A stretch of 63,654 nt of DNA, counting the filler, from Platydemus manokwari (taxonomy: Eukaryota): the NCBI GenBank assembly GCA_037951405.1. It is 4 parts of 4 records of this genome, joined end to end, with 100 filler letters (N's around TTAATTAATTAA, not from the genome) between each part and the next. Parts side by side here need not be neighbours in the genome. Positions count along the whole stretch, not along the records: positions 18,790 to 35,187 come from JBBMOY011179211.1; 3 more parts are not named here. One strand, given 5' to 3'. Both the position numbers and the translations under genes were made by a program. The notes under the pieces are model-generated. The model did no database searches. It was not told where the DNA came from and saw nothing but the letters and a program-made list of their open reading frames with translations. Below are positions 1 to 63,654 of this stretch, in pieces (positions within the stretch are counted from its first letter, which is position 1; each line of letters starts with the position of its first letter).

Positions 1-330
1 ACTTCCGATGGACATTACTTTGGATAACAGAATTGTACAAGATTTTCTTTAATAAACACTCGATTGTTCTAAAAAAATTCCGGTTTTTAAGTTATAGACC
101 CAATAGAATTAAAATGGTCGACAAATTCTTGTATGAAAATTTCATTTCAAATATATTTTCGAAATATTCAATGTAAATTTTTAAAAATATGATCTATTTA
201 AAAAAAATTAAAGTATATTGGCTTAATTTTAAAATGATTATCCCAACAGAAATGTAACAAACAAATCATATTTAATAAAAAACTAGTTCTATTTTGATAA
301 CTTGATTTGTTCTATTTTAAATTCTTTCAG

Positions 331-480
331 TATGTAATGAATAAAGCACCAAATAATTTGACAATTATTGTTGGCTCACAATCGTTTTCATGTCCATCAA
401 CAGCGATTCATAAGTATCAGTTGGAGGATGGTTCAGAAGTTATAATAAGATGCCCTGATGATCATCGGTCAATAAATGAG
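331..480 (+). CDS. Orphan internal coding exon, product unknown (weak resemblance to the C-terminal region of leishmanolysin/invadolysin)
   Basis: Acceptor attctttcag at 330, GT donor at 481, 150 nt open in phase 0-0: YVMNKAPNNLTIIVGSQSFSCPSTAIHKYQLEDGSEVIIRCPDDHRSINE. GC content is higher than the flanks. The family guess rests only on the L.I.VG..SF.C...I.CP pattern. Confidence 0.5.
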
Positions 481-3400
481 GTATAATATGATATTGTTAA
501 TAATTACTATTTTTAAATAAGAATAAAAAATAATTTAAAAAACAATTTACTTTCAGATACTTCTAAAAATATTTTATTAATTAATTCTAATATAACATTT
601 TTTATTTCTCAATAATTATTTTAATCTTAAAAGTTCCTGCGTACATTTTATCAATTATTTTATTAATTATTCACCAAATTGGAAATTAGTTAAAGAGTGT
701 CTTTATTATAAGTTCAAAGCATTGAAAATTATAGTTTCTTGAAAGAGAGTTTAATTAGTATTCAAAAATAATTTTTTCATTTGCCAATTTTTTTTCAAAT
801 TCCAATTAAAAAAAGAAAATAAACTTAATACTAAGCAAATCTGATGTAACCTACAGAAAATAAATTCAAAGGCTGATGACAAAAATATTTCAGACAGGTT
901 TCTAGACTTCAGATACTCAAAGGAATTTTGTCATTTTTATCATTAAATTAGATAACAAAGTAAGAGAATTTCTTAGATCTTTTGAGCACTTAGAGCATCC
1001 CTGAATTTTCGTATTTATGTGTAGCAAATTATCATCTAATATAGTAATTTTTAATAAATTTTACATTAATATTGCCATTATTATTTTGCAAGTTGGAACA
1101 AAAGATTGAGTTCCAAAATAAATGATAATAATAATAAAGCTAAAAGTAATATAAAATTACAAAATAAAGTTAAAGAAAATAAAAATTAAGATAAATAACT
1201 GTAATAAACCATTGAAAATGATAGTTATATTGCTTTTTATAGTGTATATTTAAAGTCAGAATAGTAAATAAAAGCCAATTGACACGTGGAAATCACACGA
1301 TGACATATCAAGCTAGTAACACAGAAAGAAAGTTAATATTAAAAAAATTAGAATAATATAAGAGGGTAATTAAGAGATTACACTTCGAAGCTTGTTCCCG
1401 AGCGATTTATCGCGAAGCCCTAAGCCCATATGTAAAACTTTATATAATACTTAATTTCTTTAGCCTGATCACTAATCAACTAAAGATTTTTATATTAATA
1501 ATTAAAATCAATTGAATCTTTTTATCCAACTAAACGATTGACGTCTACTAAATAATTGAAAATTATTACTTTGAATTTAGACTCCATAGTCGCTACGATA
1601 GCACCGATTTGATGCAAAAGCAATATTTCACTATTAGCTATTGTAATTAATGATTGTTGTTAATATTAATTATTTTTTATTTAATTATATTTATTTTGAT
1701 TATTTACTTTAAAATTTAAAGTCATTTATCATATTTATACATCAATCTTGGGAACAACTTATTAAATAGTACTACACTAAAACTATTGAAACTCTAACAA
1801 ATTTTAGACTAATTAACGAGTATATAAACCTGTTTATTTAATCTATTCAATAAAGATACCGCAATGAAAACTATTTGTACTTCTGTATAATTTGGATTAA
1901 AAGTTTGAAAATATTTCGAATACAGATCCACATAAACAATCCCCATTAAATTCGTTTTTACAGACAGGAGTATTATAAAAGAAACTCTAATTTTGGAATT
2001 TCACTTCCAAATAACATTATAGTGATCGATGCATGTTATCCCAATTAAACTTATCCACTCTATTCAATTCAATCACAACATGTTTTATAAGCATCGTCTT
2101 CATTATAACTTGGCTAGTAAGTACAAAGTGGGTAGCAAAAAATTGGCCACTAATAATTCGGAAACTGCTCCAATAGCAATAATAATAACATAAAATTAAA
2201 TAACAAACTAGAATTTGAGAAATTATAAAAAATTTAAACCTTTCCGTAATAATTTTACACTATAATGAATATCGTGAGAAAACTATGTCATAATATATTT
2301 TTGCCACTATATTTTTCATAAATTTGTATATACGAAAATATACAAACCCTTTTAAAATGAAAGACGAAATTTTAAGAAAAATGACTGTGAAACAAATTGG
2401 ATTTTTTCAAAGTAACATGCAATAAATATTCTATGTGACTTCTAAAAAAGCTTAGCTTAAATATGTAGGTGTTGGTATTATTGTTATCAGTAACCAATAT
2501 TTTAGTGATCTAAGAATTTTATGTTTTTCGAGATTAAATTCTTATTTAAAATAATGAGGTTTATTAAACCTATACCGTTAGAAATATACAGTTCTTCTAA
2601 GGATAAACCCCACACAAAAAAGTTGTTTCATTTATAGTTGTAATGTTTTATGGAGCTTCCATAATTATATTTAAGGATCTATAACAATTGACAAACAAAC
2701 TTGGCGTAACAAATTATAAATTTCTTGAGATTTATCCTTAATTTGATCAATGATTTTACCAATTTAGTCAATTGATTTTCAATATTTAAATAAATTTAGA
2801 GCATGGTTTTTTTTATTTATCTAACTAGCATATCAACTTAAAATTTTAAATAATATCTAAGATTTTACATTACTTTCGTCCTTGAAATGGTTATCATAAG
2901 TTTCATTATCGATGTTTTGATTTTGTTTAATTTTTAGAAATCCTCAGCTGGCAGACTTAAGAATTCAATCAATTTCACTATTGTGATTATTTTATTTGTT
3001 TTAATTTAGCTAAATTATGAATCCACCAACTTCAATCTTTAGTCTTAGTTATCTTAGAGATTATCACAAACCTAATTTAATCTAATTCTTTATTTATAAT
3101 ATTAACCTTCTTCATTTTCTCGAAAAGTGTTATACATGTATGTGCATAAATAAATTAATCAGAAAAATATTTTATTTGTGTGTTAGAAATTCTTTCATCA
3201 AATTAAAATTTGATTTATATCTAAATCGATGATTTTTAAAATAGATTCCATTTTACAAGTTCGTTAAAGTCAAGTTTATTTAATTTGAGATTCACATTTA
3301 TTTTCTGATACAACATTAAGGTAGTTCAATTTTTTAATTGTTTCTCGTTTTGTGAATAAAATCAGCACCTGATTTGTTGATAAAAATGTTGTTAAAAATA

Positions 3401-3879
3401 GTTTTAATCGTAGTTCTTACCTGGTTATTTTTTAAGTTTTGATTCAGAACTTTTTCGAAATCCAAGTAAGTTTATCGAGGAAGTTTAACTGAGTATTTAT
3501 TACTAATTTTTTATGACTAAATGATTCTCAACGAGTCTTCTGTTTTGAATTCTATTTTCAGGTATTGATCCGGTCTTGAATGATTATTTTTTGTTTATTT
3601 GTGATTTTTAATCGTGTTCATGACAATCTGAGTTTGTAATTCCTTGCGATTTAAATAATAATTTTCAGCATTAAGAGTCAATTAATAATCTATCAATTTT
3701 TGGTGAAAACGACTTTGAAACAAAAAGGAAACGAAGATCAAGAAAATCTGAATAAAATCTCAGTGAACCCTATTCCAGTACATCTTATTCATATTCGAGT
3801 CATTGGACAAGATGCTTCATAAGGTTTCTCAAGTTGCCAGAAATTGCTAGTTGAGCAAATTAATGATGATTCCGTCGAG

Positions 3880-5900
3880 CTTTTCAATTTTATAACTTAT
3901 TTCTTGATGTTAACTTCTACACGTGAATGGGAAGAACAAACAATGATACGTCGATTAGCCTTCTATTTGTAAAAGCAGCTATAGAGGTATATAACCAAAG
4001 TGATAGTCAAAAATCAGCGGATCTACAGACTCGGAATGGACAAACCGCAAAATCTTATGATACATCTAAATAAAGTATACTTAGAATTTGATGAAAATAA
4101 AGCAAAATGAATTAAAGAAGTCAAAAAAGTAAAAAAGATCTTCCCACGTTTGAAAGCGTTTTGTACATTTCGGATTTAAAAATGAAGAGTTTTCAAGAAT
4201 ATTGGTGCTAAAGAGTTTTAAATAATGAGATGACGAGTTTCAGATAATGAATACTGAAGCGCTGATTACACTTACATATCACTAGCACAAATTGGACGAT
4301 GATGAATATCTAATTAATTATGGAATTCTTGGCGAAAAATAAGTGAGATTCAAGCTAAGTATACTATAATAAAAAAGTAACTAATTAATAAATAAAGTCG
4401 ACCAAGAAAGGATATTGGAAATAAAGTCTCAAATGATTTCTTCAGAAAATAATTTGAGAAGCAAGAGAGAACGGGTATGATAAGCTGCCATTGAATCAGT
4501 ACGACAGTAATCCTCTAAAATTTATTGAATTTATGCGTGTTTATTATACATTGTCATCAGCAAATGGATGGTCAGAAAAGAAGATTATTCATAGACTAAC
4601 ATTGTACTTAAAATTAAAGCAGTTAATCAAAATGAAAAAATAAAAACATTAATTGCTGGGACGATTTCAAAAACATTTCCTTCAGAACAGCGAATAGATG
4701 AAGAAAGTTATATCCTGAGCTCAAATTTTATTGCAGAATTCAAAATCTCATGAATCGGTGTGTGAGCGTGGAATTAATTTATATTCCTTAGCAGGATAAG
4801 TGTTATGTGAAAATTCACTGAAAGCTGAACCTATGAAAAGTATTTTAGTGGATCACTTTTTATCAGGAATTTCAGTTGGTATACAAAGAGCTTTATCGAT
4901 TATAGCATTTCGAAATTATTATGCCTTAGTCAAAAAAGCTTCAAAAATTGAGCTTATTGTGAAATAATTTGAAGAACCTTTGAAAAAATTTATATTTCAA
5001 AAATTGGAGTCTAAATTGTTTTGGAATCAATCCCAAATGTATTGTGAGTGATTGTAAATCATGTAAGAAAGAAAATTTGTGTTAAATAAACGATATTAAA
5101 GTTTGACAAAATCAGATAATTCTGGTTGAGACCTGTGATTTTTTAATAATGAGAAAGTCAAAAGTGTTTAAGAATGTAATGAATTTATAATGGTAAAAAT
5201 CAACAATGAAAATCTAAATAAAGAGCTTAAGTTGAATCAGAAGAAAAATTGTGCGTATCAGTTGTTAGAAAAATATAGTGTGAAGTTTAACGGTGATAAC
5301 AAATACGTTTGGAAGAATGTATTCGAATTTATGCACGGCTGATTTATGTGATATTAATTTTTTGGAAATGGAGAGTGATAATCAGTTTAGGGACTCGATT
5401 CAATGTGCTTTGATCAATGTGCTTTTTTAATCATATCTATAAGTTAGAAGTGTGACTCATTAATACGGAAGTCAAACATTGCTTTCGCGCAATGCAGAAA
5501 GTGATGATAACGTTATAATCATGCATCACTTTAATATTTCAGAAGACAACTATCATGTTTCATATTGCTTTCAAGTCATTGGCACTTCGAAAGACATTCA
5601 CCTGAATGTATTCAAAAATCGAATGCAATCAACACTTTACTTCGACATACTATGCTTACATAAACTAATATAAACTATTTAGACCTACATGTCTTCTCTA
5701 GTTCCGCGGTAAATAGGAAATATTATCTAGTTGATTCCAATTTTAAAATGAATTTTACTCTATATGAAAATCCACTGATACAGATTTCGGAATGGAAAAA
5801 AATTAGTATAGTAACAGTTCGAATAAATCAAGAGTTGAAAACAAACCAGAAAATGCCAAATTTCAGCACTTCAGTTTGCGTTCTCGAGTTGTCATAATGC
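3880..5900 (+). mobile_element. Highly decayed LTR-retrotransposon gag-like remnant
   Basis: Interrupted peptides FLMLTSTREWEEQTMIRRLAFYL*KAAIEVY (~3900) and ILVDHFLSGISVGIQRAL...LVKKASKIE (~4840-4950) resemble Ty3/gypsy gag helices. Many stops; boundaries approximate. Confidence 0.35.
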
Positions 5901-8900
5901 TATTAAACTGATCTATCTAAATCAAATGACACCCAAAAACTTATGTTAAACGACTCTGTTCCTAGCCTATCTCTACTTTATATCTGTCTCCTTTTGTAAG
6001 TCACGTTGTGCGCTAAGTCAAAATGCCATATAACTTCTGATTACAATATATAACATTTTCAAAGCTTGATAATTCGTCAAAGCAGGGAATTTATTCAGAA
6101 TACAAAACAGAGATATCAGGAATAATCCCTTATAACTGCTGATACTAAATTCTATACCTATGTTTTTATTCAACCGATACAATAAACTTTATGTACAATA
6201 TGTTCCGAGACTTCATGCTTTTACAGCTGAATTAGTACATAAATTATATTTCTAATAACAAATATTTCTTACTTTGATTCAAATTTTTTTAAAATGACCT
6301 TTACTTTGGTTGGCCATTTTATATATACTTTTTCTGCAAATAACACTTTTAGGTGAGCTTAATACTTAATTTTAACTTGGAATTCACTTTATTTCCCCAA
6401 TTCGCTACTTCTAATATTTAGCTCCAAAAAATCAAATATTAATTTCATAAATATGTTGCGTTCGGGCTATATCGGTATTTGATAAATGTATTATTGAATG
6501 ATTTTGGATCTAGAATCACCGTTGTCTTAATCAGTCTCGGTGAGTTTTTGGTTAAGGCCCCAGTTGCAATTTTACTTTGTAAGAGGTAATTTTTACCATC
6601 ACTCTTTAGTATCGTATAAGAACGATAAGAGTGACAGCAGTATTATATAATTTATTAGATATTAAAACTTAACTTTTATGCACCTTTTTGAAAAGACTAT
6701 GCCTTGATGTCATCAACAATTTCAGTTTACTTTAATCGATCAAAAAACATCACTTGATAAATAAAATGTGTATTGTAAGCAAATTACCAATACAACGCAA
6801 ATATAAAAAGTTACAAATTGGTTTTGAAATACAATATATGCTGAAAAATTTTTGATGAGAATTTGATCAACTTCTTGGAACAAGTGAAGGTTAATAAACC
6901 CCACACTATTTGATCAAATCCAATTATCCCGGAAATTTTGGACATAGTTTGATAATTTGAGATAAATTATTATTATAATATAGATCAGTAATTTATACTT
7001 ATTATCGCTTACTTAGCCTTATAAACTTATTGGCAAATTATTGCGCAATCGAAGAGCATATACAAATTGCCATAATCGAGATTAAAAGTTAGTGGTTTCT
7101 TACAATTAAATAGGCATCAACTACTGATTGGTCTTCGTGGGTGTTTATCGCTCTGATTAATTATTTAGCGTGTAGAAATTATTTTAATTCCACTGATATT
7201 TTGATATTTTATTGTTACATTAACATTTTTCTATTAAGAATAATTTTAGTGTATTATCGGCTTTCATTGATATTTAATTGATATTTATCTTCAAATGTCT
7301 CTGAGGTTTTTACTTTTATCATTGTTATAAAACAATGCTTCTATATGCTTCTAACTTTTATAATAATTATTAAATATTATTTTAATTTATTTATTTTTTA
7401 ATTAGATATAATTTATCATAATTCTATCTAAAGGATCTTAAGTTCTCTTCGAAAAGTAATACACAGAAAAAAATATAAATTATTAATCACCAAAATGATG
7501 CAAAAATTAGTACATATAAATTATTGATACATTTTGACAGCTTAATACTACCATTATACAACCATAATAAACATAAAACTTATTGTTACAATAATATAAC
7601 AAAACATGTGAATAATTCATGCATGTATGTGAATTACCGCTTTTTAAATTTGGTACAATATAATGTTAATGTTTTTGAATTCCAAATATCATCATCAGAA
7701 AAAGCTCTGTTTTTAGAAAATCCTTATGCATAAATGTTCTTGTACACTCTTCATAATCACTCCTGAAATATAGAAAATGATTTTAAACAGGAGAAGATCT
7801 AATCTTTTAGTCATGGTTTTGGTTATAAATGAACACAATATTTAAATTTAACTTATTTACATACAAATAAATGTCAAAATTCAGCAAAGTACCAGGTAAA
7901 GAAATATGAACCATATATGTGATTTGAGACAGAATGGCAATATCGATAATTAAGGAAAATGAAGTATTAGATAGTGAAATGGACAATTAGACAAAAGTAT
8001 TTGAACATAACATAGCATCTGAAAATGCAGACCATAAATAAAAACTTAGATACGCAGTAATGGGAAATATAATTTATCTCATCAAATGGAAAATAATTTT
8101 AAGCAAGCAGGAAATTGACAACAGATATATTAATGACATGAATGCTAATTTGAGGCAGGGACACACGTTTACGTATTGGTATATAAGAGTAACATACAAA
8201 TATAATACCAAGAAGTGTGTGATATTCTATAAAAGAAAATAAAACATGAATGTTAAAAAATAAAGGTAGGAGGAAAGCAAGTAAATTTGTGGAAACAATC
8301 TGAAGAATATAGCATATTGACAAATACGGATGGATACCTATGAAAGCTAATATTCATAATGCAAAAATAGAACTAGTAGAAAATATATCAAATCTCTATT
8401 CCAGAAAGAAATGAAAGACAATTCGCATCAATAACTATAAATACTCTAAAATCAGATTCAATACTAATTATTGAAAAATCCTAATAAAGAATACATATAG
8501 GCGCTAAGCTGTCTTGCTTTACTGAACAATATTTATTGTGTGATTATATTGGAAGATTTGGGACTTAAGGACATAGATAGAGGTCAATCAGTGATGTTCA
8601 GCTACTAGCATTGATCACAAGGAAATGGGTTAACTCATAACCCCACGTATAGAGTTTGGAGCATAAAGGAGCTTCAAATGCTTAGAGAATAGCGGTACTA
8701 TGAATAAAGGATATATATATATATATATAACTGAGAAAAAAGAGCAGATATTAAAAAGATAGAAAAGATATAAATAACCTATCAAGTAAATAGAAGAAAT
8801 GGAAATTTTGGATAAATGAGGAATATTAAAATCATTGATGTAAATATAAAGTTCCCCATTACATCTATTACCATAGCAACTACAACTGAATTGCGTATAA

Positions 8901-11900
8901 GGAGAAAAGCCACATAAAATTTTATTGATTAAATTTCACAAAATGACCACTTAATTAAGCTAATTAATCACAGATGGTGTTCATACTATTCAAAGTAACA
9001 TTTTGGATCACACCAAACCAGTGAACTTTGAACTTTTCGATAAATGTTTGGCCTTCGAAAACGAAGATCATTGATTCATGAATTTAATAAATTTTTTTCC
9101 AAAATTAAATTGCATGCACTCAGAAAATTAAAGATCTTACAATCTGTAACGAAATCGAATTATTTATTAACATATTCCCTAATAAAGTAAAAAATTAATC
9201 TCTTCGAATTTATAACATTTAGTGTTGTTGATCGAGATAGATCATCAAGATTTAATTAAGTTTATTTAAAGAAATTTATAATCGAAATATTGAAATATCG
9301 AAATAAATGGAAAATTGCAACCACTTAAAGAATCAGAAGATGTGATAGAAGCTTCAGCACCAGGTCATTTATGATACGAGAATGATAGATTAAAGGTAAA
9401 AATAGATCAAATTAAAATACAAAATAATAATCCCTAACACACTGTAAACCATTATATATTAAATTGATTTAATTCAATATTAAATCGATTAACATAAATT
9501 AAAAATTGCTAGCAGTTAGGAATAATTAACTTTAACTTCAACTATCTTATTCATTATCAGGATTTAATATTTTGTTCTGTAATTACATTGCAACTACGAA
9601 TCGTTATACCATGACTATCAACTATAACTTTAGTTACAAGAGAATGTTTAACCATTTGGTTAAGTAACAATATAAAAGAAATATTATCTTTGAAATATTT
9701 TATCAATTAATTACTCTTGCTATTTTATTCTCATTTCAATATTTTAACAAAACAATAAATCTGATCTCTAAAAATATTATGAAGGATATAAAATACGAGA
9801 TTAAAAATTAAAATAATAATAATTATAAAGAAACTTTATTTATTAAACTCTAAAACATTAAAAACAAATTAAAAGAATTTATGGATTTGAATAATAAATA
9901 TAAAGAAGAATTAAATTAAGGACAATTAATTAAATTAATATAATAATAACTGGTGGTTGTTGAAAATGTATAAGCCGTGATATCAACGAGGATCTCGATA
10001 GCGTAATGACAAATCCCCCTAGCATTATCTGATTATTTGAAGTTACATAGGAATCTATTTCAGTGAATCTCACTGTTAATCATTTAATATAAAATTGCTT
10101 TGCAACTCAAAAGGTAAACAAGGTATTACTTAGTAAATTGGGAAAATAATAATTTGGTACATTTCTAGACACAATTATTTTCAGTATTCACTACTGAGTA
10201 AGTACCATTTTATAATTAACTTTTAAGGGTATCCATGTCGGTTGCAAATAAATTTTTATTCCATTCGAATTGCTGTGTTTGTAAGAGTTCTCTTTATTCA
10301 CTACTGCGTGTTGTGAGATGAAATATGTTTATTGATATTTTATTTAATTATCCACAACTATAAAGTATCATTAGCCTCTCAAATAAGGATTCACAACAAC
10401 TCCTCGATTTTCATATTTCACAGTATAATTCAATGACTTACATGTTTGTTGGGAACCGGATTTATATTTTAATTTTGATCTTCCATACTAAAACTTAAAG
10501 ACCCACCATTCGAATTAGAGTCATATCGGTTTTTGTCACAGGGCAAACACAACAACTGCCCAATATAAAATATGTTTGGTTTGTATATGTTCTTTAACTA
10601 TATAAAATATGGTACTCAATAGAGTAAGCTCATCTTTGCTACTTTACAGTCAGACTACGTAAACAATAAGACTTTTTTTTACACCATTTATGAACACAAA
10701 CAATCAAAACTTTAATACATTAATTCAAATTATAAATAAATAGAAAACAGTTACAAAATTATTATAGTTAACGTTTATATTAAATAGAAAACCATTTACC
10801 GCACAAATATACACCATTGCACCGAATATTATTCAATCTAGATCATTTTATTCTCTTTCTATGATGATAGATTTTGCTATCTAGATAAAAAATTATTTAT
10901 TAACACTCAAGGATTATCATTATTAAAAACTATTATTTTATTAAATATAGGTAGTGATGGGATGTTTCATATCAGTTCTTAATTGATATTAAATTGCTTC
11001 AGTGACAACTGTGAAGATGATGTTACCGGAGTAATAATCTGAATTACCCGTGAGGTTTATATGCATGTTACAGTAAGGCTGAGAGTGAATTTACTAAAAT
11101 AAATGAAATTATTAATTGTTGTCTGATTTCATATCTTTATTAATCTAGAAGTTCCAATATTTTGGAAAAGTGGAATTCACCAACGTAAAAACAGCAAAAT
11201 GATTTCAATAAGATGTGTGGCACACTGTAGAAATTAAGAACAACGAAGGATATTGGAGCATTTCAAATGGAAAAGCGACGATGTTTATTGATTTAAATAC
11301 AATTTTGTTTAAATTAAATGGAATATTACTTAATGAAATTAATTTCCAAACTGATGTTACAATGAAATTAAGTTATCGACGAAAAGTTACACGTTTTTTT
11401 AAACTCTTCTTCAATCAATAACTTTTACGGAATAAATATTAATATTCTTTCCTACAGATTTCTTCGAAACAGATAGCTTCGTCAACCAGCTGAATGAATA
11501 CCTTTTTCAACTGGTAACTTCTTCGGTAAAAATATCTTGATGTTCTCTTGTTCTTCACAAAAGAAATTTTATGAATGAACTACACTGAACTGTACTCACT
11601 TTATATGCCACTTTCGATACGTTTGGTTTGTCACATTTTATGCAAAGATGATTATTATCAGAATTAGAATCATTAAAGATGGTCAGAGTCAGCATTAACT
11701 ATTGTAAGAATACAAATCAAAGACAGCACAATATTGTTAATAAAATACCGAGAGCCTTTATAATACCATGGAAATTAATATCAAATTCAAAATCAATCGA
11801 TACATGTCATGCGACAATAAATAAATTATAAATAAATGTTACCATTAAAGTTGGGTTAACGTTAAATCAAAATTTCAATATTTGAAACCCTGAATTAACT

Positions 11901-14900
11901 TTATAGAAATTCAAATATTTACCGTGTTCGAGCTCTTTGATTCTCATTTGTATAAATTGTGGGATTGTATGAATGGATTTGGAGATGATTAATATATGAA
12001 TTGTTAAAAAATAGATAACAGATAATTTGGATTGGTTGATGAGTGATTCACGAATTATTCAAGGCAAATGTAGATAAGTGTTTGAATTGTATGTATGATT
12101 TGATAAATTACACGAATACGTAATGGAATACACGTTATTGAGGAAATTATTGGTTTCTGATTTGATTTTTGATTTGTTAGTGTATTTGGGTATTGTTGAG
12201 TAATCCTTGATAATTGTTGCTAACAATTTATCCAGTCACTCTTAATTTATCTCCAACAATTTCACACTAAGTTTTTCGAAACAAATGAACCCATTGTAGA
12301 TAAAATATATGTTAAGTTAGAAATTAAAGATTCTTTACTATTTATATGCTTTAAAGATTTTATTATAAACTCTTTCAAAGCCCTTAACTTCCGAAATAGT
12401 GCAGCGGTGTTAAAATACCAGTGTTAACTTTTTCGATTTTTGAAATAAGTGATATTGGGAACCACACAGTGAGCACCGAAACAAGGCTTTAATTTATATC
12501 AAGAAAATTAACTAACGAAAATACCTTAATTAAAAAATTGTGGGGTTTGGGTCATAATTTAAGAGTAGAAGTAATTACCAAATTTGGAAATTACCAAAAC
12601 CCGCTATCCATCTATCCAAATTTATTCATTTAAAATGACTTAAAATAGAAGCAAAGGCGTAGATGGCTAAAAATAGCAATTAAAAATCATAAGCTACTCA
12701 ATTCAAGAAGACCAACACGAATAAAACATGAAAAAGTAGAGCTCAATTAGAAGGATACTCCACAAATTCATGTTAAATATTTACGAAAGAAATTAATTTT
12801 TCAGATTAGGATTAAATTCTGTCGATCTTTATGGAAGACAGAGAGTTTACATCAGCGTTCCATCTCAGTAACATTTTTATTTTTAGTCGGCACTGTGCTC
12901 ATTGAGTCCAGTTTTGCCACTGTATTGTCAATATTCTTCCTACTGGTTTAGCAATTCATCTTTCATATGGGTCAAGTAACAAGTGTCCATTAACTACAAG
13001 TTTTAGTTCTCTTCTTAAATATTTTATTTTGTTTTGATCTAAATTTTACAATGCTTTTGATAATCATTTTCACTTAATTTTCTTGTCTCTCGTCCTAGAA
13101 ACAATATTTATTACGAATTTTAAAAATGAATGCCTCGCCTTTTATTATTTAAAGCTGATTTAAAAAATTTCATTTATTTTATTAATATTGTCATTTTATT
13201 TATTTTAGATCAATTAATTATTTCTTTGATCATTTATTTAGTACTGAATTCTGTAAAATAGAAAAAAACAATTTTCAATCAATTATTATTAATCGATTTA
13301 TTATACATTATAATTGCACATGATTATACCAATTATGATTATTGTCATTTTTCTATATGATATGAAACCAAAGTCATAGATTTGACAAGCAAAGATACGA
13401 ATAATATTCTTAGTAACAACATAGTATATTGAATGTAATGGGTGTAATGATTCTAAAAAATAAGAAACATATTTTGTAACTGCTCAGGCTAATTTTTAAA
13501 TTAGTCTGTTTTTATATACATTTACGTTCAATGCAAATTGTTATAATTTTAATAAAAAACTAAAATATTAAACAAAATAAATACCCATAATCCTATGGAA
13601 TATTGATTAAGATATTAATTAAATCAACAAAGTCTCACATAAAAATCGATTGATTCAACGTATCAAATGTGACACTAGAACCCCTTTCAGATTAAAAATA
13701 AACAAAGTCTAGATACATGACTTCATCTACACTGTCTCGGTAAACAGCTCGAAAAATGGAATTTAAAATTAAAAACTACAATAGATCTCAGGCATATATA
13801 AAATAAGATCGAACAGTCAAAATAAAAAGCAATATTGTGCAACAGAAAACAAAATCCGATGATTAAGTCTGCTCGAACAAATTAAAGAATGCTGTAATCC
13901 AAAGAATAACAATGTTAAACTCTGTGTTATTGGTAAATTTGTAAAATTACTCATAAGAGAAGATAATTACTAAATAAGAGTCGAAGTCTATTGTTCTTGT
14001 TTAAAATTTGGTATTTTTTAAAAAAATCGGCCTAGAATCCTCGTACAAAGGCTTCTCACGGTAATGATTTCGTTATATTACCTCAGCAAAGAACTTTTAA
14101 ACCTTCCCACTCTTTATCCTATTGTTGAGCTTAAATTCATGATCATAAAATAGTTACTTATTCCAAAAATCGAAGGTTGTAAGGTTTATTTCTAATTCAA
14201 GCAATAATTAGTACAACTCACAAAGTATCACAAAATTACAACTAAAACATTGGAAGTTACCCACCCATCTTTAAATCGGTATATATACTCGAAATCTGTG
14301 TGTATTTTTTGCGTCATGTTTGTATCACATTTAGTTTTGATCTTTACTATTCCATGTTTCTATTAGGCGGTCTTGAAAATGCTTGATTTTCTCAATAATT
14401 GATGGGTTTCTTTGATGCTTGGTTTTATTGAATAAATTGAGCTTGTTAAAAGTTTTTCCATGTTTTTGTTTTTTGCTCTATACTAATTACTTCGAAAATT
14501 TAGATTCCTTTATATCATTCCATAATAATTTTAGAAGTCACTTATATTAGTTAATTCTCCTGAATCGCAAATACTGTTACTGTGTAAAAATGTATCTAAG
14601 TAGTGATATTTTTGTATGCTCAATAAACCCAATTATATGCAACTGAATTTCTATCTTCTCTCTTTATATTATGCATATCTTCCTTTACAGTATCCGTCAC
14701 TGTATTATATATTCTTAGAATTTGATTTGCAATTCTCGTCTTTAATTGTCACACTTATTGCCAATGAAATAACATCGCAGATTCTTGATATAAACATACA
14801 TTTCCTTTTTTAACCAGGTTGTAATTAACATAGGTTGCACTTCTCGTCATTGATCTGTTCCTAATGATGAATAATTTTGACCTCATTATGATTTGGACTA

Positions 14901-15479
14901 ATCGTATAGATTTATGAATCCAATTTACTTCTCTAATTATTACTTGGAGAGTTTGTTTGTATTATTATTATTAGACGACTTAGTCTTTCTTTCTGATTCT
15001 ATTGCATTTTTGAGTCATGATAATAAGTATAATATTAATTCCATTTTTGTATCAATTCAAAACGTTGTATATTCCTGCTCTATTCGTCCTAAATAACGTT
15101 TGTAATTAAATATTTCCTTTATAATAATCTCCTTAGTAAAAAGTAATAGAAAGAATATATTTATATATATAAGAGAGAACTGAGATGGAATGATACTCGG
15201 TCTGGATGAAACCAGTCCGTCCAATAAACGCAATTTGATGAACATAATAACATTGCCATCAATCAATCTTGTAAATATCCTTTCTTTCAGACAGTTGTGA
15301 GTTCTCATTTATATATGCGAATATAATTTTAGTCACGTGATTGCCTGTTTTTATTATTCAGTTGTTTTGTACTGATTTTAAAATATACCATTATTTTTAC
15401 ATTAACTATGACTGTTACCGGTGTCCACACTGTAAAAATTAGTATTGTTAGCAGAATCTAACAGCGCAAAATTTTATTG

Positions 15480-15860
15480 AAGAGATTTTGAACTTTAATG
15501 TTCGATGAATCTGAGATATAGAAGAGTGAATATTCATCAATAACCTTAATATCTTAAATGATTTTGACTTATTATTATCGGAGGAAGCTGGGATCTTATA
15601 GACGTATTCTAAGAATGTATCAACTAAAGAAGACTCAAGAAAATGATCCATTGTTATCTTTATAATTAAAACAAACCAATTGCTCACTTAATTGTAAAAT
15701 GAGCCATCTTTGCGATTTGAGATCAAAAATTGATAGAATCAGTTATTAATTCAGGATGACGTGTGAAAAAATTGTAAAAGGTACATGTCCCAAAGAACCT
15801 CTTTTGACAAAACCAGGTATTGAAATACCCGGAATTTGATCAATTTGCCAAAATATACAA
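15480..15860 (-). mobile_element. Possible decayed Ty3/gypsy RNase H fragment
   Basis: Minus-strand ...QRWLI/LQLSE..FVLIIK resembles the RW...L.EY.F.I.Y motif; frameshifted. Confidence 0.25.
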
Positions 15861-16199
15861 AATTAGTGAAGTATCTCAACAAGTTTCGGCTTCTGAAAAT
15901 ATAAATGGATACAGAGGTCAACTTATTCTCAAATTACAGGAAATAATTATAGTCAGTGAAATTTTTGAAGTACACTAGTTTCACAACACATATATCATTT
16001 GAAGAGAGATCAAGGAAAAAATCACCAACATGTCAAGATTCAAGGATTCAAATCCGATTATAGTGGAAGAGAAACAAAACCAAAGACGAGAACAAATTTT
16101 GTAATTAATTATGCAGATTACTAGGAAATTTTCCAATAAGAGCTACTGTTTACCGGAAACGAAAGACGAATTATTGCGGGATGGACATTGTTTCTGCAA

Positions 16200-18200
16200 T
16201 GGTGGAGATAATTTTAAAGGTCAGTACACTTTGAGCAATAACAAGGAGGATCCGTTTTCACAGGGTGCACTGCTCTACTCAGGGGTCATAAAATGATTAT
16301 GATGAACACATAATGTACGGAATAGATGGTTTATAAAATCAAGACTGAGAGTATAACACATAGAGAACAAAATTGATAAATTTATTTCAAATTTGTTGCA
16401 TATGTTTTTGTCATGAAATGGCCCTTGTAATTCACCACTAGTTATTGTCAGGAAGAAAAACGAATCAATTCGCATGTGTCTGAATTTATATAAGCCAAAT
16501 AGAATCGCCAAGAAGTTTACATTCCTACTGCCTGTCTATCGACATCGGACAAGAGTACTGCCATGTTTAGCTTGCTGAAAATCCACAGAAATTTGAGGCT
16601 TTTGCCATGAAGACTAGCCAATTTTGTTTCAACAGACTTCTGTTTGAGTTAACTATGGCACCAGTAACGTATCAAAAATTGATTCCTCAGTCTACTGAAT
16701 GGTTTGCTATTCAAAGAAGTTGCTGCTTATCTCAATGACATATTGAAAAAAGTGAAGAAAATGTAGATATATTCAAAGAAGTATTTGAGCGATCTGGCTT
16801 CTGAATTGAATGTAAATCTAAATGTTTTTTCTTCAAATACGAAATTAAATTTCTAGGTCACGTCACAAGGAATGATGGAATGAAAATAACGCTGATAAAA
16901 TTGTTTAAATCATAAATGATCTAGAACCACAATCCACGTCAAAGTTAAGATCATTTTTAAGTCTTACAAATTACTACAGAAGACTCATCAAAAATAGCTT
17001 CAATTTTAAGTAAGATTATAGAAAACGATCGGAAGTAGTAATCGCTTGTGGATCAGAATTATTGATGAGCCATAAAATAGCTATTGTGTGACTAGGAATT
17101 AATTTTTGGTCATTTATGTATTCGTTATAAATTTCAGATAATATCTTTATGGAAAATAATTAATTGTACGCACAGATTTTACAGCCTAATATTATTAAAT
17201 TCAACAAAAAACTATTTAGTCCTTAATTTAGGAGCATGAAAACGCAAATGAATTATCTCGAATTGATGAAGCTTAATATTCTCAGTGCAAAAACAAACAC
17301 GTTTTTACTAAATTTAAGAAAATAAGAACAAGATCCTTATCACGAATGTAGAGTAAACCAGATGCCATCTTAAAATTTCATTAGGAGCAGATGAAGTCAG
17401 TAAAATATGTAAAATTGTTAAAAGTCTTTGCGAACAATCAGAGTATGACCCATATTTTTTATCACGAAGCTCCTACAATAAATATGAAGAGTATTTGAAA
17501 ATAACAGATAATAAGCTACTATTAGAAAGAATTTCGAGTAAAAAGAACCAAAATCCTAAGATATTGTGAAACGCATTTTGTCAAATTTATATATGAAGAC
17601 CTACACCCCCTGGGAAGCAAGAACTAATATATAAAAGTAACCGTAAAGTAAGTTTCAAAGGAATATGTGAATTGTGCAAAATGGCAAATTGGTCAAAGCA
17701 GAATTCATGATTTCATAAAATCCTACTTTCGCGACAATGAAAAATTTTTAGCACAAATCGTATTTGATATTGTCTACATGGACAGCGTTCAGAATAGCAA
17801 GAAATATCATGAGCAGGATTATTAAACATATTTGTTTAGACAGCATGAAAAAACCATTTTTGAAGTAATCCTTAAATTCTTGGATTTATCGTTTTGGGAA
17901 ACCAAAAAGAATTTTAACGTATAACGATAAACAGCTTAAAGACTGTGCTAAAACAACTAAAGAAGTGTGCTAAATTCAGTATTCGTCCTGAGTGTTACTA
18001 ACCTCATCAGCACTAATCATACTGATTGGTAGAACGAGTTATTCGGTTAAAGACGTCCCTACAAAGGCATGCAGTGATTAAAGCTGTTTCGGACTCTTAC
18101 CAATAAATGAATTTTCGATCAACGCTAGTAAGACAAATTAGACAAATTTCTCTCCTTGTGAAGTCCCTTTTGGAAGTAAGGATACTCTTCACTCTAAAAG
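16200..18200 (+). mobile_element. Decayed Ty3/gypsy pol (RT-RNase H-integrase)
   Basis: Motifs in canonical order: GPCNSPLVIVRKKNESIRMC (~16420), FCFNRLLFELTMAPVTYQKL, AYLNDI (degenerate YLDD), KCFFFKYEIKFLGHV, KLRSFLSLTNYYRRLIKN, YLYGK*LIVRTD, FGKPKRILT. Numerous stops and frameshifts. Confidence 0.85.
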
Positions 18201-18689
18201 TGGCTACAAAGATGCACCAAAGGACGTGGGCACAAATTCATCAGAGTGATTGAATGCCTGAGGAAGTGGCATGCTTTTGAAGCGATGATTATTTATTTTA
18301 ATGTTCATTTGTTTGATACTGTTTTTAAGATGTGTTTACATTTTCTATAGCTATTGCTATTTTTTTATTTTTAGAATTTTTCAACCAAAAAAATAAAATA
18401 AATGTAAAATAAATTAATAATTATATTAAGAATAATAACTGAAAATATGATGTATACAAAAATTATTGAATACATCGATATAATATGAAGATAACAAAAC
18501 AAGACAAAATTATAGGGGTATTTAAATAATAGAATTTTTAAAAAGCTAAATTATAAAATTGAAATCTGTTAAATATATACCTATAAAATTGAGGTGAAAA
18601 ACAAAATAATTACTGACATCCAACAAATCATTGTAAATGATTTATGATTTTATCAATAAATCAGGTGTTCAGATTATAGTGTATAAACC

Positions 18690-18789
18690 NNNNNNNNNNN
18701 NNNNNNNNNNNNNNNNNNNNNNNNNNNNNNNNNTTAATTAATTAANNNNNNNNNNNNNNNNNNNNNNNNNNNNNNNNNNNNNNNNNNNN
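18690..18789. other. Assembly gap linker (N44-TTAATTAATTAA-N44)
   Basis: 100-nt N block containing a 12-mer with stops in all six frames; identical at three sites in the window. Confidence 0.97.
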
Positions 18790-19051
18790 AAATTATTTGC
18801 TTAAATCAAATAAACATTATTATTTAATTTTGTTTTGACTCTGTATTACTATGTTATAAACAATTTATATAATAATAATTTATAGTTTTTCCTAGAACTG
18901 ATGATTGTTTTGATATTATAAATTTATCTGCCTCACATTTTATTGTAAATAATTAACAATATTGAATGGAATAATGATAAAATAAAATTCAATCCATCAC
19001 TTTCTCTTTTAAAAGGACTGAAATGTATATTTTATGTGTTTTTTCATTCAG

Positions 19052-19254
19052 ATCGACAGAATATTTCAAAAGAGGAAAATTCAATAAAGTTGCCACTAAA
19101 ATTACTCCTAAGTAAAGAAAGAAAGAATTAATGAATCAGTTTAATTTGAACATGATGTAGGCCAAATACATATTATGGTATCATTCATCTACCGATCGGT
19201 ATTTATACGTATAAGTTTATTGTCGATGACAGATGGATACATGATAATAATAAG
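19052..19254 (+). CDS. PRKAB: AMPK beta subunit, CBM48 glycogen-binding exons (19052-19111, 19161-19254); 5' end not found
   Basis: GT-AG exons around a 49-nt intron splice to STEYFKRGKFNKVATKITPK|PNTYYGIIHLPIGIYTYKFIVDDRWIHDNNK, matching the AMPK-beta CBM pattern L..G...YKF.VDG.W.HD. Confidence 0.8.
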
Positions 19255-19969
19255 GTTATATTGTTTGACTTTTTAATATATATTTGCAAATATTACTGTA
19301 AAATCACAATCAAAATAAATTGCGTTCAAGTGATACAAATATTTAATTCTTATATCAATTATCAAATGAAGCTTTTAAGAAAGTTTTAAAATTTCTCATA
19401 AATAGGCTAATCTATATTCTTGTCAGATTTAAATAAAATTCATTAATTATATTATTTTCCTTTGGTATTGTAATGATTTTCAAGACGATTTGTTTGTAAT
19501 TTGAAATTCTTTTTTGATATTTGTGTGGCTTAAATATGGAAAATAATTCAAAATGTCATGAAACACAATGTTGTTCTGTAGATACAAGAGATATTAAAGA
19601 AACATGAACAAAACATTAGATACAGTTATTTCAAATATTTTTGTGATATCAATATAGGTATTTACTATAAAATAATTCTGATAATAATGATGATAATAGC
19701 AATAGTTAGCTGACGTAAGTCAGTTACGTAATTATTATGGTGTTCAAGAGTTTAGCAATTGTTACCAAATCACTTTTCATTAGCATATGTTATTAGATGC
19801 CATTCTGTTGTGTTCTTACTTTGATAATGATAATCATGATAAATTATTATTTGTCGCGTAAAAAAAATCACGTTAAAAATAACGCGCGAACGTTTTAATT
19901 ATTTTGGTCTTTAAATCAGTTGTATTGAAATTTCATCTTTAAAAAGACATTCCAATATTACCTTTTACT

Positions 19970-20643
19970 GTAGAGGAACCCCACGGAAACATTCCTCTGG
20001 TTCGAGGAATCCCTGTGCAATAGTTTGATTGTTTTATGCAGTAAACAGCATTTCTTTTTTTAAAATTTATGTTCAGCTTATTGTATATGTTTGTTGATGA
20101 AATGAAAACAAAATTTTACATGTTAGAATAGACTAAATTTATTCTTATCAAAAACTTAATGGGAAATTTGAGCCTGATGTTTCATGCACAACAATTTAAG
20201 ATTCGCTAGTGTTTTTCACAGAAACACGCGATGTTCATCTTCCACAAACAGCAATTGTGCTCGTTTCTTGTGTTTAATGATTGTCAGAGCTGAAAATCCA
20301 AATCCACACAAATATGAGGTTGAAAATTCCACAAGAAGTCGTAGCTATTTATGGGCAGTTGCAGGATATTCCTTTTCAACCAGCAACCAAAATATATAAA
20401 AGGAGACTTAATAGTGGTAGGACAAAGTGATCTTTCAAATGGAGAGAGTTTAATTTATGTTGAATTTAGTATATTCAAACGCTAAATAATAAAAATAATA
20501 ATAAAAATAATAATAAAATAATTATTATTATAAAATAGATTTTCGAAATTGAATTTAGCATGTTGTTCATTTGTTCGTTGTTCTAATTTAGAAATTACGA
20601 AACCCCTGGAATGTGCTTGTGGAACCCTTGTTGAAAACCACTG
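19970..20643 (-). mobile_element. Non-autonomous hAT (Buster/Charlie-type) deletion derivative in an AMPK-beta intron
   Basis: Minus-strand FWLLVEKEYPATAHK*LRLLVEFSTSYLCGFGFSALTIIKHKKR is the hAT dimerisation domain. TIR-like gttgaaaaccactg ends at 20643, with GGAACCC subterminal motifs near both ends. Confidence 0.8.
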
Positions 20644-21899
20644 TTTTAATGTATATAAAACATCTCAACAAATCAGAGAAACATATACTGCTCATAAAAA
20701 AATTGTAAATTTCGTTGTTTCTTTTTGAAACAGTTCTCAGTTTTGCCATTGATTGTCATTTCAAAATTTAAGACTCATTCCTTTAGATTAAATATCCTTA
20801 ACACATTAAATATAAATTATTGGACTTAATTATTTTAATATTTTTACAAGTAAAACGAAATCACATAGTGATGTTTGTGAGATAAAATTCTAATCTCAAA
20901 ATCATCAATATTAAAATAACATAATATTATTTAGTCATTACGTTTTCTTATAAGTTTGATTAATTCTGTAATTCTGTATTTGAAATGATATCAAGATCCT
21001 TCAGTAATTGATCATTTAGAATTTATAATACAATTATATTTAATTTTTGAGGCATTGATTGAAGCCAACATTCCTAATAAAAAATTCTTTTCTAATTCAA
21101 ATTAAGAATCTATCATTCAAATCAAACCTAAAAAATCGAACTTATACTTCTGTGGAGTGTGCCAGAAATTACTCATAATCACGCTTGAAAACTCTTGGAA
21201 TGAGAAGTACAACTGTCAAATAACACATGGCTTCAATAGCCAATCACAAGCCTTAAAATTAATAAACTTCCATTGATTTTCCATTTCCACTAACAGAAAA
21301 ACCTACACTAAAATGTCCAGTTGGCAAATGGTTCTATCAAATAAAAAGTAAAATTTTAAGCAATAAATAAACACACCCATCCTGGCTTTTAAAAGGAGTT
21401 GACTTTCGAAAAAGGCTGTCAGCATTTTTGGTCGATAAATGATTTCGTATTTGATCACGTTGATTTTGCTCTCTTGATTTTTATGAGTTTATGTTTATTA
21501 TTGTATATTATTAGATCAAAATGACGTTTGAGACAAATCAATGTTTATGAGTATAGTTTATTAATATAATTTATTACGCTCTATTCATTTAGCCGACAAT
21601 TGTAAATTCATTCGGGACACTAGAAAATGTGATCGAAATAAAAAATTCGGATTTCAATATTCTCACGGCTCTTGAAAACGACGAGACTACAGCCACAAAA
21701 TCGAGAAGAATGGTTGTAAGGCCAAATATTTATTTACTTTTTATTCCAATATTTGAGTTTTCTATTCTGAATGAATTATTTGCTGAAATTTAGAGCTCAC
21801 AATAAACTTACTTATCGATAATGATAATTAATAAACTCTAAAGGTTTTTGACAAATTATCAAACAATAACAATATTTTTCAGAGATTTTGTAACCCCTA

Positions 21900-23110
21900 T
21901 TTTGAAGAATCTAGATGATTGTTGAATGGTTTGTTTGTAGTTATGTATTTTTTTATTATTACAGTTACGGGTACTGCCTGTTGTGATTTCTACGACTATC
22001 AATCTGTATTTATGCAATAAAAATTAGATTTCGTTAAGATAGGTAATGAGATGTTCTGCCTGAGTCATTTGAGGGCAATTTTATTTTAAAAATTCAGTCT
22101 TTCGACTTTCTTTTCATTAACTGGATTTTGTGATATTTTTTTATGCATCTGTATCACGTTCTGTTTTCCTGCAGATGTTATCTCGATGAGAACCATTGTG
22201 TTTTACTATTGTGTTGATTTCTTTTTCACCTTCTTTTTCAGAGCATGAATCTAAAAAACCTTCGGTTTTGCATAGCCATTAATTCTTCAGAGACGGTAGT
22301 TGGTCTGAATATGGATCATCAATGTTGTTTGGTTGTAACAGGTTATTATTTTCAAGAATGAATTGATTAAAATAGTTTTATCGCTCTATGACAATATATT
22401 TGCTCATATAGCCGCTCGATTTTTACATGGTACTGCTTGGCAGTTTTCGTGAGTTGATTGAGGAATTTGTTCATAATCTTTTTGGGTGAATTCTGGTCTC
22501 CATTCGTTTCTTTCTTTCACCATCATTTCATTGTCTTGATATTTTAAGTATAAATACGAGGTATACTTCTTGATTTTTCTTTCATTAATGTCTTGATTTT
22601 TTAGAGTCCTAAACGATGAATTGAATAGTCACTGTTTCTAATGTCAATTTCTCTGTTATCTTCATTGGGTGGTATGCTGTGCTGATCTATTTGATCTATA
22701 TTGCACTTTTGTTTATTTTCATGAGGCACAAATTTGTTCCAATCTGGTGACGCCTATTTTAACAAGGCAAGTCACTCATATGTAAGCTGAGAGTTGCTTT
22801 AATGAGTAGAAGTAATTTTTCCCATAGATGATTGTTTGCATTGTTCTCTGAATCTAGTTTTTGTTAGACTATCTTTCACTTTGGGAGTATAAGTGATATT
22901 TTTTTAATGCGTGGTGAGTTAGATACCTTTAAACTCACTGTTAACCTAAGCTTTAGTAGCATGACATACACGGCACTTGGCAGTACATTGTCTATGTTTT
23001 GTGCATTGTCTATAACGATGCAGTATATTTTTAACAAACTCTTTATGGAAATGAAAACATTTTTAGCAGAGTGTTGTTTGGAAACCAGTATTCAACCTAA
23101 AGCTGTCAAT
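21900..23110 (-). mobile_element. Decayed non-LTR retrotransposon (probably restriction-like-endonuclease type)
   Basis: Degenerate minus-strand RT-like motifs (IDNAQNIDNVLP, NHLWEKLLL, KIERLY) and LIVVEITTG near the 3' end; heavily mutated. Confidence 0.4.
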
Positions 23111-23306
23111 CAATCCAAGTCAAGTTATGCAGTTCTATTAATTAATTATGCCATTTGACTATTTAAAGATAGACATTATTTCGTTCCTCATGATTAACTA
23201 ATTCTTTTTTAAAAATATATAGTCTGAATTTATTATAAATAAAAATATATATATTTGTAAAGTTTATTTTATTACAAAAAATAATAATTATTATTATTAT
23301 ACCCAG

Positions 23307-23561
23307 GAAGAGTTTCAGTATCCGAACATGTATACAAATATTATTCCTGACTATAATGATGATCTTCGTTTTGCACAAGCTCTACCCTCTGAAATTCCAC
23401 CTTATCTGGATCAAAAAGTTAATTATTAAGATCATTTAAAATATATTTTTCATAATTCTTTTTTTTAGATTATAATAGACAATGATATTGAATGTGATAA
23501 TCCGACTTTATTACCGACAAACCATGTCATCTTTAATCATATTCTAACACAGTCAACAAAG
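23307..23561 (+). CDS. PRKAB: AMPK beta subunit, exons 23307-23417 and 23469-23561 (start of ASC/AMPKBI domain)
   Basis: Phase-0 exons give EEFQYPNMYTNIIPDYNDDLRFAQALPSEIPPYLDQK|IIIDNDIECDNPTLLPTNHVIFNHILTQSTK, matching PP.LPPHL...CDPALLPEPNHVMLNHLYALSIK. The intron is 51 nt. An alternative in-frame acceptor lies at 23318. Confidence 0.9.
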
Positions 23562-23869
23562 GTTGGTCAATATATAATGCTATAAAACATGAATTTTACT
23601 TTGAATTTGATACTTATTTTTTTAGATCTTAATTCTGATGGTTATATCTGTTTGTTTCAATCGATTGTAACCAAGCTACTGTTGCTGTCGATTTTTCGTT
23701 TTATTTTATCTTGTTTCTTTATATTACCATAGAAAGATTATTAAATTTTGTGTCATATAACATCAGCATTTTTATACCACGTTGTGATGTCATATCTCAA
23801 TGAACGAAAATTTAAAGATGACGTAATATATGTACCGGTGGAGCACCATTAATGGTTGGTTCTATTAAA

Positions 23870-24996
23870 GGTTTTGTATCTTCAGTGGAAAAATAGAATC
23901 CTAACATAGTACGAACTCATTGTTTTTAACACAGAGAAGTATTAGTTTCAAAGATAGCACAAAATGAACTAAGGTGGGCATATAATCAAGTGATCGAAAT
24001 GGTAGATTCCAAAAAAACTTGGCCGTTGAAGTCCAGAATTATTGAGTTACTGTGCAAGGACATGGATTCTCATTATTTTTATTTACTATTGCACACAGAC
24101 ATAAGATGGTTATCAAAAGGAAATATGCTAACTCGAGTATTTCAGCTTCAGAAAGAACTTTTTATTTTTTTTGAAAATGAAAAGCTTGATATATTTTTGT
24201 AAATTCCTTAAAAATGAATTGTGAATGTCCAGAATAGAGTACTTAAGTGAGATATTTGGATATCTCAATAGTCTGAATAGCAATATGCAAGGCAGAAATG
24301 AAAATATTCTTACGGCAACAGATAAATTAGTTACTATTAAGATAAAAATGCAATTTGGAATAAAAGAATGGTGGTAAACCATTTGGATATGTTTCCATCA
24401 GTTCGCAAAACCTGTGTTACTTATTATTATTAGTGAGCATTTGACAATTTTGGAAAATAATATTGAGGGATATTTCCCCTTAATCAGTATTGACGAATTT
24501 TATTAGATTCGCAATCCTTTCCTATATTTATCAATCATTAATCTTTCCAACTTTGAGTAATGTGAAGAAGAAAAACTAGCGAGTCTTTCCAGTGATCAGG
24601 GACTCAAACTGACGTGCACACAACTGCTATTTGGCGCTTTTGGATTTCTGTAAGGGAGAGTATCCAACTCTTAGTAAAATACTTAAAAACATTGAAGAAG
24701 AGTTAGTAGTATGCCTTTCTCACATTCGTCCGCAAACTGCAGCAGTACTAAAGAAGCACCAAACACGACTGTCCCACTGAAATTGACTACTATTATTCTA
24801 TACCCGGTATTGAATACAAGATATATTGTATTTATGTGATTAAAAATTCTCCTTATATAATCTTCTTTGTTTTATATTATTTCATTGCAAAAAATCCTTA
24901 TGGGTAGAAAATATTTATTTTTTGTGATAGATATGCCGTGAGAATTTAAAGAGCTCAATGGTGTGGTGCGAGGTACAAAAAGGTTGAGAACCACTG
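23870..24996 (+). mobile_element. hAT Buster/ZBED5-like transposase fossil with 3' TIR
   Basis: THCF*HREVL (CxxH motif), LLLHTDIRWLSKGNML, YLSEIFGYLNSLNSNMQGRNENIL; element ends in ggttgagaaccactg at 24996. Confidence 0.9.
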
Positions 24997-26445
24997 TTGG
25001 GATCAATATTTTCTCCAAGACCTTATCGCATTTTAATATCTCAATTTCCAATATCGGATAAATAAAAATTCACCCCATTATTGAATATGAATTTATTATA
25101 TTTTAAATTTTATTCTGCCAATCTTATATGGAATCTGTAGAATAAGAATTTGTCATAGCATTTTTAACATTCAATTGATTATGAGATCTCGCATATTATT
25201 GTAGATTTATATCCATTTAACACTAAATTATTGTATAATTATCATTTGATATTTCGTAAGATTTTAAAACGAATTAAAATTTCAAAGATTTAAAAATCAG
25301 AATTTATATTAATAAATATTAATTTGTTTAATTTATAGTGGTTATATTTATTTTGTTGTGTGAATTTTGATCTTTTCCATTGCGTGCTTCATAAAATGGT
25401 AGCTGCTTACATCGCAATTGTGAGGTTTATTTAAGAATACGATAAATAATTATAATTTACAAAAGATTAAAATTTTTAAAGATATTTTTAAAAAATCATA
25501 TTAAAAATAAATGTACCATATTGATATTTATAAAAGGATCTTGTTTAAAAAATTACTGTTGAATTCTCAATTTTAAAATTATTAAAATTATTAAAGTTAC
25601 TAAATTAGTTTAAAATAAAAAATTAAGATGTAATATAAAAATGTGGGTATTTTTATTTGGATTAAAAAATAAGAAAAATCAGATAGAAATTAAAAATTTG
25701 AAAATTAATGTATAAATACATGGATTTTTGTTCTGTTGTAAACATGTCTTTTGATCTGAATATCAAAAATGAAGAAATTTTGGCAACTAACAGCGATCAC
25801 ATTTTCGGATTCGAGAATATATGAGAATTTAAAAATACACAGAAAATCAAGTATTTTAAAGAAAGTAGTGTGTTCAGTTAGTTTCCAGTATATACTTTAT
25901 TAAACATTAGAGGCTTGCATACAGAAAAGATTTTTTTCTTTTTAAATTTTTTTTCTAAAACTCTCACTGTAGTCGCATAAGTTTTTCAAAAATATATTAA
26001 TTTTTACTCTGCTAAATAAACATCACAATTTTTTGTATGAATAATTTTTTTTTAATATTGATCGAATGTTTTTATTTATGTTGAATTCTTAAAACAATAG
26101 GTATAAACCTACTTATTGACTAGGTAATTTTTATCAAAGCAATGCCACGTATTTATTAATTGTTAAAAAGGAATAATGTTTTTGAAATCAATTTCTTTTT
26201 TATCTCAGCTTGAAATCAGTTTTAAAATAATATTTAATAATTCATGGCGTCCAAATTTTATTCATCTTGATGTCTTTTGAGATTTAAATAAATTATTAAT
26301 TGATATTATTTTATTAAAATTAAACTTATTTTATTCAATCAAAAATTAATTAATTTTTATTAAATTTTAAAATAATTATTTTAATTTGATTTATGATTTA
26401 ATTTATTTTCACAAAAATTGCAAATCATTTTATTTTTGTTTGCAG

Positions 26446-26526
26446 AATAACGTGGTTATGCTCAGCGTTATAAAGAGTTTCAGAGAAAAAGTTGTGACGA
26501 CTGTATTCTATCAACCTGCTAATTAA
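26446..26526 (+). CDS. PRKAB: AMPK beta subunit, terminal exon
   Basis: Acceptor tttgcag, then NNVVMLSVIKSFREKVVTTVFYQPAN*, matching the canonical DGVMVLSATHRYKKKYVTTLLYKPI*. Confidence 0.9.
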   Translation, partial: NNVVMLSVIKSFREKVVTTVFYQPAN

Positions 26527-29500
26527 TTCGAACTCATATTTAATTATTTTTATTTAAATTTTTTTCTATTAAATTCATTTTCAATTTTTCAATTGATTTC
26601 AAAATTTATCAAAAATGTTTTATCGATTATGATAATTTAAATTGGGATAATCTAAAATTAGATAATTAAATCTGATTTATTTAATAATAATATAAAATTT
26701 AAATTCAAAGCTACATTGATAATATAATAACTGATTCTTTCTCAATAATATATAATCATATCAGCAAATAATATTATAACCTTGTTTCATGCGTGCGTGG
26801 AAGACTTTTATTATCGACTATCATCTTTTTGGGTTAGTTTGAATGAATATTTTGTTGGTAGTATCAAATATGTAATTAAAATTCACAGAATAGTTGTTTC
26901 TCTTTTAAAATAAATGTTGGGTATATCACAAATTAGTCAAAATGGTCCCATGAACCAAGAAACAAACCTGAAAAACACACGTGCCGTTAACCAATTAGAT
27001 TCGTTCTAATGTTAATCCATATTTAGAAGCTAAGAATAGACAGACAGCAAGCTCGAATATCCGCAAATGACATGACATATATGAGGAAAATTTTAAGTAA
27101 ATCAATTCACAAATAAATTTAGCTAATTGAAAAGAAGATTCGCGACATCAAACAGAAACACCCTATAAAAGAGGCTCAATTCTTTTTGGTTGGTAACTTT
27201 AGTTCTTAGCTTATGTGTGATTTCAGTAATCAGTCGTTTTGATTACTCTTTATTCTGTGTTTGACTTCCAGGCGCTGATCCCTTCTTGAGTAATTTTTTT
27301 GTGAATTGCGTAAATATTTGTTATTGTTATTATTGAGACTTTGAGTGTATTATTTTTAGATTCAAATTGTTGTTAATATACGAACAAATAGGTAGATACA
27401 TAGAAAAGTTCATGATAAGTGAAATTGTGTTAAATCGTATGACATGACAAGAGTTTACGCTGTGAAAAAAGATTAGAATTAAAAATAAACCCTTAAATCC
27501 ATCTTGTTAAGCATAATACTGCCAGGAACATAAGTATTGTGTCATAGGATGGTCACCTTCATAATTAATTATTAATTATTTATAAAACATATTATCACTA
27601 TAAATTTATTAGTTTCAATGTCGTAATTCTTGGTTATCAGTATTTAAAACTTTTATGTTATCATTTCATACTTTAATTTTTACATTTTTCATTCACCTTT
27701 ATTAATATTTTCTGTCTTTTTATATTATTTCTCTGTATTATATTTGTGCCTATTTTCATATATTTTTAATCAATATTATTTAAATAATAACATGTTAGAG
27801 GGAGCTGTTTTAAATAAATAGATGTAGCTATTGAATATAAATGAAAATTTAATGATGATGATGATGATGATGGCTAAGAAGCTAACTAACAAAAACATAA
27901 ATAAAATATTAACCGGTTTCGTGGCTACTAGTTCTATCGATTAGGACTTCACTGATGCGTACAAATTCATATTTGTGAAATTAAAATTTGAGTGAATTCT
28001 TAATTTAATTAAAGTAAGTCCAACTTAAAATGAAATTAAAACACACTATCGATAATTGACAACAATATGATGAAGAAAATATATTGAATATTTATCACCT
28101 CCGAAAAGAAAACAATAATAATGCGATTGTAAAATGCCAGGTAATATTGTTATCTACATGGGTAACTTTTTCCTAGAATACGAGGAAAATCGATAATTGC
28201 TATTTGTTAGATCAATTGATCTTCAAATTATCGTTTGTTTATTTTCTAATAATTTGATTTGGGTGTAATTATACTCAGTTTTTATGTGATTTAATCTCCC
28301 AATTCTTTTTTTATGTTTCTGTTATTATTTCTGTTCTTGCTTTGTTCTTTATTGATTATTATTGTTATTTTATTCCAAATTATTTTCCCTAATAAAATAT
28401 CAAGACAAAAATCAAAGATAAGGTTTTATTTTTACAATCATTTTTTAAAATTTTCATTTTTCTCGCATACATTATTGTTTACATAAATAAGGCACAATAA
28501 GTAAACCACTTAAAATCGTCACAAAAACAAATAAAACATAATTGGGTTTTTGTCTTGACTTTTCATTTCTGATTTATTCAAACAACGAATTTTGCTGACT
28601 CAAAATTCATAGACTTCGAATATTGGCATATCCCAACAATATTTTCAGTTATTTGATAATATGATCAAAAGAAATATCACTTAATAAATTACTTAAATTT
28701 AATAAGTAATATAATTTAATAAGTTGTTATTAAAACTTTATAATAGTTAATAAGGTTTAGATTTTAATATTTGTAACTTGTTCACGTTGCTATTGTGATG
28801 ATATTTAAAATTTAATGTAAAAAAAATTAAGATTAAAAAGATTATAGGATATTTTAAAATTTTTATTAATTTATAAAAGGCGATTTATAATATATTTTCA
28901 TTTATAATATCCCGAATTATTTAAGTAATATGAATTGAAAAATATAATTTTTGGATGCTGAAATTGATGACGTATAATATTGACAACCAACAAATTAATG
29001 CTACTAACAAGTAGTAAAGCAAGAAATTATAAAATAGATCAATTTCAGATTAAAGCCCCGATTTTAGCTTAAACCAATTTTTTGTTTTGATCTAGCTAGC
29101 TAGCCACATCGCTTTTAAATGATCTCAAGTGAGTTTCATTTCAAATACATCCTCTGATGGGTTAATTGCAACGACTATATTCAACTGCATAAGCTTTCAA
29201 ATTAATTATAATACTTTCATGAACTGCATTAAAATTATTTTTACAATTACTGATATAAAATAAAATGATAACCGATTAGAGAATAAAACTTCAAGTTACT
29301 TAATATTTAATTTTGAAATAATGTACACATGTGTGGAAACAATTTTATTAATCTCCTCAATTTGTCATTAAAGTTCACTACTCGACATTTTCTACCAAGA
29401 TTCCTTTACAGAATAACATCTCTTAATAAAGATTATAAAATTGTTTCTTATTATACAATGGCTTTATTATTTGTTTTGTAAGTTAGTGGATATTTAACAT

Positions 29501-31666
29501 ATTCATGCTATTTTCATAGTGGCCAATTCTGATCGATTGAGTTAATTATTGATGACTTGCATTTGTGCAATCTCAATTATAAGCATGTATATCACAAAAT
29601 AGATATTATTCGACAATTTTCTTATCTGTTTACAGTGTTGAAATTTATTATTTACTTCAATTGTTCCGAAGTTATTTTATAAACCTACATCCGTTTACAA
29701 TGTCGATATTGATTATTTATTTCAATCGTTCCGAAGTTATTTTGCAAATCTAAATGGATACATTTTTATTTATTATCACTATAATTAACCTCAGACCCGC
29801 GACTATTCTTATGATCTTTTAAAATCTAATAAGAACTTACTTTAGGTTCTTCATTTTTATTTTTTATAGATGTTTTTTCTATCATCTAGGTGGTACACCC
29901 TTTACTATTCACTTGATGATACTAAACATCCACAATAGATTTATATATTATCTGCTAGTTGTTATAAAATTATTTTGAATATTTTTGACTGTCAAGTGTT
30001 TCAGTTGTTGAACATTGTAATATAATTTAGTATTTATATTTCAAATATTATTTTGATTATTATATTCGGGTGATTATTATCGCTAATAATCTTTATTTGT
30101 TTGAAATCGAGAAAGATAAGTTAAAGATTCTAAACCACTTTGACTTAAAGCTATAAATTGTATTGACGTTAACAAATCTTTAACAATTCTTTGTATTTTT
30201 ATATCTATTTCATTTAGTTTTCATTTGTTACAAAGTAGGTTCATATGGAAAAATATGACTTTCTGTGAATGATAATGTTGTAGGCATCGCTTGTTTGTTA
30301 TAGCTGTAGAATGCAGTGGTGTGGTTAAAATGTTAAAGTGACCAAGTCCATGACCAGGCTATCTATTAAGTATATTGGAAGTGGTATGAAAATTAATTGG
30401 AACTATTCTTCTGAAAGCCTTATTTAAAATTATATTAACATTAAAAAGTAATTTTTTTATTTTAATTGTAAAAATTATAATTAAAAATTTGTAGTTATTG
30501 AATTTCTATCACTTTCAACTATGAATATTTTTGTTGATTTTTTTATTCTTCTTTTAATCTTGAATGGCATTATAAAGAAGCATTAAAACTAGACATTTTT
30601 GATCTTCAAAATATCCGTAAAATTTTAAAAATTAAAGATTCTTCTGGAAGGAATATGTTGATGAATATCGATTTTTATTTTCAAAAAATGATATTTCTAT
30701 TTATGAAAGAAGCTCATTAATGTCAATGCTGTGAGCACATAAATAATGAATTGAAATTTGAAAAAATGTTTAAAATCAGATTATTATAAAATATTAAGTA
30801 TGTTTATATAATTAAAATAAAATATAATTTAGTGTCATGACTTTTCAGTGTGTTTCCAAAGCGTGTTTAATAAAATGTAGCGGCTTACAAAAATTAAGAA
30901 GAGTTACAAATTTAGTGCCTAGGAAACGCTACGAAATTAAATCGACTCTCAAGGATTTTTCAAACATCGACAATCTTTGTTTGACCTTTTCCAACACTCG
31001 CTGTATGTGATCGAATTTTGTCGAACGACGTCAGTTGCTACAGAAACCAACCGATCTAAGAGACATTTTACAAACATTCTAAATTATTTGACATAAAATG
31101 AATTTGAATTTTTAGAGAAAAAACATTTTAACTAAATGGATTTTATCATTATCATAAAACCACTCAAATTTAGATTTTAAAACAGAGTCATTGTGGCTAC
31201 CTTTAGATGAACATTTTAATTGATTTTATCTAGCAGAGATTTTATTGGATAATCATGATAATAATAATATAATTTGTGTATATGCGTATTTTATAATTTA
31301 AATGTCGGTGTTTCGTGAAAATTGTCCTGACAATCTAAGTTAAGGTTTTTCAATTTGACTTCCAAGGATTAGTCTGGATTTTTATTCCTTTTGTATTTAT
31401 TTTATAGATACCATAGGACATGCACATCCGAATTTTGGTTGCATTATTGAACTTTAATGCATACTAAAATTGTAATAATAAAATCTCAATATTAGCCATA
31501 ATATTCTATTAGAAAAATGTTTCTTTGTGACATGATTTGTTATGAATTTGATTTGATTATAATACGTTTTTCTAGTTTAAGTTTTATTAATTTATAGCTT
31601 TTAATTTTCTTCGAGATTGTCTTTAATACGACTTCTCTTTTCTCTTTCCATAGCAAGAAAGAAAAA

Positions 31667-33616
31667 CTAATTATCAACCAAATCTACTTCTGTTTCGGTA
31701 TCAATCTCACATGATTCAAATAAGGATTCTTTTAGTTTTGATTGCAAATATTTTTTGAAATAAAATTTATTGTGACGAAATTTATTTGATTTTTTCTTAT
31801 GCTCTTTAATGTTTTCATAACAAGATAGATTGGAGATGTTATTGAAACGCTCTTTATTATTAATTGATATTCTGATTTGATTTGGATTAAGACGATTATT
31901 AGAAAGATAACACGATGTTGTCAATGAATTATTGTGTTCCTCTTGAAGTGCTATAGAAAATGAGTTAAAGAAAGGTTTGCATTGTATTGATGATAGATAA
32001 TTTTTGTGTTGAAATACTCTTTTATTAGACAATCGTCTACAAATGTCTCTAGTTATTTTAGGAAGTTTCAATTTCGAGGATTTGAGTTGTTCTACAACCA
32101 TTTCATTTAAATCAACATCATAGGAAACTGACATCATTAATTTCCCAGAATCAGCTATTCCAATAGAATTAGAGTTTCTCATTTTACTTAATGAATTCGG
32201 AATTAAATATGTGATACAATCAATACTATCGGGGCTTGAAACACCGTTTTGATTGTTGTGAGTTCTTTTAGTGGTACCTGTTTCAATTTCCGATTCACAA
32301 AATGATTCCAGATCTTTATATTTTTCGATTTGATCAACCAGCTTATCCAAAGCAGAATCGAATGAAGTTTTTTCGATGCCTTCAGAAATAAACCAATGGA
32401 GATAAGCTTTCTTTTCCAATAATTTCGAATAATGATTTTTCAAACGATCCCATATCTTGGTAATTGATGTGGTATTTCCAAGATTACAAAGAGCTCTAGG
32501 TAGTTCTTCAATGTCTGTACAAGGAATAACACCTGGTAATTGGCCACTGATTGAGACCTTAAAATGACTCGGACACCAATCAACAAAATGTATATCAGAA
32601 TCGTTTTGTAAATATTTTAATCCATAATTGATAAGAGATGGACAACAATTTTCTCCACGATATAACAAGCAACATGATGTATATTTTCCCGAACTTGGAT
32701 CAATGGATATCGTTTGGTTTTCCAAATTAAAACTCAAACCAGCTAATTGATCGGGTGAAGCATGCATATCTACAGTAAATGGTACGTATGATACAATCGG
32801 ATAATGTATTCCGGGATATGGAACCAGATTTGTTTGGAAAATGGAGAAATCACTGGACATCTGACTAAAATATCGGTAAGATGTGGTTAATGAACTGAAT
32901 ATTTGGGATATGCGACGATTCAAATTAATATATTTAGGGTTATATTGTTTAAGTAATCTACTACAGATATTATAAAGAGCCTGATTGTCGAATAAAACCA
33001 TTAGATCGGCCTCGTTACCGAATGATGCCAGAGCTAGTACTTCATTGTATGGCTCAACAACACTTGTCGATAAAGAAGGTGACGATGAAATACAAAGATG
33101 AACAGTCGATGATTTTGGATTTAGTTGGCGAATTTTTTCCGTGATTCGTCCAGTTAACCCGGAACCAGTGCCTCCACCAATGGCATGAAACAAAATGAAT
33201 CCATTCAACATATCAGCTTTTTCAATTAAATGTCTAATATGATCGAAAATATTACCCATCATTTCATTGGCACAATAATGAAAACCTCGTCCAAAATTCC
33301 CCGAAGCACAATCCGACCCACTAATCAAACAAGTATTTTCAAATGAATTATAATGAATATGATCACGGATTTCATCAATGACCATAGATTCTGTATCGAT
33401 AAACAAGCTTCGTGGACAAAATCTGCCATTGTCAATCTCATGAAATAATGAATGAGTATTGTCGATCAATGGATCGGGACAATAACATAACATGTTTCCA
33501 TGATAATCCAATTCATGTTCTACTTTCATTAATTCCCACACCGCACTACCAATTTGTATACCAGCTTGTCCAATATGGAGACAGATAATTTCTCGGCCAT
33601 GTTTTATAAAACCCAT
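31667..33616 (-). CDS. Intronless divergent alpha-tubulin with ~210-aa C-terminal extension (649 aa)
   Basis: [49 protein letters not shown].FKV and [10 protein letters not shown]. The FQTNLVPYP and FVDWCP variants are alpha-type rather than beta-type. Confidence 0.93.
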   Translation of the reverse strand: [649 protein letters not shown]

Positions 33617-33722
33617 TTCAATAATTTTAAAATAAAATAAAAATCCATTATAAAACCAATATCTATATTAAAAAATATTAATTCGTTTTTTGTATAAATA
33701 TTTAATTCTTTATTTAATCGGT

Positions 33723-34425
33723 TTAGAAAATTGCATCCCATCCAGAATTCTCGTCCGCAGCATTATCCAATTCTTCTGGATAAATGTCGAAATTCGAACC
33801 ATCGAATGGATCTTTGATCTGTAATAAAATTGTAATTTAATTAATTAATTTATCAAATGAAAATAATAATAAATCATTATAAATTTATAAACACAATTAC
33901 AATCATCTACTCACAATCAACTGGAAAATGATAATGAGTTGATAAAATTATACAAAAGGGGATTGGGTTATACATTGATGAATGAAAAAAAATTATCTCA
34001 AAATAAGTTAAAATAAAATTAAACATAAAGAAGCTGATAACTGTTTGTAAGTAATACAATAGTGGTAAAAATAAAATTAAACTTTATATGATTTTCCGAT
34101 TAAGGTAAATCAAAATTACTTTTGGAGCAAACGGTGATTTCAACTTCATTTTTCGCAATTTATCCCATTCGAATCCTTGAAAATATCTAAATTCAAAAAT
34201 AAAACAGATCTGAAAATTGGCATAATTTTTTACTTATGGGATCTGATGTCCTGATATCCATTTTTACCATTTCCTAAACGTTCCGGTGGACTTTTACAAC
34301 ATAGTTGAATGATTAAACTGATAGCTTTTGGTGATAATTTTTTATTATGCGTTAAATCGATCGATTCGAAACCTTTTAATATCATTGAATAAATTTTCAT
34401 TGGTTCAGATGCTGAAAATGGAGGC
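33723..34425 (-). CDS. PRKG: cGMP-dependent protein kinase, last three exons (34234-34425, 34120-34186, 33723-33818)
   Basis: Spliced peptide PPFSASEPMKIYSMILKG...PPERLGNGKNGYQDIRSHK|YFQGFEWDKLRKMKLKSPFAPK|IKDPFDGSNFDIYPEELDNAADENSGWDAIF*. All junctions are GT-AG and phases agree. The DE.SGWD..F* ending is typical of PKG. Confidence 0.9.
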
Positions 34426-34669
34426 CTATGGGAATGATTGATAAGATCATATATCAATAATTAATAATATGGATAATATATCTAGCAAATATTATCATTA
34501 TAATTATTATAAAATTATGCAAATCTTTCACAATTCATATCACATTAATCTCTTTATTTATTTATTTGAAGGTCATTTAGATTCAAAATAATTGGGACAG
34601 ACTCGTGGAAATAATATGTCGAAAATGATATTTATATGAATATCTTTGATAGAAATTCACCTTTGGAAC

Positions 34670-34694
34670 TCTCCTCTCTCTCTCTTTTGATACG

Positions 34695-34728
<34 letters not shown>

Positions 34729-34737
34729 ATGTGTGTG
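34670..34737. repeat. Compound microsatellite (CT)n/(AT)n/(TG)n
   Basis: Directly visible in the sequence. Confidence 0.9.
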
Positions 34738-35187
34738 CAAATAATAAGATGATCAAAGACAACCTTTTAATAATAAAATACCATTTTGTTTAAATGATGT
34801 CAACGCATAATTGTGAAGAATTGATTTCACATTCAAATGTTCATATTTCAGATGGTTTGAGAAATTAAAATAAATCAAATGTTAGTCGTACTTCAATAAA
34901 TGTCAAATAAAACAAAAACAACAAAAAAACAACAACAAACGTTGATTTGTTTAGTTTAATATCGATTTTTGTTCCATGGCTCCAAATGATGTCAGGATCA
35001 AATTTGTTGAGTGTTTCTAAATCTCAAACCGATTCAAATTTCATTGAGTTGATTTTGTTGATATGATTCCAGGTCATTGTAAAATGATATCAATCAATGA
35101 CGAATTAAAATGGTGTAGCATTTTGACATGTTGTGAAGATTATTTAATGTTATCAAATGATATTTAATAGTTGTTATTAAAATGGTG

Positions 35188-35287
35188 NNNNNNNNNNNNN
35201 NNNNNNNNNNNNNNNNNNNNNNNNNNNNNNNTTAATTAATTAANNNNNNNNNNNNNNNNNNNNNNNNNNNNNNNNNNNNNNNNNNNN
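35188..35287. other. Assembly gap linker
   Basis: N44-TTAATTAATTAA-N44. Confidence 0.97.
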
Positions 35288-35439
35288 ATTGAATAAATAA
35301 GAAGTTAAAAAACTAAAACTGCTAATCGAAAACTATTAAAACGAATTTTGAAGTAATTTCGTTCTAATTAAGCTATATTTTTCATGTTTCTTCATTAAAT
35401 GGGGTTCTTATGAGATTATGTGCTTATTTAATTGCTAAT

Positions 35440-35970
35440 GTTCTGCCATAGCAAGGCCCGTATTGCTTTGAAACTTGTATTAAAGTCTTCATTTTTTAGA
35501 ATACTTTGTTGCATTTTTCGTTCGAAACTAGTTTTTCTCTATTTTTCCCAGATAACTCTTTTAAAGTACATAGTTTCTGTGAATAGTCCTATATGAATCT
35601 CATATATACATTCCTATGGAACTTCTTAGATTCTTTGTACATTTCGGTATTTTGAATTGCTTCAATTTTGTTTGGATCTGCCTTCATGCTATCGTCATTT
35701 ATAATGTGTGCGAGAAATTTAAATTCTTTAGTATTATGTTAAATTTTTCTTGGTTTACCCTTAATCTAGCCTTTCCCATTCTCTGGATCACTTTCTAAAT
35801 TGTATAGTGCTCTCATATTGTTTTTGAAAATATTAGTGCGCTCCTTAAGTGTAAATAAATCATTGCACCTTTATCTCTCATAATTTCAAGTATTTTCGTC
35901 AGTAGTTCTTAAAAAGCATCAGATGCTGTCCCAATTACAAATGGCATCCTAATGTAGAATTATTGTCTAA
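35440..35970 (-). mobile_element. Decayed Ty3/gypsy RT fragment
   Basis: FYIRMPFVIGTASDAF*, ARLRVNQEK, FKFLAHIINDDSMKADPNKIEAIQ, PKCTKNLRSSIG. Confidence 0.75.
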
Positions 35971-36427
35971 ACAATCGAGTTGAAGTGAAGCAAAATTATT
36001 CAAAGCGGCGTGACTAATATTAAATGTATCAGTTTTTAATATTCAAAAATTAAGGGGGATACATCAAACCGCTCTAGCGAAGTTCATCTAGATAAATAAT
36101 ACCGTCAATATTTAAATATCAAAAATCTATAAAAACCAATTAGGTATCACCTAGCTTGGTACAATTGTGAAGAGTAAAATATTTTCGAGATTTAAGCTAA
36201 TAATAAATTAAATATTGCAACTCATTGACTTTTCCAAAAAAACTATTTAAGCAAATTTTAAATTAATTACTTGAAGGAAATTGATTGCCATGGTATCTAT
36301 ATAATCACTTTATTTGTGGTTTCACAAGTCTACAACAGTAATCTACTGAAGACACGGGAAATTTATTTTATCATTCAATTATTATAATTAATAATAATAA
36401 TACAATTTAGGATATAATGATAGATAT

Positions 36428-39400
36428 TTACTCATTTAAATCAATCGCATGGTTACGGCTTGAAATTAAATATAAATCATTCATTGCATCTTCTAAAGTA
36501 TAGTCAATTTTGCCCAAAGATCTCTGTTCATTCACCAAATCCTGGATTTCTTTTTCATTAAATACAGGTTTCGTAGGAACAGGTTTGCGCAATTGTTTTC
36601 TTAGCGAATTGTTACATTGAATCCATCTTGAGAGGCAAGATTTTTCATGGATTATTATTGAATGTCGGGTAAATCGTCTACCGCAAACATAACAAACACA
36701 GCCAGGCATCCTTTTGATAGTTCTCGGTTTCAGTTTCGGTCTGAATGTTTCCACTGAATGTTTATCTTTATTGATTTGCTTGCATTCTATTTCATGCTGT
36801 TGACGATTGCCGAGATTGATCCATGTTCGACAAATATTACAACAAAAGTTTGTAAATTTCGGTTCTTTGCTGTCACGACCAAAAATACCATCTGGTGGAA
36901 TTTCAAAATCATCTTTGTGATGAAGTTGAGACTGGTCTGATACCATATGAAATTGTCGTATTGTTATTGGTGAATCACATTTTTTGCTTGAAAAACACCG
37001 GAAATCCGTTTTATAATATCCATATGGTGTTGGTATGCATTCACTTTTTCTCGATGTCCAATCGTGCCATTTGCCTTCTCCATTAAATTTTACAATTGCA
37101 TCTGGCCGGGTATTTTTCTGAACTATTGTTGGTATCATCGATTCATAAGTCGAATCATTAAAGTCATCCAAAGAATTCAATGAAGATTGAGAACGACGTT
37201 CATTTGTCTTACAATCTGCTTTATTGGTTATTTCATTTACAAGTTGATTATAAATTGCTGAGGGAGTTTTTTTCATTATTTTATCAGACGCTGATTTCAA
37301 ATCTTTACCAAGTTTTTTACAATTTTTTGGTAAAGTGAGTTCTGTTTTTCTAAAACTGGTATTGGATAATTTGTACTGGTTTTTATTTTTAGGACAAACA
37401 TAAAGTTGTGTGTGAGACCTTTCTTCATGGTGTGATATTTTGATTGGTACGGACGAACTGAAACATGTATGAGTTTTGTAATCAATGATAGGAATTTTAG
37501 GAAAGCATTCGGTTTGGTCTGATATATCACAGCTTTGAGATGGTGATAAATCGTGTTTAGATAATTCTTCTTCGGGAAATTTTTCTATGCAAATCAAATC
37601 ACAGACATGATCTATCACGAATTCGAATATATCACCGATAACATTATCCATTGCATCCACATGAAATTCTTCGTCTTTTTTTTCTGAGGCTTCTTTATCA
37701 ACTTCTTCTGAGGCTTCTTTATCAGTTTCATCTTTTAAACTTTCTTCTTTAATTGGGCTTTCGATAGTCAAGTTTTCCACTAAATCCTTTCTACTATCAG
37801 ATGATTTTTCATCGACTTTCGGTGATAACTTGTCTGAGATCTTTTCTGTACTTACATCATTTAATTGAAGAGTAGTTTTATTTTCTGATCCTTTTCCTGA
37901 TGATGATTTCGCTTCATCTTTTATTTCTGTCGTTTTCTGACTCGGGCTGGTATCTGATTTCACTTTGTCATCGGTTAATTTGTCAATGGGCTCACTTTGT
38001 TTTGGTTCACTAATTATTTCATGAACAATTGAAATCTTTTCACTTTCCGTAGTTCGTATCAAACTGTCCACTTTGACAATATTGTCATTGTCGGTAGGAT
38101 ATATTATTACTTCTTCAATGATCGACTTAACTTCAGTAGCGATAACGTATTTATTATTTGGGAACATTTGAATAATTTCAGATTCAAGATTTTCCAAATA
38201 CTTATCAGGTACAATAACACTGGAAAATGAACCACTTTTAGATAAGATATTCATATTCCCAGGTAGATTTTCAATAGCATCTTGAACGGAACCTTGAATA
38301 AAAGTCAGAGGTTTATCGATGCCGATATTCTGTGATCCTGGAACAATATCAAATTTATCTTGCACACTAATTCTATGTTTGTCTAGAATTTTTACATCAT
38401 GACTTATTTTTTTCAGTAATTTATCAGTAGCCTCTAATTCAGATATCAATTCAGGTGCTTCTTTGAAAGATGAGAATGTTTGCGATAGTTGATTGATAAA
38501 GTCTTCGGCAACTACATCATTTATCTTTTGATCAGACCAATTTAAAAGTTGTGTATCATGAGGTTTTTGACTAGTGGTTGTTGATGGTGGTCCCGTAATT
38601 CGAATTGATTCGATACTCTCTATTTTCGATGCTCTACTTTTATCTGATATACTTTGTACGTCAACTTGCCGAAAGTCGACTGATTTGATTTCAATTGTTT
38701 CATCGAAATCACGTTTCAGAGAATCTTGTTTGTGCTGTTTTAAACTTGGCCTATCGGAAAGTTTGGCATTGATCTTTATAGACGGTGGACTTTTAACATC
38801 AGATGTTTCAATATTATCAATTATATCTAATTGATTTTTATCCGATATGGTTTGAATATCAGCTACTTGACTTTCTAATGATTTTATAAGACTCGTTTCG
38901 TCATTGAAATGTCTCAAAGAATGTTCACCTTTTCTTGGTGAAATAGTAAGACTTTGTTTATCAGAAAATTTAGGGCTAGATATTATTTGAGATGTTTCTT
39001 TAAGTTTCGGTGATTCAATATTTTCCAATGTTGATAGTTTACTTTCTTCTATACTCCTATCAGCATTTCGATCTTCAGTTGATTTCATTGGGGTTGTATG
39101 CTCATTGAAAGATTTCTCCGATATTCTTGCTAGGTCTTTGGATATTAGCTTTTGTTCTGGTTTCTTTGAATACATAGCTTCTAAATTTTTTAATAAATAT
39201 TGAATAAATTCGTCATTGCTAAGATTGTGAAGCTTTGATAAATCCTTGGAATCTTTCTGCATAACGTTGTTGAATTTTGCAATTCTTTCAATGGATTTAG
39301 TAGACATAGTTGGCATTCCATTACTATCTAACCGTTTGACATCCTTAGTTACCTGATCTATTAATTCATCTGTGATATTCATTTCAGAAAGTCGTATTTT

Positions 39401-42400
39401 TTCAGATAATTCAGTAAAAAATGCTGGTAAGCTGACATTACTAGAACGTTTCGCTAAGGATATGATATATTCTCTATCAGACTTTTGTTGTTTGTCTGAT
39501 GACGAAAAACGTTTGTCTTCTACATGCGATTCACTAAGTTCTGTCGGTTTTAAACTGGAAGTTCTAGATCTTCTACTACTTTGCGGTATAGTTTGAACTT
39601 CAGCAACATTTAAGTCAAGAGGTTTCATCTCACTCACCTTTTCAGACAAACTCATTATCATTTCATCATCATGTTTCTTAATAGATAAATCCAATATATT
39701 GTCTTCATTAACTGGTAAATTGTCATCGATTAAGATTTTGGGAGTTATTGATGTCTTTTCAGTTTTTGTTAAACTCGAGGTTTTGGGGATATCTATTTTT
39801 GATTTTGATGTTTTCGAATGTCGAATGCTTGATAATAAATCCCGAACAAATTGTTCATTCGTAATTGATTCTAGTTTTGAGTCGATATCAACCTTATTGG
39901 CAAATTCGGCAATTCTTTCTAAAACATTATCGGAAAGAGCTGCAATGCCATGCTTTTCTAAAAGTTTAACATCATGAACTAGTTGATCAAGTAGCTCTGG
40001 TGAATAATCTATTTCAATATGACTCAATTTTTTGAACAAGTCTGCAAAGAACATTGCATAATTAATACTTTCCATTTGTTTGGATTTTCTTTTTTCTTCT
40101 TTATCTTGATCAATTGATATGCTAGTTTGATTATCTATTAAAACTGATTTGATTACTGAGGGCACTGTGTGAACGGTTGTCATTGATGGTCCTTCGATTT
40201 CTACGGTCTGTGTGGCATTTATTGACAACAATCGACTATTATAAGGTATGGTTTGTAAACCGGCATTTTTTTCTACTACTGTTTTCAATTGGCTTGTTTC
40301 CTCAGCTACAGGTTTTGGAGTTTCGTTTTCAAATTTAACAATAGAATTATCTGCTATACTTTGAATGGAAGTAATATTCTGACTGTTAGTTGGTAGATCA
40401 TCGTAAATCAATATTTTGTGAGTAATTGATTGGGTTTGTTGCGAAGTTACTGTTCTAGGTTTCGGAATTTCCACGTTTTTTTTTTCCGAAACTTTGTGGA
40501 CTAATTTTGGTGGTATTTCTTCTGATTGACCAGAACTTGGAACAGCACCTGAAACGGTGTGTTGATTCGATAATTTAGAATGTCTTTCAATGATAATCGA
40601 TGACAAATGTCGTGAGAATTGTTGATTAGAGGATACAGAAAGTTTTTCGCCAATATCATCAATACTAGCGAACTTGGCAATTCTTTCCAATGACGAATTG
40701 GAAAGTGCGGAAATACCTTGTCGTTCTAACTTTGCTACATCAATAGCAAGCCGATCTAATATTTCATTAGTGTATTCGAAAGACTTAGAATCCAATTTCT
40801 TTGACAATTCTCCAAAATAAGTTGCATAATTAACGCTTTCGTCCTGTCGAGCAGTAGAAACGATACTTGGCTTTTCAGGAATATTATCTTTTGATATAAA
40901 AGTTTGGTTCATTATTTGAGGAGGTTCGTGAATTTCAACCATTTTTGTAGTACTTACTGTCATCAGTCGACTATCTTGGGGTGTTTTTTGAATATCGATA
41001 AAATATTGATTTGGAGATTCACCTTCTTTACTAAGAAGTTTCTCTTTTGAACCAAGAAAAATCTCCTGGCTTTTACTTTCTTTCATTTTATCCATTAAAT
41101 CAACGAGACCATCATCATTTGTTAAGATTCCTACTGTCACAGTAGTTGTCACTTTCGAAACTGTAGACTGGGTATTAACAACGGCTGAATCCAATTTCTC
41201 AGAGACTTTTTCGTTTGAATCTGTTTCTAAATTTTTCGAAACACTACTACAAAACGAACTGGAATAATATTTTAAACTTTCAGGATTTTCTTCGATTTGG
41301 TCTTTAATGACTGACGATTTTGGTGATGAAGGAATGGGAATTTTTTCAAAATCCATAAGCTTTTCCGATAATTTTTTCGGGCTTTGGTTATCAGCAATAG
41401 AATTTATGTTTAATAAAGTTGGATCATCCAATCCATTTTGATTTACTTTTGGTGAAATTATAGATTGAACCTCATTCTGAATGCTTGATCTGTCAACTAC
41501 GGTTTGAGGCTGTTTCTGTATACTTGATTTTTCTAACACAGTCTCTCTATCTATTGTAGTTAGAGCATCACTAGTAGCCTTATCGTACAACAAGGATTTA
41601 TATTGTCCCTCATTTTGAATTTCTTTGATAGTGTGCATCCTGGTAGTAGATGAATCTCGAATGTCTTTGGTTTCTGATTTGTTCAAGAAAGACAAACTTT
41701 TGTCATCTTTAATAAACATTGGCTTGACAATTGAAGGTGGTAATTTAATTAATAAAGATTCCCTATCTAATTGTGATTCAATTTTAGGTTTGCTTTTCGT
41801 CGATAGTTCTAAAGGCCGGACAATATTCGATATTCCTGCATGGGCATATTCTTCATGATCAATAATATGGTAAGTGTCTTCAGGTATTTTATAGTGCATG
41901 AGATATTGCTTATCCACAGGTTGATATTGCACCTCATCAAACGCAATAGTATCAAGAATATTTGTTAATTTAGTCGACTCTTCATCTTTGAGAGAAAATG
42001 ATTTACGAATTTGTTGTGATGAATCCATCCGTTGTTTGACGTCTAATAAGGAACTCATCATAACGTCTCTATCCTTGTCTTGTTGACTTTGCATCTGGAA
42101 GATACGAGATGCTATATTAATCAAAAATTTTTGATTTTCAGATGTCGAATCACGAATTCGATCTTTCCAATCTCGATAGGCAATACTGGCTTCTTCTAAA
42201 TATTTATCGAGTGATAGTAAAGTTTTTTCAGATATTTTATCCTTAACATCAATTTTTTCAATATTCAAAATTATTTCTTTCAAGTTTTTATCATTTATAT
42301 TGAGTTCAGTCAAAACAGACTGATGAAATGATGTTTCACTGGTAGGTAGAGATTTAATGTTTGAAAGAACACTGGACTTTAGAGATCTATCTGATTTTCT

Positions 42401-45019
42401 ACTTATACTAGATAAACCTTTATTGATATATTGTTCATTGTCTATTATTTGATATGTATCTTCTGGTTTTTTATGATGGGATAAGAATTGTTTATCGATA
42501 CTCATGCTATGTGTTTCTTCTTTACGCAACTCCTTGTTAACGCATTCATTAAAATCTCTCTGACCAGATTGGAAATTACGTTGTGATGTTGTATCCTCAG
42601 CAAGACTAATTGAATCGAAAGGTCTTAAATAGGATCCATCATCTCGATGTAATGATGATTGACTATCAATTAGAGATGATTGTTTCGCTCCTCCTGATGA
42701 AATTTCACTTAATTTACGGTAATCTTTATCCATTTCTTTATTTGCAGATTCACGACCTTTCAATACAAGAGTATGATGAACTGGATAATCCGAAGTCCTT
42801 ACATCATCAATGATCATTTTCTCAGAACCAATTTCATGAATACGACTTACTTCAGATAGAAATGGAGTCTCCTTATTAGACATAGTTTCATTTTTAAGTG
42901 ATAATTTTGACCCTGGTTCACCTAGGTTTATTTGATTGGATTTCAAAGAAAATTTATTAGATTCTACTTCATTCATTTGCCATTTGGCATTTTCAATGAA
43001 CTCTCTATCCTGTTTTCCATCAGTGGTTATCACGTTTTTCTTATTACTAATTTCATTATTCTGAGGTATTGATGAAATCTTAGCTGATTTACGGAGTTGA
43101 TATGTGCTATCATCTGTTCTTTCTTTGATCGAATGTTGGGCACTTGTTCGAATTGCAGGATCGTTAGTTGATATATTACCACGTTCACCACCATCTTGAC
43201 CATCATGGATAAAAATCTCATTTCGATCAATATCATCCAGGTGTCTCCTGGAATCAATTCGGTCATCATATTTATCCGTATATTCCGTATATGTTGTGGA
43301 TGGAAGTTCTGAAACAACCAAGCTATCGTGATATTCTCTTAAATTAATCGAAGTAACGTTCGATTCAAGAACCATATCATTGACGACCTTTGTTTGCGTT
43401 TTAGTGGTTTCTATTTCAATTGATGTGCGCCTGAAATTGTTGGTTGGAATTTGAACTCTAAATTTGGTTTTTCCTGTTGTATCTTCTGAGTCATTCACTG
43501 GGATTATTTGTTGTTTTGTCAGCGTTTTTACCGAAGATCGTTCTGGTTGACATTCTGACTTCGATGATTGCTCACACACATTCGAAATTAAATTTTTGTT
43601 TTGTTGACCTTCATTATTTTCTCCATCTGATGATGTGTAAATAGTTCGATTAATCGATAATTCTGTTTTGGTTTGGGATCTATTGCTTTCTGAAACGGTT
43701 GACATAATTTTTATGGAGATATGCTGTGGTGGAGTTCGTGTCAAATTACCGACGGGTAAATTCTCCAAAGTATTTCGAGAATCAAATAGCACATTTTCCC
43801 TACCATAATTATCGGATTGTTTTATCTCGATACTCGGTGCGACAGATGTTTGATCATTAGGATTCTGAATTACGCCTTTCAGTGATTCGATTTGTTCTTC
43901 ATTATATGGAAATATGAGCTCGTTAATAGGTTGATGCGATTGAAAACAATAAGCTGTCTCTCTTATGATATAAACATTCGTGACATTCTTTTCACATTTA
44001 CTGTGTGGATTGGAATAAAGATTTTGAATCAATAATGATTTCATTGGTGCAATTTCTGGAGAAATTTCACTCGAATTGCCAGTTAAAGATCTGAATTTAG
44101 AAGACATATCTGATGGAATACTGTCTTTTTTACTTTCTTTAATATACGATTTGGTTTCTTGACTAGCTTGTTTAATGTCATTCGATTTAATTTTAGAATC
44201 GAAACTATCGTCTTTAGCATTTCTCTTTTCCTTGCTTATTGTATCGCCATACGTCATTTCTGTTGTTGATTCTTCTGTTAAATTTGCTTTTTCATCCAAT
44301 GCCATCTCTTTTTTTGAAAATACTAAATTTCTTTCGTCGTTTACTGATTGATTATATTTTTGAACTGTTTTATCAAGCGTGCTCATATTTTCACCGAGAA
44401 TTTTCAATGCACCTTCATCGTTATCAGTTTTATATCGGATATTGCATGTTATTTCTTTCGTGGGATTGATTTTTCCTGAAATCGATGATGCAGTTCCTTC
44501 CAATTTCATAGCCAAATTGAAATTGAAATTATCCTTGCCGCTTAAGTTGTAACTATATTTTCTATCATCCTCTGAACATAAGGGTCTCATACAAGTTTGA
44601 GAATTAGCATCCGAATTTCCGGAATGTGATGACAATATTAATCGGGTTTGAACTGGAGGCTTAGAAGATGATTTTCTAACCATCGTGCTATCACTATCTT
44701 CGACTTGATTAGAAAAATTGGAATCTTTTTTCATTTTTTTGAATGACATTGATTGACTTTTAAGAGTTTGTTTTGTTGAGTGTAGTGATCCTTTGGCATT
44801 GCTGGCTGAGTTTTCGATCAATGTTGGTATCAAATATGATTTATTATATTGTAAGGTCAGTTTCTGTTTTCTTTTGATATCCGAAATAATATCTCCGTTT
44901 TTCACCTTTATGAAATTGCCAGACTTTATAGTCTCAATTTTCAATGTATTGTTCAGAGTGTTTTCAACGAAGACATTTCTTTTTGGATTTAAAAGGTTGT
45001 TTGTTTCTGATTTCTTCAT
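36428..45019 (-). CDS. Giant intronless S/K/E/D-rich protein (2863 aa from first ATG) with internal repeats and C-terminal ZNF474-like C2HC zinc fingers
   Basis: 8.6 kb without a stop in very AT-rich DNA. The ORF-track start at 45055 is a TTG; the first ATG is at 45019 (MKKSE). C-terminal CNICRTWINLGNRQQHEIEC and CYVCGRRFTRHSIIIHEKSCLSRW...LRKPVPTKP. Confidence 0.88.
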   Translation of the reverse strand: MKKSETNNLLNPKRNVFVENTLNNTLKIETIKSGNFIKVKNGDIISDIKRKQKLTLQYNKSYLIPTLIENSASNAKGSLHSTKQTLKSQSMSFKKMKKDSNFSNQVEDSDSTMVRKSSSKPPVQTRLILSSHSGNSDANSQTCMRPLCSEDDRKYSYNLSGKDNFNFNLAMKLEGTASSISGKINPTKEITCNIRYKTDNDEGALKILGENMSTLDKTVQKYNQSVNDERNLVFSKKEMALDEKANLTEESTTEMTYGDTISKEKRNAKDDSFDSKIKSNDIKQASQETKSYIKESKKDSIPSDMSSKFRSLTGNSSEISPEIAPMKSLLIQNLYSNPHSKCEKNVTNVYIIRETAYCFQSHQPINELIFPYNEEQIESLKGVIQNPNDQTSVAPSIEIKQSDNYGRENVLFDSRNTLENLPVGNLTRTPPQHISIKIMSTVSESNRSQTKTELSINRTIYTSSDGENNEGQQNKNLISNVCEQSSKSECQPERSSVKTLTKQQIIPVNDSEDTTGKTKFRVQIPTNNFRRTSIEIETTKTQTKVVNDMVLESNVTSINLREYHDSLVVSELPSTTYTEYTDKYDDRIDSRRHLDDIDRNEIFIHDGQDGGERGNISTNDPAIRTSAQHSIKERTDDSTYQLRKSAKISSIPQNNEISNKKNVITTDGKQDREFIENAKWQMNEVESNKFSLKSNQINLGEPGSKLSLKNETMSNKETPFLSEVSRIHEIGSEKMIIDDVRTSDYPVHHTLVLKGRESANKEMDKDYRKLSEISSGGAKQSSLIDSQSSLHRDDGSYLRPFDSISLAEDTTSQRNFQSGQRDFNECVNKELRKEETHSMSIDKQFLSHHKKPEDTYQIIDNEQYINKGLSSISRKSDRSLKSSVLSNIKSLPTSETSFHQSVLTELNINDKNLKEIILNIEKIDVKDKISEKTLLSLDKYLEEASIAYRDWKDRIRDSTSENQKFLINIASRIFQMQSQQDKDRDVMMSSLLDVKQRMDSSQQIRKSFSLKDEESTKLTNILDTIAFDEVQYQPVDKQYLMHYKIPEDTYHIIDHEEYAHAGISNIVRPLELSTKSKPKIESQLDRESLLIKLPPSIVKPMFIKDDKSLSFLNKSETKDIRDSSTTRMHTIKEIQNEGQYKSLLYDKATSDALTTIDRETVLEKSSIQKQPQTVVDRSSIQNEVQSIISPKVNQNGLDDPTLLNINSIADNQSPKKLSEKLMDFEKIPIPSSPKSSVIKDQIEENPESLKYYSSSFCSSVSKNLETDSNEKVSEKLDSAVVNTQSTVSKVTTTVTVGILTNDDGLVDLMDKMKESKSQEIFLGSKEKLLSKEGESPNQYFIDIQKTPQDSRLMTVSTTKMVEIHEPPQIMNQTFISKDNIPEKPSIVSTARQDESVNYATYFGELSKKLDSKSFEYTNEILDRLAIDVAKLERQGISALSNSSLERIAKFASIDDIGEKLSVSSNQQFSRHLSSIIIERHSKLSNQHTVSGAVPSSGQSEEIPPKLVHKVSEKKNVEIPKPRTVTSQQTQSITHKILIYDDLPTNSQNITSIQSIADNSIVKFENETPKPVAEETSQLKTVVEKNAGLQTIPYNSRLLSINATQTVEIEGPSMTTVHTVPSVIKSVLIDNQTSISIDQDKEEKRKSKQMESINYAMFFADLFKKLSHIEIDYSPELLDQLVHDVKLLEKHGIAALSDNVLERIAEFANKVDIDSKLESITNEQFVRDLLSSIRHSKTSKSKIDIPKTSSLTKTEKTSITPKILIDDNLPVNEDNILDLSIKKHDDEMIMSLSEKVSEMKPLDLNVAEVQTIPQSSRRSRTSSLKPTELSESHVEDKRFSSSDKQQKSDREYIISLAKRSSNVSLPAFFTELSEKIRLSEMNITDELIDQVTKDVKRLDSNGMPTMSTKSIERIAKFNNVMQKDSKDLSKLHNLSNDEFIQYLLKNLEAMYSKKPEQKLISKDLARISEKSFNEHTTPMKSTEDRNADRSIEESKLSTLENIESPKLKETSQIISSPKFSDKQSLTISPRKGEHSLRHFNDETSLIKSLESQVADIQTISDKNQLDIIDNIETSDVKSPPSIKINAKLSDRPSLKQHKQDSLKRDFDETIEIKSVDFRQVDVQSISDKSRASKIESIESIRITGPPSTTTSQKPHDTQLLNWSDQKINDVVAEDFINQLSQTFSSFKEAPELISELEATDKLLKKISHDVKILDKHRISVQDKFDIVPGSQNIGIDKPLTFIQGSVQDAIENLPGNMNILSKSGSFSSVIVPDKYLENLESEIIQMFPNNKYVIATEVKSIIEEVIIYPTDNDNIVKVDSLIRTTESEKISIVHEIISEPKQSEPIDKLTDDKVKSDTSPSQKTTEIKDEAKSSSGKGSENKTTLQLNDVSTEKISDKLSPKVDEKSSDSRKDLVENLTIESPIKEESLKDETDKEASEEVDKEASEKKDEEFHVDAMDNVIGDIFEFVIDHVCDLICIEKFPEEELSKHDLSPSQSCDISDQTECFPKIPIIDYKTHTCFSSSVPIKISHHEERSHTQLYVCPKNKNQYKLSNTSFRKTELTLPKNCKKLGKDLKSASDKIMKKTPSAIYNQLVNEITNKADCKTNERRSQSSLNSLDDFNDSTYESMIPTIVQKNTRPDAIVKFNGEGKWHDWTSRKSECIPTPYGYYKTDFRCFSSKKCDSPITIRQFHMVSDQSQLHHKDDFEIPPDGIFGRDSKEPKFTNFCCNICRTWINLGNRQQHEIECKQINKDKHSVETFRPKLKPRTIKRMPGCVCYVCGRRFTRHSIIIHEKSCLSRWIQCNNSLRKQLRKPVPTKPVFNEKEIQDLVNEQRSLGKIDYTLEDAMNDLYLISSRNHAIDLNE

Positions 45020-45699
45020 CAAGTTCTTGTAAGATAGATAAGTTGTGATATTCAAATTAATGATATGGATTTATTGATATTTTATGTAAAAGATTTTGAT
45101 TTATATTTAGAATTTCTAATAACCTACTATGATATAACTTTATTATATTATCCAGTTTTCTTGGTTGGTTGTTATAGTCTACACTAATTAATAACAGCTT
45201 TTTTATTTTACTTCTAGCTTGTTAAACTAGATAATTAAATTTGGTTAAATAAAATGAAGTATAAATTATTAAAAAAAACAAACCTAATCCATCTTATTAA
45301 GAATGATTTACAACTCATTAGCACTTTACAAGTTGCTTAATCGGTGTATTAATAGATATATTTTGTGTTTATCAGGTTATTTTAAGAAATTTTAATTTAT
45401 TAGAGCTCTATATAATTATTAAAATTCATTTATATTAAAAAGTGAAAGAAAAATTTTGAAATATATTTACAAAAATAATAAAAACTATGATTTTAATCAC
45501 CAAAAAGTTTAATACAACGTCGATTATATGATTAGACAAATGAAGAAGGAAGATGAAACTTCATAATATTAGACACCTCATCTTCGATATTTGAATTTAT
45601 ATTTAGAAAAATGCAGTCTTCATTGGCTGTTGATTTTCTTAATCTTTGAGAATATAGTCTCTAATGGATTTACAAGAGACTTGTATGGGGACAGGCTGG

Positions 45700-45870
45700 T
45701 TGACTATTGGATCTAATTTGATACAAACCTCGTCATTTAAATCTTGATTCGATGATTTTTTACCATTTGATAATAGGTTGAATCACTACTTTTGACATCA
45801 AGTATCAGTTGATATTTGAGGCCATAAAGGTTGGTAGTTCGTGAAAAAAGCCTTCAGAATATTTTATCAA
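45700..45870 (-). mobile_element. Possible small gypsy RNase H remnant
   Basis: Degenerate sequence resembling the TDH.PL.WL...I....GK.N..AD region; frameshifted. Confidence 0.25.
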
Positions 45871-47221
45871 TTTTTTTTGTACGGAAGCATAAATTTACTG
45901 AATACAATTTATACATCCAACCACGAGCCTTAAAATTAACAATATTTACTTGGATTATTATAGAAAATTGCGAAAACCAAAATGCGCTAATGGTTTAAGA
46001 GATCCAAAGAAATCTTACAATTAAATTTAAAGACAGATTTTTAAAAGGTTTCAACAGATAAGAAAAAATACTATGCAATATACATTATAAAAGGAGTCGA
46101 TTCTCTTTTTCATTATCGTGGTGTGAATTCACCGTGTGATCAGGTAGTGATTATTTGATTGACTTTTATTTTGTTGTGGTGTTATTCGCTAATCAATTTC
46201 CCGTTTTAGCTTTGTGGCGAAAATATGATGGAGCGTGGTTTCAAAATACTACTTTGAACAATTATATCTATATCATTTATTTTGTTATTAATAATCGTAA
46301 AACCAGTAAGAAATTTGAAATCATTGATATACTGCAATCAATCTCAAATACCTGACAAAATTTTCAAATATCATGAGTAGAAATGAATGAATTTTGATCC
46401 GTATTAATTAAAATTTCATCAGCTATATCATTTTTGAATCTATGTACTTAACTTCATAAGAATTGCTGATATTTTAAAATGATATTTAAAAATTTAAGTT
46501 TCGTGATTTCTCAACTATTTTTTTACCTGAATAATACATCCCTTACAGTTTCCTTTTTAATTCCGAGTTGTCTTTCACGAAACAAAAAATGATCAAGTTT
46601 CAACTGAATTTAAAATCTGATATTAGAAAGTCAGGGTAGCGATAAATTATAATACATATAGAATTTACAACATAAATGAAAATATGTTTAATTCGCAAGT
46701 TATAATTTTAAAATATTGTATAAAAGTAATTTTAGATACAAAAGTGGTAGATAAGATCCTTCAGAAAACAGTGACAAGTGTCTCGATTAACAAATGAATG
46801 ATCTCCTTAATAAAAGACAGTAGTAAGATTTATGAGATTAAGAAACTTACTAGATTTTAATTAATGACAGGATGACATTTAATTACGATAAAAAAATTAA
46901 ATGTGTGGTGCATATCGATCATTTAACATGGTATAAATAAAATGTTATGATGATTATTGGGATGAAATTTATTGACAAATATTTGAAATGATAAGATATT
47001 TTTTAATTGATTATTACTGAAATTTGTTTCTTGAAAACATTATAAATAATAATGCGAAAAAAAATTGATTAATACATGGGTCAGTTGAAATCTTAATGTA
47101 AATATTCAGGTGGAAAATCAAATATAGGATTGGAACGAAAGTCTTGTTCGATAGAAAATAATATTTGTTTAACCAATAAAGAAAATATGTAAAATGGAAA
47201 TATAAATAAAACATCAATCAT

Positions 47222-47445
47222 CTGTATATCTATACCTTTAAGGTCCATACACTTTTGCCAGCGTCTAGAAGTTGTTTTATGGCGTTTTCATAGGTTTTAA
47301 AGAGAACCACTTTTCCAAATCATCGTTAACCTCTTCAGCGGAGTTATATGTTTTCCCACGAAGTGAGTTTTTCATAGGAGAAAACAGGTAGGAGTCTGAA
47401 TGGACAAGGCCTGGAGAGAATGGTGGGTGCGGTATTACCGTAAAT
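47222..47445 (-). mobile_element. Mariner transposase C-terminal fragment
   Basis: VIPHPPFSPGLVHSDSYLFSPMKNSLRGKTYNSAEEV...WQKCMDLKG matches mariner HPPYSPDLAPSDY.LF and RW.KC...G motifs. Confidence 0.88.
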
Positions 47446-48002
47446 GATAACAATCTGAAACAATTACTTAATTATAAGATAGAAATTAAACAATTAAAAA
47501 AGGATTTAATAAATCATTTAAACTAAACATTGAAATTTTTTAGATTTACATACGATTGATGTTTTGTTTATATTTCCAATTTACATATTGTCTTTGTTGG
47601 TTAAATAAATCTTATTTTGTATTTATATTGTCCACGTCATTAGATTGCATGTATGTTTATTTTGTGATGCATGTTACTAATTTTTGAATATTTGTAAGTT
47701 CTCATTATAATTTTGTTATATAAGATGTCCAATAACATTGTTTAGCGGAAATAAAATAATAAAATCTGAGAAGACAGTTTTTTTTTTCTATTATTAGACT
47801 ACTGATTTGTCTGTTTTATCAACGCACAGTTAACCTATGATGTCAGCTTATTGGTTTCCACAGTATCAATGATTTAAAAATTTAATTTATATTTTCTTTT
47901 ATTCATTTGAAGAAATATTCAAACAGTCATTGGATTCAAATTTTTAACATATATTTTAGAATCAGAACTTCAAGCGTCAATTTTTTTCAAACTAATTGGC
48001 GG

Positions 48003-51000
48003 TCAATTTTTTTTCATATGCTTCATTTTTTGGTAGTCTATAAATGTATTTAATTCTCTCGTTTCTTGATCACATTCTTCAACAAATGTATTTTCATCTG
48101 CTTGTTGTAAACAATATGTGGGTTGTTTTTTCATTATCGTTCGACTTTTACTATAATTAACTTTGACAGTTTTAACAACATTGTCATTTATACTTTGGGA
48201 CTTTGAAATTTGAATTGATATATTCGATGTTCCAGCAATTGGATTTTGTAAACTCGCATTCACAGAAATCTCACTCTTTAAACTCGATCCTTCAATTTTA
48301 GATGACATTGTCTTGATTGTTGAATTACTCAAAGCCTCGGCGACTTTATTAGGTGTTATATTACTCCCAATATTGGCTGGTCTAGTGAAAATACGACTGG
48401 TCTTGACAGAAATTTCCTTTCTTGATACAGGAATATTATTTTTCATAATGTCATGTTTCACAGTGATATTAGAATATGATCGTAGCTGTTGCTGTTTACC
48501 CGATTCGTCATTGATAACTTCTTGAGCTTTTGTTTCACTAAAATAATCGGTTTTTGTTTCTTCGGGAGTCGTTGAGACTTGTGCAGCCTTTCTGACAACA
48601 ATATCTGAGTTAACGACGTTAGGTAAAATTTTGATGTTGTGCTTAACAGGCGGAATCTGCTTATTGAAAATATTTTTCTCCTCGATTTTGTTTTTCGGTA
48701 CCAGAGATCTCGGAAGAGATTCACGGTTACGTCTTTCGGATATCTTGTAATTTGGTCTATGCTTCTCATTTAACGGTGCTGAATATAAACGAGTAAGTTT
48801 TGGAATTATCTTGTTTTCCGAAATCGGTGTGACGGCTTTAGAACGTTTTTTCTTAACAGTGTTATCAGAAAATGATTTGATGATCTTTCCTGTTAATGAT
48901 TTTGCAGGTGTCAAACTTTTTGGAATTAAAATCTTTGTTTTAGAATAATCATTTGATTTGATATTTGTTTTTTCTGATTTTGCTTTGATAAGATTGTTAT
49001 CAACAGTAGGATTGATATTTGGCTGAATCTTTAGATTCAATTTATTCTGCGAAAGTGGTTTTTCAGCAGTTTTATTTTCTTTAGTTTTAGATAACATGAT
49101 TTCTTTTTCAGCTTCACTGTTAATTATATTTTCAAGACTCGTATCTTTCAAATTATTAGGTTCTGCACTTGATGTAATAAGGTTCGAAGGTAGAACTTTG
49201 GTGTCTGGTAATTCCTTAGATTTTGTTTCCATAATTTCTGGTTTGACTTCATCGACAACCGGTTCATCATTTAAAATTTCCTTTAAATATAACAAGTCCT
49301 TTGTAACGGTTTGATTGATTAAATTCCAATTTTCGTTAGCCTTATCATAAAATTCGGTACCAGTTTTTCCTTGTAATGGTGACGCATTTCCCATTAATGA
49401 TTTTACAACAAGTTGAGGCTTCTGTTTTTCATCTAAATTTTCTTTGATACTTTTTTGAATCTTTTCAAATGATTTTGAATCTTTTGAAATATCTTTCTCA
49501 TCTTTCGATTCAACCATTTCTTTGCCATCAATCAAATCAGTGATTTCCTGATCTCTATCATCTTTGAATTGTTGAATTTTATCTTCGTCAATGAATTTTT
49601 CTTTTATAGATTCAATATGTTGACTTTCTTGATTTTCGTCTTTTTTAGTCGGGATCAATATTTGACTAATTTTTATCAATGGTGATGTTTCAATTTCTGA
49701 CTCCATATTTTCTTTTGGAGTGACGTTGATTTCATCATTGTTTTCGTAATGTTCTTCGCTCACTTTTTCAGTTTCTTCTGGTAACAACTTTTCATCGATG
49801 GGTGAAGGTTCAATTAGCGACTCTTTTTGAATTATTTGATCTTCGATATCAGTTGCTAAATTTTTCCCTAAGGAAATAGACTTTATGCTTTCTGGTTCAT
49901 TGGAAATAGACTTCCTTATGCTTTGACCAGCATGATACTGAAGTCTTTTTTCTGAATCTGTGTTAACCTTACCATTATCTTCATCATCAATTAATTTTTC
50001 CTTGTCCGATATCAATGTTTCTTTATTGGATTCTTTTGTTTGAATAATTATGGAATCTTCTTTGAGCTCAATTACTTTGTTGGTTGAATTGTCAACCAAT
50101 CTGCTTTCAGAAATTTCTGGTATTTGTGATTCTCTTTGTGTTTGAATTGAAATCTCTTCAAAAGGTTTTAAATCACCCTCGTCAACACTTTTTATAATAC
50201 CAACCGATTCATCTAATTCCTTACCATCTTCTTTTAAACTATTATGTAAGTCATCTTGTATCAGATGAAGTGGTAAAGCTTGTAAGGTTTTACTATCTCT
50301 AATAATTTCAGATTCAATGATTGATTTGGTGATTTTACTCTTATCAAGTTCTATTTGGTCTTTCAATTCTTTGTTAGCAGCATCATCAAAAAATGGAAAT
50401 TGAATTGCTTGATCAGAAGACATTTTATCAAGTTTCGGAACAGATTTTCTCTCATCTATGGGTTCGTCATCGAAATTAAAATACAATCTTAAGCATTCTT
50501 CAATGAAATTAAATTCAGGGATATCGGATGTTTGAGAATGTCGTTCTGTGGTATTGGGGAGATAATCTTTATTTTCTGTGAAAGATATTTTATCATTTAA
50601 AGGATCAGTTTTTTGTTCATAAATTGGTCCGCTGCCATTTACTTGTAAAACAGGTATGGATGATGATTTTTCCAAGATAATTATCGGTTCAGTTTCAATC
50701 TGAACATCCTTTTTAACAGAAGACTGAGAATTTCCATTTAACGATGTTCTATTTTTTCTTGATAATGTTTTAACGGAATCTCGGCTTTTTTGAGTTGGTA
50801 GATGAACTTCAGAGTGTGACGATTTTTCGACGGATTTCTTTACTAAATTGGATTCTTTCGGAAATTCTTTTTTTAATTGAATTGAAGATTCTTTTGATTG
50901 TTTCGAAGACATAAAACTTGTTGATGGCTTCTGATCAGTTATTTTCTTATTCTTTGATGTTAAGCTTCCTGATAAGGAGTTGGTTTTTCCTTTTGAAGGG

Positions 51001-54000
51001 CCAAGCAGGGAACTTTTAGTTAGAGTAATTTCATCGGATTTAGAAATAACTTCATCAATTTCTGTTAACGTCGTACTATTCAATCCAGATTTTCCTTTAT
51101 TTGTTGAGTTTTGAATGCTGTTATCAATATTTATTTTATCAACTTCAGACAATTGCTGATCTGTAGTGAATTTCTCAATTAATTTCTGATCAGAAACAGT
51201 TTGTGATTCAAAATGGGTTTTATTTTCAATGATTACGTTAGAGTCCGTACTTATTTCTTTGATATCTTCATTTTTAATAGGTTTATTCACATAAGATTGT
51301 AATTCCTCATTACTATATGTCATCTCAGATTTATTAGCATTCTTTTCTTCTAGTTCTTTAATTTTGTCCTGTGATTGTTGAGTTTTAATCAATTCTCGAT
51401 TGGATTCTAAACTTTTCTCGAGACTATTTTTGTCCATGGATTTTTCTGATTTTTTATCTTGAACCACTTGAGTACTTTCTGATATTATTTTGTTATTAAC
51501 TTTTGATTTATTACTAGAATGGCTTGTTATTGTTGCTAGGTGATTATCCGAGTAAGTGTGCTCAGTTTCTTTTGATAGGGATAATTGGTTTGATTGTGGT
51601 TTCTCCTTATCAGTTGTGGAATACGATATTTTTTTGTCCGAAGAATTCCTTTTTAATTTTTCTGATTGCATTCCAATAAAATCTTCTTTATAATTATTAA
51701 GCTCTTCGTTTGGAGAAATTTTTAATTCACTTGATTGAGTTGATGTATTCTTCGTAGTGATCAAGTTATGCATATCATTTCTATTATCTCTAGAGGCCTC
51801 GTCAACTGAAGTAAGGCTTTTGACAATATTATCGTTACTATCATAGTTGGATGCTTCTTCAACTGATACAGACTGATTAACAATATAATCCGGTATATCA
51901 TTTTTGTCATAATTGGATCCTTTTTCAACTGATACAGTCTTATTGACAATAAAATCAGCTATGTCATTTTTGTCATAATTTGATCCTTCTTCAACTGATA
52001 CAGGCTCATTAACAATATAATCCGGTATATCATTTTTGTCGTAACTGGATCCTTTTTCAACTGATACAGTCTTCTTTACAATATTATCAGGTATATCATT
52101 TTTGTCGTAACTGGATCCCTTTTCAACTGATACAGTCTTCTTGACAATATCATCAGCTATGTCATTTTTATCGTAATTTGATCCTTCCTCAACTGATACA
52201 GGCTTCTTGACAATAAAATCAGCTATGTCATTTTTGTCGTAATTTGATCCTTCTTCAACTGATACAGGCTCATTAACACTATAATCCGGTATATCATTTT
52301 TATCATAACTGGATCCTTCTTCAACTGATACGGGCTCTTTGACATTATAATCAGGTATACTATTTTTGTCATAACTGGATCCTTCTTCAACTGATACCGG
52401 CTTCGCATCAATATCATAAAATAATTTATCATTTTCAACAAAACGTGCGTGTTTTACTTTATTATTAAATTTTTCAGGAACAATTTTAGAAATGGATGAT
52501 TTATTTTGCTGTTCAGAAATGTCGGGTATTTGTGTGTTGCTTTCCGAAATCGACAGTGAACTTTGTGAGTGTTTGGAAAGTAGTCCAGTAGCGGATACTA
52601 AATTCATTGCTTTCAAGTTATCATCTTCGATTAACGATAAGTTGTTGGAAACTAATTTAGATAATAACGGTGATGATGCACTGTTTTGATTTAATATCTT
52701 TTGTTCATTGACGGCATCGATTTTTTGAGTCTTTTTCGGTGGAGTCAAACCAATTTTATCTAACTGTTTCGAGTCTTGACTTATAAAGTAATGGTTCATA
52801 ATTTCTTCTTTATCGGCATCAGTTAATGAGTTAAACAAAGTCGTCAGTTGAAAATGTTTTGGAAAATCATTCAAAGTTGATGTTGGAAGTTGACTAGGAA
52901 CTTCGGTGTTTGTATCGTTTGATTTAGAAGTTATGGAAAAGGGTTTTTTGTTAATTTTTGATGACGACAAGCGTTCAGTGGGAGAATAACGGGATTCGGT
53001 TACTTGTTTCAGAGAATATAGTTTGGATAAATTAGGATTATCTTGGTCTTCTATGTTTTCATTCAATTCCTCAAATTCATTACTTTCTATTTGCTCATTT
53101 TCTGTTTCATCTCGAATATTCAAATGCTCTTTTTGTTTGATTTCAATAATATATACAAATATAGGAGATCTGTTCAAGTTTCTGTTGATACATTGCAGAT
53201 TATTTTGACAACAAGGATTCATACATAAGCGGTTTCTGTCAACGCAATTCATCAGTACCGAACTCGAATCGCTTTCAAGATCACTTTGATACCTTCTTAT
53301 AGTGATGGTAGTGACAGTCGATCCGTCGACTGAGCTGTTAATTACAGGCCGTTGTGCCACTTTGTATAAAGAGACTTTGGAATCATGAATTGATTTTATA
53401 CTTTTAGTATCACTTGTATCAATTGGTCTCGAAATCACCTTAATTATTGGTATCCCATCCTTCAATTTTTCTAAATATTTTTTAAAATTACTCTTTTTAT
53501 CATTATTTTTACAGGCATTAGTATATTCTACTAATTGTCGACTAACTGTTTCCATTGTTTTGCACAATTTTTTGATGTTCTCGCAAAGAGCATATTTCGA
53601 ATTGGAATCGTTGCTTTCCTCTTCATCAGATGAACATGAATCATTATCTAATATTTCCAAATTCGAATTCAATTTTGATAATCCTGGTAGTGATTCCAAA
53701 TCTGTTAATTTTAAATCAATATTAAGATTAGAATTCTCATTTCGATTCAGATTTAAATTGGTTGATTTGTTCATGTCTATCTCCGAACGAGCTAAATCTG
53801 ATGTTTGCATTATGTTTATTATAGGTGGGTTTAGTGATGAGGTGAAGTTGTTATTATATTTATCCGATAAATTCATTTGAATAATATTAGCAACTTCTGG
53901 ACAGCATTTGTTTTGTGAGAATAAATTGTCTTTTTTTCTTGATAAAGTTTTACAGAATTTATGCTGTAATGAATGCACTTTGAGATATTGACTAGATGGA

Positions 54001-54167
54001 TCGGTCATTGATGCAAATGGATTGTAATCTAATGAGAGAGCCGGTTTGTTGTGGTGTTCATAACACTTGATTCGATGAAACGTTGGGATTTTTTTCTTGA
54101 AGATTCTCTGTAGAAAATTTTCTTCCAATATTTTGGGATGCTTTAAATGCGTTTTAGACTTTTTCAT
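48003..54167 (-). CDS. Giant intronless low-complexity protein (2054 aa), unknown function, with a 22-aa tandem repeat
   Basis: 6.2 kb ATG-to-stop open frame. Acidic middle region, basic K/P/S-rich C-terminal region; no domain I recognise. Confidence 0.85.
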   Translation of the reverse strand: MKKSKTHLKHPKILEENFLQRIFKKKIPTFHRIKCYEHHNKPALSLDYNPFASMTDPSSQYLKVHSLQHKFCKTLSRKKDNLFSQNKCCPEVANIIQMNLSDKYNNNFTSSLNPPIINIMQTSDLARSEIDMNKSTNLNLNRNENSNLNIDLKLTDLESLPGLSKLNSNLEILDNDSCSSDEEESNDSNSKYALCENIKKLCKTMETVSRQLVEYTNACKNNDKKSNFKKYLEKLKDGIPIIKVISRPIDTSDTKSIKSIHDSKVSLYKVAQRPVINSSVDGSTVTTITIRRYQSDLESDSSSVLMNCVDRNRLCMNPCCQNNLQCINRNLNRSPIFVYIIEIKQKEHLNIRDETENEQIESNEFEELNENIEDQDNPNLSKLYSLKQVTESRYSPTERLSSSKINKKPFSITSKSNDTNTEVPSQLPTSTLNDFPKHFQLTTLFNSLTDADKEEIMNHYFISQDSKQLDKIGLTPPKKTQKIDAVNEQKILNQNSASSPLLSKLVSNNLSLIEDDNLKAMNLVSATGLLSKHSQSSLSISESNTQIPDISEQQNKSSISKIVPEKFNNKVKHARFVENDKLFYDIDAKPVSVEEGSSYDKNSIPDYNVKEPVSVEEGSSYDKNDIPDYSVNEPVSVEEGSNYDKNDIADFIVKKPVSVEEGSNYDKNDIADDIVKKTVSVEKGSSYDKNDIPDNIVKKTVSVEKGSSYDKNDIPDYIVNEPVSVEEGSNYDKNDIADFIVNKTVSVEKGSNYDKNDIPDYIVNQSVSVEEASNYDSNDNIVKSLTSVDEASRDNRNDMHNLITTKNTSTQSSELKISPNEELNNYKEDFIGMQSEKLKRNSSDKKISYSTTDKEKPQSNQLSLSKETEHTYSDNHLATITSHSSNKSKVNNKIISESTQVVQDKKSEKSMDKNSLEKSLESNRELIKTQQSQDKIKELEEKNANKSEMTYSNEELQSYVNKPIKNEDIKEISTDSNVIIENKTHFESQTVSDQKLIEKFTTDQQLSEVDKINIDNSIQNSTNKGKSGLNSTTLTEIDEVISKSDEITLTKSSLLGPSKGKTNSLSGSLTSKNKKITDQKPSTSFMSSKQSKESSIQLKKEFPKESNLVKKSVEKSSHSEVHLPTQKSRDSVKTLSRKNRTSLNGNSQSSVKKDVQIETEPIIILEKSSSIPVLQVNGSGPIYEQKTDPLNDKISFTENKDYLPNTTERHSQTSDIPEFNFIEECLRLYFNFDDEPIDERKSVPKLDKMSSDQAIQFPFFDDAANKELKDQIELDKSKITKSIIESEIIRDSKTLQALPLHLIQDDLHNSLKEDGKELDESVGIIKSVDEGDLKPFEEISIQTQRESQIPEISESRLVDNSTNKVIELKEDSIIIQTKESNKETLISDKEKLIDDEDNGKVNTDSEKRLQYHAGQSIRKSISNEPESIKSISLGKNLATDIEDQIIQKESLIEPSPIDEKLLPEETEKVSEEHYENNDEINVTPKENMESEIETSPLIKISQILIPTKKDENQESQHIESIKEKFIDEDKIQQFKDDRDQEITDLIDGKEMVESKDEKDISKDSKSFEKIQKSIKENLDEKQKPQLVVKSLMGNASPLQGKTGTEFYDKANENWNLINQTVTKDLLYLKEILNDEPVVDEVKPEIMETKSKELPDTKVLPSNLITSSAEPNNLKDTSLENIINSEAEKEIMLSKTKENKTAEKPLSQNKLNLKIQPNINPTVDNNLIKAKSEKTNIKSNDYSKTKILIPKSLTPAKSLTGKIIKSFSDNTVKKKRSKAVTPISENKIIPKLTRLYSAPLNEKHRPNYKISERRNRESLPRSLVPKNKIEEKNIFNKQIPPVKHNIKILPNVVNSDIVVRKAAQVSTTPEETKTDYFSETKAQEVINDESGKQQQLRSYSNITVKHDIMKNNIPVSRKEISVKTSRIFTRPANIGSNITPNKVAEALSNSTIKTMSSKIEGSSLKSEISVNASLQNPIAGTSNISIQISKSQSINDNVVKTVKVNYSKSRTIMKKQPTYCLQQADENTFVEECDQETRELNTFIDYQKMKHMKKN
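51775..52400 (-). repeat. Coding 66-bp tandem repeat, 8 full and ~2 degenerate units
   Basis: Unit peptide [PT]VSVE[EK]GS[SN]YDKNDI[PA]DxIVxx; tcaactgatac recurs every 66 nt. Confidence 0.95.
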
Positions 54168-54658
54168 AATTATAATTTTGTTTGGAATTTTATATAATCA
54201 TTTATAATTCAATAAAATTGAGAAAAATATTGACTTCATTTATCATTATATCTAGGTTGTTGTTTTTATTCTGAATGTCGTTTTATGTTTATTTTTTCCA
54301 GTCATATGATATATTTAGGTTCGAAAAGTTAACGATTAGCTATTTTATAATATTTTGAAAATTACCCAATAATTATAATTAGCCTTTTGGATTTTTCCGC
54401 AAATATTCTATTAACATTCTACTAAAATTATTCTTATCGCTTTGATGCAGTAATTTTTTATCTTTAATCATAAAACTAATCATAAATTTTAAGATTATTT
54501 AACGAATATGTTTGTGTTTCTGTATATAACTGTTTAGTTATCATTTAAATACGAGAACTTAAAATAAAATTATGTAAATTCAGTAAATTTATTTTTCTCA
54601 CACCTAATGACATAACAAATTAAATTTAACAAAAAACTTCTATCGGCTTATTTTTCTT

Positions 54659-54758
54659 NNNNNNNNNNNNNNNNNNNNNNNNNNNNNNNNNNNNNNNNNN
54701 NNTTAATTAATTAANNNNNNNNNNNNNNNNNNNNNNNNNNNNNNNNNNNNNNNNNNNN
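54659..54758. other. Assembly gap linker
   Basis: N44-TTAATTAATTAA-N44. Confidence 0.97.
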
Positions 54759-57511
54759 GTTCAGCGTTATAACAATTTGTGTTAATAAAATACCTGCATA
54801 AAAACATGAATAACTTTTGACTCAACCTGGTAATTAACCGTGTTTAAAAAATGACTTATTTATTTGTTGTGTCTGTTCATCTATATTATGTATTTCTGAA
54901 AGGAAAATTAAATATGTTCGGTTTTTAAGTGAAATCTTAAGAATTTGTTTCATATGCTGAAATTTTATGTTTTGACAACTTGATGAAGATATTGAAAAGC
55001 AAGTAATTTTATTATATAAATTTATAAAGCATAAAGATGTAAAATTATCACTTTATAAAGTAAAGCATATTGATATAAAAGTACAGGTTAAATGATTAAA
55101 AGATCTATTGATAATTAAAAATGTTTTTGATAGAAGCTGGGGTTTATTTTATTTATATAGGTACGACAGTGAAATAATTAGAACTGTTATCAAATATGAA
55201 TTAATACGGATGAGTTCTCGTTTTCGATTTCTGGATTGCATCTACCTTCTTTATATCGTCTTCCATCTCTTCTATATGTTCACGTCATAGATCTTCTCAT
55301 ATTTGAATTCAAATCCATGATAGCCATGTAAACCGAAAGAGAAAAATAACCAAAATAATTTTTTCTAAATCTCACATTATGTAATAATCGATTATGTGTA
55401 CATCATAACTTACAATAAATAGGACAGAAGATAAATTAAAATTTATTGATTCTAAATATAAAGTCGTACTACTCTTGTTGATATTGTTTTAAGAGTTGTT
55501 AATGTAATCAATTGAATTAAAAAACAAAAATGTTTAAAATAAATATTCTATTTTCAATTAGAAATTTAAAATTTGTCAAATATATCTATTATTTATGTAG
55601 GAATAAGCAAATGTCTAAAAATTGTTAATATTAATAAAATTAAATTTAAAATGCGATAAAAATGAACTATTGTTTAAATAAAAACTAATTGTTGGTAAAC
55701 AAAGATATTAATTTCTTAAAAATGGAATTTTCATCTATGTTTAACTACGTAGTTGAACACCAGTAGTTGTTCTTACCTAATTTAAACTATTGAAGAATAA
55801 ATTTAAAATGTAGATCTTTTGTTTTTTATACTTTATAGCAAGTAGTAGCATTTGTTTTTCAATTGCATTGTTAGATTATTTCCAGTTAATAAACATATTA
55901 ACAAAGTAGAGGTATTGTATAAACGGTAGTCTGGTAAAAGGAGCTTCTATACAGACTGATGTAGGAAAAAGTCATTATTTTTTATAACGGTATCGATAAT
56001 TATATGGGGTCCACTTTGTGTTGAAGAAATCGTTGTAAATTTTTGAAGAAATACGTGTTATTCAGATATTTTATTTCGATAAATGAACATTGAAATATGT
56101 AAGGAGTCAAATAAAAGATGAAAATAAAAACCGCTGAGTTCGAATAGTATTAAACTCCATGAAAATAACAAATGTTTCCTTTTTCAATTTAATTTACAAG
56201 TTCGACTATTTTTCTACTGTTAACAATAGGATTTAGATATATCTTAAAGATCAATAAATTATGCTCAAACAAGTAAAGATATTGGTCTGCTCTGACAATC
56301 AATTTTTGCTTTACTCATTAAATGAATAGCATTAGTAGGCTAAATATATAACCTAAAATTGGTGGTTTATTCAACATTGTTGCTATGCATTGGATTAAAT
56401 GTGTTTGTTGATCGATTGTCATTACTTTTTATAGCGGCTATTTCGTCTGTGTGCTTCGATTTTATTTGTTATTTTATTCTTTATCTTTTTACTTGATATT
56501 CTCATTTAATTTATATTTGTAGAATTGAAATTTAATTAATCATTTTACATTTATTAATGATTATGTTAATTTATATTCAGTTACTTCTTGGCTTTGCGCA
56601 AATCAATAAAATAGTGATAATAATTTCATAAATGAATACAAAATATATTTACATTTATATGCCATTGTACCTTCCAAATATGATTTGGAAATATGATTAT
56701 AATGATGTTTGAAGAGTGGAAATGAGTTGTTGACTCTTATCGATGTGAGGATTTTAATAAAATGATGTGGAAAAATTAGACTGAAAGAAAATAAGTAATA
56801 TTTGTGAAAACGAAAGAAATCTGAAAATTTCAAAAGCGATAATAAGATTAAATGGCAAATATTAATGCAATATGAAGTGCAAATTAATTAGTTTGTGCTT
56901 CATACCAGTAACAATAATCAGTGAATAAAATGTGGTTACTAGCAACTATATTTTTAAGGAAGCAAAAAGAATAAAATGAAAAGGAACATAAATAATCTAA
57001 CAAATAAAGGTTCCCGTCACTTTGTAAACAGATGACGACCTAATTCGTAAATTATGAAGTTAACCTGAGACCAAAATTAACTAACAGAAATTAAATGGTA
57101 TATGATAATAAATTAAATTAAATATGCTTATAATTGACAGTAGCAAGTCAGTCGCTAAATTTGATTCTGATTGAATAATCAATCAGGTCTCGATTTTTAT
57201 AGTTTTTTCCTTTTTAAGAAAACATTAAAGTAAAAGTTCGAAAATAAAATAAAATTACTGTTTATGTACGCAGTTATCGAAGAATTGGTTCATGGCCATT
57301 TTCACTCATCGAATACAATGTCTTTTCTGTGCCTAATTTCTTACTACCTGCAAAAGATCCCATGTGTCGAAGTTTTTCTCGTGTTATCATACTGTTTAAG
57401 TACACTGGTTTAATGGTTTTTTTTAAAGAAAATGATTACTTTTGTTTACTTGCAAATGGAGGGTGGATATACTTGAATTTATTCTTTTTCTATTTCGTTT
57501 CATGTAGTTTT

Positions 57512-57512
57512 A

Positions 57513-57546
<34 letters not shown>

Positions 57547-57565
57547 ATTATTATTATTATTATCA
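57512..57565. repeat. (TAT)n microsatellite
   Basis: Directly visible; it produces the poly-Leu of ORF 57329-57586. Confidence 0.9.
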
Positions 57566-58049
57566 TTAATATGTCAATCTCTCTAGCCTGACTTCCTTTT
57601 ATCAAATAAATAACATAAAACATTATCACAGTAGCACATTTCTCATAAAATAAATAATAAAACGATAATGATAACGCCATATAAAGCGGTTTAACAGATA
57701 TTTTTAAGGTTTAAAATAAATAAAAAATGAAAACAAATAAATGATATTGGATAATATTCAACGTCACAGACTCATTTTTGTTATAATTTTAATTGGCGGT
57801 GAATTAAATTGGAAGACTGAATGATTGTTGGGTTGTTGGTTGGATGTGTCTTGTTTGAAGGAGATTGATTGATTAGTAGAAATATAGATTTTTATAGTGA
57901 CATTTTTGATAGAATTCTTGATTGATCTAAGCAATATTTGGCATTTGATTGATTGATAGAAGACAAATAGAAATGTATATTAAAAAGGATATTGATTGAT
58001 GAGTATATTTATACTTAATGTTTGCGTTCCTTCACTTATATTTTACACA

Positions 58050-59400
58050 TTTAAATGATGATTTCCATCGCGACGAACTCCCTTATAAACTTTAATTTTT
58101 CATTAGTAATATTTTTATATTACCAACTGACTGATGAGTCTTGGATCATTTAGTATTGTCTTTGGTTTCTTTGCATAATCTTAAATTTTATTCAGTTTTC
58201 GTGATGGCATCTCGGTATTTTGTAAATTGGCTTTGTAAATATCCTTTTGTATCTCCGTTAGTATTTTACATTTAATTACTGTTGGTTTGTAGCCTATAAC
58301 ACATAGGATTACTCTGTAAAAAATTGCTACTGGTGATAGTTTTTTTACTCTTATTTCAGGTGTCTTTTTTGGTTTCTCATCAAGATTAGATAATCTTAGA
58401 GATATTCTTTCAATCTTTATTAGTATCACTTATTCCTTTAGATGGAATTCTGCCGCTTTCATTCATATTGTGCCAGCATTTCGTTAAAAACGAATCGACT
58501 CTTACTCCGATAAAAGCCTGTTTCGTAAATCTATTTGGACAAAATACAGAATTTTCACTATTTCTGCAATTATAGGGATGGGTAAAAAATTTCGGACATC
58601 ATTGTGTGACCCCGCTTTTCATTTCAACTGGAGTTACTTCATAATCTCCGTACTTGAATGTTATCCAGCAATTTTTGTATAAGCATTTGATTAGCTGTAA
58701 TGATTGTTCTTCTATGCCCATATGTTCTAGGATGGCGAACTTAAATTTTGTGCTTATGGAAAAGGCCTTCTCGATGTTCATCTCTTCCTTTTTATAGTGT
58801 TCTTCCAGTAGGACTGGCGGTAAGAAGTAATGTTACGCACATCCATCTGTGGTCCTATACTTTTCTGAAGAGGTTGTATTAGATAGTTTGTGTCAACTCA
58901 CTCAGGCTATTGCTGGAATAGAATAGTTGTGACGAGTTTTTAGCATAGTCTATATATAGCATAATGCCTCCATGACCAAATTTTATCATAGTGCCCTTCC
59001 TTCATCCGTTTGGGAATCGTTATTGTGGAATATGTCCGCCATTCCTCAGGAATTTCCGTATTTTGCATGCATTTTTTAAACAAGACATATAATAGTTCTG
59101 CATTAGGGTCATCGTAAAGTAATTCCCGATAGCCAATGTTATTTCATCCTGGAACTTCATTTAGGATTGCAAGTAGTTGTGGTTCTTTTTTGTTCTTTTA
59201 TGATATTCTAGTAATGCCGCGTTTGCTTTTTCTTTTATTTTTGCTGCGCTAGTTTTAACCAGGGTGGTATTGTTACAAGTATTATGGATGTATAGTAATA
59301 CCAAAGGTCCGCTATCGCCGAAGTTTGATTGGAGGTTTCTCTCTCCATTCATTGTCTCTAGTTTATCCTTTAGCCAGAAATCATAATCCCAAGAAAAATT
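58050..59400 (-). mobile_element. Decayed non-LTR retrotransposon RT (R2/NeSL-like)
   Basis: PLQKSIGPTDGCA*H (QxGF...GC.EH), NIEKAFS (D..KAFD), LIKCLY, MKSGVTQ*CP (GV.QG.P). Confidence 0.7.
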
Positions 59401-62132
59401 AATAACCATTTATACTACAAATTCTGTTTGAAAATTTTTTTGTTTCGATAAATTTAATTTCTTTCTAATAAATATCAATTACTTGTTCAAATATAAATTA
59501 AGGTTTGAATCTTCTATTTCAAATCAAGACTCCTGTGATGATATCATTAAGTGCAGTATTCTCATCAAATAATGCAGTATCACCACGGGAATAGATTTGT
59601 ATGTTTACTTTTAAGATTAGATTAATTATATATATAAATTATTTAATAAAATTATAACACGTAAAATACACAAGCCATAAATATAACATATATCTTTCAC
59701 CGTTCAAGACCTATCCTGATTTACTTAAACATGGCATACCCAAATAAACCTTGAAATGTAATGTTCTTGCATCTCAAAATGGAAGCAGTGAGTTGTAAAC
59801 AATATTAAACTCAATTTAATTTCGACAATTAATTTTATACAGTTTTGAACCAGTTATTTATTGGGTTTAAATTAAATGTGTTTTGGAAAATAATTTAATA
59901 CATTTTCAGATCAAGCATCCTGAATGTACTGCTCAATAATATGATATTTTATTTTAATTCTTATTTTAATAATGGTATATGTTGTATAATTTGTAATAGA
60001 GATAATGAATGTGACAGTTCAATAAGATTAACGAAATAGAAAAAATAAATTCGGGTAAGTAAAATGAGGTTATGCAAACAAATTCAACATTTTCAATTTT
60101 ATACTGAAAGAAATTGTTAAATTTTTCTGAAATTTTAAGAAACTGATAAAATAATTTTCGAGTCCCAAACAATCAAATAAGGTTAAATAAATAAATGAAA
60201 ATAATCGAAATCATAAAAAATGATCAACATTGAATGTAAAGATAATCGTCACTTTGATTGCTGAACATAAAATTTGAGTTAAAATTGTTAGTATATCGAC
60301 AAAGTAAAGTTTTGTAAATGAAAACTCTTCAGTTTTGTTTTACTTGAACGTAAATATTCAAAGGATGGATTTATTGCCTTGACTCAGTAAAATATTAGAT
60401 TCACTATATCGCCACAAAATCGTCCAACAACATTTGTAATCATCAGTTTTGTTCTCATATGAAATAAGATTAAAATAAGCGAAAAATGTACCATGAAATT
60501 TACAGTGGCATTATGGAGCGCATTAATATTTCCAGAAATAATAATGTTGCAGAAGGAAATAACTATCAGTGGAACGTTCTTATACTTGTGGCCATTTAAA
60601 TATTCTGAGAATCTCAAAGAAACGATTGATGAGAACAGATTTAATTTGAATCAACGGAGTCAACCCATAAGAATGGGATATTTTACCCCTTCCCACTTTT
60701 ACACAAAGAGTAAAAATTATATTTTGCGAAGATAATTACGAGTTAGAAATTGAAACAAATTATTTTCTATAAAAATATTATTTAAGATTTTGTTTTATAA
60801 AATAATATTGTATAGATATATTTCATGCAATAAAGTTCCATAATACGAGAGTAGTTTTACAATAATGGATATAATTAAATAGTTTTGGCTTATAATAATC
60901 TATGACAGTAAGAATCTATTCGTGAGGATTCATCGTAATTTTCAATCAATTAGGGTATTTAAAAAGAGATTTGACTTTTAGAAACATACGATATCGATAA
61001 TCAAATAAATCTGCATAAATCCATATTTTATAACAAAAAACGATAAAAAATATTGTGATATCTAACTATGGTCGGTGTAATCCGATAGATATTTTATAAA
61101 ACACGCATCAAAAACGAATTGAAAAGTCACGACATCAAATTATGTATTTAAATATAAATTAATATAATTTTTGTATAAAATAAAATATTCAAAAATTTCA
61201 TTCAATCTTATAATTCTATTACATCGCCATTTCTTTAAAATCCTTGATATATATATATATATTCTATATAGTCTCAACATCTTCCTCCTTCTTTTCTATA
61301 TTTCAGTCATTGATCTTCTCAGAATCGAAAACGAACTGAAAAGTATTTAAATACTATCATCTAAATCAATTAATATAATTTTTATATAAGATTAAAACCT
61401 ATACAAAAATTTAATTCAATTTTATAATTCTTACAATCGACATTTTAATTTTTCAATTAAATAACCTGTCACAGCGTCCGTGATATTTAATAAATAAAAT
61501 TTCACCACATGGTAAAATTTTAAAAAAGAAAAGACATTCTCCTCAAAGCTCATCTAACAAATAAACAATAAATTTTTTATCTATATTTTGTCGTCTCATT
61601 TCATTTGCCATTATTTCCAAATAATATCTCATTGCGTTAATTATCGATAATTACAATTTATTAAATTTCCATTTAAAAAAAACTTGAGAAAATATATTTT
61701 ATTCATTCAGCAGATAAAATAATTATAATGTTTAAAATGTAACACAATACTAGTTATAAAAATAAGAAAATTAAGTATAGCATTCTAAACTTCATTATTG
61801 CTAATATTCGGTACAATGCATAGAGAAAGTTAAGCATTAAAAATATAAAAATTATTTACATCAATATAGATATCGACGAATGTTTTGCAGCTGATCAATA
61901 ACGATGAATTTCAAAGATCAATATTAAAATATTACTATATAAGCATCGGAAGTGAATTAAAAAGCAAAAAATAGAGTAGCGCATAACAATTAACGTAAAT
62001 TTGAATTTCAGAATCGTTTATAATAAATATATAAATAGAATCAAGTTAATTTTCTGTGAGTTATCAGGATTTAAATATGAGCTGTATTTATATATATATG
62101 TGTGTACATATATATCCGAGATAATATGAAAA

Positions 62133-62204
62133 TTATCTGGCCAATGCATAAGTTGAATAACTTGGCGGCAACCTCGACGATTGAAAAGCTTCAACAACCA
62201 TCAT
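62133..62204 (-). CDS. ATP2B: PMCA alternative terminal exon (a-like)
   Basis: Strong acceptor gtttattttacag, then phase-0 MMVVEAFQSSRLPPSYSTYALAR*, similar to the vertebrate PMCA a-variant start MDVVNAFQS. Confidence 0.7.
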   Translation of the reverse strand: MMVVEAFQSSRLPPSYSTYALAR

Positions 62205-62795
62205 CTGTAAAATAAACATTTTAATACAAATCAATTATCCATCAAGTAATTGATTGAAAAATAAAGTGCATAAAACAATAACACAGACATCAATAACATA
62301 TTTTTATATACAACCCATTTTGAGAGTGCAAAACATTCATGCATCTAGACGGGTGAGACAAATTCTTAGCAAAAAATCAAACATAAAAACTAGTGAAAAT
62401 GTCGATGATTAAACTTAGAAAAGGAATTTTCATGAATTTGAAAACAAATCGGGTACAGAATGAGAAATAAAATTCTTTGTAGTTCTGCATGAAAATGATT
62501 GTAAAAATATTTCTGATAAAATAAGTTAGCAGTTGTGTTACACCCATTTTTGGAGACCAATCTAAACTAGAGCATATCACAGGTGCACACTAACCTTTAA
62601 GGATAACGAAATATTGAACTATGGCACGCAATTGGTAATCACAGACAGATATTGTTTACAAGAGAAAAGTGAATATTTTGGGCATAATAATCGATAAAAT
62701 GAAAAATGTATAAAAAATATCATATAAAACATGAGTAATGTGAAATTTTTAAAAAAAATCCAAGAAAATGTAAACCAAGTCGTGATCATTGAAAG

Positions 62796-63113
62796 TCATG
62801 GAAATTTATTTATATTCCTTGAACTAAGACATTGAATAAGACCAGTATCACTGGATAGTTTTAAATTGTTTAAATTAGAGGGTTGATGGTGAAAATGTGA
62901 TATTTTATTATTTTCTTTTTGATTGAAATGCGATATATCTTCAGATAAAGGACGACGACGTTGAATATCATCATCTGGCAAGATATAATTGTTATTTTGA
63001 AATCTGTGATTACGAATATGTCGTTGCAGTAGTTCAATACTCTGACTATGAGCTGATGCGCGTTTCTCCTTCAAATTCTCTAACGTGCTTTTGAAAGCCC
63101 GTATAACTCGCAA
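62796..63113 (-). CDS. ATP2B: Plasma-membrane Ca2+-ATPase terminal exon (b-like, second half of the calmodulin-binding domain)
   Basis: Acceptor ttcacacatctag at 63114, then LRVIRAFKSTLENLKEKR, matching the I/LRVV/I.AFR/KS sequence after PMCA splice site C. The rest of the gene is outside the window. Confidence 0.78.
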   Translation of the reverse strand: MRVIRAFKSTLENLKEKRASAHSQSIELLQRHIRNHRFQNNNYILPDDDIQRRRPLSEDISHFNQKENNKISHFHHQPSNLNNLKLSSDTGLIQCLSSRNINKFP

Positions 63114-63654
63114 CTAGATGTGTGAAATAAATTTTTAAAGAAATATCTTAATTAATAGATAAACAAGAAAACTGGTCATTCCAAATCACCCAACACAAAA
63201 GACTTGCATAAACTGTTCATATAACTTGCTGAATAAAAATCGGTCCAATGAAATAAAATATCAAATATATCGATAGATTTCAATCCAAACCCAATTCAAT
63301 TTGGTATTCATTAAATTTTACAACACATTTAAATATTTGCTATTTTTTTCTCCTATTCATTGGTTTTGGAATCCAAGAAAATGGGATCGAAAAATGATAA
63401 CCAAAGGAAATTATGGTTTGATTTTCAAATCTTTTAAAATGATCAGATTTCTTAGAAAGAACGAATGAACATAAATTAAAGAAAAAATATTCATTTCTCA
63501 TAAATGCACGCTGTAGGCATAAATATTGAAAAACCAATTATTTGAACATGATAAAATTCTTCTGAATCATGTCTGATATACATTTATGAATGAAACATTC
63601 ATCAACTATTTTCATCCATTGTAATTGGCAGGAATTTTACCATTCTTTGTTTTT

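What the first reader, a model, noticed from the sequence alone, without database searches (positions are those of the whole stretch)
32820..32880. Alpha-tubulin lacking the catalytic E254: predicted GAP-dead tubulin
Seen: [23 protein letters not shown] aligns without gaps to canonical [23 protein letters not shown]. E254 becomes Ile (codon ATT, 32842-32840, residue 259) and the T7 GxxNxD motif becomes SxxSxD, while GGGTGSG and D251 are kept. Known: alpha-E254 completes the beta-tubulin E-site to hydrolyse GTP, and E254A mutants give hyperstable GTP-lattice microtubules. Inference: a natural non-catalytic alpha-tubulin that could stabilise, cap or poison microtubules, for example in sperm or cilia. 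The intact 1950-nt frame argues against a pseudogene.
Basis: partly seen in the sequence, partly recalled or inferred. Interest (0 to 1): 0.8.

Follow-up and report, generated by a model that had tools for sequence, protein, structure and literature searches.

The report
Flatworm-type alpha-tubulin without catalytic glutamate
An intact, intron-free gene encodes a very divergent alpha-tubulin whose GTPase-activating glutamate is replaced by isoleucine; this is real, but it is one member of a large planarian-type expansion of alpha-tubulin copies, most of which have also lost that glutamate.

Summary
ORF 31667-33616 (minus strand, 649 aa) is an alpha-class tubulin of about 39% identity to canonical alpha. 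It has Ile259 (ATT, 32842-32840) where alpha-tubulin has Glu254, SxxSxD in place of the T7 motif GxxNxD, and keeps GGGTGSG and D251.

It also has a 5-residue M-loop deletion, no K40, an altered T3 loop and H12 surface, a displaced N-terminal MRE motif, and a roughly 200-aa disordered non-acidic tail instead of the acidic tail.

The ORF is not a decayed pseudogene: chance openness is about 1e-23, and its GC content follows codon position.

Its only close relative among about 15 billion proteins is Schmidtea mediterranea SMEST067760001.1 ("alpha.53"), at 48% identity and with Val at the same site. A published table lists 62 planarian alpha-tubulins. Of the 26 informative rows I read, 17 lack Glu254.

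A GAP-deficient alpha-tubulin with a long tail was already proposed for Toxoplasma alpha3. So this is one more case of a recurrent, barely studied pattern, not a unique oddity.

The mechanism is inferred, not shown: it may block hydrolysis on the beta subunit beneath it, or it may not enter a lattice at all. No expression data or ortholog DNA were available. Interest is moderate.

The parts
31667..33616 (-). Complete intron-free CDS (649 aa plus stop) of the divergent alpha-like tubulin
   Evidence: ORF list; Pfam Tubulin 6.3e-49 and Tubulin_C 3.7e-19; best PDB hits are all alpha-tubulin, E about 1e-104
32963..33592 (-). Tubulin/FtsZ GTPase domain (residues 9-218), N-site nucleotide loops largely intact
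   Evidence: Pfam PF00091; 16 of 19 conserved N-site loop positions kept
33158..33178 (-). T4 signature GGGTGSG (residues 147-153), intact
32825..32866 (-). T7 loop and helix H8 (residues 251-264): [14 protein letters not shown]; G246S, N249S, V250S, D251 kept, E254I
32840..32842 (-). Codon 259 ATT = Ile at the position of the catalytic Glu254
   Evidence: sequence read directly; alignment
32747..32788 (-). Shortened M-loop (residues 277-290): 5-residue deletion that removes H283 and E284; shared with S. mediterranea alpha.53
32438..32815 (-). Tubulin C-terminal domain (residues 268-393), including the alpha-specific S9-S10 insert at full length
   Evidence: Pfam PF03953; gapless against alpha in this stretch
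31670..32278 (-). About 200-aa N/S/K-rich tail that replaces the acidic tail; predicted disordered; no detectable similarity to the tail of the planarian relative
   Evidence: AlphaFold pLDDT below 50 for 452-649 apart from weak helices; BLASTP of the two tails E 1.1; 29 K/R vs 21 D/E; frame open at log10 P = -7.4

Best explanation
This is a functional, lineage-specific alpha-tubulin paralogue of the flatworm (planarian-type) alpha-tubulin expansion.

It keeps the alpha fold and most of the non-exchangeable GTP site. It also keeps much of the minus-end longitudinal face ([14 protein letters not shown], K352). It has lost the Glu that alpha-tubulin inserts into the beta-tubulin E-site of the dimer beneath it.

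The most likely mechanism is inferred, not shown. It pairs with a beta-tubulin. Wherever such a dimer sits on another dimer, the GTP on the beta subunit below cannot be hydrolysed. The result would be GTP-state, hyperstable patches or whole non-dynamic polymers.

The altered M-loop, H1-S2 loop and H12, and the long disordered non-acidic tail, imply different lateral packing and a different set of binding partners from ordinary microtubules.

My confidence that it is a selected, alpha-derived, GAP-deficient gene is about 0.75. My confidence in the lattice-stabilising mechanism specifically is about 0.35. The figure given below is for the combined statement.
For: - Alpha class: PDB hits are all alpha at about 1e-104. 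BLASTP gives 317-335 bits to alpha against 210-223 to beta. The alpha-specific S9-S10 insert is kept. It lies in the alpha clade, 100* against a beta outgroup.
- Fold: AlphaFold gives pLDDT above 90 for residues 9-446. Foldseek TM-score to alpha-tubulin chains is 0.96, rmsd 1.3-1.5 A.
- Constraint: log10 P(open frame) = -23. GC1/GC2/GC3 are 0.42/0.37/0.26 against a flank GC of 0.26. The nucleotide loops are kept at 16/19 while the surface elements are not. It shares 20 derived residues with S. mediterranea alpha.53 at positions that are otherwise at least 98% conserved.
- Loss of Glu is stable in kin: Val in alpha.53, Leu in alpha.49, Met in P0326.
- Known role of the residue: E254A abolishes hydrolysis and yields stable GTP lattices (PMC7018511, PMC8764682).
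- Family context: 62 alpha-tubulins in the planarian genome (PMC12579930).
Against: - There is no expression evidence for this gene. No RNA run was found.
- No ortholog DNA was available, so no dN/dS could be computed.
- T3-loop residues D98 and N101, which sense the gamma-phosphate of the N-site GTP, are changed (C and G).
- The M-loop is shortened and H12 is rewritten, so co-assembly with canonical tubulin may fail.
- No partner beta-tubulin was identified.
- The grouping with alpha.49 and the 19-row clade could be partly long-branch attraction. WIN scores lower against alpha.49 (289 bits) than against canonical alpha (335 bits).
Confidence: 0.5

Rival explanations
1. It is a functional tubulin-fold protein that no longer enters microtubule lattices. 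It could be a soluble binder or sequestering partner of beta-tubulin or of tubulin chaperones. It could also be a building block of a different, lineage-specific polymer organised by its long tail.
For: The lateral and outer surfaces are the most degraded: M-loop 2/8, H12 1/5, H11 1/5, H1-S2 4/9 conserved positions kept. There is a 5-residue M-loop deletion. The acidic tail is replaced by a disordered tail of about 200 aa. The N-terminal MRE motif is displaced by six residues.
Against: The longitudinal elements [9 protein letters not shown], VDWCP and K352 and the N-site loops remain conserved. That is what one expects if head-to-tail tubulin contacts are still used.
Confidence: 0.3
2. It is a non-functional or dying retrocopy: one of many surplus alpha-tubulin duplicates drifting towards loss, with the Glu loss a symptom of relaxed constraint.
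For: It is intronless, highly divergent (39% to canonical alpha) and belongs to a very large expansion in which redundancy is likely. RNAi of one planarian alpha gave no phenotype (PMC12579930). No RNA evidence was found here.
Against: A 649-codon open frame sits in 27% GC DNA (log10 P = -23). GC1 and GC2 stay well above the background GC3. The nucleotide-binding core is selectively retained. An intact relative exists at 48% identity with shared derived residues and the same M-loop deletion. The fold is predicted with high confidence.
Confidence: 0.1
3. Assembly or base-calling error at codon 259, or misassignment of the tubulin class, so that the missing Glu is an artefact.
Against: All sampled 31-mers of the stretch occur in a public run. 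The whole T7 loop is changed, not one base. The nearest relatives carry Val, Leu or Met at the same column. The alpha-class assignment is robust.
Confidence: 0.02

Closest known systems
Schmidtea mediterranea alpha-tubulin 'alpha.53' (SMEST067760001.1; UniParc UPI0006084C13 = P0038)
   Same: It is the only close relative found (48% identity over the tubulin domain; 99* sister in the tree). It shares the LCYCP motif in the H1-S2 loop, SSLTTSYR...SSDF in T7, the 5-residue M-loop deletion, a hydrophobic residue at 254 (Val), an N-terminal extension before REIIC, and a long non-acidic tail.
   Different: Only 48% identical. The tails are of different length (about 200 vs 400 aa) and show no detectable similarity. 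T3 residue 101 is Gly here and Ser there. Whether the two are orthologs or paralogs is unknown. The window's own motif is absent from the S. mediterranea table, so the window comes from another species.
The planarian alpha-tubulin expansion (62 alpha vs 8 beta genes; Table S1 of PMC12579930)
   Same: These are divergent alpha-class paralogs, many with long C-terminal extensions. Of 26 informative rows read, 17 lack Glu254 (Q x7, V x4, D x2, A, H, L, S). Across the whole table the canonical EFQTNL motif occurs 9 times against 48 TNL[VI]P[YF]P motifs.
   Different: The paper only enumerates the genes and studies one muscle isotype (tuba-2). In the passages I retrieved it says nothing about catalytic residues. 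The window's gene is not in that list.
Toxoplasma gondii alpha3-tubulin and its coccidian homologs
   Same: This is an alpha-tubulin isotype that lacks the canonical GAP residues and has an unusually long C-terminal tail, altered M and H1-S2 loops and an N-terminal insertion. Its authors proposed slowed or absent GAP activity and stabilised polymers (PMC10056924).
   Different: It is an independent lineage (Apicomplexa). There both D251 and E254 are replaced (T and Q/H) with a Glu shifted to 253. Here D251 is kept and no nearby acid exists. That tail is 48 aa; this one is about 200.
Engineered human alpha-tubulin E254A / E254D
   Same: The same residue is removed. These mutants show what loss of the Glu does: hydrolysis is blocked or slowed and GTP-lattice microtubules are stable (PMC7018511, PMC8764682).
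   Different: Those are single substitutions in an otherwise canonical alpha-tubulin. This natural protein differs at about 60% of positions, including the lateral and outer surfaces.

Membership tests
alpha-tubulin (class within the tubulin superfamily) | Tubulin/FtsZ GTPase domain followed by the tubulin C-terminal domain | tested here: met
   PF00091 6.3e-49 and PF03953 3.7e-19; Foldseek TM 0.96 to alpha chains
alpha-tubulin (class within the tubulin superfamily) | Closer to alpha than to other classes; placed inside the alpha clade | tested here: met
   The best 60 PDB hits are all alpha. 317-335 bits to alpha vs 210-223 to beta. Alpha clade 100* against a beta outgroup. Gamma, delta and epsilon tubulins were not in the tree.
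alpha-tubulin (class within the tubulin superfamily) | Alpha-specific 8-residue insert in the S9-S10 loop | tested here: met
   Aligned without a gap to alpha in [25 protein letters not shown]. The sequence of the insert is poorly conserved (3/8).
alpha-tubulin (class within the tubulin superfamily) | GGGTGSG signature and N-site GTP-binding residues | tested here: met
   Q11, D69, E71, GGGTGSG, E183, N206, Y224 and N228 are kept. D98C and N101G in T3 are exceptions.
alpha-tubulin (class within the tubulin superfamily) | Catalytic pair D251/E254 in T7-H8 | tested here: not met
   D251 is kept (D256); E254 is Ile259
alpha-tubulin (class within the tubulin superfamily) | Short acidic C-terminal tail with terminal Tyr, and an MRE(C/I/V) N-terminus | tested here: not met
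   The tail is about 200 aa with KR 29 / DE 21. The N-terminus is [11 protein letters not shown].
Planarian-type divergent alpha-tubulin expansion (alpha.53 subgroup) | Nearest relative and well-supported sister is a member of the expansion | tested here: met
   P0038 is the only hit scoring above canonical alpha-tubulins in an exhaustive HMMER search. It is identified as SMEST067760001.1 alpha.53. Sister support is 99-100*.
Planarian-type divergent alpha-tubulin expansion (alpha.53 subgroup) | Shared derived characters (M-loop deletion, LCYCP, SSDF, long tail) | tested here: met
Planarian-type divergent alpha-tubulin expansion (alpha.53 subgroup) | Host organism is a flatworm | tested here: inconclusive
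   The organism is coded. The inference rests only on kinship to S. mediterranea genes, 27% GC, and a wider clade that holds entries from assemblies GCA_008508345.1 and GCA_900604375.1. I recall these as helminth genomes but could not verify that.
GAP-deficient long-tailed alpha isotypes (Toxoplasma alpha3 type) | Loss of canonical GAP residues plus a long C-terminal tail | tested here: met
   E254I and a tail of about 200 aa; description of alpha3 in PMC10056924. This is a resemblance in kind.
GAP-deficient long-tailed alpha isotypes (Toxoplasma alpha3 type) | Common descent with alpha3 | not tested
Independent origin is expected because the nearest relatives are planarian paralogs.

The most novel reading that the evidence does not exclude
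Flatworms may have evolved a large repertoire, dozens of genes per genome, of alpha-tubulins that cannot activate GTP hydrolysis. This gene would be one of them. Together they would build hydrolysis-free, non-dynamic microtubule-like lattices, or seed permanent GTP islands, in particular cell types. Each would carry a different long disordered tail as its own code for binding partners. That would make them natural counterparts of the engineered E254A tubulins.
Probability: 0.25. Interest if true: 0.75.

Novelty: new member of a known kind. Interest (0 to 1): 0.45.

Why it matters
Glu254 of alpha-tubulin is the residue that makes microtubules dynamic. Natural proteins without it would show what cells do with lattices that never hydrolyse GTP.

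This single gene adds little by itself. It did lead to a pattern that I did not find discussed in the papers I searched and read. In the planarian alpha-tubulin expansion, about two thirds of the paralogs I could inspect lack the catalytic Glu, and many carry long non-acidic tails.

If these proteins assemble, they offer ready-made natural reagents and a comparative system for studying the GTP cap, lattice stability and tail-based regulation. If they do not assemble, they are a case of large-scale reuse of the tubulin fold for another purpose.

Tried and rejected
1. Genome-contig scan with the family alignment. That collection holds only bacteria and archaea, so nothing relevant came back; the scan was wasted.
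2. Metagenome-contig scan. It returned 68 loci, all at or below 44% identity: canonical or other alpha-tubulins, no ortholog. No dN/dS was therefore possible.
3. Word searches with the window protein, P0038 and P0131. The top ranks are dominated by fused canonical tubulins. The only family members recovered were P0038 and P0326. P0121, which ranked second in the exhaustive search, is a tandem fusion of canonical Symbiodinium alpha-tubulins, not kin.
4. Sequencing runs. One coded DNA run and no RNA run were found. Laying its contigs gave only short stray matches. There is thus no expression test and no independent read check.
5. Rfam over the piece found nothing.
6. Tail-against-tail BLAST found no similarity.
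7. My impression that 23990-24780 holds remnants of a hAT-type transposase got no Pfam support.
8. Literature look-ups of accession numbers (QNGE, GCA_008508345, the SRR and ERZ ids, the UniParc id) found nothing. The helminth origin of those assemblies rests on my memory only.
10. I did not compute dN/dS from the roughly 400-nt cDNA snippet of alpha.53 printed in the paper's table. It would have required typing sequence by hand, and dS is certainly saturated at 48% protein identity.

No contig that I took for human was encountered.

Full report
OBSERVATION

The piece 18790-35187 contains one long ORF, 31667..33616 on the minus strand (649 aa, ATG start). Pfam finds a Tubulin/FtsZ GTPase domain (residues 9-218, 6.3e-49) and a tubulin C-terminal domain (268-393, 3.7e-19).

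A phmmer search of the Protein Data Bank returns alpha-tubulins only among the best 60 hits (E 8.5e-104 to about 1e-99). The printed alignments are gapless through T7/H8: [23 protein letters not shown] against [23 protein letters not shown]. Codon 259 lies at 32842-32840 and reads ATT.

A residue audit against canonical numbering gives G246S, N249S, V250S, D251 kept (D256) and E254I. GGGTGSG is intact.

IS IT A REAL GENE?

The piece is 26.8% GC. Stop trinucleotides make up 7.85% of all trinucleotides in the flanks. The chance of 649 open codons is therefore about 1e-23, and of the 209-codon tail alone about 4e-8.

Within the tubulin domain, GC1/GC2/GC3 are 0.42/0.37/0.26, while the flanks are 0.26. 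Third positions have relaxed to background and first and second positions have not. That is the signature of coding constraint. The tail shows the same pattern more weakly (0.32/0.31/0.22).

AlphaFold2 with a 55-row alignment gives pLDDT above 90 for residues 9-446. The tail is disordered, with a few low-confidence helices. Foldseek places the model on alpha-tubulin chains with TM 0.96 and rmsd 1.3-1.5 A.

I could not test expression. Only one coded DNA run holds the stretch, and no RNA run was listed. Laying that run's contigs was uninformative.

WHICH CLASS?

BLASTP gives 317-335 bits (38-40% identity) to canonical alpha-tubulins and 210-223 bits (30-32%) to beta-tubulins. The alpha-specific S9-S10 insert is present at full length.

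In both a FastTree tree of 105 rows and an IQ-TREE LG+C20 tree of 51 rows, the protein lies inside the alpha clade. Support is 100* against a beta outgroup. Gamma, delta and epsilon tubulins were not available for the tree.

HOW DIVERGENT?

Among 218 positions that are at least 95% conserved in 250 canonical alpha domains, the protein keeps 111. The losses are not spread evenly:

- N-site nucleotide loops T1, T2, T4, T5 and H7: 16/19 kept.
- T3 loop: 3/9 kept, including D98C and N101G.
- T7 and H8: 7/13 kept.
- M-loop: 2/8 kept, with a 5-residue deletion that removes H283 and E284.
- H1-S2 loop: 4/9 kept, with K40 replaced by Cys.
- H11: 1/5 kept.
- H12: 1/5 kept, including E415K, E417S and E420S. 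These numbers come, whose numbering runs one too high and is corrected here.

The acidic tail with its terminal Tyr is replaced by about 200 residues rich in N, S and K (29 K/R, 21 D/E). Six extra residues precede the REII motif, so the nascent N-terminus is not MRE(C/I).

By contrast [9 protein letters not shown], VDWCP and K352 on the minus-end longitudinal face are retained. So the nucleotide pocket and the head-to-tail face are the best preserved parts. The lateral and outer surfaces are rewritten.

RELATIVES

An exhaustive HMMER search of 1.84 billion cluster representatives used a profile of the window protein plus P0038. Nothing scored above the canonical alpha-tubulins except P0038 itself. 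P0121 also ranked high, but it is a tandem fusion of canonical dinoflagellate alpha-tubulins.

P0038 is 48% identical over the domain and has Val at position 254. It shares the M-loop deletion, the LCYCP motif and SSLTTSYR...SSDF, and it has a 400-aa tail with no detectable similarity to the tail here. In the databases it was unnamed and present only in UniParc.

I identified it through the supplementary Table S1 of PMC12579930. It is Schmidtea mediterranea SMEST067760001.1, "alpha.53". The next relative, P0131, is "alpha.49" (Leu at 254). P0137, P0136 and P0156 are alpha.42, alpha.19 and alpha.50.

[quoted passage not shown] The window's own T7/H8 motif does not occur in the table. The window therefore comes from a different species, most plausibly another flatworm.

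In both trees the window protein, alpha.53 and alpha.49 sit inside a 19-row clade of divergent alpha-likes (support 97*). That clade also holds proteins from assemblies GCA_008508345.1 and GCA_900604375.1. I recall these as helminth genomes but could not verify it.

HOW UNUSUAL IS THE MISSING GLU?

It is not unusual within this radiation.

- Planarian table: I read 26 informative rows (alpha.1-8, 10-19, 48-50, 52-54, 56, 57). Glu254 is present in 9 and absent in 17 (Q seven times, V four, D two, and A, H, L and S once each).
- Whole table: the canonical EFQTNL string occurs 9 times against 48 TNL[VI]P[YF]P motifs.
- Database hits: in my hmmalign survey of 389 tubulin domains, 46 alpha-like domains lack Glu.
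- 19-row clade: 11 members lack Glu, and most carry C-terminal extensions of 37 to 635 residues.
- 51-row tree: the Glu/non-Glu state changes at least 9 times.

Outside animals, Toxoplasma alpha3-tubulin and its coccidian homologs were already described as lacking D251/E254 and carrying very long tails. Their authors proposed that GAP activity is slowed or absent (PMC10056924).

MECHANISM

These points are established knowledge. Alpha-Glu254 completes the E-site of the beta-tubulin beneath it. E254A blocks hydrolysis and gives stable GTP-lattice microtubules (PMC7018511, PMC8764682).

These points are shown here. The Glu is gone, no neighbouring acid replaces it, the fold and the N-site are preserved, and the loss is stable in the nearest kin.

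The rest is inferred. If the protein still dimerises with a beta-tubulin and adds onto a protofilament, the GTP of the beta subunit below it would persist. A few such dimers would give stabilised patches. A polymer made only of them would be non-dynamic.

The rewritten M-loop, H1-S2 loop, H12 and tail argue that lateral packing and partner binding differ from normal microtubules. They leave open a rival in which the protein never enters a lattice.

A dying retrocopy is unlikely given the open frame, the codon-position composition and the selective retention of the core. A sequence artefact is very unlikely.

SURROUNDINGS

On the same strand, the last three exons of a cGMP-dependent protein kinase end at 33723-33725 with ...NSGWDAIF*. 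The best PDB matches are PKG I at 7e-14, against 4e-4 for PKC and 2e-3 for PKA. That stop lies only 106 nt upstream of the tubulin ATG.

The 13 kb downstream of the tubulin gene (18790-31666) holds no convincing ORF.

VERDICT

The gene is a new member of a known but essentially unstudied kind: the Glu-less, long-tailed alpha-tubulin paralogs of the planarian-type expansion, with a published conceptual precedent in Toxoplasma alpha3.

Interest is moderate for the gene itself. The wider pattern, in which most planarian alpha-tubulin paralogs lack the catalytic residue, is the more interesting lead.

Noticed in passing
window 33723-34425 (minus strand); inferred exons 34425-34234, 34186-34120, 33818-33723: These are the three 3' exons of a cGMP-dependent protein kinase (PKG), ending ...NSGWDAIF*. 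PDB phmmer gives PKG I at 7e-14 against PKC at 4e-4 and PKA at 2e-3. The stop codon lies only 106 nt upstream of the tubulin ATG on the same strand, with ATTAAATAAA just after it. A pyrimidine/AT-rich tract ending in AG (ttttttaatatag) lies about 45 nt before the ATG. This may point to tight packing, or to a polycistronic or trans-spliced arrangement. The splice sites were inferred by eye.
   Followed up: partly
Table S1 of PMC12579930 (S. mediterranea); P0038, P0131, P0136, P0137, P0156: About two thirds of the planarian alpha-tubulin paralogs inspected (17 of 26 informative rows) lack the catalytic Glu254. Several also lack D251. Only 9 of at least 48 H8 motifs in the table are the canonical EFQTNL. 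I found no discussion of this in the papers I read.
   Followed up: partly
L003, L004, L008 (Logan contigs of run SRR33002330): One unnamed sample carries at least three complete members of the same radiation: P0168 and P0173 with Ile at 254, and P0326 with Met at 254 and Glu at 253 (61% identical to planarian alpha.49). They sit on contigs of 1.5-2.1 kb that look like transcripts. This suggests that such paralogs are expressed in a second species. Neither the organism nor the library type is known to me.
   Followed up: partly
window 34690-34745: Compound microsatellite (CA)n(TA)n followed by (GA)n, in the intron or upstream region of the PKG gene.
   Followed up: no
window 23990-24780 (plus strand): Short ORFs in different frames (for example ...DIRWLSKGNMLTRVFQLQKELFIFF...) reminded me of decayed hAT/FAM200-type transposase remnants. 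Pfam gave no support, so this remains an impression only.
   Followed up: partly
L002 (ENA ERZ28669879, 92-kb contig, 31.7% GC): Another intron-free 683-aa alpha-like tubulin (P0177, Ser at 254, N at 251, 247-aa tail) lies beside a gene with alpha-2-macroglobulin/TED hits. It appears to be an animal contig inside what is filed as an assembly of a mixed sample.
   Followed up: no

Follow-up and report, generated by a model that had tools for sequence, protein, structure and literature searches.

A giant ZNF474-type gene of Platydemus manokwari and a large single-exon neighbour that may be its tandem paralogue

Proteins of the ZNF474 type are small, poorly understood, cilium-linked components. 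ZNF474 itself (zinc finger protein 474; ZC2HC1 group, Pfam zf-C2HC_2, PF13913) has been reported at cilia (PMC11317154), and it is the nearest known counterpart of the larger of two giant reading frames, ORF1 and ORF2, that lie side by side in the genome of Platydemus manokwari (assembly GCA_037951405.1). The window analysed is the whole stretch of 63,654 nucleotides, filler included, in which 4 parts of 4 records of this genome are joined end to end, and both frames lie in the part from JBBMOY011978044.1 (positions 35,288 to 54,658). The likeness of ORF1 to ZNF474 resides in its last ~140 aa, which hold two C-x2-C-x11-H-x3-C fingers, the second with the extended ZNF474-like signature CY-x-CGR-x-F ... 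S-I-x-IHE-x-x-CL-x-x-W ... L-x-K-x-LR-x-P-x-P-x-KP. Unlike those of ZNF474, the ORF1 fingers are preceded by ~2700 aa of head, repeated modules and low-complexity linkers, giving a protein of 2863 aa, whereas the 150 matches listed are 89 to 1183 aa long (the full-length relative P0001, described below, apart). Two ZNF474-like proteins scanned with Pfam have seven fingers each, as against only two in ORF1.

A total of 390 library proteins match ORF1 at E <= 1e-3; all matches that were checked fall on the finger region, with the exception of P0001, and those that carry a name are annotated 'zinc finger protein 474-like'. Such proteins match ORF1 at E 1e-28 to 1e-10, and by phmmer those of amphioxus, starfish and flatworms go down to 1e-26 (amphioxus E 9e-26 and starfish E 7e-24). 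The protein of the starfish Acanthaster has 57% identity to the second finger over 44 aa (BLASTP, E 4e-13), and the similarity takes in sequence after the finger. The zinc-binding pattern was found twice by pattern search, and Pfam zf-C2HC_2 scores 20.3 bits on the whole protein and 23.0 bits on the last 240 aa (E 6e-5), below the gathering cut-off of 27 bits and with one finger only matched. A search of the protein atlas with the tail returned a single weak candidate, a generic C2H2 finger with a score of 0.77, and the only matches in a PDB sequence search, to ribosomal eL34, were judged spurious. ORF1 is very probably a giant protein of the ZNF474 type with a conserved head. As ZNF474 is reported at cilia, ORF1 would by analogy most likely be a putative scaffold associated with the cilium or sperm flagellum.

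ORF1 and ORF2 are two separate, real, single-exon genes (Table 1). The original prediction had described two giant intronless frames on the same strand ~3 kb apart, and this description was borne out, with single frames of 2863 and 2054 aa, both on the minus strand. Local DNA is ~30% GC, yet the frames stay open for 2863 and 2054 codons, and no other ORF of at least 150 aa was found in the other frames of the examined piece, which argues that both genes are real. For ORF1 the same is argued by P0001, which is related to it over the full length and has several blocks conserved, and the start at 45019 is supported by the alignment of the initial Met in both proteins; for ORF2 it is argued by the differences among the units of its repeat, third codon positions differing at twice the frequency of the others. 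The spacer holds a remnant of a mariner transposase corresponding to Mos1 residues 266-317 (phmmer, E 6e-6). An Rfam search gave no match, and neither protein was present in the protein collection by exact-sequence look-up.

Table 1. Position of the two genes, their modules and the features between them (coordinates of the window)
Feature	Coordinates	Strand	Description
ORF1	36428-45019	-	single open frame, 2863 aa + stop codon; ATG at 45019, MKKSETNN...
ORF1 N-terminal head, aa 1-235	44315-45019	-	conserved with P0001; no Pfam match
ORF1 head core block, aa 153-221	44357-44563	-	Y-x-Y-x-L-x-GKDN-x-N-x-NLAMK ... NP-x-KE ... C-x-IRY-x-TDND ... EN
ORF1 ~55-aa module, 2 copies	41738-42496	-	DKQ[FY]L-x-H-x-K-x-PEDTY-x-IID; aa 842-900, 1036-1094; also in P0001
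ORF1 ~110-aa helical module, 3 copies	39125-40852	-	NYA-x-FF-x-EL-x-K-x-L ... LERIA-x-F; ~aa 1390-1500, 1650-1765, 1860-1965
ORF1 Cys-bearing C-terminal block, aa 2429-2594	37238-37735	-	45% identity to P0001 2741-2903, E 9e-40
ORF1 ZNF474-type C2HC zinc fingers, two	36635-36841	-	aa 2727-2746, 2776-2795
AT-rich spacer between ORF1 and ORF2	45020-48002	.	2983 bases, GC 0.25-0.28
Mariner transposase remnant	47277-47453	-	C-terminal ~50 aa; upstream part broken by stop codons
ORF2	48003-54167	-	single open frame, 2054 aa + stop codon; ATG at 54167, MKKSKTH...
ORF2 block resembling ORF1/P0001 head core, aa 133-208	53544-53771	-	profile and pairwise comparisons
ORF2 22-aa units, nine	51810-52403	-	[KE]-P-VSVEEGS-x-YDKNDIPDYIV-x; aa 589-786; last unit degenerate

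ORF1 codes for a giant protein, mostly of low complexity. Its conserved islands are an unnamed head (aa ~11-224), internal modules of two kinds, each present in several copies, a block with cysteines near the C-terminus and, at the end, the two ZNF474-type C2HC fingers. Both the helical repeats and the zinc fingers attributed to it beforehand are present, as three helical modules and two C-x2-C-x11-H-x3-C fingers. One full-length relative of ORF1 is detectable (E 6e-49), the 2905-aa protein P0001 (UniParc UPI00060573EF), in which head, DKQYL modules, helical modules and C-terminal block follow one another as in ORF1, with an overall identity of only ~28%. The heads match over ORF1 11-224 and P0001 7-215 with 32% identity (BLASTP, E 2e-27), the DKQ[FY]L modules are covered by P0001 HSPs at ORF1 838-977 and 1035-1077 (BLASTP), and the helical module, whose copies in ORF1 match one another at E 2e-30 and 4e-13 (internal BLASTP) and which has no family in a Pfam scan, is present in about six copies in P0001. 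P0001 differs in a long tandem repeat of ~30 aa directly after the head, which ORF1 does not have, and its model stops before the zinc fingers, of which ORF1 has two; possibly this gene model is truncated. When the head and tail of ORF1 were used in word-based protein searches, nothing was returned, which reflects a failure of sensitivity because P0001 lies within the length range searched, and a metagenome scan with the ORF1 and P0001 head alignment likewise found nothing. The head itself had no match in a Pfam scan or in a PDB sequence search.

ORF2 codes for a 2054-aa protein rich in serine, lysine and asparagine, in which a tandem repeat of 22 aa but no domain can be recognised. This repeat had been reported earlier and is confirmed, with a period of 66 bases, 8.5 copies and 86% matches (TRF). 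No family was found in a Pfam scan of ORF2, no C2HC finger by pattern search or Pfam, no relative in a word-based protein search, no match to its head in the protein atlas, nothing in a metagenome scan, and no BLASTP match between P0001 and ORF2 at E < 1. The refuting outcome named with the original prediction, that the two proteins fall into unrelated known families, was borne out by half, ORF1 being assigned and ORF2 being assigned to nothing. The notion of an undescribed family needs qualifying as well, because the ORF1 C-terminus falls within a known group, the C2HC fingers of the ZNF474 type.

Kinship of the two genes had been proposed from five pairs of motifs, said to be collinear over a common head of ~370 aa. 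All five pairs are present at their places, but a common head of that extent is not supported. Motif 1 (MKKS...PK) is at chance level against the ORF1/P0001 profile (z = 0.7), motif 2 (KQKLTLQYN) has no conserved counterpart even in P0001, ORF1's own relative, and motif 5 (LYSNPH...VYIIRE) has a z of -0.6, on which it was rejected as a second common block. The common, unrecognised N-terminal region holds for ORF1 and P0001, and the share of ORF2 in it shrinks to a borderline block of ~75 aa (ORF1 153-221 versus ORF2 133-208), the sole part of the ORF1 head that is like ORF2. Within this block motif 3 is clearly above chance (z = 5.4) and carries the signal, and motif 4 falls inside it and is weak alone (z = 1.6).

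Overall statistics for the block vary with method and search space, from P ~1e-4 to 0.35. A plain shuffle test, a kind of check proposed with the original prediction, gives z = 3-5, and global alignment yields no significant score. Comparison of the heads alone by hhalign gives P 0.0055 (probability 6.6%), as against P 0.35 (probability 0.2%) when the whole ORF1 and P0001 alignment is the query. The HMMER head profile finds ORF2 at E 0.0014, with 8-9 of 2000 shuffles reaching the real score, and an averaged two-row profile of ORF1 and P0001 scores 63 against ORF2 and 30 +/- 4.7 against shuffles (z = 7, reached by none of 2000). From all 2054 aa of ORF2 the ORF1 and P0001 head profile picks residues 133-208, a score that six of 500 shuffles reach.

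That ORF1 and ORF2 arose by an old tandem duplication has, on these grounds, about an even chance. The two genes are alike in composition and have what marks tandem paralogues by position and form, being adjacent, on the same strand and of the same single-exon build. After such a duplication only the head block of ~75 residues would still be recognisable, and in the rest divergence would have erased the likeness, or expanding repeats would have taken its place. Set against this is the view, which we hold to be a little short of even, that the genes are unrelated neighbours, ORF2 being a fast-evolving, low-complexity orphan whose likeness to ORF1 is a chance match of asparagine-rich sequence in an AT-rich genome, spotted because the reader was seeking similarity. 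By standard pairwise statistics the likeness falls short of significance (BLASTP of ORF1 against ORF2, E 0.28), which agrees with this view, as do the hhalign result against the whole profile, the failure of motifs 1, 2 and 5, and a test of window pairs by plain pairwise scoring in which head versus head ranks only 4th of 247. A single N-x-N-x-N stretch of 23 aa, rich in asparagine, supplies most of the block signal, the flanks giving only z = 1.4-1.8, and P0001 alone against the ORF2 head yields a local z of 2.1-2.4 and a global z of ~1. The residues invariant between ORF1 and P0001 (GKDN, NLAMK, IRY-x-TDND and NP-x-KE) are mostly replaced in ORF2. No other region is common to ORF1 and ORF2: the real score is reached by 472 of 500 shuffles for the mid block, 36 of 500 for the helical module and 43 of 500 for the C-terminal block, and the latter two were rejected as shared modules. 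Chance, however, does not readily account for the averaged-profile score of 63, since natural controls reach at most 38.5 (159 natural windows, 385 non-coding-frame windows and 163 unrelated proteins). Nor does it readily account for the position of the block, which is about equally far from the N-terminus in ORF1, P0001 and ORF2 (153, 144 and 133 residues) and is collinear in three proteins, or for the finding that the head block is the best match of the ORF2 block in whole ORF1 and, separately, in whole P0001. The identities of ORF2 are also enriched at positions conserved between ORF1 and P0001 (14 observed versus 10.1 expected, p 0.036).

Both the duplication and the unrelated-neighbours views take the frames as two genes. 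The same strand and a gap of only 3 kb would also suit a single larger transcription unit, of which ORF1 and ORF2 are exons, or an arrangement in which ORF2 is an alternative first exon, so that the two 'MKKS' starts are not both real. This is very improbable: ORF2 ends in a stop codon, the first Met of ORF1 is matched by that of P0001, both ATGs are directly preceded by non-coding, AT-rich DNA through which no open frame enters, and the spacer contains the decayed mariner remnant.

A wider reading, which includes the duplication, may be offered tentatively, with somewhat less than even confidence. The locus would represent a family confined to one lineage, whose giant and largely disordered proteins are associated with cilia or sperm and are defined by an N-terminal module of ~75 residues (Y-x-Y-x-L-x-GKDN-x-N-x-NLAMK ... 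C-x-IRY-x-TDND ... EN), which on this tentative reading is described in no database. The family would have been duplicated in tandem here, one copy keeping the ZNF474-type fingers and the other losing all modules but the head and growing a new 22-aa repeat, with the head as a putative common handle for targeting or docking. If the kinship of the ORF2 head is true, the pair would illustrate how almost all recognisable sequence of a giant gene can be lost after duplication, and lasting constraint would be indicated for the head. If it is false, the case urges caution, in that collinear motifs picked by hand offer weak evidence when the proteins are rich in asparagine and the genome is AT-rich. 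A ZNF474 version of 2863 aa would suggest that the finger pair can anchor a large scaffold, because ORF1 has in addition an unnamed conserved head and repeated modules of two new kinds, and it would supply new domains to characterise.

AlphaFold2 models of the ORF1 and ORF2 heads are of low confidence (mean pLDDT 40 and 37, respectively) and show no clear common fold. The only feature common to the two models is a long helix that starts at the EN motif.

Across all frames of the piece at 35288-54658, exactly two open reading frames of at least 150 amino acids occur, both on the minus strand, and because such lengths do not stay open by chance in AT-rich DNA and no other long frame is present, ORF1 and ORF2 are real coding sequences. 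The original prediction of two giant ORFs on one strand, about 3 kb apart, is borne out, with products of 2863 and 2054 amino acids and a spacer of 2983 bases. GC content is 0.30-0.34 within both frames and 0.25-0.28 between them; the DNA directly upstream of each ATG is AT-rich, and no open frame runs into either. The mariner remnant in the spacer is decayed, with stop codons breaking the frame upstream of it.

Features of the ORF1/ORF2 piece, in window positions unless marked aa
Feature	Position	Strand	Remarks
ORF1	36428-45055	-	as on the mechanical list; first ATG at 45019; begins MKKSETNN
ORF2	48003-54167	-	begins MKKSKTH
ORF1 DKQ[FY]L...PEDTY module (~55 aa)	41738-42496	-	two copies; three in P0001
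ORF1 helical modules	39125-40852	-	three copies; about six in P0001
ORF1 C-terminal block	37238-37735	-	aa 2429-2594; several cysteines and a PIIDYKT motif
ORF1 C-x2-C-x11-H-x3-C fingers	aa 2727-2746 and 2776-2795	-	two; pattern search
Mariner (Mos1-like) transposase remnant	47277-47453	-	C-terminal ~50 aa; vs Mos1 residues 266-317, E 6e-6

Judged by sequence comparison, ORF1 can be placed in a real, very sparsely sampled and fast-evolving family, because one relative, P0001 (UniParc UPI00060573EF, 2905 aa), is collinear with it over the N-terminal head (ORF1 11-224 vs P0001 7-215, 32% identity, E 2e-27), the DKQYL module (E 9e-15), the helical modules (E 1e-18 to 3e-12) and the C-terminal block (to P0001 2741-2903, 45% identity, E 9e-40), the last being the best-conserved stretch outside the fingers. 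The first methionine of P0001 aligns with the ATG at 45019, supporting that start. When 1.84 billion representative proteins were scanned in full with HMMER, using the last 1200 amino acids of ORF1 as query, 390 matched at E <= 1e-3; among the 150 matches listed, all but P0001 cover the finger region only, and those that are named are 'zinc finger protein 474-like' proteins of amphioxus, starfish and flatworms. A starfish ZNF474-like protein is 57% identical over 44 amino acids to the second finger and tail of ORF1. ZNF474 has a phylogenetic profile confined to ciliated organisms, and its localization to cilia has been shown (PMC11317154). The P0001 model ends (aa 2903-2905) at the equivalent of ORF1 residue 2594, short of the fingers, whereas ORF1 continues for 270 amino acids to reach them; either the gene model is truncated or the fingers are missing in that species.

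The helical repeats and zinc fingers anticipated for ORF1 were both found, as three copies of a ~110-aa module (internal BLASTP E 2e-30 and 4e-13) and two C2HC-pattern fingers. The sole Pfam match of ORF1 is a sub-threshold zf-C2HC_2 (20-23 bits, cut-off 27); the helical and DKQYL/PEDTY modules, which may be undescribed domains, and the C-terminal block match no Pfam family. The head, shared with P0001, is a genuine conserved region, and searches of Pfam, the PDB and the atlas clusters all fail to recognize it; to this extent the proposed unrecognized N-terminal region stands, but its sharing with ORF2 over ~370 amino acids is not supported. In P0001 the head is followed directly by a long array of tandem units, each of ~30 aa (…KPSIIKTE-x-LTDK-x-SIDEE-x-STIINTEIPLDEQ…, aa ~250-650), whereas ORF1 has no repeat there; this region seems prone to repeat growth. 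ORF1 would most likely be a long, largely disordered scaffold, tied by its ZNF474-type finger pair to the cilium or sperm flagellum, with head, helical modules and C-terminal block as candidate docking surfaces under constraint. A 'targeting' role for the head would be pure inference.

All five motif pairs on which a ~370-aa common region had been based are present where they were reported, but a single block of ~75 amino acids (ORF1 153-221, ORF2 133-208; the head block) resembles; the N-terminal MKKS...PK pair reaches only z 0.7, KQKLTLQYN is not kept in P0001, and LYSNPH...VYIIRE gives z = -0.6. Piece by piece, the 23-aa stretch RKYSYNLSGKDNFNFNLAMKLEG in ORF1 against NKSTNLNLNRNENSNLNIDLKLTD in ORF2 scores z 5.4, the preceding KPP-x-QT stretch 1.8, the piece that follows 1.35, and the last piece (EN...L helix) 1.6. 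BLASTP of whole ORF1 against whole ORF2 finds its best match here (158-220 / 139-206, E 0.28), and shuffle tests, as originally proposed, give z = 2.4-5.1 over the first 100-400 residues. The head-to-head score is fourth among 247 natural ORF1/ORF2 window pairs, and first when each head is compared with the other protein's windows.

Profile tests add P0001, which did not figure in the original evidence. A HMMER head profile matches ORF2 at E 0.0014 (4.1 bits), a score reached by 8-9 of 2000 composition-preserving shuffles and none of 96 natural windows; against whole ORF2 it still selects 133-208, with 6 of 500 shuffles reaching that score. When BLOSUM62 is averaged over the ORF1 and P0001 rows, the local score is 63 and shuffles score 30 +/- 4.7 (z = 7, 0/2000), with control maxima of 33 (159 natural windows), 35 (385 non-coding-frame windows of the piece) and 38.5 (163 unrelated proteins). 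By hhalign, the two-sequence head profile yields P 0.0055 (probability 6.6%) against the ORF2 head, and the whole ORF1-head-plus-P0001 alignment finds the same block at P 0.35; global profile alignment is not significant. The block is called by the more permissive, properly controlled profile test and not by stricter standard tools, and its chance probability runs from about 1e-4 to a few tenths, according to how it is scored and how large a space is searched.

An old tandem duplication of which the head block survives is, in our estimate, an even bet. The block begins at similar depth in all three proteins (residue 153 in ORF1, 144 in P0001, 133 in ORF2); the ORF2 block finds it as top match in whole ORF1 (69, next 62) and whole P0001 (61, next 51); and 14 of the 21 ORF1=ORF2 identities fall on ORF1=P0001 columns (expected 10.1, p 0.036). 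The position of the block, its semi-independent replication in P0001, and the adjacency, common strand and similar gene build of the two ORFs favour the same conclusion. That the ORFs are unrelated neighbours with heads alike by chance nevertheless retains a little under half of the probability: ORF2 has other residues at most positions of the strings that are invariant in the family (GKDN, NLAMK, IRY-x-TDND and NP-x-KE), P0001 alone gives a local z of just 2.1-2.4 against the ORF2 head, no trace of the remaining conserved modules of ORF1 can be detected in ORF2, and the AF2 head models are of low confidence (mean pLDDT 40 and 37), sharing only a long helix that starts at the EN motif. A single transcription unit spanning both ORFs is very improbable.

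Within the reach of these searches, ORF2 is an orphan: it has no Pfam family or C2HC pattern, no relative by word-based protein search, protein atlas or metagenome scan, and no BLASTP match to P0001 at E < 1. If a paralogue, it would have retained the head block alone and grown a new acidic 22-aa repeat; otherwise it would be an independent, fast-evolving low-complexity gene. The predicted repeat is present, as 8.5 copies of a 66-base period (86% identity) encoding nine 22-aa units at residues 589-786, and third codon positions differ twice as often between units, as expected if the repeat is translated. It begins some 380 amino acids past the head block and is unrelated to the P0001 array. 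The ORF2 coding sequence also contains, at 49453-49490, a short tandem duplication with a 20-base unit (1.9 copies, 94% matches).
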